64,000 nt of DNA from Adineta vaga (lineage: Eukaryota > Animalia > Rotifera): assembly GCA_021613535.1 (NCBI GenBank), contig CP075492.1, positions 8,197,653 through 8,261,652 on the forward strand, written 5' to 3'. Shown piece by piece: positions 1 to 64,000 of the stretch. Both the position numbers and the translations under genes were made by a program. Within the stretch, counting starts at the first letter, position 1; every line of letters starts with the position of its first letter. Under the pieces are notes generated by a model. It worked only from the letters and a program-made list of their open reading frames with translations, searched no databases and was not told the origin of the DNA.

Positions 1-507
1 GACAATTGTCAATGCTGATCTTGACACTTTGGTGTTGAGGAATGCATATCCACATGTTGAGCTTTTGCACATATTATTCTCTTTAAGATATTGTTTAAAA
101 GTCAGAAAGAAGAATTCTTTCTATTTTTGCTATCATGCTGACACAACGGTTATATCCAGATTAGGGAAAAAGCAAGTCATGTTTTCTTGAAAGTTTGACG
201 AATACTGTGAAGAGAATAGTATGTGCGTATTTTGGCGCAAAAGAGTTAAGAGATACAGGCCTGATTTAAATATTGTCCTTAAAATACAGTCTTCTAAAAA
301 TCTTTTCCTTCCTGTTAGAATATCATGAAAGTAGATTAGTGCAGATTCAGAAAAGAAATCGTCAATTAAGTACAAATTTTCATGTCTTTCATTTATAAAA
401 AAAAGAAAACTCAATCATTTTATTATGATATGGCTTTTTTTTAATAGAAAACTATATTACTTTTTTTTCCTCTATTACATTCTATCGTTTATTGCATTTT
501 CAAAACA

Positions 508-1740
508 GTGAACAAGATCATGGTGAATCCTATGGAACAATACTACAATTTGTTGGTTAATCCATTGATTATCGTTCGATTCTATCAAATTGGTTATACT
601 TTCACATTCTTACTTGGTTTTCTTGGTAATACAGCTAGTTTATTAACATTTTCTCGAACAACCTTACGAAAAGTATCAACCGGATGTCTTTTCATGGTTT
701 TAGCTATTTTCGATACCTTGTATTTACTCATGTGCGTCTTTGATTATCTAGAATTTGGTTTTAAGGTAAAAATCTATTGTATATTAAGAATTAAAAAATT
801 GTTGTCTTTCGACTTGTTGTTTTTTTTCATAGGTACCATTCTATCCTCATATTGCCTACAGTGAATTTTGTCGATTCCGTTATTTCGTAATGAATGTAGC
901 ACAAATGGCATCTGCATGGACTTTAGTAATCGTTTCCATTGATCGATGGATTCGAACTCAATTTCCATTTAAATCTGCTATGATCTGCACACCGAGAAAT
1001 GCTTTAATTGCAGTAGGTGTTTTACTCGTTTTTGATATGAGTTTACATGCTCATATGTTAACTTCAATGTTTGAAATTCAAATACCCGGCTTTGCCAATG
1101 CTGCATGCGGACCAAATTATTTTACTAATAAACCGTATTTTTCATTTTTCTTTACAGAATGGAGTATCATTCAAGTATGTCGAATACTTCATGAATACTT
1201 AGAGAAAACATTTTCTTTTCTATGTATTGTACTTTAGATTTTCACCACTTGTTTAGGACCAGTATCTTTCATGCTGATTGCTCTTATTGCTACGATGATT
1301 AATATCTGTCTAAGTAAACGAACAGTCATTCAACCAGTTCATCTTCCGCAAGAAATTCGCAATACAAATCGACAAAAACATGTTCAAAAACAAATGTTTA
1401 TCCTAATGTTTGCGAGTATTTGTATCTTTTTACTGACAAGTCTACCGATTGGTATCGCAAAGATTATAGCATCACAAATTTCAGATGTCATGGCTGCGAT
1501 TCTTGATACTTCGTCTGCATGGACAATATTAGGTTGGATACAAAGTCTTAATTTTGCAGTAAGTGTTATTTTAAGATTCTTATCATAAAACGCAATTTCA
1601 TTGAATTTTAGATTAATTTTTACATTCATTGTTTGTCGTCGACTTTATTTCGAAAGGAATTTAAACAACAAATGAAAATTATAATTCATCGCAATGAAAT
1701 GCCTGTGACAACAATAGAAGTTCGCAAGTCTAGAATATGA
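508..1740 (+). CDS. Rhodopsin-like (class A) 7TM receptor, orphan; 4 exons (508-765, 843-1173, 1239-1559, 1612-1740)
   Basis: Seven hydrophobic segments across ORFs 508..864, 890..1237 and 1271..1588. TM3 carries a Cys and a DRW motif (IDRWIRTQF, a DRY variant). TM7 carries NFYIH (an NPxxY variant). GT donors and TTTAG/CATAG acceptors give introns of 77, 65 and 52 nt with consistent phases. Confidence 0.7.
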
Positions 1741-2245
1741 AAATAAACGATTATCTTTTCAACAGACAGTTTTTTTTCATTTGTAAATTAATGTTGTTCG
1801 TCATTATTATTATTATAAAACTTTCTCTTACATAGTTTAATGTACTAAACATCTTTTCTCTATTCCTTAAAACTTTGAATATCGTAGAAAGGGGAAGATA
1901 AAATTCTATTATCAAATATGAATCTAATATCTTAGATAAACAACATCTTTATGCGGCATGAACTAATTGTGACTGAATTATCATGTCTATTTTTGTTTTT
2001 TGTAATCATTTATAATCTTTTCATAGATATAATCTTCAAAATAATTATTCGGCGTAAAAGTGCACTTAGACTACAGTTCTTGTCTTGTTAATAGTTTGTT
2101 CAAACTCAATCGAAGGAAAAGATAATCGGTTTTTTTTTCATTAAAATTAATTACCTACACATGTTTTCCTAGTATTTCTCAGTACGAAAACGTGAACAAG
2201 TTGGATATCAGCATTCATTTATCGAAAGTTCATTATATTTATTAA

Positions 2246-2362
2246 TATATTCTCGACCAACATTATGAAAAGTATCAATCAAATGTTTATTCATAATTTT
2301 GACTATTTTTGATATGTCATATTTACTCTTACGTATCTTTGATTATCTTGAATTTGGTTTCT
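2246..2362 (+). pseudogene. Decayed copy of GPCR exon-1 segment (TM2 region), no intact ORF
   Basis: Nucleotide string aaagtatcaatcaaatgtttattcataattttgactatttttgatatgtcatatttactcttacgtatctttgattatcttgaatttggtttc aligns base-for-base with 666-760 of the upstream GPCR (aaagtatcaaccggatgtcttttcatggttttagctattttcgataccttgtatttactcatgtgcgtctttgattatctagaatttggtttt). No start codon or continuing frame. Confidence 0.45.
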
Positions 2363-3065
2363 CCATATAGCAATAATGATTCACTATCGATTAAGTTACA
2401 TGAAAGCTGGAAATAAATTTTTTCCCAACTATCCAATGTTTTGCTCTTCTTCGCCATTTGTATATATAACAAAAACAATCAATAGTCTAATTAAGTTCAA
2501 CCTGTTGTCTATATCATCGTTAGAAAAACAAAGCAATAGAACTTCTCATGAGACTACATTGATGCTATATCGTTTATCAGATTAGACAGCTAGAGTGAAC
2601 GAGTCATATTTGTTCTAACGCATGATCACCATCACAAATGTCTTACATATGTTGAATTCTTCTCTTTTGTTTTCTCTTCCTTAACCCATTGTGCTTCGAT
2701 GAGATCGAAAAAAATGTTGACTTTATTTGACAGCTTCATAACAACGACTTTTCTTTTTTTCAATAATTAATGCATTATTAATCTTGCTTGAAAAGACGAA
2801 GTAGAAGAACAAAAGAAAGAAAACCTTGATTTGTCATTCATCATTCAATATTTTCCTAATTATAGATAGACTATAGTAAGTTATATGAGGTAGGAATAAT
2901 TGACTTTATTAAAATTGAATCGATCGACAAGAAAAGAAAAAGAAAATAATACTCGATGAAAAGCTATTTTATTGTTGTCATGTTCGGTCTGACTGAAACA
3001 GTGACAAGCACGATTACTTGTCTATGTTGTATAGTGTAAACGAGTAAGTGAGTACTTATATTTCC

Positions 3066-3090
3066 ATATCCATATATATATATATACAAG
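3066..3090. repeat. (TA)n microsatellite
   Basis: Run catatatatatatatac seen directly. Confidence 0.8.
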
Positions 3091-3911
3091 AACGTCAAAA
3101 TCGAATTGACTCGGATAGACACGCGTGTACGTCTTCATCTTCTGTACAAATCGAGTTGAAGACAAGAAGTATATTTGTCACTTCAATCACGCACAATGGA
3201 AAGAGAACAAGAGCGAGAGAGAGAGAGAAAAAAACTAATTGTATGAGAAGAATATACAAGAGAGAAGGTGTAATCTATTCAATAATAGAATCACACCTCG
3301 ACACACATCAATCTTGTCAATAGTTGAAAAAATAAATGAGATGCGTCATCATTCAATTTGTATGCACGACGTTTGATCTTTTTCTTCTCTTCTTATACGA
3401 AAATCCCTTTTGAACAAAAGGCAATGAATATTCTATTTATTGTTTTTGTGTATGTCGCTCTTTTTAGTCAGCTTTTAATCCATCCATATTCTCAACTTAT
3501 ATATATCTTTTCTTCTTCCTTTTGCTAATTCCATTAGTCTAAGTTTATTTTTCTTTTTATTCTCTTCTTCTCTTTCTCTCCCTCGTTCTCATCCGTCGCA
3601 TCGCACAAGAGAATAAGCATAATCTTCGTTCGTCTTCTTTTGTACATCTCATATGTCTGTGTTCATTGACTAGTACCGAACGTGTTCTGTTGAAAAAGGA
3701 AGAAGAAGAAGGTAGTTGCTTTTTTGTTACACAATCAATTGCAAAACATAATCTTCTATGAAGTTTGTCTTTATATGTCAAACAGTGATGCAAAACTATC
3801 AAATTGATGATGATGTTTCAATTTAAACAAATATTTCTATTTATTCTCAGTAAGTTATTTATCTATAGGGAAATCTTTCTAGATTTGATTGAATCTCTTT
3901 TATTTTATTAG

Positions 3912-4757
3912 TGATAAAATTATCTACTACAGAAGATCATTTTCCTCGAGTATTGACAAAAACATATAATCAAACATGGAATCTTTCATCGACAGCAATA
4001 TTAACATGTCATGTTCGTAATTTAGGTGAACATCATGTAACATGGTTTAAATTTGATCCTTTAACTTCGTCGTCATATCCATTAGCCGTTGGTAAAGAAT
4101 TATTTACAACTGATAAACGTTTTTCTATATCATCTTATTCAACTTCAACAAAAGATTCACATTGGACATTAGAAATCTATCAATTAAATCCATTCGATGA
4201 AGGAACATATCTATGTAAAATTGCTAATCGACGAGCTAGTGTTAGTGTTGCTATACATTTACATATTCAGATACCAATGATTCTATTTCCTTCATATCTT
4301 TATGTTGAACCAGGAACAAATGTGAAATTAAATTGTAGTATTTTTATTGATAATCTCAATAATGAATCTTTATTATCAAATCTTAATTGGCATTTTGTAT
4401 CAAATCAATTCAATAAAACAAAACCGGACGATGTACATATTCGAAAAAAATTACTGAATAATGGTTTAACATCATCTTTAATGATTCATCATGCTCAACC
4501 ATATCACTCAGGAATATGGACATGTGTATATAAACGTCAACGACGTACGACGAAGCTCGTTGTTGAAAAAGGTAAGAGTCTCATTTGTTTCTTTGAATGC
4601 TTTTTTTAACCTTTATTTCTATTTAGATGCTTCAAAACGACAACGTATAAGTGCTTTATTATCGAATAATTCCAATCGACGATTTGCTTCTATACATGCT
4701 CTTTTTCTTTTTCATATTTTCTTCCTTGATTATTGTAATAAACTGTTTTTTGTATAA
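3912..4757 (+). CDS. Immunoglobulin-domain membrane protein (2 Ig-like domains, then hydrophobic tail exon 4627-4757); N-terminal signal exon probably upstream (~3787-3850)
   Basis: ORF 3911..4609 has two Ig signatures: C..W..FKFD...DEGTYLCK and VKLNCS...GIWTCVYK. Donor GTAAGA at 4571 and acceptor at 4626 join to ORF 4491..4757, which has a hydrophobic ALFLFHIFFL segment. An upstream MMMFQFKQIFLFIL exon is possible but its phase is unresolved. Confidence 0.5.
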
Positions 4758-6154
4758 TGAACAGTACATGTCAACTGAATGCATTTTATATCCAACTGTG
4801 CTAATCGATTCTCACTCTAGGTGATTTCGTCATCTTTTCTTCTCCTTGTATTTGGATGTATGTATGTATGTGTCTCATCAGTAGGTAAATGATCAATCAA
4901 GACCAGAACATTTGATTTCAAGATGATGAAACCCTCCAGAGAACAAAAGATATTGACAGATGAGTAGATGACATATGAATGTCCATCTGAGCAAAGATAA
5001 AAGAGAAATAGAAAGACACACACTATTCAATTTATTTGCATTTTTTTTCTCTCTCAGAAACATTAAGCCTATCCTTGGTGATTCGGTCAAGCACGAACAA
5101 ATGATGGATTAATTAGAAAAAGAAAATCAGACACGTGTGTCACTTGAAAATACAGAATCGGTCTTATCGACTTGTCAAAGATTGTTGATTCATATAACTA
5201 AATGAATGAGAGAACTGTCGTTTCTTTCTTTTTTTTTCTTCAACTAATACTTTTGATAATAAGCAAAATTTGCATTTTATTTCCATGGGAGACTGACTCA
5301 ACTTGTAGATGAGAGAAAAGATAATTATTGCAATGATGACTAGAAATACTTGAGCATGTCTCGTTCATTATGTCATCTTACAAACAAATGAGATCGAGGA
5401 AGAAAAATGATCAAGTTGAAATTGGATACTCATGTTTGCTTGTATACATTTGTTCGACAAATTGTCTAACACATTACTATTTTATCAGACAGAATAACAT
5501 CTACACATGTATGTATTTTTTTAATTTGCATTGATTTCAACGGCTGTTCATAACAGATGATTGGTAAAGTTTTGATTTTTGAAAGTTATGTTACAAATCT
5601 GACAATGCGATGGTTAGATAAACATCATCTCGAAGAAAATGATCAATTTCACTTGGATTTGATCGAAATCTCTAGTGACATTGATAATGTTTTGTAACGT
5701 AATCTAACGAGCTTTTCAGAACATCTCAATAGTAATACAATCGATTAATCGTATAAAGCTTCATTTGATTTGAGATGGGATACTTAATAGAGATATTTTT
5801 GAAATCTAGATGAAAACACATTCATTCTAGAGATTTTATATGGTTAAATTCCTTTGATAATGCATTCATAGTTGAGAATAAATGTCTTCTACTCTCTTGA
5901 AAATCAATATTTTTTCTCGTATACAAAATATTGTTTTAATCTTTTATAAAAAAAAATTAACTTTTCTCTGATGTAGTTTAATACATTAAAAAAAACAAAC
6001 AAACAAACAAACATGTTATCAACGATTAATCCATCCAATGAAATTTAAGAGTTTGTTTCTTTTTTTTCTTTGTCACTCTTCAGAATTCTTCGAATTTGAA
6101 GTTGTTTTATATACATAATCACGAACGAGAATAACACTAATGGAACAAGAAAAG

Positions 6155-10766
<4,612 letters not shown>

Positions 10767-11075
10767 GTTGTTGCAAACTTGATTCGCAATGAAATAAGGA
10801 ATATTTCAATTGATTGTGTTTATATATATGAACGAATGGAAAATTAACCATTCAGATACGTTTATTCAACGAACAATTTTTCTAATATTCGACAGATATT
10901 TTTAGAATAAAATTTTAATGTTTAATTTTTCTTCTTTTTTCTTTGATATAAAAGATGGCAGTGTAATCAGATGATGAAAGATGATTGGTTCGTATTGTAC
11001 CAATAAGAAAAGTGGAGTTTACAGAATGCACATGTTTTCCGTTTTTGGAATCATTGTATAGTAAGATTAGGAAAA

Positions 11076-13418
11076 ATGTTTTCTCGTTCGAATCTACTTC
11101 TTCAGGAATTATTAAGAAAGAATTCATCTCGAAATTTATCATTTAAACAAATTAGAGACATAAAACCCATTCTTACTCGAAATCTTGCTTGGTTTAGTCG
11201 ACAACCGATCAAACAAAATTTTGGTATGTATAAAGAGTTGTACAATATACCTGTTCCTTTCAATTAAGATTATTTTTTTAAATATAAATAGGTGCTAAAT
11301 TAAAACGACGGCTAAGAAATTTTCTTATTGTAACGGTTGTCGGTGCTGGTAGTTATTATGGTTATCGTAGTTACAAAAACCATAGATGGTCAAAGGAAAT
11401 GTTGGAATCTGATCAAACAATTGGTACAAAACCTCGAATTGTTGTCCTTGGAACAGGTAAATCAATAATCAATTGTTTATTCGATATAGCGAGAATGTAT
11501 TGTAGGATGGGGTGCTGTACCACTCTTAAAACATTTGGATAATCAAAAATATGAAGTCGTTTGTGTATCACCACGAAATTATTTTTTAATGACACCTCTA
11601 TTACCATCCGTTAGTGTTGGAACCGTCGAAACTCGAACAGTCATTGAATCTATTCGTTCACTTGTTGGACCTCGAGTGAAATATGTCGAAGCACATTGTG
11701 TTGATATCGATCCGAAAACTAAAACAATTACATGTAATAGTGATGGTTCAAATCTTGTAGCTCGTGGTGATGATGTTAAAACAGTAATTAAACCATCGAA
11801 ACGTGAAGGAGGTGCATCTTCACGAATTATTAAAGATTCAGGTAACAATGAGACATTCTTTATTTCTTTCTAAATAGAATTCATTTGAATTTAGCACGAA
11901 CTCGACCACAATTTGAAATGAAATATGATATACTGGTTGTTGCTATTGGTTCCGAAAATAATACATTTAATATTCCTGGCGTAGAAGAACATGCACATTT
12001 TTTGAAAGAACTTCTCGATGCTCGACGTATTCGTTCGGCTATTAGTGATGCATTTGAATCAGCAATGACACCATCACAAACAGAAGAAGAAAGAAAACGT
12101 CTTCTTCATTTTGTTGTTGTTGGCGGTGGACCAACCGGAGTTGAATTTGCTGCAGAGGTAAGATCGGAACAAGACGTATCTTTCTTTACATAACTAACGA
12201 TACTCGAGAAAAGATAGTTGAAATGTAGAATTTCTTCTCTCTCATATTTTGTTTATGAAAAGAAATCATTATTTAGCTTGCTGATTTGGTTCGTGAAGAT
12301 CTACATCATTATTTTCCACGACTAGTTGCTCAAGATGTGAAAATTACTTTGATCGAAGCACTAGATCATGTATTATCGATGATGGTTTGTTAATAATATA
12401 TTGATCAATTTTTTTTCTTAAAAACTCGTTTTTTTCTCCCTCCATGTAGGATAAACAAATTAGTGATTATACGGAAAAACATTTTCATCGTGAAAATATC
12501 GATGTCTTAATGAATACATTTGTAAAAGCAGTTAAACAAAATGAAGTTGTTATACAATTTAAAGGTTCAAATGAATTGACATCTATTCCATGTTCTATTG
12601 TCGTATGGGCAACAGGAATCAAAGCACGACCTTTAACGAATCGAATTCGCGAAATTATCGGTTTGAAAAGTCAAACTAATCGTATGGGTATTCTTACGGA
12701 TCGATATTTGCGTGCTAAAGGTGTCGAAGATGGTTCAATTTTTGCTATTGGTGATTGTGCTACTATTGAACAAGTTAAATTAGTTGATCAAATTCAATCA
12801 TTATTTGAAGAAGCAGATACACAACATCGAGGAGCACTTGACCTACAACAATTTAAATCATTAGTTGAACGTAAAATTATAGAATTTCCACAAGTATGAT
12901 TATCAATGAAAAACTCCTTATCTAACCTTTCGCTTTCTTTTTAGCTTGAGATTTTTTCAAAACAAATTGAAAAAACTTTTCAAGAAGCTGATAAAAATAA
13001 ATCAGGTTTTCTTACACTTGCAACTCTTCATTCTGCACTTGAAAAAGCTGATAAGAAAAACCGTGCTCTACCAGCAACAGCACAAGTTGCATCTCAAGAA
13101 GGTCGTTATATCGCTGATTTACTCAATCAATTACCTAGTTTAACCGTAGCTGATTTTCAACAACAAAATCTCAAGCCATTTCGTTATAAACATATGGGTT
13201 CATTAGCATATGTTGGTGGTGATTCTGCTGTACTTGATTTTACTGGAACAAAACCTCTTCTTGATTTCTTTAATTTACAACCATTATCCGGTCGAAGTGC
13301 CGCCTATCTATGGAAGTCATTTTATTTTACTGAAATGTTTAGTGGACGCACAAAAACTTTACTTGCATTTGATTGGCTTCGTACACATTTGTATGGACGA
13401 GACATAAGTCGTTACTGA
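11076..13418 (+). CDS. Type-II (alternative, rotenone-insensitive) NADH dehydrogenase, NDB/NDE-type, with EF-hand-like insertion; 8 exons
   Basis: N-terminal presequence-like exon (ORF 11076..11267). First dinucleotide-binding motif IVVLGTGWGA. Second motif HFVVVGGGPTGVEFAAE, which matches NDH-2. Insertion with Ca-loop-like FQEADKNKSGFLTLATL. C-terminal YVGGDSAVLDF...WKSFYFTEMFS. Introns of 47-127 nt. Confidence 0.8.
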
Positions 13419-13673
13419 ATACTCAATTTTTCTCATTTACTTCTTCTTAGAGAATGTAGAATCCCTCCATTGTCGCATGAATTTAGTTTCTGTTTCGTTC
13501 TCTTTTTTATACGGATATATATATATATATACCAGCTTGTTTTCCTACTAATAATGACACTATTATTTACACAAATAAATCTCCTAGTCCTTTTTCTAAT
13601 TTATCGTTTGGTTATTTCATTGAATATATTAAACAAATGAATTTCTCAATTTTCTTATAGATTATTAATCAAC

Positions 13674-14198
13674 ATGGATCTGAGTATGGTAAACAATGAT
13701 TATTATTTATCTGGTATGGCTGCATTAGTTGGTGATATCGATAGTAAGAAATCACCTTGTATAGTTTATACATATAGTACATGTTTGCTTAGAACAGTTA
13801 ATGATCATGTTACGTGATGGTCGTACATTGATTGCTTACTTACGAAGTCTTGATCAATTTGGTAGATAAAATCAATGATAATGATAATGATAACTTATTA
13901 ATCTTTTCCAGGTAATCTTGTACTTCATCAGGCATTTGAACGTATTTGTATTGGTCGACAATATGCTGATATTCCTCGTGGTTTATTTGTTATTCGCGGT
14001 GAAAATGTTCTACTTATTGGTGAATTAGATTTTCATCAGCCAATACGTGTTCCTTTGGTAGAAGTGACAATTGAAGAAATACTTAAATTACAAAAAGAAG
14101 ATATTGAAAAGAAGGAACGAATAGAAAAAGCTCGACAGAAAGCAATGCTCGAACATGGTTTAATTGATGAAGGAAATCCAATTGAAGAACATTATTAA
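13674..14198 (+). CDS. LSM1: Sm-like protein LSm1; 3 exons (13674-13745, ~13796-13868, 13919-14198)
   Basis: Sm-fold motifs RDGRTLIAYLRSLDQFGNLVLHQAFERICIGRQYADIPRGLFVIRGENVLLIGELD closely match LSm1. Acidic and basic C-terminal tail follows. Confidence 0.75.
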
Positions 14199-14372
14199 AT
14201 CGAGGAAAAAAAGAAACATTTAATAAGCGTTTTTTTAGTTTGATGATTATAAATTTCATTATTCTCATTTTTTTTTCAACTATTTACAAAGATAGAATGA
14301 TCGGTGCAGATATGTTGTTTTCTTTTTTTTCTTGTTTTTCGATGTTATATTGATCAAAAGAAGTTTTTAGAT

Positions 14373-16270
14373 ATGGATGGCACTGGAGATACACCATATG
14401 CATTGGATTATTCAGAATCCATGGCATTTTTTAATAATGCTTATAATCAAACAAGTGCACAATCAATAACAGCAACCGAATTTGATTGTGCTCAAGAATT
14501 ACTTTGGGCCGGTAGTAATGAGGTATCGATTTTGAAAAAGAAATATTTGTATGATAGTTTTATTAGTACTGTTTCTTTCTTGATCTTAATTAGGGACGTG
14601 TAGCATCATTTTATGGTTGTGAACTTCGAAAATATACTGGCTTTCGTGTATCGACAACTTCCGATATTCGAAGTATTTTATCACTTACTGAAGGACCACT
14701 TATACTCACGTCTGATTCACTTTCATTATATACAAGACAAGGTTTAAATATATTCAATCATAGGTAAATTCATTTTTTAGATCGATTTTAAAAAGATTAT
14801 TTTTCTTTCTAGAGCTCCTTATCTTGATAATATGCAATGTATGTTAATACCACAATCTCATAAACAAAAGAAAATATATGTTAGTGGTTACGGTGGACAA
14901 TTATGTGAAATGGATTTTGAGAAAAGAACGTTACTTCGTCAAGTAAGTCTATTCCTACAATTCTCAAACAAACAAACAAACAATTTCGTAATCATTCGTA
15001 TAGGTATCACTTGATGAAGGTGATTGTATTCTATTAAAATATTGTACACGAAATTTTATTGCAACTGGTTCAACAAATGGTGTTGTAAATTTACGTGATC
15101 CAAATTCACTTCAAGTTATTCAACGTTTTACTCCTCATCATGGAAGTTTATCTGATTTAGATATCAATAATATGTATTTAGTTACTTGTGGTTTTACACG
15201 AAAGTAAATAATTTTTTTAGGTCCGAAAGTGTGTTTGATTATTCATTTTATGTAATGTTTTTAGAATGGATCATATGAATCTTGATCGTTTTCTTGTCGT
15301 TTATGATCTACGAAATATGCAACAATTAGCACCGGTACCTGTTTTTATTGATCCATGTTTTCTTCATTATCATACAATGACAAGTACATCCGTTATGGTT
15401 GCATCGCAAGTAATTGCTTTTCTTCTTGGAATTTCTTTTCGTTTTAAAAGTTCAATTGCTAGTATGGACATCATACACAAGTTGATTTGACAGGTGGTTT
15501 AACTCAACCCTATTCGCCAATTATTAATTTAACAACGAATCCAGCTGGAATTATAACAACATTTAGTGTTTCAACAAGTATGCACTGCAGAGCATTTGGT
15601 CATTCAACCGGTAAAATAAAATTTTGATGTTAACTTGCTCTGTAGGCACTTCTCTTTCAGGTACAATACATCTATTATATAAAAATGATCCACAATGTTG
15701 TTTTAATTATCAATCTGTTGAAACACAATTCGCTAATCCAGTACATATTTTCTTGAACTAAGTATCTTTCTAAACTATTTGTTTTAGCCCAGTGATCCAA
15801 AAGTAGGAGATCTTAATGATCCAATGACATCTCTCTCGAGTGTACCTATTCCAATTACACCACTGAAACTGCTGTCAGATATGCCCAAACAATGTACTAA
15901 ATCAACTGCTAGGTAGAATGAAATCAATAATGATATCAGATTTTATTTGTTCGTTCTTTTTCTTCATAGACCAACACCAAAGATTCCAAAGGAATTTCTT
16001 GATAATGTTCGTGTATTTCAAGGTCTTGCTTGTGTTAAAAATCCTTCGACACGTCATGCTAATCAATGGCCATATCCACCCGATGCTGACATTTTAGCAC
16101 CACGTGAACAAATGAAATTTTTACCTGATGAAGATGAAGTTATTAATACGAATGAAAAAGCAAATACGGATGAAACATCCAATGATATTGAATCGACAAA
16201 TCTTCATTTTGATGCTCTTTCACTTGATCAACAACTTCAAGATACAGTAGTGGCACCGGCAACAACATAA
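14373..16270 (+). CDS. PAN2-like protein, N-terminal WD40 propeller plus linker only; stops before UCH-like and DEDD exonuclease domains; about 9 exons
   Basis: Exons encode MDGTGDTPYALDYSESMAFFN, GSTNGVVNLRDPNSLQVIQRFTPHHGSLSDLDINNMYLVTCGFTRK, LDRFLVVYDLRNMQQLAPVPVFIDPCFLHY and FQGLACVKNPSTRHANQWPYPPDADIL. These are colinear with roughly residues 60-470 of PAN2. An in-frame stop at 16268-16270 is followed by AT-rich non-coding DNA. Confidence 0.75.
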
Positions 16271-16829
16271 GAATTTCTTTATCGAAAGTTTCTTTTTTTT
16301 TTCTTTTATACATATTTTTCTGTTCATTTATTCCATATGTTGTTGTTATTCATTCTTATTACGTATATATATATATAGAATAAAAAAATATTTTCTTTTT
16401 TTCGTTTCTCGTATTGAGTATATATCTTCATAGATCGAGCACGAATAAGTTAATTTAAGTATTGCTCAAAATTCACTTTGTTTATTCGTATTTGCATCAA
16501 CCCGAGTACTTGACGATAATTCACAGATGGAGGAGATCTGTTACACGAATTTGAGCATTGAAAACATCTGAATATTCAACTGGTAGATCCTATCAGAATT
16601 CAACAAGAATATACTCGGTTTTGTTGAATGAGATATACCGTCCTTCAACATTTAAAGGTATTCATTGAGTATCATCGTACTTAATTGAGAACGAAGAAAC
16701 TCCATCTACTTTCGAAAGAGGTCGGTAGATGTTTTTCCTTAAAATAACCGATTATTGGTGTAACTAAAAGAAATATATCATAAGAAACGAGCGTTTCGTT
16801 TCGTTTCATTTACCTAATAACAAAAAAAA

Positions 16830-17343
16830 ATGGTTTGTGATGATTGTAAGTATTACCTTCTGATCTTTTGAAAATGTGAGGATAAACTTTCTTTTAGGTC
16901 AGAAAAAAGTGGGCCGTATTGCTACTCAAGATGTTTGGAAAAGTATGTTGAATCTATTTTCTAACTAATTTTTGTAATTTCTACATTTCAGATGGTTCAC
17001 GCAATACCGTTGGTAAAGAAATTCATTCTCAGAAAACAATATGTCATTTCACTCTTCTCTTATAGAAAGTGGTGGTAAAAAACTAAATGAAAATAAATTA
17101 CTATCAGGAAAATCTTCACGGTATGTGTTTCGATTATTTTATTGACAAATTCTTTATTATTATTCTTATTCAAATAGATACAGTCCATATACAACAAAGT
17201 TTACAAAATGTAAACTATGTAAATCAACTATTCATCAACCGGGCAGCTCATATTGTCAAGGTTGTGCTTATAAATTAGGCATATGTGCTATGTGTGGTGT
17301 AAAAGTTTTAGAAACAAAAAATTACCGTCAATCTGCTGTTTAA
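16830..17343 (+). CDS. CRIPT: Cysteine-rich PDZ-binding protein CRIPT; 5 exons with 47-57 nt introns
   Basis: Spliced product MVCDDCQKKVGRIATQDVWKDGSRNTVESGGKKLNENKLLSGKSSRYSPYTTKFTKCKLCKSTIHQPGSSYCQGCAYKLGICAMCGVKVLETKNYRQSAV matches CRIPT along its whole length, including the C-terminal PDZ-binding tail. Confidence 0.8.
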
Positions 17344-17411
17344 ATTCGATTTTTATTTACTTTTGTAATTATGTAATAATACAAGATCTTTATTATTTTT
17401 TCAGATAAATA

Positions 17412-17900
<489 letters not shown>

Positions 17901-18063
17901 TATTTATTTTTCTTTCCGAAAGACATTTTTAGTATTAGTAGTGATAGATTCTTTTTTCTTTTCTTTCGTGTTTATAATCAAACATTAAAATAAAAACGTT
18001 TGAAAAGAATGTCAATTTATTTGAATGAAATCAAAGAAATATCAAAATTGAAAACGTGATAAT

Positions 18064-20309
18064 CTATTTCGGCATCCATCCAATTGGATAACCTTTCGCT
18101 AAATTTTCTGCTTTCAACCATTTATATAATGGTTCGAAGAAATCCAACATTGCTTTTGGTTCAAGTTTCTTTTCGCCTGTTAAATGTTCTAAAATTTCTG
18201 ACCAAGATTTAGATGAACCCATTGCTAACATTTCTTTAAATTGTTGTCCAACTTCTTTATTTCCATAAATATCGCACATATGTAAATTTTTTGTTATTCC
18301 TTTGATTCCACAGAGTGCACGATAGAATTGAAATTGAAGAATATGTGCAATGAAATATCGTGCATAGGGTACATTCGAAGGAATATGATATTTCGCACCA
18401 GCATCGAAATGAATTGCATCACTTCGATGTACAGCTGCCATGATACCACCATGTTCAATACGCAACGCCCACCACATAGAATTCAATTCATGATCACGAT
18501 CTATTTGATTTCGAAAAAGTGCAAAACGATATTTGTCCATCACATAAGCAAATGGAAGAAAAGCAACTTTTTGTAATGCTAAACGTAAAAGATAATTGAT
18601 TTCAAATTCTTTATTAACAGCTTTTTCATCCAAAAAACCCAATTTGATTAAATGTTTTGGAGAAACTAAAATTTTAGAATAAGATTTCAATCTTCGTTTA
18701 TACAAGTAAACAGAACTTACTAGCAAACATGCCAATAGTATCTCCAATAGCTTCATGAAAGCCTGAATTTGCTCCGTCACGATATGCGAAGGGTTGTTTT
18801 TCATCATAAGCCATGAAATATTCTATATGACCCATTTCATGATGAATGGTATAAAAATAATCTTCATCAATTTCCGTGCAAATTTTAACACGATAATCAT
18901 CATGATAACCCATATCAGTGGCCGATGCATGACAAACAACACTGCGATTTTTAGGTTTTTCAAACATACTACGAGCCCAAAATTTAGGTGTCATGGAATA
19001 AAGACCAATAGATGTAAAGAAATCTTCAGCTGTTTTATACATATGGTCAATAGAATATCGATTTTCATGTAATATTTTTGTGATATTCGGGATGGGAGTC
19101 TTCGGATATGGTATAAAATCATCGAAACGTTCATTCCAAGTTTGAGCCCACATATTACCTAGAAAAAAGTTTTTATACGAGATAAAAATCTAAACGAAAG
19201 CATCTACCAAGTAAATGCGCTGGAATAGGTCCACTACAACTGAATTTATTTGGATATATAGCACATAGACGACCTCGAACATATGCATGAAGTTGTTCGT
19301 ATAATGGTGTAATATCTTTGAGAATTTGATCTAACATTTTTTCGAATTCCGTACTATTACCCATCTCATATTCTTCAATCCATTCTTCCTAAAACAAAAA
19401 TTCAATCAGATTGATATGAATATTTTCAGTTATTTACTTACAGCCAGATCAGCATAACCATTTTCTTTACAATTTTTATTCAATAAATCAATGAATGTTA
19501 AATAGACAGGTCGAACTTTCATCCCACAACCATCATGCCATCCTTGCCATGCCCATGTTAAACGATCATAATTTTTTTCTGTTTGCATCAATTGTGTTAA
19601 ATAGGGTTCAATAGTATAACATTGTTTCGTATTTTGTAATTCACAAACAGTTGTTGTTCCATAAATGTCTTCTAATTTTGTACTTAAATTCGAGATTTGT
19701 TTAACTTCATCATCATTATCACTCATTGTACCTTGTGATAAACGACCAAAAATACGTTTTAAATCTTCATTTTGAGAATTTTTCATATATTTATTGAATT
19801 TTTTTGCAATTGGTAATGTTAGTCGATTGAACGGCGATTGAAGTATACGTTGATCACTTAATTTCTTTGCATTTTCCGACGTTATATCTGTTTGATAATT
19901 CCACTCAAGAACCGCACCGACCTGCATAGAACATATCGATATCAACGAATACAAAGTCAATTACTAAGCTTACTTGTGCATAACGTTGCGCAATACGATA
20001 ATACCATTCTATCCATCGTGCTGCAGTGGCTTCATCGGCATAACTTTTAATTTGAGGCATGTTTTTAATCTCCTCATCGTTCAATTGATTCGACAGAAGG
20101 ATATCAACATGATCATTAGAATCAACTTTTATTTGCGGCTTTTCCGATCCCGACAAACTAATTTGCTCTTCAAAGCTGAAATCAATTTTTTCTTGAATAT
20201 AAGTAATAAAATCATGCCATCTTCGTTCAGAAAAATGAGGCCGTTTTTTAGTCGATGATACAAATTGAATTGAACAGATCAATAGAAGAAAATAGATAAT
20301 ATTCTTCAT
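18064..20309 (-). CDS. Angiotensin-converting-enzyme-like zinc metallopeptidase (family M2), single domain, secreted; about 5 exons
   Basis: Signal peptide MKNIIYFLLLICSIQFVSS. Zinc-binding motif HHEMGHIEYF (HEXXH). Downstream EAIGD and many ACE-conserved blocks in ORFs 19430..19960, 18698..19153 and 18064..18807. Confidence 0.8.
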
Positions 20310-21071
20310 TGTATCTAAAAAAGTATCTCCTGCACAACAAAAATATGCATAAATATCTCACTTACTATCCGTATATATGATTGTTTTTTTTTGTCTCCTT
20401 CACTTTCACTCACCAAATGAGTAGGAGACGAAATGATATATTATAATACGACTCAACCAATACGCTGCTAATATGTTACACTAAAAGGTAATCAAGCGTA
20501 GTGTTCGCTTTTTTTACTTACTTGAAAATCGAATAATTTTTTTCACCATGCTTCAGTCATTCTTATCAGTCGTTTCAAACGATAAAAACACAATCATATT
20601 TTTTTTTTCGTATGCCAACACGATTACTATTACTATTTCTTTTTCATTATCGATGTATATTGATAAACACATACCAATAGAAAAGAAAACACTCTTTGGA
20701 TATTCTTTCACTCCTTTCATACATAGACAGAACGGCAATATTATTCACATCAGTCATGAATGCGTTAGTTCTTTAAAAGCAAAATAGCTATTCATGTTCT
20801 GTTTAATTATTGTGCGCTAGGTTTATTTAGTTTTTTCAATACACACACATCGACATATAATGAAAAGAAGGAAAAAAATTGTCCATTCAAGAAATCGATT
20901 GGGTCATAACGTATTCGTTTGTTTATGGCTAAAAGAAAGAGAGAAACAAACAAATTATTTGTTCTTTTTCAATCAAACAAGGAAAGTTTGGAAAATTTGT
21001 GAAAGATAAACATGCGAAAGTGAAAATTCTAAATGATGATTGGAAAAAATATACGTACTCAAGAGAATGGA

Positions 21072-22620
21072 TTACGCTACATAAGATTGATTTTGAAGGA
21101 AAAGATTTTCGTCTATCTCGAATAGGAATTGATTACTAACCTGTTTTTCCATTTGCATTTGTTGTATTGTTTTGGGTGCTGTTGAAGGAAAAAAGGATTC
21201 TTTGGTTGTTTTAGCTGATGTTCCAGAACTTAAACCTCCCAATACATCAAAAGTAGCAAATGGACTTGTTGCCGCTGGTGGTGGAGGTGGTGTTGGTGAG
21301 ATAGGCGATGGAGTCATTAAATTTTGTTGTGGTTGAAGAGGTTGAAAAGGTATTGTTGAAGGCGTCGATGGTCGTTGTTGTTGTTGTTGCTGTTGTATGA
21401 AAGGTGACATATTATTTATTGGATTTGTTTGAGCATAGAAACTGCCATATGGATTCGTGGGTTGTGGTGGTTGTGGGACAGGAGTTGAAAATAAACCCGA
21501 TAATTCATTTGAATTTGTTGTTGATGTTTGATTTGATACTGGTGTAAATGAGATGCCGCCAAGTAAAACCATAGTCTAGATATTAAAAAAAAGTATATAC
21601 AATTCATGTCGTCAATTGTCTATTATTTTAAAACATCGGACTTATTCGATTCAAGTTTTTAGATCTTACATCCACAGACTCTGGTGGTTGTTGTTGAGAG
21701 TTGGATGTTGTGGTATTGTTCGTACCTAACCAATCATCGGATTCCAATATTGGTTGAGGTGCTGGAGCTGGAGTGTCTCCCAAAGTAAAAGCATCATCAA
21801 AGAGTGATGGCTTAAAATGACAAATGTTTAAGAAAAATCAATCAATAGAAAATAATACTTACAGGTGCAGCTGAAACTAACTGTGGTACATGCACAGAAG
21901 ACACTTGTGGTGTTTCCTAAACAAAGAATTATTATTAAGCTCAGTAAACGATGCTTTATATTTCTAAATAGCTACTTGTATTAAATTAATAGTTTCCGAA
22001 GGTACACTTGGTTTTGTTTCGACTTTTGAAGTATCATCTTTTGCTTTTTCAGCATTCGTATATTGTTCAAAAGCCAATTCGAAAAGTTCCTTCAATGCTA
22101 GCACAGTTGCTGCAGCAGCTCGTTCAGTTTTAATAGCCCAAAATTGATGACGATCATCTGATGTATTATAAATATATCCAAATGCTCGAGTATCACGTGG
22201 ATCGATAACAACAAATGATATACGTTCAATTTCATGGCAAGCAATTTGTGCCTGATAATATCGGAAAAAAAATCAAATGTTTATGTTTTGTTATCTGAAT
22301 TCTTTATCACATACTTTAGTTGCTTCATCAAAAATTTTCACAGTATTCATCGTTAAATTTAATTGTATTCTTTGTTTATGTTCACCACGAAGACTTACAA
22401 TAGCTTTTAGTTTTAACATTGAATCAAGACAAATTTTTTCATCACGATCAACTGTTAAATCTTCCATTCCAATGAGTTTTGCTTTAAATGGAAGTCCATC
22501 ACCTTCGAATTTCTTTGTATTGGATCCATTTGCTGTGGCTTTCTTCACTTCATCTTCTTTTTTTGTTGCTAGTGGTGTTGTTGGACTTGCTGGTGGTGTA
22601 GTAGCTACTGTTTCTGACAT
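21072..22620 (-). CDS. DAB: Disabled (Dab) adaptor homolog: N-terminal PTB/PID domain plus Pro/Gln-rich C-terminal region; 5' CDS start at 22620 well supported, 3' end uncertain
   Basis: Block KKFEGDGLPFKAKLIGMEDLTVDRDEKICLDSMLKLKAIVSLRGEHKQRIQLNLTMNTVKIFDEATK matches the Dab1/Dab2 PTB domain. Next exon is HEIERISFVVIDPRDTRAFGYIYNTSDDRHQFWAIKTERAAAATVLALKELFEL. Low-complexity P/Q/S tail in ORF 21072..21572. Confidence 0.6.
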
Positions 22621-23197
22621 TTTAGTATAATTTGTAATAGATGCTAAAACGAATGAAACAAATGAAAAATGCAACACAACTAAAGTTAAATAGATATGAT
22701 AAGAAGAATTTCATTTGTATGTATGTATATATATATATGTGTTGGTGTCGTTTTTTTATTCGTCTGAATAACTAAAAGTAAATAGCAACTGAAAGTGCTT
22801 AAACATGGGTTTAAAATGAAACAACTCAAAGATAACTTTATTCAATAGATAAGTAGATAAATACAAAACGATGTATATTCTCTTTTGTCTTCTCCAAAAG
22901 ATACAAGGAAGTTTTTTGTTTCTCAACGATTTTAACTAACTGAAATGAAAACCATAGAGTTTAATTTTTTTTCAATGAGAAAAATTCTTTTTTTTACTTA
23001 CAAATTGCATTTGTTGAAAAACGCATCTTTCTCTCATTTATTTTAATCATCAATTGTATCACTCATCGACATATATGATCTATTGATTAGATAAGATTTC
23101 TATTTCACGTTTCAAATTTCTTTATTCGATCAATAATGAATATATACATACACAGATATACAATAGATAAAAGAAAAACTTAATACCATGTACATAA

Positions 23198-24379
23198 TTA
23201 CAGATGCAATGCTTTTGAACGTTTCCATGGATATCCAATTGTTAGAGTGGCTGTTGTTTGTGTTAATAATGGTATTGACTGATGAATTAATTGATATTGT
23301 TCATGAGTAGATGAACTATTTAGATTTGTTGGTGTGTCTGTATCATAGATACTAATTGGTTCAAAACAATGATTAAATTTTGTTTTACACTTAATTAAAA
23401 CACGTTTTAATTCACGTCGAAATTTTGAACCAAAGAAAATATAGATATAAAAATTCATTGCAAATGAAATATGATAAATTAAATGAGAATAAGATTCTAA
23501 TTGTTGAAAGAATTTACTTTTAAATGTTCTTTCATTGGATAATAAACGACATGTATGAATGATTGCATATGGTGCACATATAATTAAATAAGATGATGAA
23601 ACAGTTAGTAATAATTTTGTCATGGAACGTGATGCTTTTCGACGTGTAAGTTCCCGAACTTTTCTTAATTGAAAATTATTTGTTTGATAAAGTATTTCAC
23701 CTTGATCATCTCTAATCTGTCGTAAGGAAATTAATATTATTGTATTCATTGTTATGATCATTAAATATGGAATAAGAAAAACAATAAAACAATCGATAAT
23801 ATCCATAATTGCGTTTAAATTTCGAAACTTTTCTAACGAATAACAAAAACCATTAACAATACCAACAATAAATGGAATATAGGAATAAATTAAACCAGCA
23901 ACGATAATGATACATAAAGCTAAACAACGAGATCGATACCATGAAAGAACATAAGATACACGAAACGGTTGAACAACAGCAAATAAACGTTGAGCAGTAA
24001 ATGCAACTGTATAATAAGCATTGATAAAATTACAAACATACGTTAAATATAATGTTGATTGACAAATAAATGGACGATGTAAAATATTAATATAATTTGT
24101 TAACCATAAACAAAATAAAACTAATAAATACAATGTATCCGATATGGCCATATAGAATAGAAATGGATAGACAGATATATTCGAAGTAATTGTTGTTCGT
24201 AATGCTCGTTGACCAAAAACAATAATGACAAAACCATTTCCAATACAACCCGTGACAACTAATAACAATAAATAAATATGTGTAAAGAAAAACTTTACAA
24301 TATTCAAATAATTTAATGATGGTGTCGTCGTAAGAATATTATTTAACGAACTAATTGTCGTATTTGTTAATGAAGCCAT
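23198..24379 (-). CDS. Rhodopsin-like (class A) 7TM receptor, orphan, intronless; paralog of the 508-1740 receptor
   Basis: Single 393-aa ORF with seven TM segments. Motifs MAISDTLYLL (compare LAIFDTLYLL in the other receptor) and NFYIYIFFG (an NPxxY variant). Basic third intracellular loop. Confidence 0.75.
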   Translation of the reverse strand: MASLTNTTISSLNNILTTTPSLNYLNIVKFFFTHIYLLLLVVTGCIGNGFVIIVFGQRALRTTITSNISVYPFLFYMAISDTLYLLVLFCLWLTNYINILHRPFICQSTLYLTYVCNFINAYYTVAFTAQRLFAVVQPFRVSYVLSWYRSRCLALCIIIVAGLIYSYIPFIVGIVNGFCYSLEKFRNLNAIMDIIDCFIVFLIPYLMIITMNTIILISLRQIRDDQGEILYQTNNFQLRKVRELTRRKASRSMTKLLLTVSSSYLIICAPYAIIHTCRLLSNERTFKSKFFQQLESYSHLIYHISFAMNFYIYIFFGSKFRRELKRVLIKCKTKFNHCFEPISIYDTDTPTNLNSSSTHEQYQLIHQSIPLLTQTTATLTIGYPWKRSKALHL

Positions 24380-25753
24380 TTTGTTAATCTAAATAAAAAC
24401 AAATTCAACAAAATGTACTGATAGATTATTAGAACAATAACACTTGAAGAAATGTTTCACGAAGAATAAATTAGTGAAGATACTATCTCTCGATATGCAC
24501 GATGTCGGGAATAATAAAAAGAAAATACTAAACGACGTAAAATAGGAAAAGAAAAGTCTGGACTAAATAAAACCTGTTGTATCTGTCTCGTTCTCACTAA
24601 TGTTTTAATGTTAATATAAAAGTATAGCTAATAGAAAAACAAATCAAATTTTTGATAATCTACTATCTATCTTTGTATTGATGAAAAGTTAGTGATGGAA
24701 TATTTCTATGAGAATACTCTTTGTATTTGAAGTCATTTAGAAAATAAGTCGTGTTTAATGAATAAGAAAATGAGTAGTAAGCTGTGACTTCGACTGATAA
24801 TAAATATATTTAAGAAAAGTACGGGTTGTCATACATGAACAGTGATGTATAATAATATCTCGAAGAGTAAAATCAAGTTGACTCTTAGGAAAGATTTTAA
24901 AGGAGAATTTGATAATCAAATCAAATGTAAACCAGAATAAGAAATCTGTCATTTTTCCGAAGCATATTGTTTTCTATTTTCGAACATTCACCAGAGGTAA
25001 GAATTGAAATTCTGGATATAATCAAAAGAACTGTTTGTCGAAGAACTCTCATTTAATCGGAAGGAAAAGAGGAAGATTAATATAGTGTCAAGCCGAGCTA
25101 AATAAATAACAAGAAAATGAACGAATATGAAAAATGCTTTTTTTTTACCATCCTTATATAAATCAAAGAAGATAATTTGATATTTATGAGATGAAAGAAT
25201 GAAGATACGATTCATTCTCTTGAATAATAGTAAAAAGATTTGTCATTGAATACTTTTCATGTCTTTCATATTTTAGTATCGTCGAAGATCGAATTACTTT
25301 ATTCTTTTCTAAACTAATAAATTTGAAAAAGAAATAAAAGAAATATGGTTGGTTAATGGATATTAGTGTTAATAATTAAATTAATTTCAATAATGAAATA
25401 AAACTTTTACTTTTATTGATAGAAATGTCATTATTAGGTGACCCAGAGTCATCTCAAATCCACACATTTCACTTACTGTAGTTATAGGAATAAAATGTCA
25501 TTTGGAAACTCGTGAATATTTCTAAGAAGCAAAGAGGATACTGTTGAATGAACTCTTTACAACAAATTGTTCTTTTATCACTTGGTTTTTTTCCACATAT
25601 TTTCATCATTTTATTGAAATACTGGTTATTTTACCCTTCAGGCGATATAAAGTCAATAGATCTAACCGATTTTATTTTTCTACATTAAAAAAAATCAACT
25701 AAGAAATTACAAAAAACAAAAGCAAAGTGATAATCATTGAATATTCTAAAATT

Positions 25754-28047
25754 TTACTTCTTCTTTTTCTCGCCAAAACTTTCAGCAATTTGTAAAGTTA
25801 TCTTGTGCCAAGAATTATTCATTACACCACGAATATTCCATATTCCCATGGGCGTATCAGGTTGAGAATTCGTATGTATATCCATAGCACGACAAACAAT
25901 ATCGAACGGCTCAGAAGGTAAATCTTTTAATGGAATGTGTGAAGACCACAATGTCCATGCCCATGCACGCATATATGGTTGAGTAAGTTGTTCCAATTCT
26001 GTTTGTATCCATGTTTTTCTAAATGGGAAGTGAAGATAAGTACTCAATCAATAATTTCCTTTTATGGAAAATTTATTGAGGATTTGCTGTTTAAAGATTA
26101 AAATGTACTTCATTAAAAGTTTGTTTCAAAAATAATTAAGTATCATACGTTATTCAGAGTTTTTTTTTAACTTGAGGAAATACACGCAAAAAGCATTGAC
26201 ACCAAGAGATGATTTTATACAAAGTTCTCAAAATAATAAGTTGTGCAAATTCTCTTCCAGCGATGATATTCATACTTTATTAACGTCATTGAATTTAGTA
26301 CGTAAAAATAAGCTATATGTACTTAATACATTAATTATATCTTTTTATGAAATGCCTTAAGTACTAATTTTAAAAGTGTCTTTGTCAATAAGCTAGCTAT
26401 TATCTTCAGAGTTCGCTCTATAGTCAAGAATGAATAGCAAATTAATTTACCCATGATCAAAGCTAAGCTGTACATTTTGTATCTGTCTTCCACCCCCACT
26501 AACAGCATAACCTTTAATTGTTAATTTTTGATTTTTTATATCATCACTATTCGGTTTAACCGAGAGAATTTTCACTTTATTTCCATCTTCATTTGAGGAC
26601 GGATAACAAATAGCAGATTGAACATTGGACTCTTGTACTGATGGTACACGATCATAATCAACTTGTTGCGGTTGTTTAATTGATGGTGGAAGTACTTTAT
26701 AATCAGCCTTTTGCCAATGACTATCCGATTCTTTACTAGAAACAACAATTCGATTGACCCATTTTACACTTCGAGCCCCAACTGTACCCGGTACAAGTAT
26801 ACGTAACGGGTATCCATGATCACTTGATAAAGTTTCATCATTCATTTGATAGGCAATTAAAACATCATCACTAAGTGCTTTTTCTAATGGAATCGATGCT
26901 CCATAACATCTTAATATATAAGAAAAAATATTTTCAAAAAACAAAATGAAAGCATTTTACCGTTGTGATGTATCACAATCAAGACCAAAAAATTGCACAT
27001 GTGTTCCTTCTTTCGCTAAATCAAATGATTCCAAAACATCACGTAATTTCACACCTGTCCATCGTGCATTTCCAATAGCACCTACATACCATGCTGTACC
27101 TTGTACTGAACCTTGTTGATCATTATTCATTGCTGCACGACGATTTCCTGCACATTGTAAGGCAGATGTAACTGTATGAGATTGATATTTTTCTTTTAAT
27201 TCATCATAGGAAAGTGTATACGTTGATGTTTGATCTCCAATTTCAAGTTTATAATCATTGATATTAACGAATGGTACATGCATATGATTTCGAACATAGA
27301 ATTTATCAACTGGTGTAAGAAATGATGAAACAAGAACTGCAGGTTTTGTTTCCGCATTGAATGGTTTTTCCGAACGAATAAAAAAGTTTTCTTTTGCATT
27401 AATTCGTTCCGGATCATATTGAAATAGATCAAGAACTTCTTCTTGTGATTTTTCGTTTGCTTCTCGTTCACCTAGAAAAAGAAGAATTCCGTCGTTTATT
27501 TTTTCTATTCGTCTTATACCTGGCGGAAGATTTCCTATTCGATATTCTTCTAAGATTTCATAAACATGATCAATTTGATGAATAGTAAATATTTTCCAAC
27601 AAGCTTCTAAAGCTTTACCAGCTGTTTTCAAAATTTGTTTTCCACCTGGATGATTTTCAACAAATGGACTTACATCGTAAACTCCATCTTTATAAGCAAG
27701 CCAATAGCCTGAAAAAAAATAAATTTAAAAATCTTCATTTTTAAAAAAACTTATTTTTGCATAAAACCTTTCTCTTGTGTAGTATGTTTTGCCACTTCAG
27801 TCATGCTATAAGTTGGCAAAGCTGGTTTTCGTTCACCAATACTAATCGACGTTTTTGTATCCGCATGGACAATAGGATTATATTTAGAAAAAAGATAACC
27901 TTGTAAAAAGCAAATGGCATAGTTAAATATCGTTATTATTGAGAGAAAACGATTGATTTTACCTGCAATTAAACCACTGGTTAAACCAACGGTAAGAAGA
28001 GACGATTTTGATTTTTGACGAAAAATAGATGTAAATCTTGATCTCAT
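25754..28047 (-). CDS. SUOX: Sulfite oxidase (mitochondrial presequence, cytochrome b5 heme domain, Moco domain, dimerisation domain); 5 exons, last intron ~413 nt
   Basis: Heme-binding b5 motif HPGG (FVENHPGGKQIL). Moco-domain blocks NHMHVPFVNINDYKLEI and TSALQCAGNRRAAMN (Moco Cys). Dimerisation-domain block YMRAWAWTLWS...IVCRAMDIHTNSQPDTPMGIWNIRGVMNNSWH. Confidence 0.85.
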
Positions 28048-28288
28048 ATTGTTTGCATTAATTAAGGTCTAAATTTTACTCATTTAACATTCTTAACACC
28101 ATCTTTGACATTTTAAATGATTGATCGAATACATCAACCAATAGAATATTGTTTTGCTTTCCATCCATCCATCCATCTATCTACAACTGCAATCAATCGA
28201 ATCATATCGTATGGTGTGATATGTTCTCTTTCACCGTCCATGTTAAATTCTATTTAAATAACTAGTGAATGTTTTTTGAAGTTCATCA

Positions 28289-29541
28289 ATGAGTTTAACA
28301 GGAGTTGTTTCAGAAACACCAAATGTTTTCTTATCTCCCGAACGACTTCTTCTTGAAGTACCTCAAGGTTTACATAATTCTATGGCCATTGCATGGTTAA
28401 TTGTTTGGTATGTTTCATCTGCGACAACACTCTTTTCCAATAAATATATTCTAAGTACATTCAATGGCGATGCTTTTTCCTTAGGTATGAAATCAAAGAG
28501 TTGTTATTTCTTCTTGAATATAATTCGATGTTTATTTATTTATTTATTTATTTATTTCTTCTGTTGTTCAGGAACGAATCAACTTCTTCTCTCTGTTATA
28601 ACAGGCTATATGCAAATACAAATTATCAATCGAATCTCAGCACAAATACATAAAAATCCGTCAACAATTAAAACAATTTTTCAAGATATGATTTTAATTG
28701 GTGCATTTCGTTGTGTCACTGTTATTCTAGGTTTAGTCGCACTTAAATATATTGCTGTTTCATTTGTTGCAACAATCAAATCTTCTTCACCTTTATTTAC
28801 TGTTATTATTAGTCGAATTATATTAGGAGAGAAAACAGGTATTTGGACAAAATTTTCCATGGTACCAATTACAATTGGCCTTGGTCTATGTAGTTCATTT
28901 GAATTGAGTTTTAATGTATTTGGATTTTTCTGTGCCTTGGGAACAAATATATCCGAATGGTAAGTAATTCAAAACTTAGAAATAATACGAATTTCTTTTC
29001 TTTTCTTTTCTTTTAGCTTACAAAATGTGTATTCGAAAATTTTAATCAGTGGTGAACGTTATCGTTATACAGCTGTTGAATTACAATTTTGGGTCAGTTT
29101 AGTTGCCTTTGTTTTTCAACTGCCTTTACTTTATTATAATGTGCATATCCTGTCCGCAATACGTTCAACATCGCCTTCTCTCTTTCTTTTATATGTCTTT
29201 AATGGAATTTCATATCATATTCAATCCGTAGCAGCCTATGCTGTTATGGCATATATATCTCCAATAACACATAGGTAAAATTTAGATACGAATGATTATC
29301 AATTGAATTTTTAAATCCATTTTCTCTTAGTGTGGCTAATACTGTTAAACGAGCATTACTTATTTGGTTATCCGTTCTGATATTTCACAATCCAGTGACA
29401 TTTCTAAGTGGTTTTGGTACATTAACAGTTATATTTGGTGTTATATTATATAATGAAGCACGTGATATGGAGAAAAAAACGGGAAATTCTACAAATTCAG
29501 TAAACAATAACAGTCCAATGATAACATGGAGAGATGTTTAA
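28289..29541 (+). CDS. Solute carrier family 35 / triose-phosphate-transporter-family nucleotide-sugar transporter-like; 4 exons
   Basis: About 10 TM segments. Blocks FNKYILSTF, KYIAVSFVATIKSSSPLFTVIISRIILGEKT and LYNEARDMEKK resemble SLC35E-type transporters. Confidence 0.7.
28530..28557. repeat. (TTTA)n microsatellite inside SLC35 intron 1
   Basis: Run tttatttatttatttatttatttc seen directly. Confidence 0.8.
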
Positions 29542-30384
29542 GCAATAAAAAAGAAAAAAAAATCAGTCTTAACCTTTGTGATATTTACTAATGCAGATTT
29601 TATTTCTTCAATCGAAAATCAATTGAACAAAATTTCTAGCAGATACAAATCGTGACATTGTCGTTTTCTTTTTATTTATTTATTAGGAATTTTTCTTTGC
29701 TTTTGTTATTTCAAGAAAATGTTTGTTTTTCATTTCATGCAATATGATGGTATTAATACAATATAAAAAAAATTATCTGCTACGCTTAACTACATTCATC
29801 AAAGACTTCTTCTTCTTCTTCGCTAGACTAACTTAAGAAAGTTTATAAAGATGATGAAAACTTTTCATCATCGTTTGGATTGATTGCTTTCAAAATAGAA
29901 AGTTCACTTTAGAATTTGAGCTGTTTTGCTTTTGCTATTAAATGAAAACAATTATTGAATGTACGTTGTACATATTTTAAATTCATGAATCATCGTCTGC
30001 TATATTGAACGAAATGAATATATCTGATAAAATATATTTCACAATCAAATGAAACTGCCACGTCTTCTTATTTGCACAATCTTATTGTAACAATTTATGT
30101 CAATCGGCCCTTTCTTGCGTTCTTCTCTAATTCACTCTCTTACAACCCTTTACATTTTTCCTGTCCTTATTTACGGCGTGAATCAACCTTACTCTACTGT
30201 TATTGTCGATTAGTCTTGCAATGTATGTCGTAAGTTGAGATGCATGTCATTTCACAATCAACTGAAAACGAGAGGTTTTTTCATAAATTAACCCCTCTAT
30301 GTTTTATTTTTTTGTATAAACGAACAATCGCATACATAAAAGGAGATATTTTTATTGCAGATTTTTGTCGTTTTTTGAGAAGCA

Positions 30385-33300
30385 AAAGAAAACTATGGCC
30401 GATTCAAAAATTAGCGGTGGTAAGATCATTTACTATTATGATTAAAGTGAAATTCTATTTCAATTGTTTATTTCTTTAGTCTACCGAATTCCACCTTTCT
30501 ACTATTTACATGTACTTGATCAAAATAGCAATGTAACTCGACTTGAAGTAGGACCAAAGACTTTTGTCAAACAAGATCATGAAAAAGTTATTCTTGGACC
30601 TGAACGCATGTTGATCATTCCGTATGTTTTCATTTACAATAAAAATCTCAATTCCCTTTTTTTTCTTCTCTCTGTAGACCACGTCATTATTGCGTAATTG
30701 AAAATCCAGCCATTCGAGATAAAGATGGCAAAGTTGTTATCGATTCTAATGGTCAAGTGAAATTACTTCATTCAGATGTCGATATTCGTTTTGCCCAAGA
30801 ACCATTTGCACTTTATCCAGGAGAAATCTTGAAACAAGCTGTCACACCATTAAAAGTCATTGAACCTAATTGTGCATTACGACTTCGGGCTGTTTTGGAT
30901 TTTGTTGATGAAAATGATAAACAGATACGTGCTGGAGATGAATTTCTTTTTCAAGGACCTGGTATGGATTAAAGAAAATTTTTCGAAAACAAAAAATATC
31001 AAAATGAATTCATTGTTTGTTTGTTTTTTCAGGCACCTATTTCCCTCGCAAAGAAGTCAGTGTTGAAGAACAAATCAAAGCAGTTATTTTAAAATCAAAT
31101 GAAGCTGTTCGTTTACGTGCAAAGAAAGAAATGACAGATCGAGATGGAATTGAACGCGAAACAGGTGAAGAATGGCTCAATCGAACAGTGGGATCTTATT
31201 TACCATTAGCTTATGAGGAAGTTGTTTCAACTGTAAAAGCTTACGTTCTTACTGATAAAGTATGTCTAATTCATTGGAACTATACGTTAAACTTAGATTT
31301 ATGTATATTTTTGTAGAAAGCACTTCATGTTCGAGCATTACGCACATTCACTGATGCATTCAAACATAGACGTCTTAATGGTGAAGAATGGTTAGTTTAT
31401 GCCAGCGATGCTGAAACCTATATTCCTGATGTATATGAAGAAGTAGGTCACATTTAGTTTTGTCTTCAAAATAAACGAATTTCTATTCTTCTAGGTTGTC
31501 GGTGTTGTAACTGTAACTGTATTAAATTCTCGCCAATATTGTGTCATTCTTGATCCAGTTGGTAGTGATGGTAAACCACAACTTGGAAAGAAAAAACTTG
31601 TTCAAGTAAGAAGAATTAAAATTAATAGACTGATTATACTATATGTATGTTTTGCTTTTCAAGGGTGAAAAAACATTCTTTCTTCAACCTGGTGAAAAAT
31701 TAGCCAAAGGTATTCAAGATGTCTACGTTCTCGAAGAAGATGAAGGTCTTATTCTTCGTTGTACAGAATCGTTCAAAGAAGATGGAGTAAGTCATTGTCT
31801 GTTATAACTGAATTTCTCTTATCTTCTATTCTTTCGTAGAAAGTTGTTCGTAATCCTGGTGATCGTTGGATGGTCCGTGGTCCTAAAGATTATATTCCAG
31901 CTGTTCAAGCTGATGTTGTTCTCCGTCGTAAAGCAATTCCATTAGATGTTAACGAAGGAATCTACGTTCGTGATGTTAAAACTGGTAAAATTCGATCTGT
32001 CATTGGTAGTACATATTTATTAACTGAAAATGAAGAACTTTGGGAAAAAGATTTACCAGCACAAGTCGAACAATTAATTACACTAGATCCACGATATTTT
32101 GAAGATAAACTAGGACTTCCCACAACAGTTCCACCACGTGATAAATCCAAAGTTATTACTTATCGTGTACCACACAATGCATGTGTACAAATTTATGATT
32201 ATAAATCGAAAAAAGCTCGCATTGTTTTTGGCCCAGAACTTGTTATGCTTGGCCCTGATGAACAATTTACTATTTTAAATCTTTCTGGTGAAAAACCAAA
32301 AGTACCGAACAAAATTCGAGCTATCTGTCTTCTTTTGGGTCCGGAATTTTCCAGTGATATTGTTACTATTGAATCAAGTGATCATGCTCGTTTATCTCTC
32401 CGACTTTCGTACAATTGGCATTTCGAAGTAAGATAAATAAGAATTGATAGAAAAAACAATATTTCATTATCATGTCTATTTATAGATTACTGATCGTAAT
32501 GATACTAAAGAAGTTGCTAAACTTTTCTCAGTTCCCGATTTCATCGGAGATTTTTGCAAAGCTGTTGCTGCTAAGATCCGTGGTGCAGTTGCTGCTATTC
32601 CATTCGATGATTTTCATAAGAATTCAGCGAAAATCATTCGTACATCCGTATTTGGTCTTGATGAGAATAAACGAGTTAATAATCGATTATTATTCCCACA
32701 AAATAATTTGGTTTTAACTTCAATTGATATTCAAAGCGTTGAACCAGTTGATCAACGAACACGTGATGCACTTCAAAAGAGTGTTCAACTAGCCATTGAA
32801 GTATGTTTATCAAAACAAATAGTTTCCTGAAAAGAAGATGATTTGATTTAATTTTAGATTACAACCAATTCACAAGAAGCTCAAGCTAAACATATGGCTT
32901 CTCGAACTGAACAAGAAGCAAAAGGTCATTTAGAACGACAAAAGATTACTGATGAAGCTGAAGGTAAAATTGAAAATAATTGTTGTCATATTAATTTCTA
33001 AATTTCTTTGTATTTAGCCGAAAAGGCTCGACGAAAATTATTACAACTTCAAGCACTATCAGCTGCTGTTGAGTCAACTGGTCAATCGCGTGCTGAAGCA
33101 CAATCACGAGCTGAAGCTGCTAAAATTGAGGGTGAAGCTGCTGTTGAACAAGGTAGACAGTCTTAGACATTTTCATTGATTGTTTCATTGTTAACGTATG
33201 TTTTCTTTTCAGCAACACTTCGTGCTCAAGCAGCTAAAATCGAAGCTGATATCGAACTTTATCGATTAACGCAAGCTCGTGAATTAGAATTAGGCTATTC

Positions 33301-33608
33301 GAAATTAGTTACTGAACTTGAAATTGAAAAAGCTAAACGATTAGCTAATATTGAAACCGAAGAATTTAGAGAACATGTATCAGCCATTGGACCCAAAACA
33401 ATTCAAGCAATTGCAACAAGTGGACCTGATAATCAAGTAAGTTTTACACACTATTCATTTTCATTGTTTTATTAAATTTTTCTTCGCTTAGGTGAAACTT
33501 CTTCAAGCACTCGGTATTAAATCAACTTTAATTACTGATGGACGCAGTCCAATCAATCTATTCAACACTGCTGTTGATTTAGTTGGATCACCAACTGTAC
33601 AACATTAA
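30385..33608 (+). CDS. MVP: Major vault protein, paralog A; about 14 exons
   Basis: N-terminal [28 protein letters not shown]. Repeated MVP domains. Shoulder and cap-helix regions ([19 protein letters not shown]). Stop at 33606-33608. Introns of 50-70 nt. Confidence 0.9.
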
Positions 33609-34255
33609 TCAGCACTCCTAAGAAATATCCAATCCATTTGAGTGCCGTCAGATTTTTCAACAAAAAAATCAAACATTTTGCTATGACATTTTTTTCCTTT
33701 TCAATTCTGTGTAAACTATAGAAAATTTGTTTTTAATCATCATTTAAGAAATAAAATTGATGTATGTCGTACATGAAATTATTTTCATCAATAACAAGTC
33801 AATTGTGCAAAAGAATAATTACCATACGATAGTTATATATTTCTCGTTAACTAGAAAGAAAGTAAAGATATGCATATGGACACTCAAGCAGACAATTTTC
33901 GAAATAATCGATTACTCATGTTTCTTCTCGTAAATAGATTTGGTGGACATGACCCACTCGAAATATTGCCTCGCTTATATGAACTGTAAAATCTAGATAA
34001 ACTAAACGAATCACACTCTCAGCATTATTACTGTTTTTCTCACATCTTCAAGAGTGTTTTTCGGTCAAATATCAGATCTATTGTACAAGTACTATTGTCT
34101 GTTATTTTCATTCAAGAGAAATATCAACTTTTTTTCTTGTCAGATTTATTATTAGTACATAGACGTGGAAAAAAAAACAAATAAAGTAATCAAGCTAATA
34201 TTTTTTATAAAATAACATGAACACGCGTGCACAAAGTTTTTAATCTTCAATGGAT

Positions 34256-37200
34256 TTATTCGTGTTCGACAACTTGGTAATTGTTTGAAGCACTACGTGA
34301 TGTACGAGCATTTCGATTACCAGCTGAATTTAAACCACCTAAAAGACCTTGACCGAATCCCATAAGATTGATTGGTGTATTACCATCGGTGACAAGCATA
34401 GATTGAAGACCGAGTGCTTGTAAAAGTTTGACTTGTGTATCAGGACCTGATGTAGCAATTGCTTGAATTGTTGATGCTCCAATTGATTCAACTTGTAATT
34501 TGAATTTATCTGTTTCAATTCGTGACATTTCAGATTTTTTAGTAATTTCTAATTCATCTCGTTCACGAACAAATTTAATTTCAGCTTCACGTGCTAATTT
34601 CAAACGTGATAATTCAGCTTCAGCTTCAATTCGAGTTGCTTCAGCTTTAAGACGAGCTATTGAAAAGAAAATAATAATAATAAGCAATAGAATTGATAAA
34701 AATCTTGATTCATTACCTTGTTCAACGGCAGCTTCTCCTTCAATTCGAGCAGATTCAGCTCGACTTTGAGCTTCAGCTTTGGCTTGACCAGTTGATTCAA
34801 CAGCAGCTGATAGTGCTTGTAATTCAAGAAGTTGTTTACGAACATCTTCAGCTTCAGCTTCATCTTTGATACGTTGTCGTTCTAATAAACCTTTTGCTTC
34901 TTGTTCTCGTCGTGAAGCTTCATGTTTAGCTGCAGCTTCTTGTGAATTGGTTGTAATCTAAAATTAAATCAAATCATCTTCCTTTCAGGAAACTATTTGT
35001 TTTGATAAACATACTTCAATGGCTAATTGAACACTCTTTTGAAGTGCATCACGTGTTCGTTGATCAACAGGTTCAACGCTTTGAATATCGATGGATGTAA
35101 TGACGAGATTGTTTTGTGGAAAAACAAATTGTTCTCGTGGTCGTTTTTCAGCATCAAGACCAAAAACAGCTGCACGAATGATTTCTGCTGAGCTCTTATG
35201 AAAATCATCAAATTGTGTGCCAGCCACAATACCACGAACTCGTGAAGCAATGGCCTTAGCTGCATCACCAACAAAATCAGGAACTGAGAAAAGTTTAGCA
35301 GCTTCTTTTTCATCACATCCAGCATTAACTGCAAAATGCCAATCTAAAAAAAGTATACGAAAATCAAAACTATGAATTGATTTTAGTGAATAAACTTACT
35401 GTAGGAAAGTTGAAGAGAGAGACGAGCATGATCAGCTGTTTCGATAACAATAACATCAGTAAAGAAATCGGGACCGAGAAGTAAACAAAGTGTTTGAATC
35501 TGATTGGGTTTTTTTGGTACAGTGCCACTCAACGAAAGTAATGTGAATTGTTCATCAGGGCCAAGCATAACAAGTTCAGGACCAAAAATAATACGTGCTT
35601 TTTTAGCTTTATAATCATAAATTTGTACACATGCATTGTGTGGTAACGATAAGTAACTAATTTTGATTTATCACGTTTGCTGGTTTTTGAACCTGATGCT
35701 TGTGATGTAGTTGTGTTTTGTTGAGATTTATCTGATCCTTGATTACGTGTGGGAACATTACGTTCAGCTAATGGATCACGTGATAATAAGTCTTCGACTT
35801 GTTTTGGTAATTCTTTTTGCCAAAGTTCTTCGTCTTGTGTGAGCATATAAGTTTCACCAACAACAGCTCGTACACGACCAGTTTTGATATCACGAACATA
35901 GATACCTTCATTTTCATCTAATGGAAGTGCTTTACGACGAGTGACAACTTCTACTTGTGTTGGAGGAATATATTCACTAAAAAATAAACAATATGCATAT
36001 GTTTTTTTCTCTTCTTCGTCATAAAATCTATTTCTCTTACGTTGGACCACGAATCATCCATCGATCACCAGGATTTCGTGCTGTGCCAGCTTGTTGATCA
36101 TCGAATGTTTCGATACATTTGAGAATTACACCTTCATCTTCGCCTAAGATATACACATCTTGAATACCATTCTCAAGTTTTTCACCAGGTTGAAGAAAGA
36201 ATGATTTTTCACCGACAACAAGTTTCTAAAAGGAACAAAAACAAAACGATTTATTATTGCGATATGAATAAAATTGAAGAATTATACTTTTCTTCCTAAT
36301 TGTGGTTTTCCATCAGCAACTGGATCGAGAATGACACAGTATTGACGTGAATTAAGAGTAATAACATCAACAACTGCAACTAATTGTTCGTAAACACTAA
36401 GAATATGTGTTTCTGTATCTATATATGTGACAAGCCATTCTTCACCATTCATGCGGTTTTTACCAAAATCATCAACGAAAGTTTTTAAGGCACGAATATG
36501 AAGAGCTTTCTTGTCAGTTAAAACATGAGCATTATCGACTGAAACTACACTTTCCTAAACATTTCAAATGATAAAAATAGTTTATACAGAAAAGAACAAG
36601 AATTATCATCCTATCTTACATAGGCAAGTGGTAAATAAGCACCAGTCTTTTTTACCAACCATTCTTCACCAGTAACACGTCGTTGACCAGCTCGATCAAT
36701 GATTTCTTTTTTGGCACAAAGTCGAATGGCTTGATTAGAACCGATCACAGTAGCGCGAATTTGTTCTTCTACACTGACTTCTTTACGTGGGATATATGTA
36801 GCTGGTCCTTCGAATAACCATTCATCACCAGCTCGACGTTGTTCTTTAGTTGTTTCATCGTCAAAATCAAGAACAGCTTTTAAACGTAATGCTGAATTTG
36901 CTGGAACTACTTTTAGAGGAGTTACTGGCTACAAAAACAAAACACATTATATTTTGTCTGCAATAAGTAGGTCGATTTTGTCTATACCTGACGAAGAACT
37001 TCTCCTGGATAGAGTGGAAATGGTGCTTGATCAGCTCGTGCAAGACGAATATCCAAATCAGCATGGATCAATTTAGCTTGACCATTTTTATCAAATACAA
37101 CTTCGCCGGCCTCATTGCGTACAACTGGTGATTCAACAACACAGTAATGACGTGGTCTAAATAAATTTTTCAATGTTATTTTCTTTGTTTTTTCATTTTT

Positions 37201-37414
37201 AAGAAAAAAATACGTACGGTACAGTAATCATTTTTTCTGGTCCAATAGTGACTGTTTCATTATCTTGTTTAATAAATGTTTTGGGACCAATTTCAAGTCG
37301 AGTTACATTGGTATTTTGATCAAGTACATGAATATAATGGTACGGTGGTATACGATACACTGGACCTGCATTGCTCTTAGCATTTGTAGTTGTCGTAGAA
37401 GTAGATGGATTCAT
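34256..37414 (-). CDS. MVP: Major vault protein, paralog B (convergent with paralog A); carries an S/T/K-rich insertion and a Gly/Asn-rich C-terminal tail
   Basis: N-terminal MNPS...[29 protein letters not shown]. Colinear with paralog A throughout. Insertion [27 protein letters not shown] before LVTYR. Tail [34 protein letters not shown]. Confidence 0.9.
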
Positions 37415-38258
37415 TTTTTATTATCAACAATGATCTAGACAAAATTTATGTGAAATGAATGCCTACTTATAAAAAGCGAAGAAAAACAAGAGGTGAACGA
37501 GATATTACATGAGAGGTGGTTAATGCTTCGTTTCAAAGGATTGTGCAAGTTTGCCCCACTGAAAAAATGAGAGAAAAAAATCTATATATCTCTCTCTCTG
37601 TCTGCGTCTTTTGCAACGTTGTGTAATAACATCGACTTGCCTTGTGTTGACGTCGATGGTGAAAGAACGAAGACACTGTAGTGTCATTGATGAATCACCA
37701 TGAAAAACAATTGCACATGAATGATCATGATGGTGAAATGAATGGAATCTGAACCGTTACACATTGCTAATCGTTAACAAACAACGCAGTTAGGAACTTT
37801 GACCTACTTTTACAAATTTTCTTGCTTATATGAAATACTTATTTGATTGTGCAAAGAGTTAATCATTTTCCTGTTGTTATTTGCAAAAATCTCTAGATTT
37901 TTATTTTCGACCATGTTAGTTAGCGAAAAAAAAGAAAAGAACCACACCGACAATTACACAAAAAAAGGAGGCAGAAGAAGCGAGATTGAACAAAATGAAT
38001 ACACACACGTCACAGACATACATATAAACAAAAAAGAAAAAGAAAAAGAATGTCTACATTGATATTTCATAAAGATCTTTGTAATATATTTTCTAAAGAC
38101 ACAAGCTAGGCGAGTTTAGAAACAAACAAAAGAAGAAGCAGAAAGTTTTTCATTGAGCGTTATTCAATATGAATGACCGCAGTAATGATTAGAAGTTTGA
38201 GTTTAAGTTCGTCTTTGGGAAATAAAGAAAAAAAAGTAGAGAAAAACAATGATGCGAT

Positions 38259-40850
38259 TTAGGCAGCAGGTGGTGCTGAAGGTTGTATCGATTTCAAATC
38301 GCCATGAACACGAAACCGGTATAAACATGTATAATTTGGATTACCCCAATTGGATGTTATTCGGACTTCGATATATTCAACTAATGGTACATTGACAAGC
38401 TAAATGAAACGAAGACGAAAGATACTTATGAAATGAAAGATGTAAAAGAACTTACTTGAGGTTTAAACCGTTGAAGTGATGGACCATTTTCAGCATCATA
38501 GAAATATCGACCAAGAACTATACCTTCTTTATCATTTTTGTCTTTCAAAGCCTACAAGTAATGAAAACATAGTTTTCATTATTCGGAATTACATCAGTAG
38601 TATCATATCAACTTACATAAACAGTAAAATTATTTGGTGCACTATTGATATGTCCAACAACTGAAATACTTTTCGATAAATGTTCAAGTGCGAATTCTTG
38701 CGGTTTAACTGGTACAGCTAACTTGATAACTACACTACCATGATCACCTTTAAAAGGAAAACATTGACCGGGCATTCGACCAGCCTAAGAGAAGAAAAGA
38801 TCAAATGAAAATTAATAATTAGTTTACAAAATAAAACAAACTTTGATTAACATATTTGGTTGTTTTGACATATGTATAATTGGAATACCAAGAAATTTCA
38901 CAACATTTTGACGTGGTTCCTCTGTATATTCTGTACATCTTGTATCAACAATTTTTGCTCCTGAAACAAAAGAAGAAATTAACATATGTTTCATCTTTAT
39001 TTCTGTATTTCAATCATTTACCATTTGCTTCAAGTGCATAATCTGCTTGACCAGTTTCATCGGCTGCATATTCATCAAGTAAGAATCGAATTAACTAAAT
39101 TCATACACAGTTTTATTATTTCTTTTCATTTCAATCTTCTCAACTTACTCCTTCCAATTCTCTTTCTTGTGCAGGTTTCAATGCATGACCACTTCCAAGA
39201 AATTTTTCTTTTTCACGTTTCAATTCTTCAATAACACGATTTACTTTTTCTAAACCAGCTTCACAATAATCTTTAGCATTGTCTTTTGTCACTTCTACTG
39301 CTCCATTAACACGTTCTTTAACATTATCAATTTTTCGATGAAAAAGTTTTTTGATATTATAATAACCATCATCTATTTTGCTCAAAACCGAATCTTTAAC
39401 ATTGTTCATTTTATTCCAAACGGTTTTCAATGTGCTAGTACCACGCTTATATGTTTGATTTTCAATGAATTGAACTGATTGATTCGTTACATTATTGGCA
39501 TATTCTTGGAATCTTCGACAACCTTGATAAAGTTTCGATTCTGGATAATGTTCGAATGGTTTACATGCCAAATGAGGAACTATATGAGATAACAAAAGAG
39601 AGGCTAAGATACGAAAATTTATCAACGAACTACTTACAAACATAGAAACCAAGAAAAAGAAGTAGTGGAAGAAGTAACCACCATGGTAAACCAAAGAATT
39701 TATGCCATATAAAACTCAAAATATCGAATGGTAAACGAACAATTCTTTTGATTAATCGAACAAGAATATTATCTTTTTCTTTGTGATCATGGCTTTCTTT
39801 ATGTTTTTCATCATAATCTTCCACATCATTTTCATGACGACTATCTTGACTTTTTCTCTCTTTTCGTTGTTTACTTGTCGTTTTATGTTCTTCACTATCA
39901 ATATCTCGAGGTGTTGAATGAACAGGAGTACCACGACGACGTAGATTATAACTTCCCGACTGAGCATTTGTTGATGATTGTGATGATGAACGAGTATATC
40001 GTGAACCACCATAAGACGATGGAGAATTTAGAAGTGGTGCTGCTTGATCATGACTACTATGATGTGTTAAACGATCACGTATTGTAGAATAACCATTCAC
40101 TAATTGTGATCGAACATTAGAAATAAATTTTGCTGGTGAAGAAAATGCTGATGATGTCGATGAAAAACTTCGTGATCCATAAGCAGGATATTCACCATGC
40201 AAATCACGACGAGCCATGACAGGTACATCATATGAACCATTCTGCGTCACAGGCATGTAGGATACGCTAAATAATAAAAAAACATACCAAATGTTAAAAT
40301 AAGATGTGCACAGCGTGTGCTGTCTATCAAGATCGATCTATAGAAACGAGACTCATAATACACTATCAAATTCGGATCATAAAGAGATCATCAATCATTT
40401 CGAATGCAAGAGTCTCTGATTAAAATCGAGTTCATCACACAACCTAGAGATTAACGCTCAACTATGATCGAAATATAATGATCATTGACACAAAAGAAAT
40501 GAAAGCTATGCATTATTATTAAAGTAAACAATAAGCAAATACAAACCTATGAGCATATGTATACGTTGTTGGTGGTAATCCACTAAAAGTAAATAGAATA
40601 TTTATTTTTCTTAAATAATTACTTTTTAATTGAAAACTTACTCAGTTGGTGATTTCGTATTCTGAAGTATATCATATACGCTTCTATTTGCAGTTGTTGT
40701 AGAACCTACTCGCCGTTTTGTAATTGTATCTGTTCGTACTTCAGTTTCAATAAACATTGGTCGACGAGCTGTTGTTATTGAAGAATTTGAACCTGATGTT
40801 GTTGATCTATTTGTTTCAATAATATCATCATCAATAATAATATCTGCCAT
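38259..40850 (-). CDS. SUN-domain inner-nuclear-membrane protein (nucleoplasmic Ser-rich N-terminus, one TM, luminal coiled coil, C-terminal SUN domain); about 8 exons
   Basis: TM segment LPWWLLLPLLLFLGFYV. SUN-domain exons DEYAADETGQADYALEANG, CFPFKGDHGSVVIKLAVPVKPQEFALEHLSKSISVVGHINSAPNNFTVY and NWGNPNYTCLYRFRVHGD followed by stop. Confidence 0.75.
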
Positions 40851-41053
40851 TATTTAATTTCCAGAAAATCAAATCTGAAGGTAAGTAAAAAAAATATATA
40901 GATTTCGTCTGCATACAATCGTGACCTATGAAACAAAGTGAATGATATGAACAAAGACCGGCCGATATGATCATGACGAATAGATTAGAAGCAGACGGAG
41001 AAAAGAACGAAAAAGAAAAACATTCTCTGCGCATGTCTCGTGTATGTAGAAGG

Positions 41054-42305
41054 TTAATATACAATAGGAAAAGAAAAGGAAGACATAAAACGATCATTTA
41101 GTATCTGAAGTGTAGTTAAAACAATACGTTCAATTGAAGAGAAATATTTCAACCAAATTTTCGTACATTCTCTTTGCATTGCATGTCTTGCATTTGGATC
41201 AATCGTTCTCAAATAAGCCGGTAGTAAACTGAACGATGATACATTTGAATAGATAATAGCAGATTTTGACCAATCAATAATTTCACTGAACGGAAGAATG
41301 ATGGATTCATCATCATTACTTGTTATCACTGGTATACAACCATATTGTAAAACTTCAAGAAATCGATAGGAATATAAACGACGTCCAGTTGGTACAAGAC
41401 AAAAATGTGATTGTTTTAATAATTGTATATATTCATTTTTATCATTTGAAATTGTTTCGTTATCAGTATATTTGACAATAATATCATGATTATTATTTAA
41501 ATGACGAAAAAATGTACGATGATGTTGAACATCTTCGTAACTTTTTCCTTTGAATGAAAGAAGAATTGTACGTGAAATAGAAGACGAAGAAAAAGAATGA
41601 AATGGATAATCAGAATGAAATAATGGAAATGTAAGATGTAACGAACAATTATAATTAGTATAAGTTAAACTAGTTGAAGCAAGAATATAACGAGATGGTA
41701 AAGTAAAATCAAGTGTACGTCGATAAGAAGGCCAAGTGCCTATAATAGAATGAAAGAAGAAGAAATTTTTAGGCGGAAATAGAAAAGAAGAAGTTGCGCA
41801 ATTCTATTGTAAGAAAATGAAAGAAAATACTACCTGTATAATGATTAAATATTAAATGAATTTTGTTCGGATCAGACCATTCAGAAAAGAAATTCAAACG
41901 TTGTTCAATAAAATAAACGTAATAACCATTTTTTGATCGACGATCACGATCAATTGTATCAACTGGTGCTATATATATACAAGCAAGATTTGAATCATTT
42001 GTGTAATACGAAGAATTTCTAATTGTCTCAAGTATTATTGCAAAAACTGGTGAACGTACATAGGTAACATTTGGATATTGAATATTCTGATCGATATGGA
42101 TAGAAAAACGTGTAATATTATTTGAACAGCGTAGTTTTTGTTCACAATTCAATAATGGCGAGGAAGATGAAAAGTGAGATGCGTCAATAGAAGAAAAAAG
42201 TTGAAATATAAGTGCAAGCTGTACAAAACATATAAGAACACAAATGATTGCAAGAAAGGCAAAACGTTGAGGTATATTAGAAAAGAGAAGGAGAGATCTT
42301 ATCAT
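41054..42305 (-). CDS. Exostosin-like glycosyltransferase (GT47 domain only, type-II signal anchor); internal exon structure and 3' end uncertain
   Basis: Signal anchor MIRSLLLFSNIPQRFAFLAIICVLICFVQLALIF. GT47 blocks SNLACIYIAPVDTIDRD...IHLIFNHYTG and HFCLVPTGRRLYSYRFLEVLQYGCIPVITSNDDESIILPFSEIIDWSKSAII. Block KIWLKYFSSIERIVLTTLQILNDR. Confidence 0.55.
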
Positions 42306-44554
42306 CGTTCATTCAATCGATATATTATGATTATTAATTAAACCACAGAAAATTGACAGACAATATCTACCACCAACCAATTCATGTCTTGGTCTTTGTC
42401 CTCGATGGTTAACAAGGCACTTATGCAATGGCTCCCATACTGTACACTAATGACATCTATAAACTCGTAGCACGAGTAGAGTAACTTTATGTTTTTGCTT
42501 ATAGAAAAACAAGTCATTTGATAATTAGAAAATCAGAAGAACGATACGTTAAATCGATAACTATGATCATCTTTGAGAATTCACGTTCACAAACTGATTT
42601 TAAGCTGAGTTCTACAATCTACATATTTGATTTGATTAGAAGGAAAACATTGATTGGCTTTTTTCCAAGATTATCATAAAATAAAAGTTCATAAGAAATG
42701 TTAGGCTTTCAAAGCATGATCTATCGTATGATTATCTGTATACGGACTATTTCTATTCTAGTGAATACTTCCTGACTCTTTCTTTTCTTATTTCTTTGAC
42801 GTAAATTTCACAACAAAGACAAAAATCATTTGATAATTGAAAAAAATAGAAAGAAGTGTTTTCTCATTGCACAGATGTGTTTTCAAACAGACATGCGCAA
42901 CATATGTCCCAAACACTTTGGTATACTTATTTAGAAAAAAACATCTTACATTGATTGTTAATAGATTTTTACAATATTATCAAAAACATTTTCTAATGTC
43001 TATTTTTGTATAGCTCTACTTTCTTGTTCAATTCTATTCTTTATATCCACCATATCATTGACCTTTGTTTTGTATACTTTTGTTTTGACATATCCCTATA
43101 AACAAAATCAAGTGGTGTTAAATCTAGAGATTGTGGTGCCCTAGAAATTGAACCATCTCTACTAATCCATTTGCCATTAGATAGAGTCTTTTCCTTTGCA
43201 TAATTCAATCGAAAAATGGCGGAGATATTTGAATTTTGTTGGTCAATGACTTTCCGGATAGCCTGTAATATCTAGCTCATTCATGAGAGGTAATCAAAGT
43301 CCTCAATGCTCTTATAAATATTGTTCAAAGAAAACTACTGACATATTATTACAATATAAACCCAAATTACATAATCGAAATCATTTTCGTTCTAAATATG
43401 ATTGTAATTTTTATTATCATATACTTCGACTGTGAAAATAAAAGAGAGAGAAAAACAGTATAATCAAACTAAAACATTTTTCTAGGTTCTATACTCATCT
43501 CAGCATTTCATTAATGAAAATAAGAATATTGGAAATGAATTATATTACTTGTTATATTTTCTTTTTTTTAACGAACAGAACATGTAGAGTCTCCTAAACT
43601 CGATTACACTATCTAATAAATCGAAAATTTCATTAAAATACTTGCTTTCCATTTGAAAATTAGGTCGCTATTTTTCGTCGTGATGAATACGGTAGTAGTT
43701 TTTGACGAACGTCATCATTTTTAGAGCACTCATATAAACTGTGTTGTTAATGAGATGAAAGAAAAAAAAATCTTCTCTTTGTTGCTCTTTGGTAATTTTC
43801 ATAATGTAATCGCATTTGTTTCTTTTGCATATCGAAGCTAAGGCATAGAGTTATTTTTCTTGACAGAAACAAATAATGTTACAACTGAATAGAAACAAAC
43901 ATAAGAATTCAAGGCGATATCGAATAAATACTAACTTGAATTTTGTTAATAAATTTAAGAGAGATCAAGAGAAGAATATCTAAGGTAGTCATGTTATCTT
44001 TAAGATGCAGCGTATTGGAATGTTGAAAGATGAAGTTTAAGTAAGTGATTTTAATTCACCGATATTATGTAGAACCATACACTATTGATTCAATAGATGC
44101 GAAAAGATAAGAGGTAGTATCTTCCTTGTATTCGTTTTAGATGATTATGAGAGATATCTTTTGATCAAAGAGACAGAAATGTTTTTTTTTTATTTGTATG
44201 CATCAGTACTGATGATGTGATTGTGAGATCTTTTATTCTAATGTTCACGTCAACAAACATAAATAGAGCAGAGATTTTGCCGATGTAAAATATATCTATG
44301 TATGTTAATGAAAGATTCTTTCACACCCTTTCTTCTACATGCTCATATGACCATAAGAAGAGAACTAAAACGAAGATATTCTGTGATGAGCAATTTGTAA
44401 TAGACTCACTAGTTATTTGAGAAAGTAACTGAGAAATAGGAGATGCAAATAAAAGTAGAATGATTTAATCTAATCTACCTTACTTTTCTACTTCTTAGAT
44501 CGAGACTGATTATTGATCGTAGTCTCTAACTCTGTATCTCTTTTAGATATACAA

Positions 44555-47500
44555 ATGGCAAGATTTGATCATCTCACTTTCTGGTGTTTTTTGTTGATTA
44601 TTGATGGAGCAGTTGGTAAGTATCTTTGAAAGATTGTGTTGTCTTCATTGTCAAAATGAGATAGATGTTGCTGATAATAGTCATAGTTTATTTCGAGAGA
44701 TTTGTACTGAAGAATTCTCATGAGAGACAAATATGAGGAGAGAAATTGATCAGTTAGAAAAGAGTGATATGAGTAATTTGTTTCGAGTGAAAACTCTGTC
44801 ATTTTCTTTTTCTCCAGCTATCTCGTACAATCAACCAAAATTTTGTCCGAATGCATCATGGAATGCTACGGCCTTAACATTTGCAACAAATACAATTGTT
44901 GGCTCAACTCCTTATGGTATTTTTGTCAACTCCAACAATACCGTTTATGTAGCAAATCGCGAATCCAGTCGAGTTCATGTGTGGTTAGAAGGAAGTACAA
45001 CATCTATTCGAAATCTTTCGAGTGGTTTGAATCTTCCATATAGTGTGTTTGTCACTGATAATGGTGATATTTTTGTTGATAATGGTCAAACAAATAATAG
45101 AGTTGATCGATGGCAAACGAATTCTACTGACAGCATTCCAGCGATGTATACAGTGGAACATGTTATGATCTCTTCGTTGATATGAATAATAATCTTTACT
45201 GTTCCATGAAAGGTGACCATCAAGTTCTCAGTAATTCACTGACTAGTCGTTTAAATCTTTGGAGCATTGTAGCAGGCACCGGCACTGCTGGAGCAACAGC
45301 AATCACTATTAATAGTCCTTATGGAATCTTTGTCGATACAAATCTGAATTTATATCTTGCGGATTCAGGAAATCACCGAATTCAGTTGTATGCATATGGT
45401 CAACTGACTGGAACAGCTGTAGCAGGTGCTTCAGCTGCAGGAACTATTACACTCAGTATGCCAACTGATGTAGTACTTGATGCTGATGGTTATCTTTTTA
45501 TTGTTGACAGTGGAAACCACCGAATTGTTGGTTCTGGACCGTATGGGTTTCGTTGTATTGCAGCATGTACCGGAGCAGGTGCAACAGCCGTTAAATTAAA
45601 CAATCCAATCAGTTTCAGTTTCGATACTTATGGAAACATATTTATCACTGATCGAGATAACAATCGAGTTCAAAAATTTCTTATATCAACAAATGTTTGT
45701 AGTAAGTACAATTATTTCTCTGCAACATACTGTTCAGACTTGATTGAGACTTTGTTTATCAGAATAGAACGATTTGTATATTCCAAATGAGACTTGCTTA
45801 GATAGTTCATCAGTTAGATCTGTCTTTATCAGCGATCTTAATATGACAATTACAGGCAAGTTTATTTATTGTAGATGGAACGTCAACTACAACAACTGCT
45901 AGTGGTATGTCAATCACACTCTTGTTCTCATTTCGATATTGATAAACAATTGTTTTTATCGTTTTTAGTAACAGCATCATCGAGCATCATTCCAACAAGT
46001 ACATCTTCTGTGCCAAGTTCTTATTCAAATGGTAATCTGATTGTTTAGTGTACTTTTTCGTACAGGTCTTTTGAACTATAATTCTAAGGGTGCAAATATC
46101 AATAGTGAATCATAAATAGGCTGTTGGAAAGGTCAGTGAGAATGATTGATGGAAATCGATCAAGGAAAAAAAACAAGTTGAGAAGAGTATCAGAGACAAT
46201 CATACTTTTGAATAGTTGATCAATGCATAGATCTCACAAATCATATGATACATGCGAGATTACGAATAATAAGACTACCATTTCAGTTGACATGATAGAT
46301 CATAGTTTGTAAGGAAGCTTATGACAAACACTGATACTATACGATCTATTCTACTATTAGAGATGACAAGGACAAAAAGATTGATATTGCGAGTTTCTCA
46401 TCAGATTCACTACTCATTTCGTCGTCGAAAGAGACAACATAAATCATACACAATCATGTATTTTGCTATTTCCTCTTTTGTTGATTTCGATTATTGATAA
46501 AAGAACGATGATATGCATCATGATGATGTAGCTTTCGTCGCAACAGGACTTATATGAGTAACTTTGCGGTAGAAGAATTTCACAGTTGTCAAACAACTAA
46601 CGATGAAAACCAAATATAATGTGATTTTGTTATAGTTATTTCATACAATCAACCAAAATTTAGTCCATATGCAATATGGAGTGGAAATGCAATTACATTC
46701 GCTACGAGTACAACAGTGGGCGCCGAACCCTTTGGTATTTTTGTCGATAAAAACAATACTGTCTACGTTGCAAATAGAGGTGATAACAAGATTCAAATCT
46801 GGCTCGAAGGAAGTACAACACCTAGTCGTACTATAACAACTGATGTGGGCTATACATATAGTATTTTTGCTACAGTAACAGGTGATATTTATATTGATAA
46901 TGGATATTCATATAAGCGTGTTGATAAATATACATCAAATGGAACAATACGAACATCAGTCATGTCTGTTAAATATATATGTTATGATATTTTTATTGAT
47001 GTCAGCAACAATCTTTATTGTTCATTGTATGATTATCATCAAGTTGCAATGACATCGTTAAATAACAATTCTACGATGTGGACTATCGCTGCGGGAACAT
47101 ACTGTTCTGGTTCAACTGCTAATAAGCTTTATTTGCCTCGTGGAATCTTCGTCGACACTTCTCTCAATCTGTATGTTGCTGATTGTGGCAATAATCGCGT
47201 TCAACTCTTTCAATCAGGACAATTAGTTGCAACTACAATAGCAGGTGCATCAGCCGCAGGAACCATTTCACTCAGTTGTCCTAGTGATGTGATGCTGGAT
47301 GGTGATGGATATTTGTTCATTTTGGATAGTAGTAATCATCGTATTGTTGGATCAGGACCGAATGGTTTTCGTTGTTTAGTTGGATGTACAGGCGCTGCTG
47401 GTAGCACATCAAGTGGTTTGTATTTGCCATCAACTATGAGTTTTGACAGCTATGGAAATATCTATGTCGCTGATCGAATTAATTATCGTATACAAAAGTT

Positions 47501-50500
47501 TATTCTACAAGCAAATACGACTTATCGTAAGTGTGATGTACTCAGTAATAGTATGATAGATAGTTGTGAATATATCGACTGTTCAATGAGCGATATTGAT
47601 GATGCGAATGACTGGTCGATTTTGATCTCACGAACGATTTCTTATAATTGAGTCTTTGTTGAAAACTATGTTTAAACATTGATGACATGACATGAAGGTA
47701 GTGATTTTTCTTCTCATTTAGTTTTATTTGTTTCATTCTAGCTTTTTCTTTCAATCAGCCGAAGTTTTGTCCATCCGCCACTTGGTATACTGATGGTGTT
47801 ACTTTTGCAGACACTCGAATACTTAATACTTACGTTTTTGGAGTCTTCGTTGATGTTAATAATACTGTTTATATACCTAGCTGGCTAAATGATCAATCAT
47901 ATGTATGGAGAGAAGGAAGTCTTTTTCCTGACAGAAATTTGACTGGTGGGATGGATGGATCATTGAGTATTTTCGCAACACTTTCCGGTGATATTTATCT
48001 TGATAATGGTCTCAGTTATGGTCGAGTAGACAAATGGAGTCCAAGTTCCACGAGTGGTATATCGGCTATGACAATTACCGCACAATGTTATGATCTGTTT
48101 GTCGATACAACTAACACTCTCTACTGTTCAATGACTGGCAGTCATCGAGTTGCAAAGAAATGGTTGTCTAATAATGACACAGCTAATACAATAGCAGCTG
48201 GTACAGGTGGTACTAGTTCAGCTGCAAGCGATCTTTACTATCCTTGTGGAATTTATGTTGACTATCTGTTTAATTTATATGTTGGAGATTGTGGTAATGA
48301 TCGAATTCAAATGTTTCCTTTGGGACAAATGAATGCTATTACCATAGCTGGTAATGGTGCACCAGGTACCTTTACATTTGACTGTCCAAATGATATTGCA
48401 TTTGATGGTAATGGATATTTATTTGTAACTGATAACTACAATAATCGACTCATTGGATCAGGTCCATATGGATTTCGATGTTTGTTTGGTTGTACAAAAG
48501 TTGCAGGTTCATCATCTAGTCAACTGAATAGTCCACGAGAATTCAGTTTCGATAGTTATGGAAATATCTTTGTTGCTGATCAAGTCAATTATCGAGTTCA
48601 AAAGTTTCTCTTAGCAAGCAATTCATGTAGTGAGTGATGTTTTTTATTCGTTTTTTGATGCAGATATTTTATTGTAATGGAAATTGATGTATTTGTTCAT
48701 CTAGATATTTCATACAATCAACCAAACTTTTGTTCCGATGCTTCATGGTTTGCCAATGCATCAACATTTGCAGCGAGTACTACTATTGGTTCATTACCTT
48801 ATGGTATCTTCATTGATGGAATCAATACTGTTTATGTTGCAAGTCAATCGAATAACATTGTTTTAATATGGTCACAGTATGATAGTACACCAACAAGAAA
48901 TAACTCTGGTAATTTGAATCGTCCATACAGTACTTTTGTTTCATTGGCTGGTGATGTTTATGTTGATAATGGATATGCAAATGGTCGAGTAGATAAGTTT
49001 TCATTTAATTCATCAATTGTAACGACTGTAATGAAGGTGAATGGAAGTTGTTATGGTTTATTTGTTGATAGTAATAATTCTTTGTATTGTTCGCTTCGTG
49101 ATATTCATCAAGTGGTACAAGTTTCACTGAATAATGGTACAACTATTCCATGGGTGATATTAGGAAATGGAAGTGCAGGATCATCATCGAACATGCTTAG
49201 TTTTCCTCAAGGAATCTATGTGGATATCAATATGCAGTTGTATGTTGCAGACTGTGGAAATGATCGAATTCAGCGTATGTCAACAATAGGACAAATGAGT
49301 GCGGAGACTGTTGTTGGCAATGGTTCATCATCCGGAGATATGACTTTGCGTTGTCCTAGTGGAGTTGTGATGGATAAAAGCGGTTATTTATTTATTGTGG
49401 ATAGTTATAATCATCGAATCATTGGATCAGGGCCTTATGGATTTCGATGTATTGTTGGTTGCAATGGTATTAGTGGTTCAAGTGCAAGTCAATTGTCATT
49501 TCCACAAAGTATGGCATTTGATAGTTACGGGAATATATATGTTACTGATCGAAATAATAGTCGAATTCAAATGTTTTCTGCTCAGAAAACGAATTGTAGT
49601 AAGTAATTGTTGTGAGGAAGAAGTAGTAGTGAGAATATCATAGTTGTTGAAAGAGAGATAATAAGTAATATTGAGCAACTTGTTCTGTGTTAGAGTGAAG
49701 AAATACCTGTCTAAACTTAATTATTTGCAGGCTCACCGACGACGATTCAAACGAGTATGATGCCTTTTACATCTGGCGTGCCAACAACAGTAGCTACTGG
49801 AACGAATAATATGCAAGAAACGAGTTTGATGACAAGTGCAACACAATCAAGTACCTCAACTAGCACGTCTACCACCACGTCCAGTACATCCACGAGCACG
49901 TCCACTACGACGTCTTCCACCACTTCTACCACCACGTCCAGTACATCCACTTCAACGTCCACCAGTACTTCTACCAGTACTTCTACCACCACGTCCAGTA
50001 CATCCACTTCAACGTCCACTAGTACTTCTACCACCATGTCCAGTACATCCACTTCAACGTCCACTAGTACTTCTACCACCACGTCCAGTACATCCACTTC
50101 AACGTCCACTAGTACTTCTACCAGTACTTCTACCAGTACTTCTACTACCACGTCCAGTACATCCACTTCAACGTCCACCAGTACTTCTACCAGTACTTCT
50201 ACTACCACGTCCAGTACATCCACTTCAACGTCCACCAGTACTTCTACCAGTACTTCTACTACCACGTCCAGTACATCCACTTCAACATCCACCAGTACTT
50301 CTACCAGTACTTCTACTACCACGTCCAGTACGTCCACTTCAACGTCCACGAGCACGTCCACGAGCACGTCCACTACGACGTCTTCCACCACGTCCAGTAC
50401 GTCCACCACCTCGTCTAGCAGTTTTATCACCGCATTCACCTCAATGTCCACCACAACATCTACTACATCCATTACGTCTACCGGTATGTTAATCACTTTC

Positions 50501-53500
50501 ATTTATCTTGAAATAGTTGTTCACTGTGTCTCTCTCTCTGAAAATATCTATATATTCTTTTTAGATGACCCAATGTCAACCACAACATCAGTAACAACAA
50601 CAGAAGAATTCAAAGGTAACTATATCTGACATTATTATATTACACTAGCAAAACATAAACTATGACTGTATGTGTTTGTTATTTGAATATTAGTTTGTTA
50701 TTCACCAACGATTACACTTATTCCTGGTGGATCATCTTTGACATCACCACTACAATATCGACGAAATCAAGATTTTTCCATCAGTTCAACAATTCAGTTT
50801 CGTTGTAATGCATCACTTGCAACTCTGATGCAATGGTCAGTGAAGAATTGTACTTCGACTTCATGTCTCTATCGAATTGGATTGAGTGACAAGATCCGTA
50901 CAACGTTGAGTGAATTCTATGTTCCATCAAGAACTTTTGCTTATGGAATGTATGAACTGACTTTAACTGTAACAATGAAACAGTTTCCAAGTGCAAAATC
51001 ATCTTCTTCAGTTCATGTCATGATAACTCCATCAGGAATTACAGCAAATCCTGTTCCATTGGGAACATCGATGATCACACGTGGTAAAGAACAAGATCTC
51101 GAACTTGATCCAGGATCGTATTCAGTTGATCCTGATGAAGATTCATTCGATGCAAGTGTAAGTAACAGTCATCTTTTGATCATGCATAGAAATCTATCGT
51201 CATAGATTAATATTTTTATACTGAAATGAATCTTAGTAGATAATGATGATCATTTGTAAGTCAGTCATTGATAAGAGCAGATTAGTTCTTGGCAATGTTC
51301 AGTTATTCGTGTAGATAAGAATTGATTGTTGTTTATTCGAATTTGTAGGAGTATTTATTGCATGAAATGATGTTTTATTTTGGTTTAGAAATGGAAATAT
51401 GACTATTATTGTCGATGGTATGGTTCATATAATTTTCCAAATAGTCAAGGACGATTGTTAACAATTGAAAATTCGAAAAGTGATGCATTGAATCCATCAT
51501 GCTTGTCGAATCGATCAGGTAGGAATAGTGAATAGAGATTGATGATAATATCCATCTATTTTCATTCTATTGAAATAAAGATAATGGAACAGGTTTAATC
51601 TTTGGTAATTTGACTTCTTCACCAAAATCATCGTTAACAATTGTGTCTGGTACTCTTGAATCGAATCAAATGTATCAATTCATGGTTTATATGGAAAATC
51701 GCAAGAATGCTTCGATTCAAGCCACAGGCTTTGTTATTGTGACAATCGAAGATACCCTCCCAAAATTGGTTGTTATTGGGTAAAGTCATTACACTGATTA
51801 AGTGTTAGATATATGTGATGATCTGTTTTCGTGTACTTGTAGCTGTGTGATATCAACATTATGTTCACCAAATCTTGAATTTCAACTAGTCAATCCAACA
51901 ACACAAGTTGCATTGTTTGCTTTTTGTGTTGGAGTTTGTGAAAATCTTGTCGATATTCATTGGAATATTTATAAAGGTGATAGTAATTCATCTTCGAATT
52001 CTACTCAATGGACTTTGTTCGATCAAATGATTACATATGAGAATATTTGGTTTTTTGGTAAAGATGTTGTTGTTGTTTTGTGTGAATGAAGATGAGAATG
52101 CGTTTGTTTTTGTAGGAAGCAATACAAGTAATTTTACAGCATCATATCGTTTATTTATTGATAATCCAAGTATTCGATTATGGCGATTCGAAGTTGTCTA
52201 TCAATTTGCGAATGAATCAAGTACAAGTGCATTGAATTTTGTTATGAATCAATCGCCTTCGAATGGTTCATGTACGATGAATCCAAAGAATGGAACAACA
52301 ACAAGTTCATTTACTGTTTCATGTCCCAATTGGTATGATGAAGATGGAGTCAAAGATTATTCATTATATGGTATGTAGAGAAGTTTGTGAATATGATCAA
52401 TGTATGTATGTATAAAATGATGATTGTAGTATGGACAAGTGATATATCAAAGAAAGTAATGATTGCATTTTCATCTGTTTCTCAATTTCAAGTTCGATTA
52501 CCAGCTGGAGATGAACAAACATCATCATTCCATATGATTATTTATGTTCGAGATCTTGTTGATTGTGTGACAGAAGTGAATATGTCATCTGTTCATGTGA
52601 TTGTTGATAGTGTTAGCATGAATGATTTGATGAGTAATGTACAAATGAGTTCATCGGATGCAGTATTGTCAAATAATCCAATGGTACAATTACTTTCAAG
52701 TGGAAATCAGAATGTTGTTGGACAAGTTCTTACATCGCTTTCACAACAACTCAATCAGATGGAAAGTGAAAGTAGTGAAAAAGCAATATCAAGTAAATCT
52801 CATTAAATATATATATATTAGGATGCGATGATTAGAGATGCAAACAATGTTCATCACTTGCTTTTTGTTTGTTCGTTTAGATGGAGTACCAGCTGCAAGT
52901 GTATCCATATCATCATTGGGAAGCTCAAATTCAGGAGGCAACGAAGTAAGTAAATGTCAAAGTAGATATGTTTTGATTTGATGATTTCTGTGTATTTGAA
53001 TAGTCTGTGACATCATCATCATCATCAGTGAATGCATCTGCATTAGCTGAATATAGTAAAGAAGTGAATTCTCAAGCAAATATGAGAGATTATGTGATAT
53101 TATATGTAACAAATCTTGCAATCACAACATCGAATAGTATTAAACTTCAAGCGTCGACATTAGCACAAATGACTCAATCAACAAATCAGTTGACAAGATC
53201 AGCTTTGGTAAGAAGATTTGTAAAAATGAAAGGAAAGAATGTGGCATATATGATTTTAGACAGTTGCATCTAATAGATGTTATGATTTAGCTTTGGCATT
53301 GTATTCGATGGCTCAAAAGATCCCGTATGAAGATGTGGAAGTGGCAGCAAATCAACTAATTCAATGTGCTTCGAACATCTTGACGGTAGTAGAGATATTT
53401 TGATAGTTGAGAAGTACATATCTTTATGCACTATTCATAATTCGATTAGTTCGTTGTGTATAAAGGAAAAGCGAAAGTGTTTCTTTTCACTTGATTTAAA

Positions 53501-56500
53501 TGACGATAATATATGATGAATTTGTGATCGTTTTAGAGTGTCAATGGACCATTACAAGAACGAACACTTTCACTTGATTTGGATATGTCACGAGCCAATG
53601 CAATCTCAACTGATTATGATACTGACATTGAATCGGAATGGTCAAGTATAAGTAAGATTATTTGCATTTATCATCATGGATTGTTTCATTTTGTCTCCAT
53701 TTCAAAATGCAGGTTCTAGCGATAGTACAGATAGTAGTTCAATTGAAGAAAGACGAAATCTATATTATCAAAAGAAATTAGCAAATGAAATTCAAGTTCA
53801 ATCAACACAAATCATTTCATTCGTCACATCTTCATTAAAGATTCATTTGAATGTTGGTCAAAATTTACTCATCAATACATCACAAACATTTATGTCATTA
53901 GAAACAATATCGATCGAATCTTTATCAAATAAAACGATTAAACAAGTTGGATCTGCCTCATTTTATCTTCCATCTCAGTTCACATTGAATACAACAGATC
54001 ATCATAGTTCAGTTTCACTTCGAGTAAGTTCTTCTTTCTTTCTTTTCGTTTTTTATGTGCGATGATAATTGATGTTCTGTTGTTGTTATTGTGCTTAGTC
54101 CAAAATGGATCCACTTGCTGTGAATGGTAATTTTTCTAATACAAATCTTTCGAGATCAGTTGCATTAACATTTGTGGATAATAATGGAAATGAAATTCCA
54201 TTTTCAACAAATCGCAGTACACCAATCAAAGTTATTATACCTCGTGATCCTAGTATCATTATTTCATCAATGTATCTTCAAAATGTAACTACATCAATGA
54301 ATAAAACAACATCTAATCATGTATTATTTCATTTACATTATATTAATATCACGAGTTCACTTTCGATTTCCGTTCATTTGGAAATTCGATCATTGAATGA
54401 AAGTTTAGGTTATTTATTTATTTATAAATTTGATCAAACACCACAATTGAATAGTTCAATCAAGTCAATTGATGGATGGACAATATTTTGTCCTTCGAGT
54501 AATGAAGTTATTGATATGAATTTGATGTGTTGATGTATTGTTTTGTTTTGTAGTGTTAAATGATGAAAAGATGTATAAATATTATATTGATAATGAAGAA
54601 ACATCAGATCATCAATCATTGATATTTGGTATACGTGAATTGAGTATTTTGGAAATGAATGAATATTGTTGGAATAATAAAACATTAGATAATAGTAGTG
54701 TACCAGTGACAGACATAGAATGTAATTTTACATCGAATTATGAATTACGTATTTATACATCAGGTTGTTATTATCTTGATGAGAATAATAATTGGAAATC
54801 AGAAGGATTAGTTGTAAGTATGATGATGATGATGATGATGATGATGTCATAGTGTTGTTATTGATTTGAAGAGAATCTCAGTTATTTATTTTTTGTATAA
54901 AATAATAAATAGGTTGGACCATTGACGAATCATTATGAAACTGAATGTCTATCGAATCATTTGACAACATTTGCTGGTGGATTTATTGTTTTACCTGCAC
55001 CAATCAATTGGAGTTATGTATTTGCTAATGCTGATTTTATGAAAAATAAGACTGTGTATTTGACAATGATTTGTACATCGGTACTTTATATTATTCTAAT
55101 GATTTATGGTCGTTTCAAAGACAAGAAAGATATTGAAAAAGTAAATATGTAAAGTAGTTGAAATGAAAATGAATGTTTTCGTTTTGTTTTGTAGTTGGGA
55201 GTGACACCATTGGGTGATAATCGTAGATCTGATCAATATTATTATCAGATTCTTGTTTTTACTGGTCAACGAACGAATGCTGGTACAGAATCGAAAGTAA
55301 ATGATTGCCAGAGAAAAGGAATGGATGAGGGAAAAGATTGTTTTTTGTCTTTTTTGATTAGGTTCATTTTGTGTTGGCAGGTGATGAAGATCAAACAGAG
55401 ATTCGTGCATTAGCTGATCCACATCGAAAGATCTTTCAACGTGGTGGTATTGATGCTTTTGTTATGGCAGTACCAAAGTAAGTTCGAATACAAATGAATG
55501 TGAAGAAGAGAATTAATTGATGAATGATTATGTGATGAAATGATATTTAGATCATTGGGATTGTTGAATTATATTCGAATTTGGCATGATAATTCAGGTG
55601 CAGGATCATCAGCATCATGGTATTTGAAATATATCATTGTTCGTGATCTTGAAACAATGGAAAAGTTTTATTTTATTGCTCAAAGATGGTTGGCAGTTGA
55701 ACAAGATGATGGACGAGTAAGTTGAAAAAGAAGATAGTATTGATAGAATGAACGAGAAAATGTGATTATTGTTTTGTTTTATTTTATTTGAATATAGATC
55801 GAACGAATATTGCCAGTAGCTGGTGAAATGGAAAAACAAGAGTTTTCATATGTATTATCGAAGAAAGCATATCATAGTGTATCTGATGGTCATTTGTGGT
55901 TTTCGATCTTTTCTCGTCCACCATCGAATCGATTTACTCGTGTACAACGATGTACTTGCTGTTTTGTTTTATTTTTTGTATCGATGTTACTCAATATCAT
56001 GTATTATGATTTATCAAATGAAGCCAAATCAGCAAATCAAACACAAACGAATGGTTTAGTCATCGGTCCTCTTTACATCACACCACAACAGGTAAGATGA
56101 TTAGTGAAGTGAGTGAAAGAGACGGAGAGCAACATTCAGTTGGAAATCAATGCTTGTGGATTTGATGAAATGTGATAGTTGTTCATATTGTTATTTGTTA
56201 ATGTGATTAGATTGGAATTGGAGTCATGGTTGAACTGTTAACACTTATTCCAAGTCTTTTTATTGTTCAACTCTTTCGTCGCATTCGATCTCGACAACAA
56301 ACTTCACCATTACGTCAAGCATTACATAAAATCAACGCATCTCGAGCATTGTTCGTATATATATATATATATATATATTATATTTATCGTCTGTGAGAGT
56401 TGTTCACTTTTGTTTTTCATTGTAGTTCGGAAAGTGTTGAATCAATGCGAAGAAAGAAACTACCAAGAACATTGCCTTGGTGGTGTTTGTTTATTGCCTA

Positions 56501-58919
56501 TGGTCTATCATTTGCGATCATTGCCATTTCGATTCTTTTCATCATTGCACGAGGCATTGAATTTGGTGATGTCAAAACTCAACAATGGTTAACATCTGTT
56601 CTTACTGGATTCTTCTCATCGATTCTTCTTACTCAACCAATCAAAGTACATAGCCTATCTCTCTCATATTTCATTTGCATTCGTTCATACATATATGTTT
56701 GATTTGATGTAGATCTTGTGTTTAGCAGTATTTTTTGCACTGTTTTGTCGAAATTCGACAAATGACAAAGAAGCAAGTGAATACATTGATGATGATCGAA
56801 TTGAATTCGATGATACTGGTGATAATGATCTGCATGGAAGTGAAGTATGTTATTAGGGATGAATGAGAGATGTTGTTCTTGATGTTCTGTTTAGAATCAT
56901 GGTATATTTAATCCACAAACGATGAAAAGTGCCAAACGACTGAATGAAAATGAGATCAGAGATGCACGTGAACAACGTCTAAAAGAAATGCAAATGTGGT
57001 CAATAATTCGTGAATTTCTCATCTATGTCATCTTTGCAACATTGATCTTTGTGATCACATATGGAAATCGTGAAGCAAATAGTTTTCATCAAGTGAATCA
57101 TCTTCGTAGTTATTTGTTCAATACAAGACAAAGTACTGTTGATTATACAAAGGTTTGTTGATGATGACTTTTTCTTTTCTTATTCTGTAATGATTTGAAA
57201 ATGTTAATTTTAGATTTTGACAATTGAACAATATTGGAATTGGTTAGAGAATAGTTTTGTTGATAATCTTCGTGCACAACAATGGTACAATGGTGATGCA
57301 GCACGATATTTGAATGGATATTTGAATGATAAATCGAATCGATTGATTGGTTGGGCAATGATGAGACAACTTCGTATCAAAACAGAATTATGTGATGATC
57401 AACGTCTTATGATGAGATGTGAACATAGTTATAGTATATTTAATGAAGATAAACGATCATTTGAACCAGGATGGATAAATGAAACTACAATGGTGATGAT
57501 GAGTGGAGGAAATTATAGTTCATCAATAATGAAAGCATTTCGATATCGTTCAAGTGATGAGTTAGATACGTATGCTTATGTTGGTGAACATGAAACATAT
57601 CGAGGTGGTGGTTATGTTTATGAATTTCGTGGAAGTTTATCTGATATGAAAAAGAATCTTTCTCAACTTCATCAATTAGAATGGATTGATAGTAAGACAA
57701 GAGCTGTATTTATTCAAATGACTTTATATAATCCAAATGTGAAATTATTAACATCAGTGACATTATTAACTGAATTCTTATTAACAGGTGGAGTATTTCC
57801 ATCAGCTCGTTTTGATCCAATTAATTTCTATAGTAAGTATTTTCTCATTATTGTTTGTAATTGAAAAGAGAAGAGAATGCAATTTGAATATTTGTATTTA
57901 GCATTTACATCAGTATTACAAATTGTTTGTACAATATTGTATATGTTATTTATAATTTATTTCATGAAAGTTGAGATTCAATCAGTAATTCAATTGAAAA
58001 CTCGATATTTTCGTCAATTTTGGTCAATAATTCAAATAGGAATCATTGTTTCTTCGTGGACAAGTGTTGGAGTTTATATTTGGCGTTTTCGAGAAAGTGC
58101 TCGTGTCAGTAATTTATTTGAAAAGACAAATGGTTATGTTTATATAAATTTACAACTTGCAGCATATGTAAATGATATTTTAACATATTTACTTGGTTAT
58201 TGTTGTTTTTTTGGAATGATAAAATTTGTTCATTTCTTTCGTTTTAATCATCGTGTATCATTATTTACTGAAACACTTCGAATAGCTGCGAATGAATTAA
58301 TTCAATTCTTTCTAATGTTTTCAATTGTATATATGTCATATTTGACTTTATTTTATCTTTTATTTGTTTCAAAACTTTCGTCCTGTTCAAGTTTGTTAAG
58401 TACAGCACAAATGTTATTTGAAATTACATTGATGAAATTTGATGCGACTGAATTGATTGAAGCCGGTGCATTTCTTGGTCCATTTTGTTTTACATTATTT
58501 ATTTTTGTGGTTGTATTTGTTTGTTTGAGTATGTTTCTTTCGATTATCAATGATAGTTTTCGTCGAGCCAAAGAGACAAGAATTGAAGATCAAATAATTT
58601 TATCATTTATGTGGAAGAAGTTTATACAATATACAGGTAAAAGTGTTTATTGAAGAGAGAGAGAAACGATTGATTGTTTTAGGTTTGCGAAAGCCCAGTC
58701 CATCGGAAGTTTATGCTGAACGAGATCGTCGAATGCGTTCATTATTTTTTGATCCAATCGAACATTTTCCTAGGAAAATCGATGAATTGTTAGCAGCAAT
58801 TGACAGGGTATGTAAAGCTGATTGTTTTATAAAGAATATATTGTTTTGTTTATAGATTTATATGGATCAGAGAGCGGAATTTTCCAGACTGAGAAGTGCA
58901 GGTGTTTGAAGAATTGCAT
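44555..58919 (+). CDS. Polycystin-1/REJ-family receptor-channel gene with a novel ectodomain: signal peptide, 4 NHL beta-propeller modules, S/T mucin repeat, REJ, GPS/GAIN, TM1, PLAT/LH2, polycystin domain, TRPP-type 6TM channel; >30 exons
   Basis: Signal exon 44555-44617 (MARFDHLTFWCFLLIIDGAV). All exon joins between the NHL modules, S/T linker and mucin exon are phase 1 and keep a single reading frame. GPS motif CLSNHLTTFAGG. PLAT blocks YQILVFTGQRTNAGTESK and SWYLKYIIVRDLET...YFIAQRWLAVEQDDGR. Channel region in ORFs 57217..57864 and 57877..58653 with a pore-like FLGPFCFTLFIFVVVF. Stop at 58917-58919. Confidence 0.8.
44818..45700 (+). other. NHL-propeller module 1 (single exon, phase 1-1)
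   Basis: Six NHL-like blades with repeated YGIFVD..N.VYVAD..N.RIQ and DGYLFIVDSGNHRIVGSG motifs. Acceptor CCAG at 44817 and donor GTAAGT at 45701. Confidence 0.75.
46646..47526 (+). other. NHL-propeller module 2 (single exon, phase 1-1)
   Basis: ISYNQPKFSP...FGIFVDKNNTVYVANRGDNKIQIW...DGYLFILDSSNHRIVGSGPNGFRC. Acceptor TTATAG at 46645 and donor GTAAGT at 47527. Confidence 0.75.
47742..48629 (+). other. NHL-propeller module 3 (single exon, phase 1-1)
   Basis: FSFNQPKFCP...CGNDRIQMF...NGYLFVTDNYNNRLIGSGPYGFRC. Acceptor CTAG at 47741 and donor GTGAGT at 48630. Confidence 0.75.
48704..49598 (+). other. NHL-propeller module 4 (single exon, phase 1-1)
   Basis: ISYNQPNFCS...CGNDRIQRM...SGYLFIVDSYNHRIIGSGPYGFRC. 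Acceptor CTAG at 48703 and donor GTAAGT at 49599. Confidence 0.75.
49731..50484 (+). repeat. Mucin-like Ser/Thr-rich exon containing a ~45-nt tandem repeat (about 10 copies, 49850-50460); coding, in frame with the NHL modules
   Basis: Near-identical repeats TCCACTAGTACTTCTACCACCACGTCCAGTACATCCACTTCAACG translate to TSTSTSTTTSSTS. Alternative-frame ORFs 49836..50492 (+) and 49747..50502 (-) are repeat artefacts. Confidence 0.8.
50694..51157 (+). other. REJ (receptor-for-egg-jelly) domain exon of the polycystin-1-like gene
   Basis: ORF 50738..51205 with a REJ-like CxxxxC pattern. Region continues in exons 51381-51520, 51588-51780, 51830-52085 and 52105-52375 (CRW..C, WTLFDQ, N-glycosylation-rich). 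Confidence 0.6.
54817..54845. repeat. (GAT)n microsatellite in an intron of the PKD-like gene
   Basis: Run gatgatgatgatgatgatgatgatg directly after a GTAAGT donor at 54811. It produces the spurious poly-Met end of ORF 54538..54852. Confidence 0.75.
54913..55140 (+). other. GPS autoproteolysis motif (HL^T) and first transmembrane helix
   Basis: TNHYETECLSNHLTTFAGGFIVLPAPINWSYVF, then hydrophobic VYLTMICTSVLYIILMIYG, then basic RFKDKKDIEK. The preceding exon supplies CNFTSNYELRIYTSGCYYLDENNNWKSEGL, which is GAIN subdomain B. Confidence 0.7.
55188..55720 (+). other. PLAT/LH2 domain (3 exons)
   Basis: YQILVFTGQRTNAGTESK / GDEDQTEIRAL...RGGIDAFVMAVPK / LNYIRIWHDNSGAGSSASWYLKYIIVRDLETMEKFYFIAQRWLAVEQDDGR match the polycystin-1 PLAT domain. 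Confidence 0.7.
56355..56380. repeat. (TA)n microsatellite in an intron of the PKD-like gene
   Basis: Run atatatatatatatatatattatattta seen directly. Confidence 0.75.
57217..58653 (+). other. Polycystin (TRPP) extracellular domain plus 6TM cation-channel region
   Basis: ORF 57217..57864 (IEQYWNWLENSFVDNLRAQQWYNGD...) is polycystin-domain-like. ORF 57877..58653 has six hydrophobic helices and a pore-loop-like ITLMKFDATELIEAGAFLGPFCFTLF. Confidence 0.7.
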
Positions 58920-59512
58920 TTGATGATTACCGGTGAAAAAGAACTGAAATTTTTCATATGAAATGTTTTCCAAATATTTTAAATACATATGTTTCGAGGA
59001 ACTCTCGATTAATATAAGTGTTGCTTTGCTTTAATCTAAACTTTGACGGACGTTTTAAATTAAAATGAAGTTTTGGGACACAGTAAAATATATTATCCTT
59101 GTTTCATATTATCCTTTATTTTCGGTTTTGAAAGTATGTTAAATTCGATTGAGAATAAAGATATTATACATTTCGGATAGTAACACTAGGTGAGAAACTT
59201 TGCACTTTAAAATGAATTGTTAAGTTAAGACAAGACAAGGTAAGAAAAAATTTGATTTTCCTTGAAATAGTTTTCTCTTCCTATAAAGATGTGCATATCT
59301 AAGTTATATGATTCAAAGTGCATAAATGCATTAAATTGTTCTTTTTATTCTTTCCTCCATCAAACATTCAAAATCCATATATTACCATGATTCATTGTTA
59401 TCCTCATAATAACTATTCTAATATTCTCAATCAACATAGTCATATACATTTATTTTAAGAGTACGACTAGAATCATTGAAAAACGCCGATAAAGCTAAAA
59501 ACAAGTCAAATA

Positions 59513-62500
59513 TGAGTTCACCTCCAGTTTCAAGTAGTATTGGTGGCTCACGTCGAGCACGTTATTCACGTTCGCCATCAAGTGGTGGTGTCCCACCTTC
59601 AAAACGATCAAAACCATCAAATTCAGGTGATGTTGGTAGTAGTAATGATCAACAGAGACTTTATTCATCGATTTGTGTTAAAAATATCAATCCGAAAATA
59701 CCTGATCTTGGTAAATAACTTATTGAAAAAATAGGAATGATGGAATTAAACGTATTTTTTTCTCCTTGTAGAAGTTCGAGAATTGTGCGCGAAGAAGTTT
59801 ACTAAATATGGTCAAAATTCAGTGAAAATCTATTATCGAAATCAAGAACGTGTTGCTTTTGTCAATTTTACAAATTGTGAAGATGCAAGAAGAGCACGCC
59901 ATGCGAAAACAGGCCTTGTTTGGGAAAATATCCAAGTTGTACTTGAACCGTAAGATTCTTTCTTCCAAAAAAAGTCATTTATTGTAAATGCACCTCTTTT
60001 TTCTCGTTTAGTGTTTACTATCGTCGAACGGTTCCAGCAGAACAACCAATAAACCCTTCAAGTCCACGTGATCGTTCTCCACCATCACCAAAACGTCGTC
60101 CTCGTCGTCCTTCACCAAGTCCACCACCAGTTAGTTCACGAAGTCGACCACATCATACCTCTTCACCGCCTCGTTCACGTCGACATTATTCACCTTATAT
60201 TCCATTACCACCTGATCTAGCTGATTATGCTAGTACAAAATCAAGTCGACATCGACAGGCTTCATCACCATCACCTCCACCACAACCACGACGACGTTCG
60301 CGAAGTCGTTCAATGTCAACATCACCGGTAGCACATAAAAGTCGAGGAAAATCGGATGATCTTGCTATTAATCGAGGTGAATCAAATGTTCAACATGAAC
60401 CAACACGTACTTTATTTGTTGGTAATCTTGAACGAGATGTGCGAGAATCGAAATTGAGAGAAGTTTTCGGTCGTTATGGAACTATCGAAGAAAGTATGTT
60501 TGAAAACGAGATTTAAAAAAAAACATTGTTAATTATGTTTCTATATTTAGTCGATTTAAAAGTTCCTCAATCATCATCAAAACGTGCATATGCTTTTATT
60601 CAATATGAAAATATGGATATGGCTTATGAAGCACGACGTGCTATGGATGGACATTTTATTGGCAAAGCCGATTGTAAGATTGGATATGGTATGTAAAATG
60701 AAATGTTTCCGTTTTTAATTGAATGCTTTCACGAGTGTGGCTTGCTTATCGTGGCTTTCTATAATACATATTTATTAAGTATGATATGCTTAATAATGCC
60801 CATATATCTTCTTTTTTCTTACTCTTGTCTGTTTTTCACCTATATCAATCTTATATTTTAGAAATTGCGATTTAAAATTTATATTTATTGTGTTACATAT
60901 ACACAATCTTAATTTGGCGTATTATAGCCATGATGCATTTGCGTTTGAGAGATCCTCACATTAAATATAAGAAAAGCAGAACAGTATTCGTATAGGAAAG
61001 GAATCATATATAAAGTTTAATATATTTGATGATAAAATGCTGATTAATTTGCAATTGATACATCTATACATATGCATAAACATTTGATAAAAGAAACAAA
61101 ATGTCATAGAGATACAAATTGGGTCAAAATATTTGCATTATCTTATCAATGATATAATGTCATTCATTTACATGTGTATATATATAAATTCAATTTCGGC
61201 CTATCCCATATTCTTTCATTTTCTTCTTTCTAAAAGTCTTGCGTTCATCTTCCTCTCTATTTCGTTTGGTGATGACATTTCTGATAATAAAAGAAGTCTA
61301 ATGTTAATGTATTTATTAATTCGATTATATCATTTGGCCGATATACATATATACTTTTACTATATGTTGATAGAAACATTTTTGTTCTTTTCATTTATTA
61401 ATATTCATACATATTAAAATGATATTGATTACAATGATAGAGAGTTTGCAAAATTCTTCTTTTTGTTTCTCTTTAATTTTACATCATGTTGGTCAATGTG
61501 ATACATGAATTTATATGTCCATATCAATTATATGTATATATTTCAGGCAAAATTGTACCAACCGGTTGTCTTTGGATAGGCAATATACCAATGGATATGA
61601 AACGACGTGATCTTGAACAAGCATTAACACGTTATGGACAATTGAAATCATTCGATTATTCTAATGGTGATCCGATAGCTGTTGTTTCTTATGATGAAAT
61701 TGAACATGCAATAGCTGCACGTTTAAAATTAACAGGTGTTACACAAATCATTGATGGACGAAAAGTACGATCTGAAGCGGATCCATCCGATTTAGTACGT
61801 CGAGGTAAAATCATAGAAGAAAATTATAATACATTTGAAATGAAATTATTCTTTTCTATTTTAGCTGGCCTTCGTATTGATTATCTCGATCGACCAACAG
61901 CTCGTCGGTTTGTTATTGTCCGTCCACAGGATAATACTGTCAAACAGCGCACTTCCCGATCATCATCGGCGTCTTCTGCGTCATCAGCACGTTCTCGATC
62001 ATCAAAAGACCGTGCTCGATCAGTCTCACATGATGATGAACAAGATATGAATACAAATAAAAATTTCAAAAGGCAATCACATTCACGTTCACCAGTCTCA
62101 CCACCATTACCACCACCACCAGCTAAACGACGCAGTCCAAGTCCACCGGCAGCTGGTCAAACATTTTACAGTCCATATGGTTCATATTTATCATCCGATG
62201 ACACAAATAATATTAACAATGTCAATGAATTAATGACATTATGTGAAAAATTAAATACAAAATCGAAAAACAATGTATCCACTGCTTATTCTGTTCAATT
62301 TATACTCAAAACACATGCATATGATGCACGCATGCATTTTCTCGCTGGAAATCCAAATCTTGCTAACGATATTCTTGGTAAACGGATTTAGAATATAATT
62401 TTGTTTCTATTAAATTTTTCTAGGTCAGTCAAATAATCAAACAGATAATAAAACAGAATTAAAAGTGACTCAACGACTTCGTCTTGATGAAAATCGATTT

Positions 62501-63085
62501 AATGAAGTAGAGAAAAAAATTCGTACAAAGGTTAATAATGCATTATCAAATGCAAATGGTCAATCATCATCATCTAGTAGTCGAAAACAGACAAATCCAG
62601 CAAATCAAACGAATTTTGCAATTTTGATCACTTCACCAACAGCACATATGATTAATATGAATTCAAATTCTTTAAAGCAACGTAAATCGAATGGTAAAGG
62701 AAGGTCACCTAATCATCCATCGTCATCCGATGAAATTGATGATCGTTCGCAATTAAAAAGAGATATGGCTAATGACGATGATGATTCATCAGTTTCTCAC
62801 TTAATCTCCTATCTCGCTACGTGAGTATATTAATTTATTGAAATGATGAAAAACTTAATTTTTTTCTTTTTCAGAAAAGAAGCCGCTGGTGTTGTATCGG
62901 TTTCATCCAATTCTCATGATCGAGAAGCAACTGTTTTAAATGTATTTCCTCCGTGTTTACTTACTAAAAAACTTCTTCGAGTTATTTGTCCATCAATTAG
63001 TTTTTCTAATGGTCCACGTACACCACCATCACGTCCAACAATGACAAATGATGAACATCTCGTTGTTATTATCAATCGTGATTAA
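59513..63085 (+). CDS. RBM15/Spenito-like RNA-binding protein: 3 RRMs, RS/SP-rich linkers, C-terminal SPOC domain; about 9 exons including one 855-nt intron (60690-61545)
   Basis: RRM1 VAFVNFTNCEDARRARHAKTG. RRM2 RTLFVGNLERDVRESKLREVFGRYGTIEE plus AYAFIQYENMDMAYEARRAMDG. RRM3 CLWIGNIPMDMKRRDLEQALTRYGQLKSF. SPOC blocks YSVQFILKTHAYDARMHFLAGN, VTQRLRLDENRFNEVEKKI and AAGVVSV...ATVLNVFPPC. Arg/Ser and Ser/Pro dipeptide-rich linkers. Confidence 0.75.
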
Positions 63086-64000
63086 ACAGATGAATTTTCT
63101 CTGTTAAGAACAGTACATAGATGAAATTCTATTTGATCAAATACATATATTCAATTGTTTCTTTTCAACATACAAAACATTGTAACCGAGAATAAAAAAC
63201 ATCATTGATTATTCCGACTTCTTCTCGAAGTTTTTCTTAGGCTTTGTACATTTTCTTTGTTTATTTGCTTGGCTTATTTGTCTAGTTTACACACATGGTT
63301 AACAGCACAAACTAATCTTGTTTGTATTTGTTTTACGCGCACATTCGCGTAGTGTATTGTATTGTATGCTTAATCATGTTTCTTCTTGTTTTTCTTTTTT
63401 CTTTTACACTTAAACATGAAAAATTCGAATCTATACTTGATATTATTCGTTAACTTACGTATCAAATGAAAAAGAAATCAATCAAAATTGAAACAACATT
63501 TCTTGAACTATGAGAACGTTTTTCAATAAAAGTGAAGTACTCAAGATTTCAAAGTAATTAAAAACAGATTAATTGATATTTCTATTCTTAACTAAGTTGT
63601 CTGGACTTTGAAAAGTTTATAACATTGAATTAGTGTCTCAGATTTAAATTACTGTTTCTTTCTATCATGTCAACGATTCGAAGATTATAAAAAAAATTCC
63701 AGGAAAAACAATGAGAATTTTTGTAGAACTCATATCGACATTTCTATTTAATAACAAAAAGACTTAATTAGTTTTCATGTCCAATAAAAAAGCTGAGATA
63801 TGTGGATCAGTAGAATTGTTGTATTTTCAAAGTACTTGTTTCTCCTGATTACAAAACAGAACTCACAAAGCTGTGAAAAAATAGATTTTTATTGAATTTC
63901 TTCAACATAGAATATCATTTGTAATGATTTGAAAAATCAATCAACATGAATTGACATCGGTAATCTCAAGAGATCGTTTTATTGAGCAATATTTTTATCA

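What the first reader, a model, noticed from the sequence alone, without database searches (positions are those of the whole stretch)
44818..49598. Exon-level modular duplication: four ~0.9-kb phase-1 symmetric exons each encode a whole NHL propeller
Each module begins right after an AG acceptor with (A/I)ISYNQP(K/N)F(C/S). Each ends with N.CS followed by GTAAGT or GTGAGT, one nucleotide into a codon. Any number of modules can therefore be spliced together in frame. The modules are diverged paralogs, not recent copies. The 0.9-kb first intron (45701-46645) contains two candidate phase-1 micro-exons encoding S/T linkers (about 45870-45899 NGTSTTTTAS and 45968-46030 VTASSSIIPTSTSSVPSSYSN). This is the kind of structure that allows alternative module usage or copy-number evolution of a ligand-binding head.
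Basis: seen in the sequence. Interest (0 to 1): 0.55.

Follow-up and report, generated by a model that had tools for sequence, protein, structure and literature searches.

The report
Rotifer polycystin-like receptor, four propeller exons
This is the front end of one large bdelloid-rotifer gene for a polycystin-1-like membrane receptor, whose outer "head" is four old, diverged copies of an NHL beta-propeller, each encoded by a single exon that can be joined in frame; it is a clean but ordinary case of domain duplication by exon, and the first copy carries a one-base deletion in this assembly.

Summary
Window 44818-49598 holds four ~0.89-kb paralogous exons, 45-56% identical in amino acids. Each encodes a complete six-bladed NHL propeller (Pfam NHL; AlphaFold pLDDT 94; fold match to PknD, TRIM71 and Pizza6).

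M2, M3 and M4 are open and are 891, 888 and 894 nt, with phase 1 at both ends. Both proposed micro-exons are supported by homology to annotated exons in Adineta steineri.

Corrections:
- M1 is 884 nt. It lacks the T of a conserved TGT codon at 45152/45153, which gives a stop at 45183.
- M2 ends NTTY, not N.CS.
- M3 starts FSFNQP.
- The M2 acceptor is at 46635/46636, not 46645.

The modules are the head of a longer gene. With the T restored, exon 1 through the first REJ exon splice into 5022 nt with no stop. The order is signal peptide, four NHL propellers, a Ser/Thr mucin stalk, then REJ, PLAT, Polycystin_dom and PKD_channel, ending near 58.9 kb.

The A. steineri locus L005 is collinear, and its modules correspond position by position. 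The four-module layout is therefore ancient and stable, not a recent copy-number change. The same one-propeller phase 1-1 exon also occurs in rotifer GPCR and EGF fusion genes.

Alternative module use remains untested. Interest is modest.

The parts
44555..44615 (+). Exon 1. ATG plus signal peptide MARFDHLTFWCFLLIIDGAV, ending one nucleotide into a codon (phase 1). Donor is GTAAGT.
   Evidence: Read from the sequence. A. steineri homologs begin with similar hydrophobic leaders directly before ISYNQP.
44818..45701 (+). Module M1, NHL propeller exon of 884 nt. It carries a 1-nt deletion (the T of TGT) between 45152 and 45153, which creates a premature TGA at 45183-45185. Restoring the T gives 885 nt with phase 1-1.
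   Evidence: The DNA alignment to L005 and L007 pinpoints the deletion. dN/dS is 0.29 before and 0.32 after the shift. The 181 codons after the shift are open, with P about 1e-6 by chance.
45875..45904 (+). Micro-exon u1, 30 nt, phase 1-1. It encodes (N)GTSTTTTAS, including an N-x-T glycosylation sequon.
   Evidence: AG/GT boundaries. A. steineri proteins have an NxTTT... linker at the same place.
45969..46031 (+). Micro-exon u2, 63 nt, phase 1-1. It encodes VTASSSIIPTSTSSVPSSYSN.
   Evidence: It is the clearest conserved island of intron 1 against A. steineri L005, at 72% identity over 100 nt. It is homologous to the annotated exon ATLSTNIIQATTPSISSSYSN.
46636..47526 (+). Module M2, NHL propeller exon, 891 nt, phase 1-1. 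It lacks both the N-terminal and the C-terminal cysteine (KFS...NTTY).
   Evidence: The A. steineri proteins listed also lack both terminal cysteines in M2; the exact TTY ending recurs in about a quarter of them.
47742..48629 (+). Module M3, NHL propeller exon, 888 nt, phase 1-1. It starts FSFNQPKFC. Donor is GTGAGT.
48705..49598 (+). Module M4, NHL propeller exon, 894 nt, phase 1-1. The donor GTAAGTAA contains an in-frame stop if it is not spliced.
   Evidence: AlphaFold gives pLDDT 94 and pTM 0.92. Foldseek matches six-bladed NHL propellers.
49731..50483 (+). Ser/Thr-rich mucin-like stalk exon, 753 nt, phase 1-1. It is built from about nine copies of a 57-nt tandem repeat.
50565..50615 (+). 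Exon of 51 nt, phase 1-1, encoding DDPMSTTTSVTTTEEFK.
50694..54820 (+). REJ-domain exons and the following juxtamembrane region. The first exon starts in phase 1 with no ATG.
   Evidence: Pfam REJ, E = 4e-14 and 4e-8. Collinear with L005. Homolog tiling shows no frame breaks.
54958..54966 (+). HLT tripeptide in ...ETECLSNHLTTFAGGF..., followed by a hydrophobic segment. This is a candidate GPS cleavage site followed by TM1.
   Evidence: Seen in an ORF translation. Pfam GPS did not score at E <= 0.01.
55540..55725 (+). PLAT/LH2 domain, C-terminal half seen in this ORF.
   Evidence: Pfam PLAT, E = 1.3e-8.
57217..58653 (+). Polycystin_dom plus the PKD_channel transmembrane region. The gene ends at about 58.85-58.9 kb.
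   Evidence: Pfam E = 3e-38 and 2e-39. 63-71% identity to the best rotifer polycystin-like proteins. Homolog tiling.

Best explanation
The four modules are constitutive coding exons at the 5' end of one bdelloid-rotifer gene, about 44.55-58.9 kb on the + strand. The gene encodes a polycystin-1-like (PKD1L/PKDREJ-type) receptor.

The protein order is: signal peptide; NHL propeller 1; a short glycosylated S/T linker from two micro-exons; NHL propellers 2, 3 and 4; a 251-aa mucin-like stalk; REJ; a GPS-like site; TM1; PLAT; and a polycystin/PKD-channel transmembrane body.

Each propeller is a self-contained, probably disulfide-bonded, six-bladed domain encoded by one exon with phase 1 on both sides. 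This is the classic geometry of metazoan extracellular modules that spread by exon duplication and shuffling. The four copies arose by tandem exon duplication before the divergence from the Adineta steineri lineage, and each has since been kept in its position under purifying selection.

Inferred, not shown: the propellers form an extracellular ligand- or surface-binding head held away from the membrane by the mucin stalk, and they signal through the polycystin-type body, giving a chemo- or mechanosensory receptor.

In this assembly M1 has a single-base deletion. It is either very recent or an assembly error. If it is real, this haplotype makes a truncated product unless M1 is skipped.
For: Shown:
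- Module boundaries, lengths and phases.
- Paralogy among the modules.
- Pfam NHL in all four modules.
- A confident six-bladed propeller model for M4, with matches to PknD, TRIM71, Thin and Pizza6.
- REJ, PLAT, Polycystin_dom and PKD_channel downstream on the same strand.
- Exon 1 through the first REJ exon splice into 5022 nt with no stop once the missing T is restored.
- Every exon from the signal peptide to the first REJ exon is phase 1.
- The stalk exon and the REJ exon have no signal peptide of their own, and the 51-nt and REJ exons start without an ATG.
- In A. steineri L005, conserved coding sequence extends 31 codons upstream of the annotated REJ 'start' to a phase-1 acceptor.
- The 221-aa 'gene' annotated between the two L005 models is an out-of-frame reading of the S/T repeat.
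- Window 44.8-58.8 kb is collinear with L005 at 71-77% nucleotide identity in exons.
- Modules correspond by position: 60-69% identity on the diagonal against 45-55% off it.
- 34 A. steineri clusters keep the order 1-2-3-4.
- Several public gene models already fuse NHL with REJ or with PKD_channel: P0245, P0306, P0288, P0359 and P0298.
- dN/dS is 0.20-0.32 for every module.
- Cysteines are lost in pairs (C183/C216 in M1, C9/C297 in M2) and co-occur across 494 family modules with phi 0.72 and 0.51. This fits disulfide-bonded extracellular domains.
- The same phase 1-1 propeller exon occurs in GPCR-fused and EGF-fused rotifer genes.
Against: - No transcript evidence was available, so all splice junctions are inferred from sequence and homology.
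- The A. steineri annotation models the NHL part and the REJ/PKD part as separate genes.
- The M4 donor contains an in-frame stop, so a secreted four-propeller protein ending at M4 is formally possible.
- M1 is frameshifted in the window, so the locus as assembled cannot make the full protein.
- The GPS domain did not reach Pfam significance.
- Ligand and function are entirely inferred.
- Only M4 was modelled in three dimensions.
Confidence: 0.75

Rival explanations
1. There are two adjacent genes. One encodes a secreted four-propeller NHL protein that ends at the stop inside the unspliced M4 donor (...NCSK*). The other, immediately downstream, is an independent polycystin-like gene.
For: A. 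steineri gene models are split this way: P0241 plus a 2052-aa REJ-PLAT-PKD model, and P0242 plus a 2054-aa model. An in-frame TAA lies within the M4 donor GTAAGTAA.
Against: - The downstream models start at an internal ATG, with conserved coding sequence and a phase-1 acceptor upstream of it.
- The intervening 221-aa model is an out-of-frame artefact.
- The P0242 tail is a wrong-frame reading of the S/T repeat.
- The S/T exon, the 51-nt exon and the REJ exon have no signal peptide, yet REJ must be extracellular.
- All exons share phase 1 and splice into one open frame.
- Other public models fuse NHL with REJ or PKD_channel.
Confidence: 0.1
2. The symmetric exons are used as cassettes. Regulated skipping of whole propellers, micro-exons or both gives receptor isoforms with different heads. 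Skipping M1 would also rescue the frameshifted allele.
For: All head exons are phase 1-1, so any subset stays in frame. Joining exon 1 directly to u1 gives an open frame. The A. steineri locus L007 holds an intact u2-like micro-exon (11204-11266, AG...GT) that model P0242 omits. Linker length varies from 9 to 43 aa among the models in which the linker is modelled.
Against: Homologous gene models contain all four propellers in series. Each module is conserved by position and under purifying selection. This is expected for constitutive exons, though it does not exclude occasional skipping. The omission of u2 may simply be an annotation miss. No transcript data were available.
Confidence: 0.12
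3. The copy in this window is a young pseudogene, or a null allele, of the receptor family. The M1 deletion is real and truncates the protein after about 140 residues.
For: A 1-nt deletion sits outside any homopolymer, at a codon conserved as TGT in the two aligned A. steineri loci L005 and L007, and is followed by a stop. The family is very large, with 1564 hits at E <= 1e-10, so losing one copy could be tolerated.
Against: No other lesion was seen. The 181 codons after the shift are open, with P about 1e-6 by chance. M1 has dN/dS like the other modules. The rest of the gene tiles against homologs without frame breaks. A consensus or assembly indel error would look identical.
Confidence: 0.4

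Closest known systems
Polycystin-1 family receptors (PKD1, PKD1L1-3, PKDREJ; sea-urchin suREJ/SpREJ; C. elegans LOV-1)
   Same: REJ domain, an HLT GPS-like site before a first transmembrane segment, PLAT after TM1, and a C-terminal Polycystin_dom plus PKD_channel. Family members are known to carry variable N-terminal adhesive modules; the sea-urchin REJ proteins are described as large multidomain PKD1-family members in PMC1934368. A mucin-like S/T-rich N-terminal region is known in LOV-1 (my own knowledge).
   Different: The N-terminal head is four NHL beta-propellers. No paper in the searched library mentions both polycystin-1 and NHL repeats. Known members use LRR, C-type lectin, PKD/Ig-like, EGF or mucin regions instead (my own knowledge). 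The GPS domain and the 11-TM topology were not verified here.
Extracellular and other NHL six-bladed propellers: M. tuberculosis PknD sensor domain (1rwl/1rwi), teneurin NHL domain, TRIM71/TRIM2/Thin NHL domains
   Same: Pfam NHL repeats. Six-bladed fold with TM-score 0.68-0.76 (query-normalised) and 0.77-0.83 (target-normalised) to PknD, TRIM71, TRIM2 and Thin. Like PknD and teneurin, the domain is predicted to be extracellular on a membrane receptor.
   Different: Only 21-25% sequence identity to these natural NHL domains. The rotifer modules have their own N-terminal cap (I/F-S-Y/F-N-Q-P-x-F-C) and a characteristic cysteine pattern. Four propellers occur in tandem. TRIM-NHL domains are cytoplasmic RNA binders, so function cannot be transferred from them.
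Phase 1-1 symmetric 'module' exons of metazoan extracellular proteins (exon shuffling and tandem exon duplication, Patthy's phase-compatibility rule; from my own knowledge)
   Same: Exon boundaries coincide with domain boundaries. Phase is 1 on both sides. The same module is duplicated in tandem and is present in unrelated receptor genes: PKD-like, 7tm_1 GPCR and EGF-containing.
   Different: The module is unusually large, about 295 aa: a complete propeller in one exon rather than a 40-100-aa EGF, Ig or FN3-type unit.
Bdelloid rotifer NHL-repeat multigene family ('NHL repeat containing protein(-like)' of Adineta and Rotaria, including A. vaga B3G4G9)
   Same: The window modules are 60-69% identical to their positional counterparts in A. 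steineri proteins. Architecture, linker and splice phases are the same. An NHL family expansion in A. vaga is mentioned in PMC3846280.
   Different: The best hit shows only about 65% protein identity, so the source species or this gene is not in the annotated set. Public models are mostly split or truncated and do not show the full NHL-to-PKD gene.

Membership tests
NHL-repeat six-bladed beta-propeller (Pfam PF01436, clan CL0186) | NHL repeat profile matches above the curated threshold | tested here: met
   All four modules score 36.9-73 bits against a cut-off of 20.
NHL-repeat six-bladed beta-propeller (Pfam PF01436, clan CL0186) | Closed six-bladed propeller fold contained within the unit | tested here: met
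   The M4 AlphaFold model has pLDDT 94 and pTM 0.92, with about 24 strands. Foldseek gives E = 1e-17 to 1e-12 against Pizza6, PknD, Thin, TRIM71 and TRIM2. M1-M3 are inferred from 45-52% identity to M4.
Polycystin-1-like (PKD1/PKDREJ) receptors | REJ domain in the ectodomain | tested here: met
   Pfam REJ, E = 4.3e-14 and 4e-8, on ORFs at 50.7-52.4 kb.
Polycystin-1-like (PKD1/PKDREJ) receptors | GPS/GAIN autoproteolysis motif just before TM1 | tested here: inconclusive
   The sequence ...ETECLSNHLTTFAGGF... is followed by a hydrophobic stretch at 54.95-55.1 kb. There was no Pfam GPS hit at E <= 0.01.
Polycystin-1-like (PKD1/PKDREJ) receptors | PLAT/LH2 domain in the first cytoplasmic loop | tested here: met
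   Pfam PLAT, E = 1.3e-8, at about 55.55-55.72 kb. Its position after the putative TM1 is inferred from the order along the DNA.
Polycystin-1-like (PKD1/PKDREJ) receptors | C-terminal polycystin (TOP) domain plus PKD-channel-like 6TM region | tested here: met
   Polycystin_dom E = 3e-38 and PKD_channel E = 2e-39.
Polycystin-1-like (PKD1/PKDREJ) receptors | All domains on one polypeptide (one transcript), with 11-TM topology | not testable with these tools
   Only indirect support: an open spliced frame from exon 1 into REJ, no independent start for the REJ part, and fused public models. This needs cDNA. Transmembrane topology was not predicted.
Symmetric phase 1-1 domain exons (exon duplication/shuffling) | Exon boundaries coincide with domain boundaries | tested here: met
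   The HMM envelope 1-295 fills each exon. The AlphaFold model of the exon product is a complete domain.
Symmetric phase 1-1 domain exons (exon duplication/shuffling) | Same intron phase on both sides and length divisible by 3 | tested here: met
   Met for M2, M3 and M4 (891, 888 and 894 nt), for u1 and u2 (30 and 63 nt) and for the S/T and 51-nt exons. M1 fails as assembled (884 nt) because of a 1-nt deletion, while its orthologs are intact. Phases are conserved in A. steineri L001, L005 and L007.
Symmetric phase 1-1 domain exons (exon duplication/shuffling) | Same module exon found in unrelated gene contexts | tested here: met
   Phase 1-1 propeller exons occur in a 7tm_1 GPCR fusion (L008/P0350) and an EGF fusion (L009/P0301).
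Symmetric phase 1-1 domain exons (exon duplication/shuffling) | Splice junctions verified by transcripts | not testable with these tools
   No RNA data were available. The junctions rest on consensus splice sites, open frames and homology.
Mutually exclusive / cassette exon arrays (Dscam-type diversification) | Only one, or a variable subset, of the paralogous exons is included per mRNA | tested here: inconclusive
   Predicted homolog proteins carry all four modules in series, and the modules are positional orthologs. That argues against mutual exclusivity. These are gene predictions, not transcripts.

The most novel reading that the evidence does not exclude
The all-phase-1 head is a splicing toolkit. 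Bdelloids would regulate the inclusion of whole propeller exons and S/T micro-exons to make polycystin-like receptors with one to four propellers and variable linkers. In this haplotype the frameshifted M1 would be tolerated because exon 1 can splice directly to u1, u2 or M2. Combined with the very large family, this would give a combinatorial extracellular recognition repertoire in an asexual animal.
Probability: 0.1. Interest if true: 0.55.

Novelty: new member of a known kind. Interest (0 to 1): 0.3.

Why it matters
The locus is a tidy worked example of domain evolution by exon. A complete ~295-residue propeller sits in one phase 1-1 exon, is duplicated four times in tandem, and is reused in other receptor classes.

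More practically, the analysis indicates that public Adineta steineri annotations split one long gene into an 'NHL repeat protein' and a separate 'polycystin-like' protein. In one locus a spurious out-of-frame gene is annotated between them. If the fused model is right, bdelloid rotifers have an undescribed, expanded subfamily of polycystin-1-like receptors with propeller heads. These are candidates for environmental or surface sensing.

It does not open a long-standing question and would not surprise a specialist in exon shuffling or polycystin evolution.

Tried and rejected
- **Exact-sequence look-up of the M4 ORF** (window 48677-49606) in public assemblies found nothing on record, so neither the source organism nor an allelic copy could be retrieved.
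- **A small internal intron that bypasses the M1 frameshift.** Any GT...AG pair of plausible length would remove a conserved blade (YTCxxCYDLFVD...LYCS), so this was rejected from the sequence.
- **A degenerate fifth module or transposon remnant** in the long u2-to-M2 intron (46032-46635). tblastn gave no hit better than E = 0.3 even at E <= 50. Apart from the u1/u2 region the intron does not align to the A. steineri introns.
- **P0288 as a natural M1-less (M2-M3-M4-REJ) gene.** Its N-terminus looks like a poor model that reads through linker and intron sequence, so it is not usable as a precedent.
- **Full-length (>3000 aa) fused gene models** through the 50%-cluster library. Only fragments and partial fusions were returned, the longest being 1770 aa.
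- **Literature.** Searches for 'bdelloid' with 'NHL repeat', and for 'polycystin-1' with 'NHL repeat', found nothing relevant. A search for 'Adineta' with 'NHL' found one passing mention of NHL family expansion in A. vaga.
- **The sigma-70 promoter/terminator scan** was not used because the sequence is eukaryotic.
- **A script bug** produced a very large output for L003 and L004. Only the L001, L005 and L007 rows of that call are used.

Full report
**What the sequence is**

The window is AT-rich (28-37% GC in 2-kb windows) and has short GT-AG introns. Its proteins find their best matches in bdelloid rotifers such as Adineta steineri, Rotaria and A. vaga. The best protein identities are only 65-71%. 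The exact species or gene is therefore not in the annotated collections, and an exact look-up of the M4 ORF found nothing.

**Checking the observation**

I located every splice-site string exactly and measured the exons.

| Exon | Coordinates | Length (nt) | Note |
|---|---|---|---|
| Exon 1 | 44555-44615 | 61 | ATG plus signal peptide, donor GTAAGT |
| M1 | 44818-45701 | 884 | not a multiple of 3 |
| u1 | 45875-45904 | 30 | micro-exon |
| u2 | 45969-46031 | 63 | micro-exon |
| M2 | 46636-47526 | 891 | open |
| M3 | 47742-48629 | 888 | open |
| M4 | 48705-49598 | 894 | open |

- Each module follows a polypyrimidine-AG and is followed by GTAAGT or GTGAGT.
- In M2-M4 the exon begins with two bases that complete a codon and ends with one extra base. 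That is phase 1 on both sides, and the frames are open.
- The modules match one another with tblastn E-values of 1e-68 to 1e-108 and 45-56% amino-acid identity. The window holds no further copies.
- All four score above the Pfam NHL threshold.
- An AlphaFold model of M4, built with a 79-sequence alignment, is confident (pLDDT 94, pTM 0.92). It superposes on six-bladed NHL propellers: Pizza6 designs, the extracellular sensor domain of M. tuberculosis PknD, Drosophila Thin, TRIM71 and TRIM2. E-values are 1e-17 to 1e-12 and the target-normalised TM-score reaches 0.9.

'One exon = one whole propeller' is therefore confirmed.

**Corrections to the observation**

M1 is not symmetric as assembled. 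It is 884 nt long, and its frame changes after ...DSIPAMYT.

- Aligning the DNA to two A. steineri loci shows the cause. They read ATG TAT ACA TGT GCA/TCA CAA TG., while the window reads ATG TAT ACA -GT GGA ACA TGT.
- The T of a cysteine codon present in both aligned loci is missing between 45152 and 45153. A TGA follows at 45183.
- The deletion is not in a homopolymer.
- The 181 codons after the shift are free of stops in the shifted frame, with P about 1e-6 at this base composition.
- M1's dN/dS against its A. steineri counterpart is 0.29 before the shift and 0.32 after it. M2-M4 give 0.20-0.29.

The lesion is therefore either very recent or an assembly error. I could not decide between these without reads.

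Smaller corrections:
- M2 ends ...NTTY+C|GTAAGT rather than N.CS.
- M3 starts FSFNQPKFC.
- The 'S' of N.CS is only the donor read through.
- The M2 acceptor AG is at 46634-46635, not 46645.

**The micro-exons**

Both have AG/GT boundaries and phase 1-1, and there is independent support.

- In A. steineri protein P0241 the 32-residue linker between modules 1 and 2 is encoded by two micro-exons in the corresponding ~0.9-kb intron of locus L005. They encode STTTTAAPIT and ATLSTNIIQATTPSISSSYSN. The window's equivalents are (N)GTSTTTTAS and VTASSSIIPTSTSSVPSSYSN.
- At the DNA level the u2 region is the one strongly conserved island of intron 1 between the two species, at 72% over 100 nt. The u1 region aligns only weakly.
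- Across the 37 multi-module A. steineri proteins examined (P0241-P0277), nearly all have an N-x-T-T... linker between modules 1 and 2, and in roughly a third of them it ends ...SYSN(V/P). It is 9-43 residues long in all but three of them (0, 1 and 58 residues). Modules 2-3 and 3-4 are joined almost directly.
- The rest of the intron holds no module remnant.

**What the modules belong to**

Downstream on the same strand lie:
- a 753-nt Ser/Thr exon (49731-50483) built from about nine copies of a 57-nt repeat;
- a 51-nt exon (50565-50615);
- an exon starting at 50694 that opens the REJ domain.

All of these are phase 1. Further downstream Pfam finds REJ, PLAT, Polycystin_dom and PKD_channel. 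An ...ETECLSNHLTTF... GPS-like site precedes a hydrophobic segment.

Splicing exon 1, M1 with the T restored, u1, u2, M2, M3, M4, the S/T exon, the 51-nt exon and the first REJ exon gives 5022 nt with no stop codon. Homologs tile 50.7-54.8 and 56.0-58.9 kb with no frame breaks.

The finding is therefore the 5' third of a ~14-kb gene for a polycystin-1-like receptor with a four-propeller head on a mucin-like stalk.

**One gene or two?**

A. steineri annotations split the equivalent loci into an 'NHL repeat containing protein' and a ~2050-aa REJ-PLAT-PKD protein. Three observations show that split is an artefact, at least in L005 and L007:
- The REJ model starts at an internal ATG, although conserved coding sequence (CYAPTIILIPSQSSLTSAFQYKRSQDFSISS) runs 31 codons upstream to a phase-1 acceptor with no start codon.
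- A 221-aa 'gene' annotated between the two models is an out-of-frame (P/V/L/Q-rich) reading of the S/T repeat.
- The P0242 tail is the same kind of wrong-frame reading.

The M4 donor GTAAGTAA contains an in-frame stop, which explains why predictors end the NHL protein there. Other public models do fuse NHL with REJ (P0245, P0306, P0288, P0359) or with PKD_channel (P0298). I rate the single-gene model at about 0.75. Only cDNA can settle it.

**Evolutionary reading**

- Window 44.8-58.8 kb is collinear with A. steineri locus L005 at 71-77% nucleotide identity in exons.
- Each window module is closest to the module at the same position: 60-69% identity against 45-55% off the diagonal.
- Classifying every module of 120 homologs gives the order 1-2-3-4 in 34 clusters. 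Most of the shorter patterns (2-3-4, 3-4, 1-2-3, 1-2) come from proteins flagged as partial and are subsets of that order.
- Module-specific traits are shared between the species. M2 lacks both terminal cysteines in all the A. steineri proteins listed as well. In the window's own M1, the C183/C216 pair is missing.
- Across 494 family modules these cysteines co-occur, with phi 0.72 for C183/C216 and 0.51 for C9/C297. This pattern fits disulfide pairs in an extracellular domain.

The four-fold duplication thus predates the split from the A. steineri lineage and has been stable since. That is the opposite of ongoing copy-number evolution at this locus.

At the level of the whole rotifer family the module clearly has moved. 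Proteins with two or three modules exist, as do fusions to 7tm_1 GPCRs and EGF repeats. In two such genes (L008 and L009) each propeller is again one exon with phase 1 on both sides, as in the A. steineri PKD-linked loci. This is textbook exon duplication and shuffling of a phase 1-1 extracellular module. The only unusual feature is the size of the module.

**Function (inferred)**

By analogy with the extracellular NHL sensor of PknD and the ectodomain logic of polycystin-1 family receptors, the propellers would bind an extracellular ligand or surface. The glycosylated mucin stalk would project them from the membrane, and the REJ/GPS/11-TM body would transduce the signal. None of this was tested.

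**Alternative splicing**

The phase geometry allows any subset of head exons, and joining exon 1 to u1 is in frame. One hint exists: L007 holds an intact 63-nt u2-like exon (11204-11266) that model P0242 omits. That may be an annotation miss. I give regulated cassette use about 0.1.

**Novelty**

NHL family expansion in A. vaga has been noted in passing (PMC3846280). Multi-module NHL proteins from rotifers are in public databases, including A. vaga B3G4G9. I found no paper that links NHL repeats with polycystin-1-type receptors.

The window is a new member of an existing but uncharacterised rotifer family, and its exon logic is a known kind. Interest is modest, at about 0.3.

Noticed in passing
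L005 15342-16007 and 16711; L007 15218-15401: Public A. steineri annotation appears to split one NHL-mucin-REJ-PKD gene into two or three models. The 221-aa model in L005 is an out-of-frame reading of the S/T repeat. The REJ model starts at an internal ATG, 31 conserved codons downstream of a phase-1 acceptor.
   Followed up: yes
L007 11204-11266: An intact 63-nt u2-like micro-exon (ag|CA ACA ACT ATG ... TCA AAC G|gtaatg, encoding ATTMTSVIQATTTSTPVSFSN) lies in the M1-M2 intron but is absent from gene model P0242. It is either a candidate cassette exon or an annotation omission.
   Followed up: partly
window 49599-49606: The M4 donor GTAAGTAA carries an in-frame TAA (...N C S K *). Failure to splice would end the protein right after the fourth propeller. 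This probably explains why predictors terminate 'NHL proteins' at this point.
   Followed up: partly
window 49850-50400: A 57-nt tandem repeat of about nine copies (81-90% matches), with nested 12-, 21-, 24-, 33- and 45-nt periodicities, encodes the TSSTSTSTSTS... mucin-like stalk. Repeat number is likely to be variable.
   Followed up: no
window 54820-54846: A perfect (ATG)x9 microsatellite lies immediately after a GTAAGT donor, so it is intronic. In an ORF list it reads as a poly-Met tail.
   Followed up: partly
L001 55-3028 and 8226-13028; L003 12988-16070: In A. steineri, NHL/PKD-type genes cluster. In L001 a second four-module NHL gene starts about 5 kb downstream of a PKD-channel gene end. 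In L003 a 728-aa NHL gene lies on the opposite strand just after the PKD gene. The window itself holds only one such gene.
   Followed up: no
window 31870-32436 (+) and 35529-36050 (-): Two diverged ORFs with the same conserved stretch ([21 protein letters not shown]...G.TY.LT..EELW.K.LP), which looks major-vault-protein-like, lie in opposite orientation about 3 kb apart. This may be an inverted paralog pair. The identification is by eye only and was not checked against a profile.
   Followed up: no
window 7625-10766 (-), 18064-19960 (-), 23198-24379 (-), 26447-27631 (-), 59476-62824 (+): Neighbouring ORFs look like ordinary metazoan genes: an RNA polymerase II second-largest-subunit-like gene, an ACE-like peptidase, an intronless 393-aa 7TM receptor, a sulfite-oxidase-like gene, and an RRM-containing gene downstream of the receptor. 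These identifications are by eye only and were not checked with profiles.
   Followed up: no
one search hit list (P0009-P0120): Hundreds of ~300-aa 'proteins' from metagenome collections (JGI, ENA, Logan), some labelled YncE, YvrE or streptogramin lyase, are 55-68% identical to a single module. They are probably single rotifer propeller exons called as ORFs by prokaryotic gene finders, that is, eukaryotic contamination annotated as bacterial proteins.
   Followed up: no
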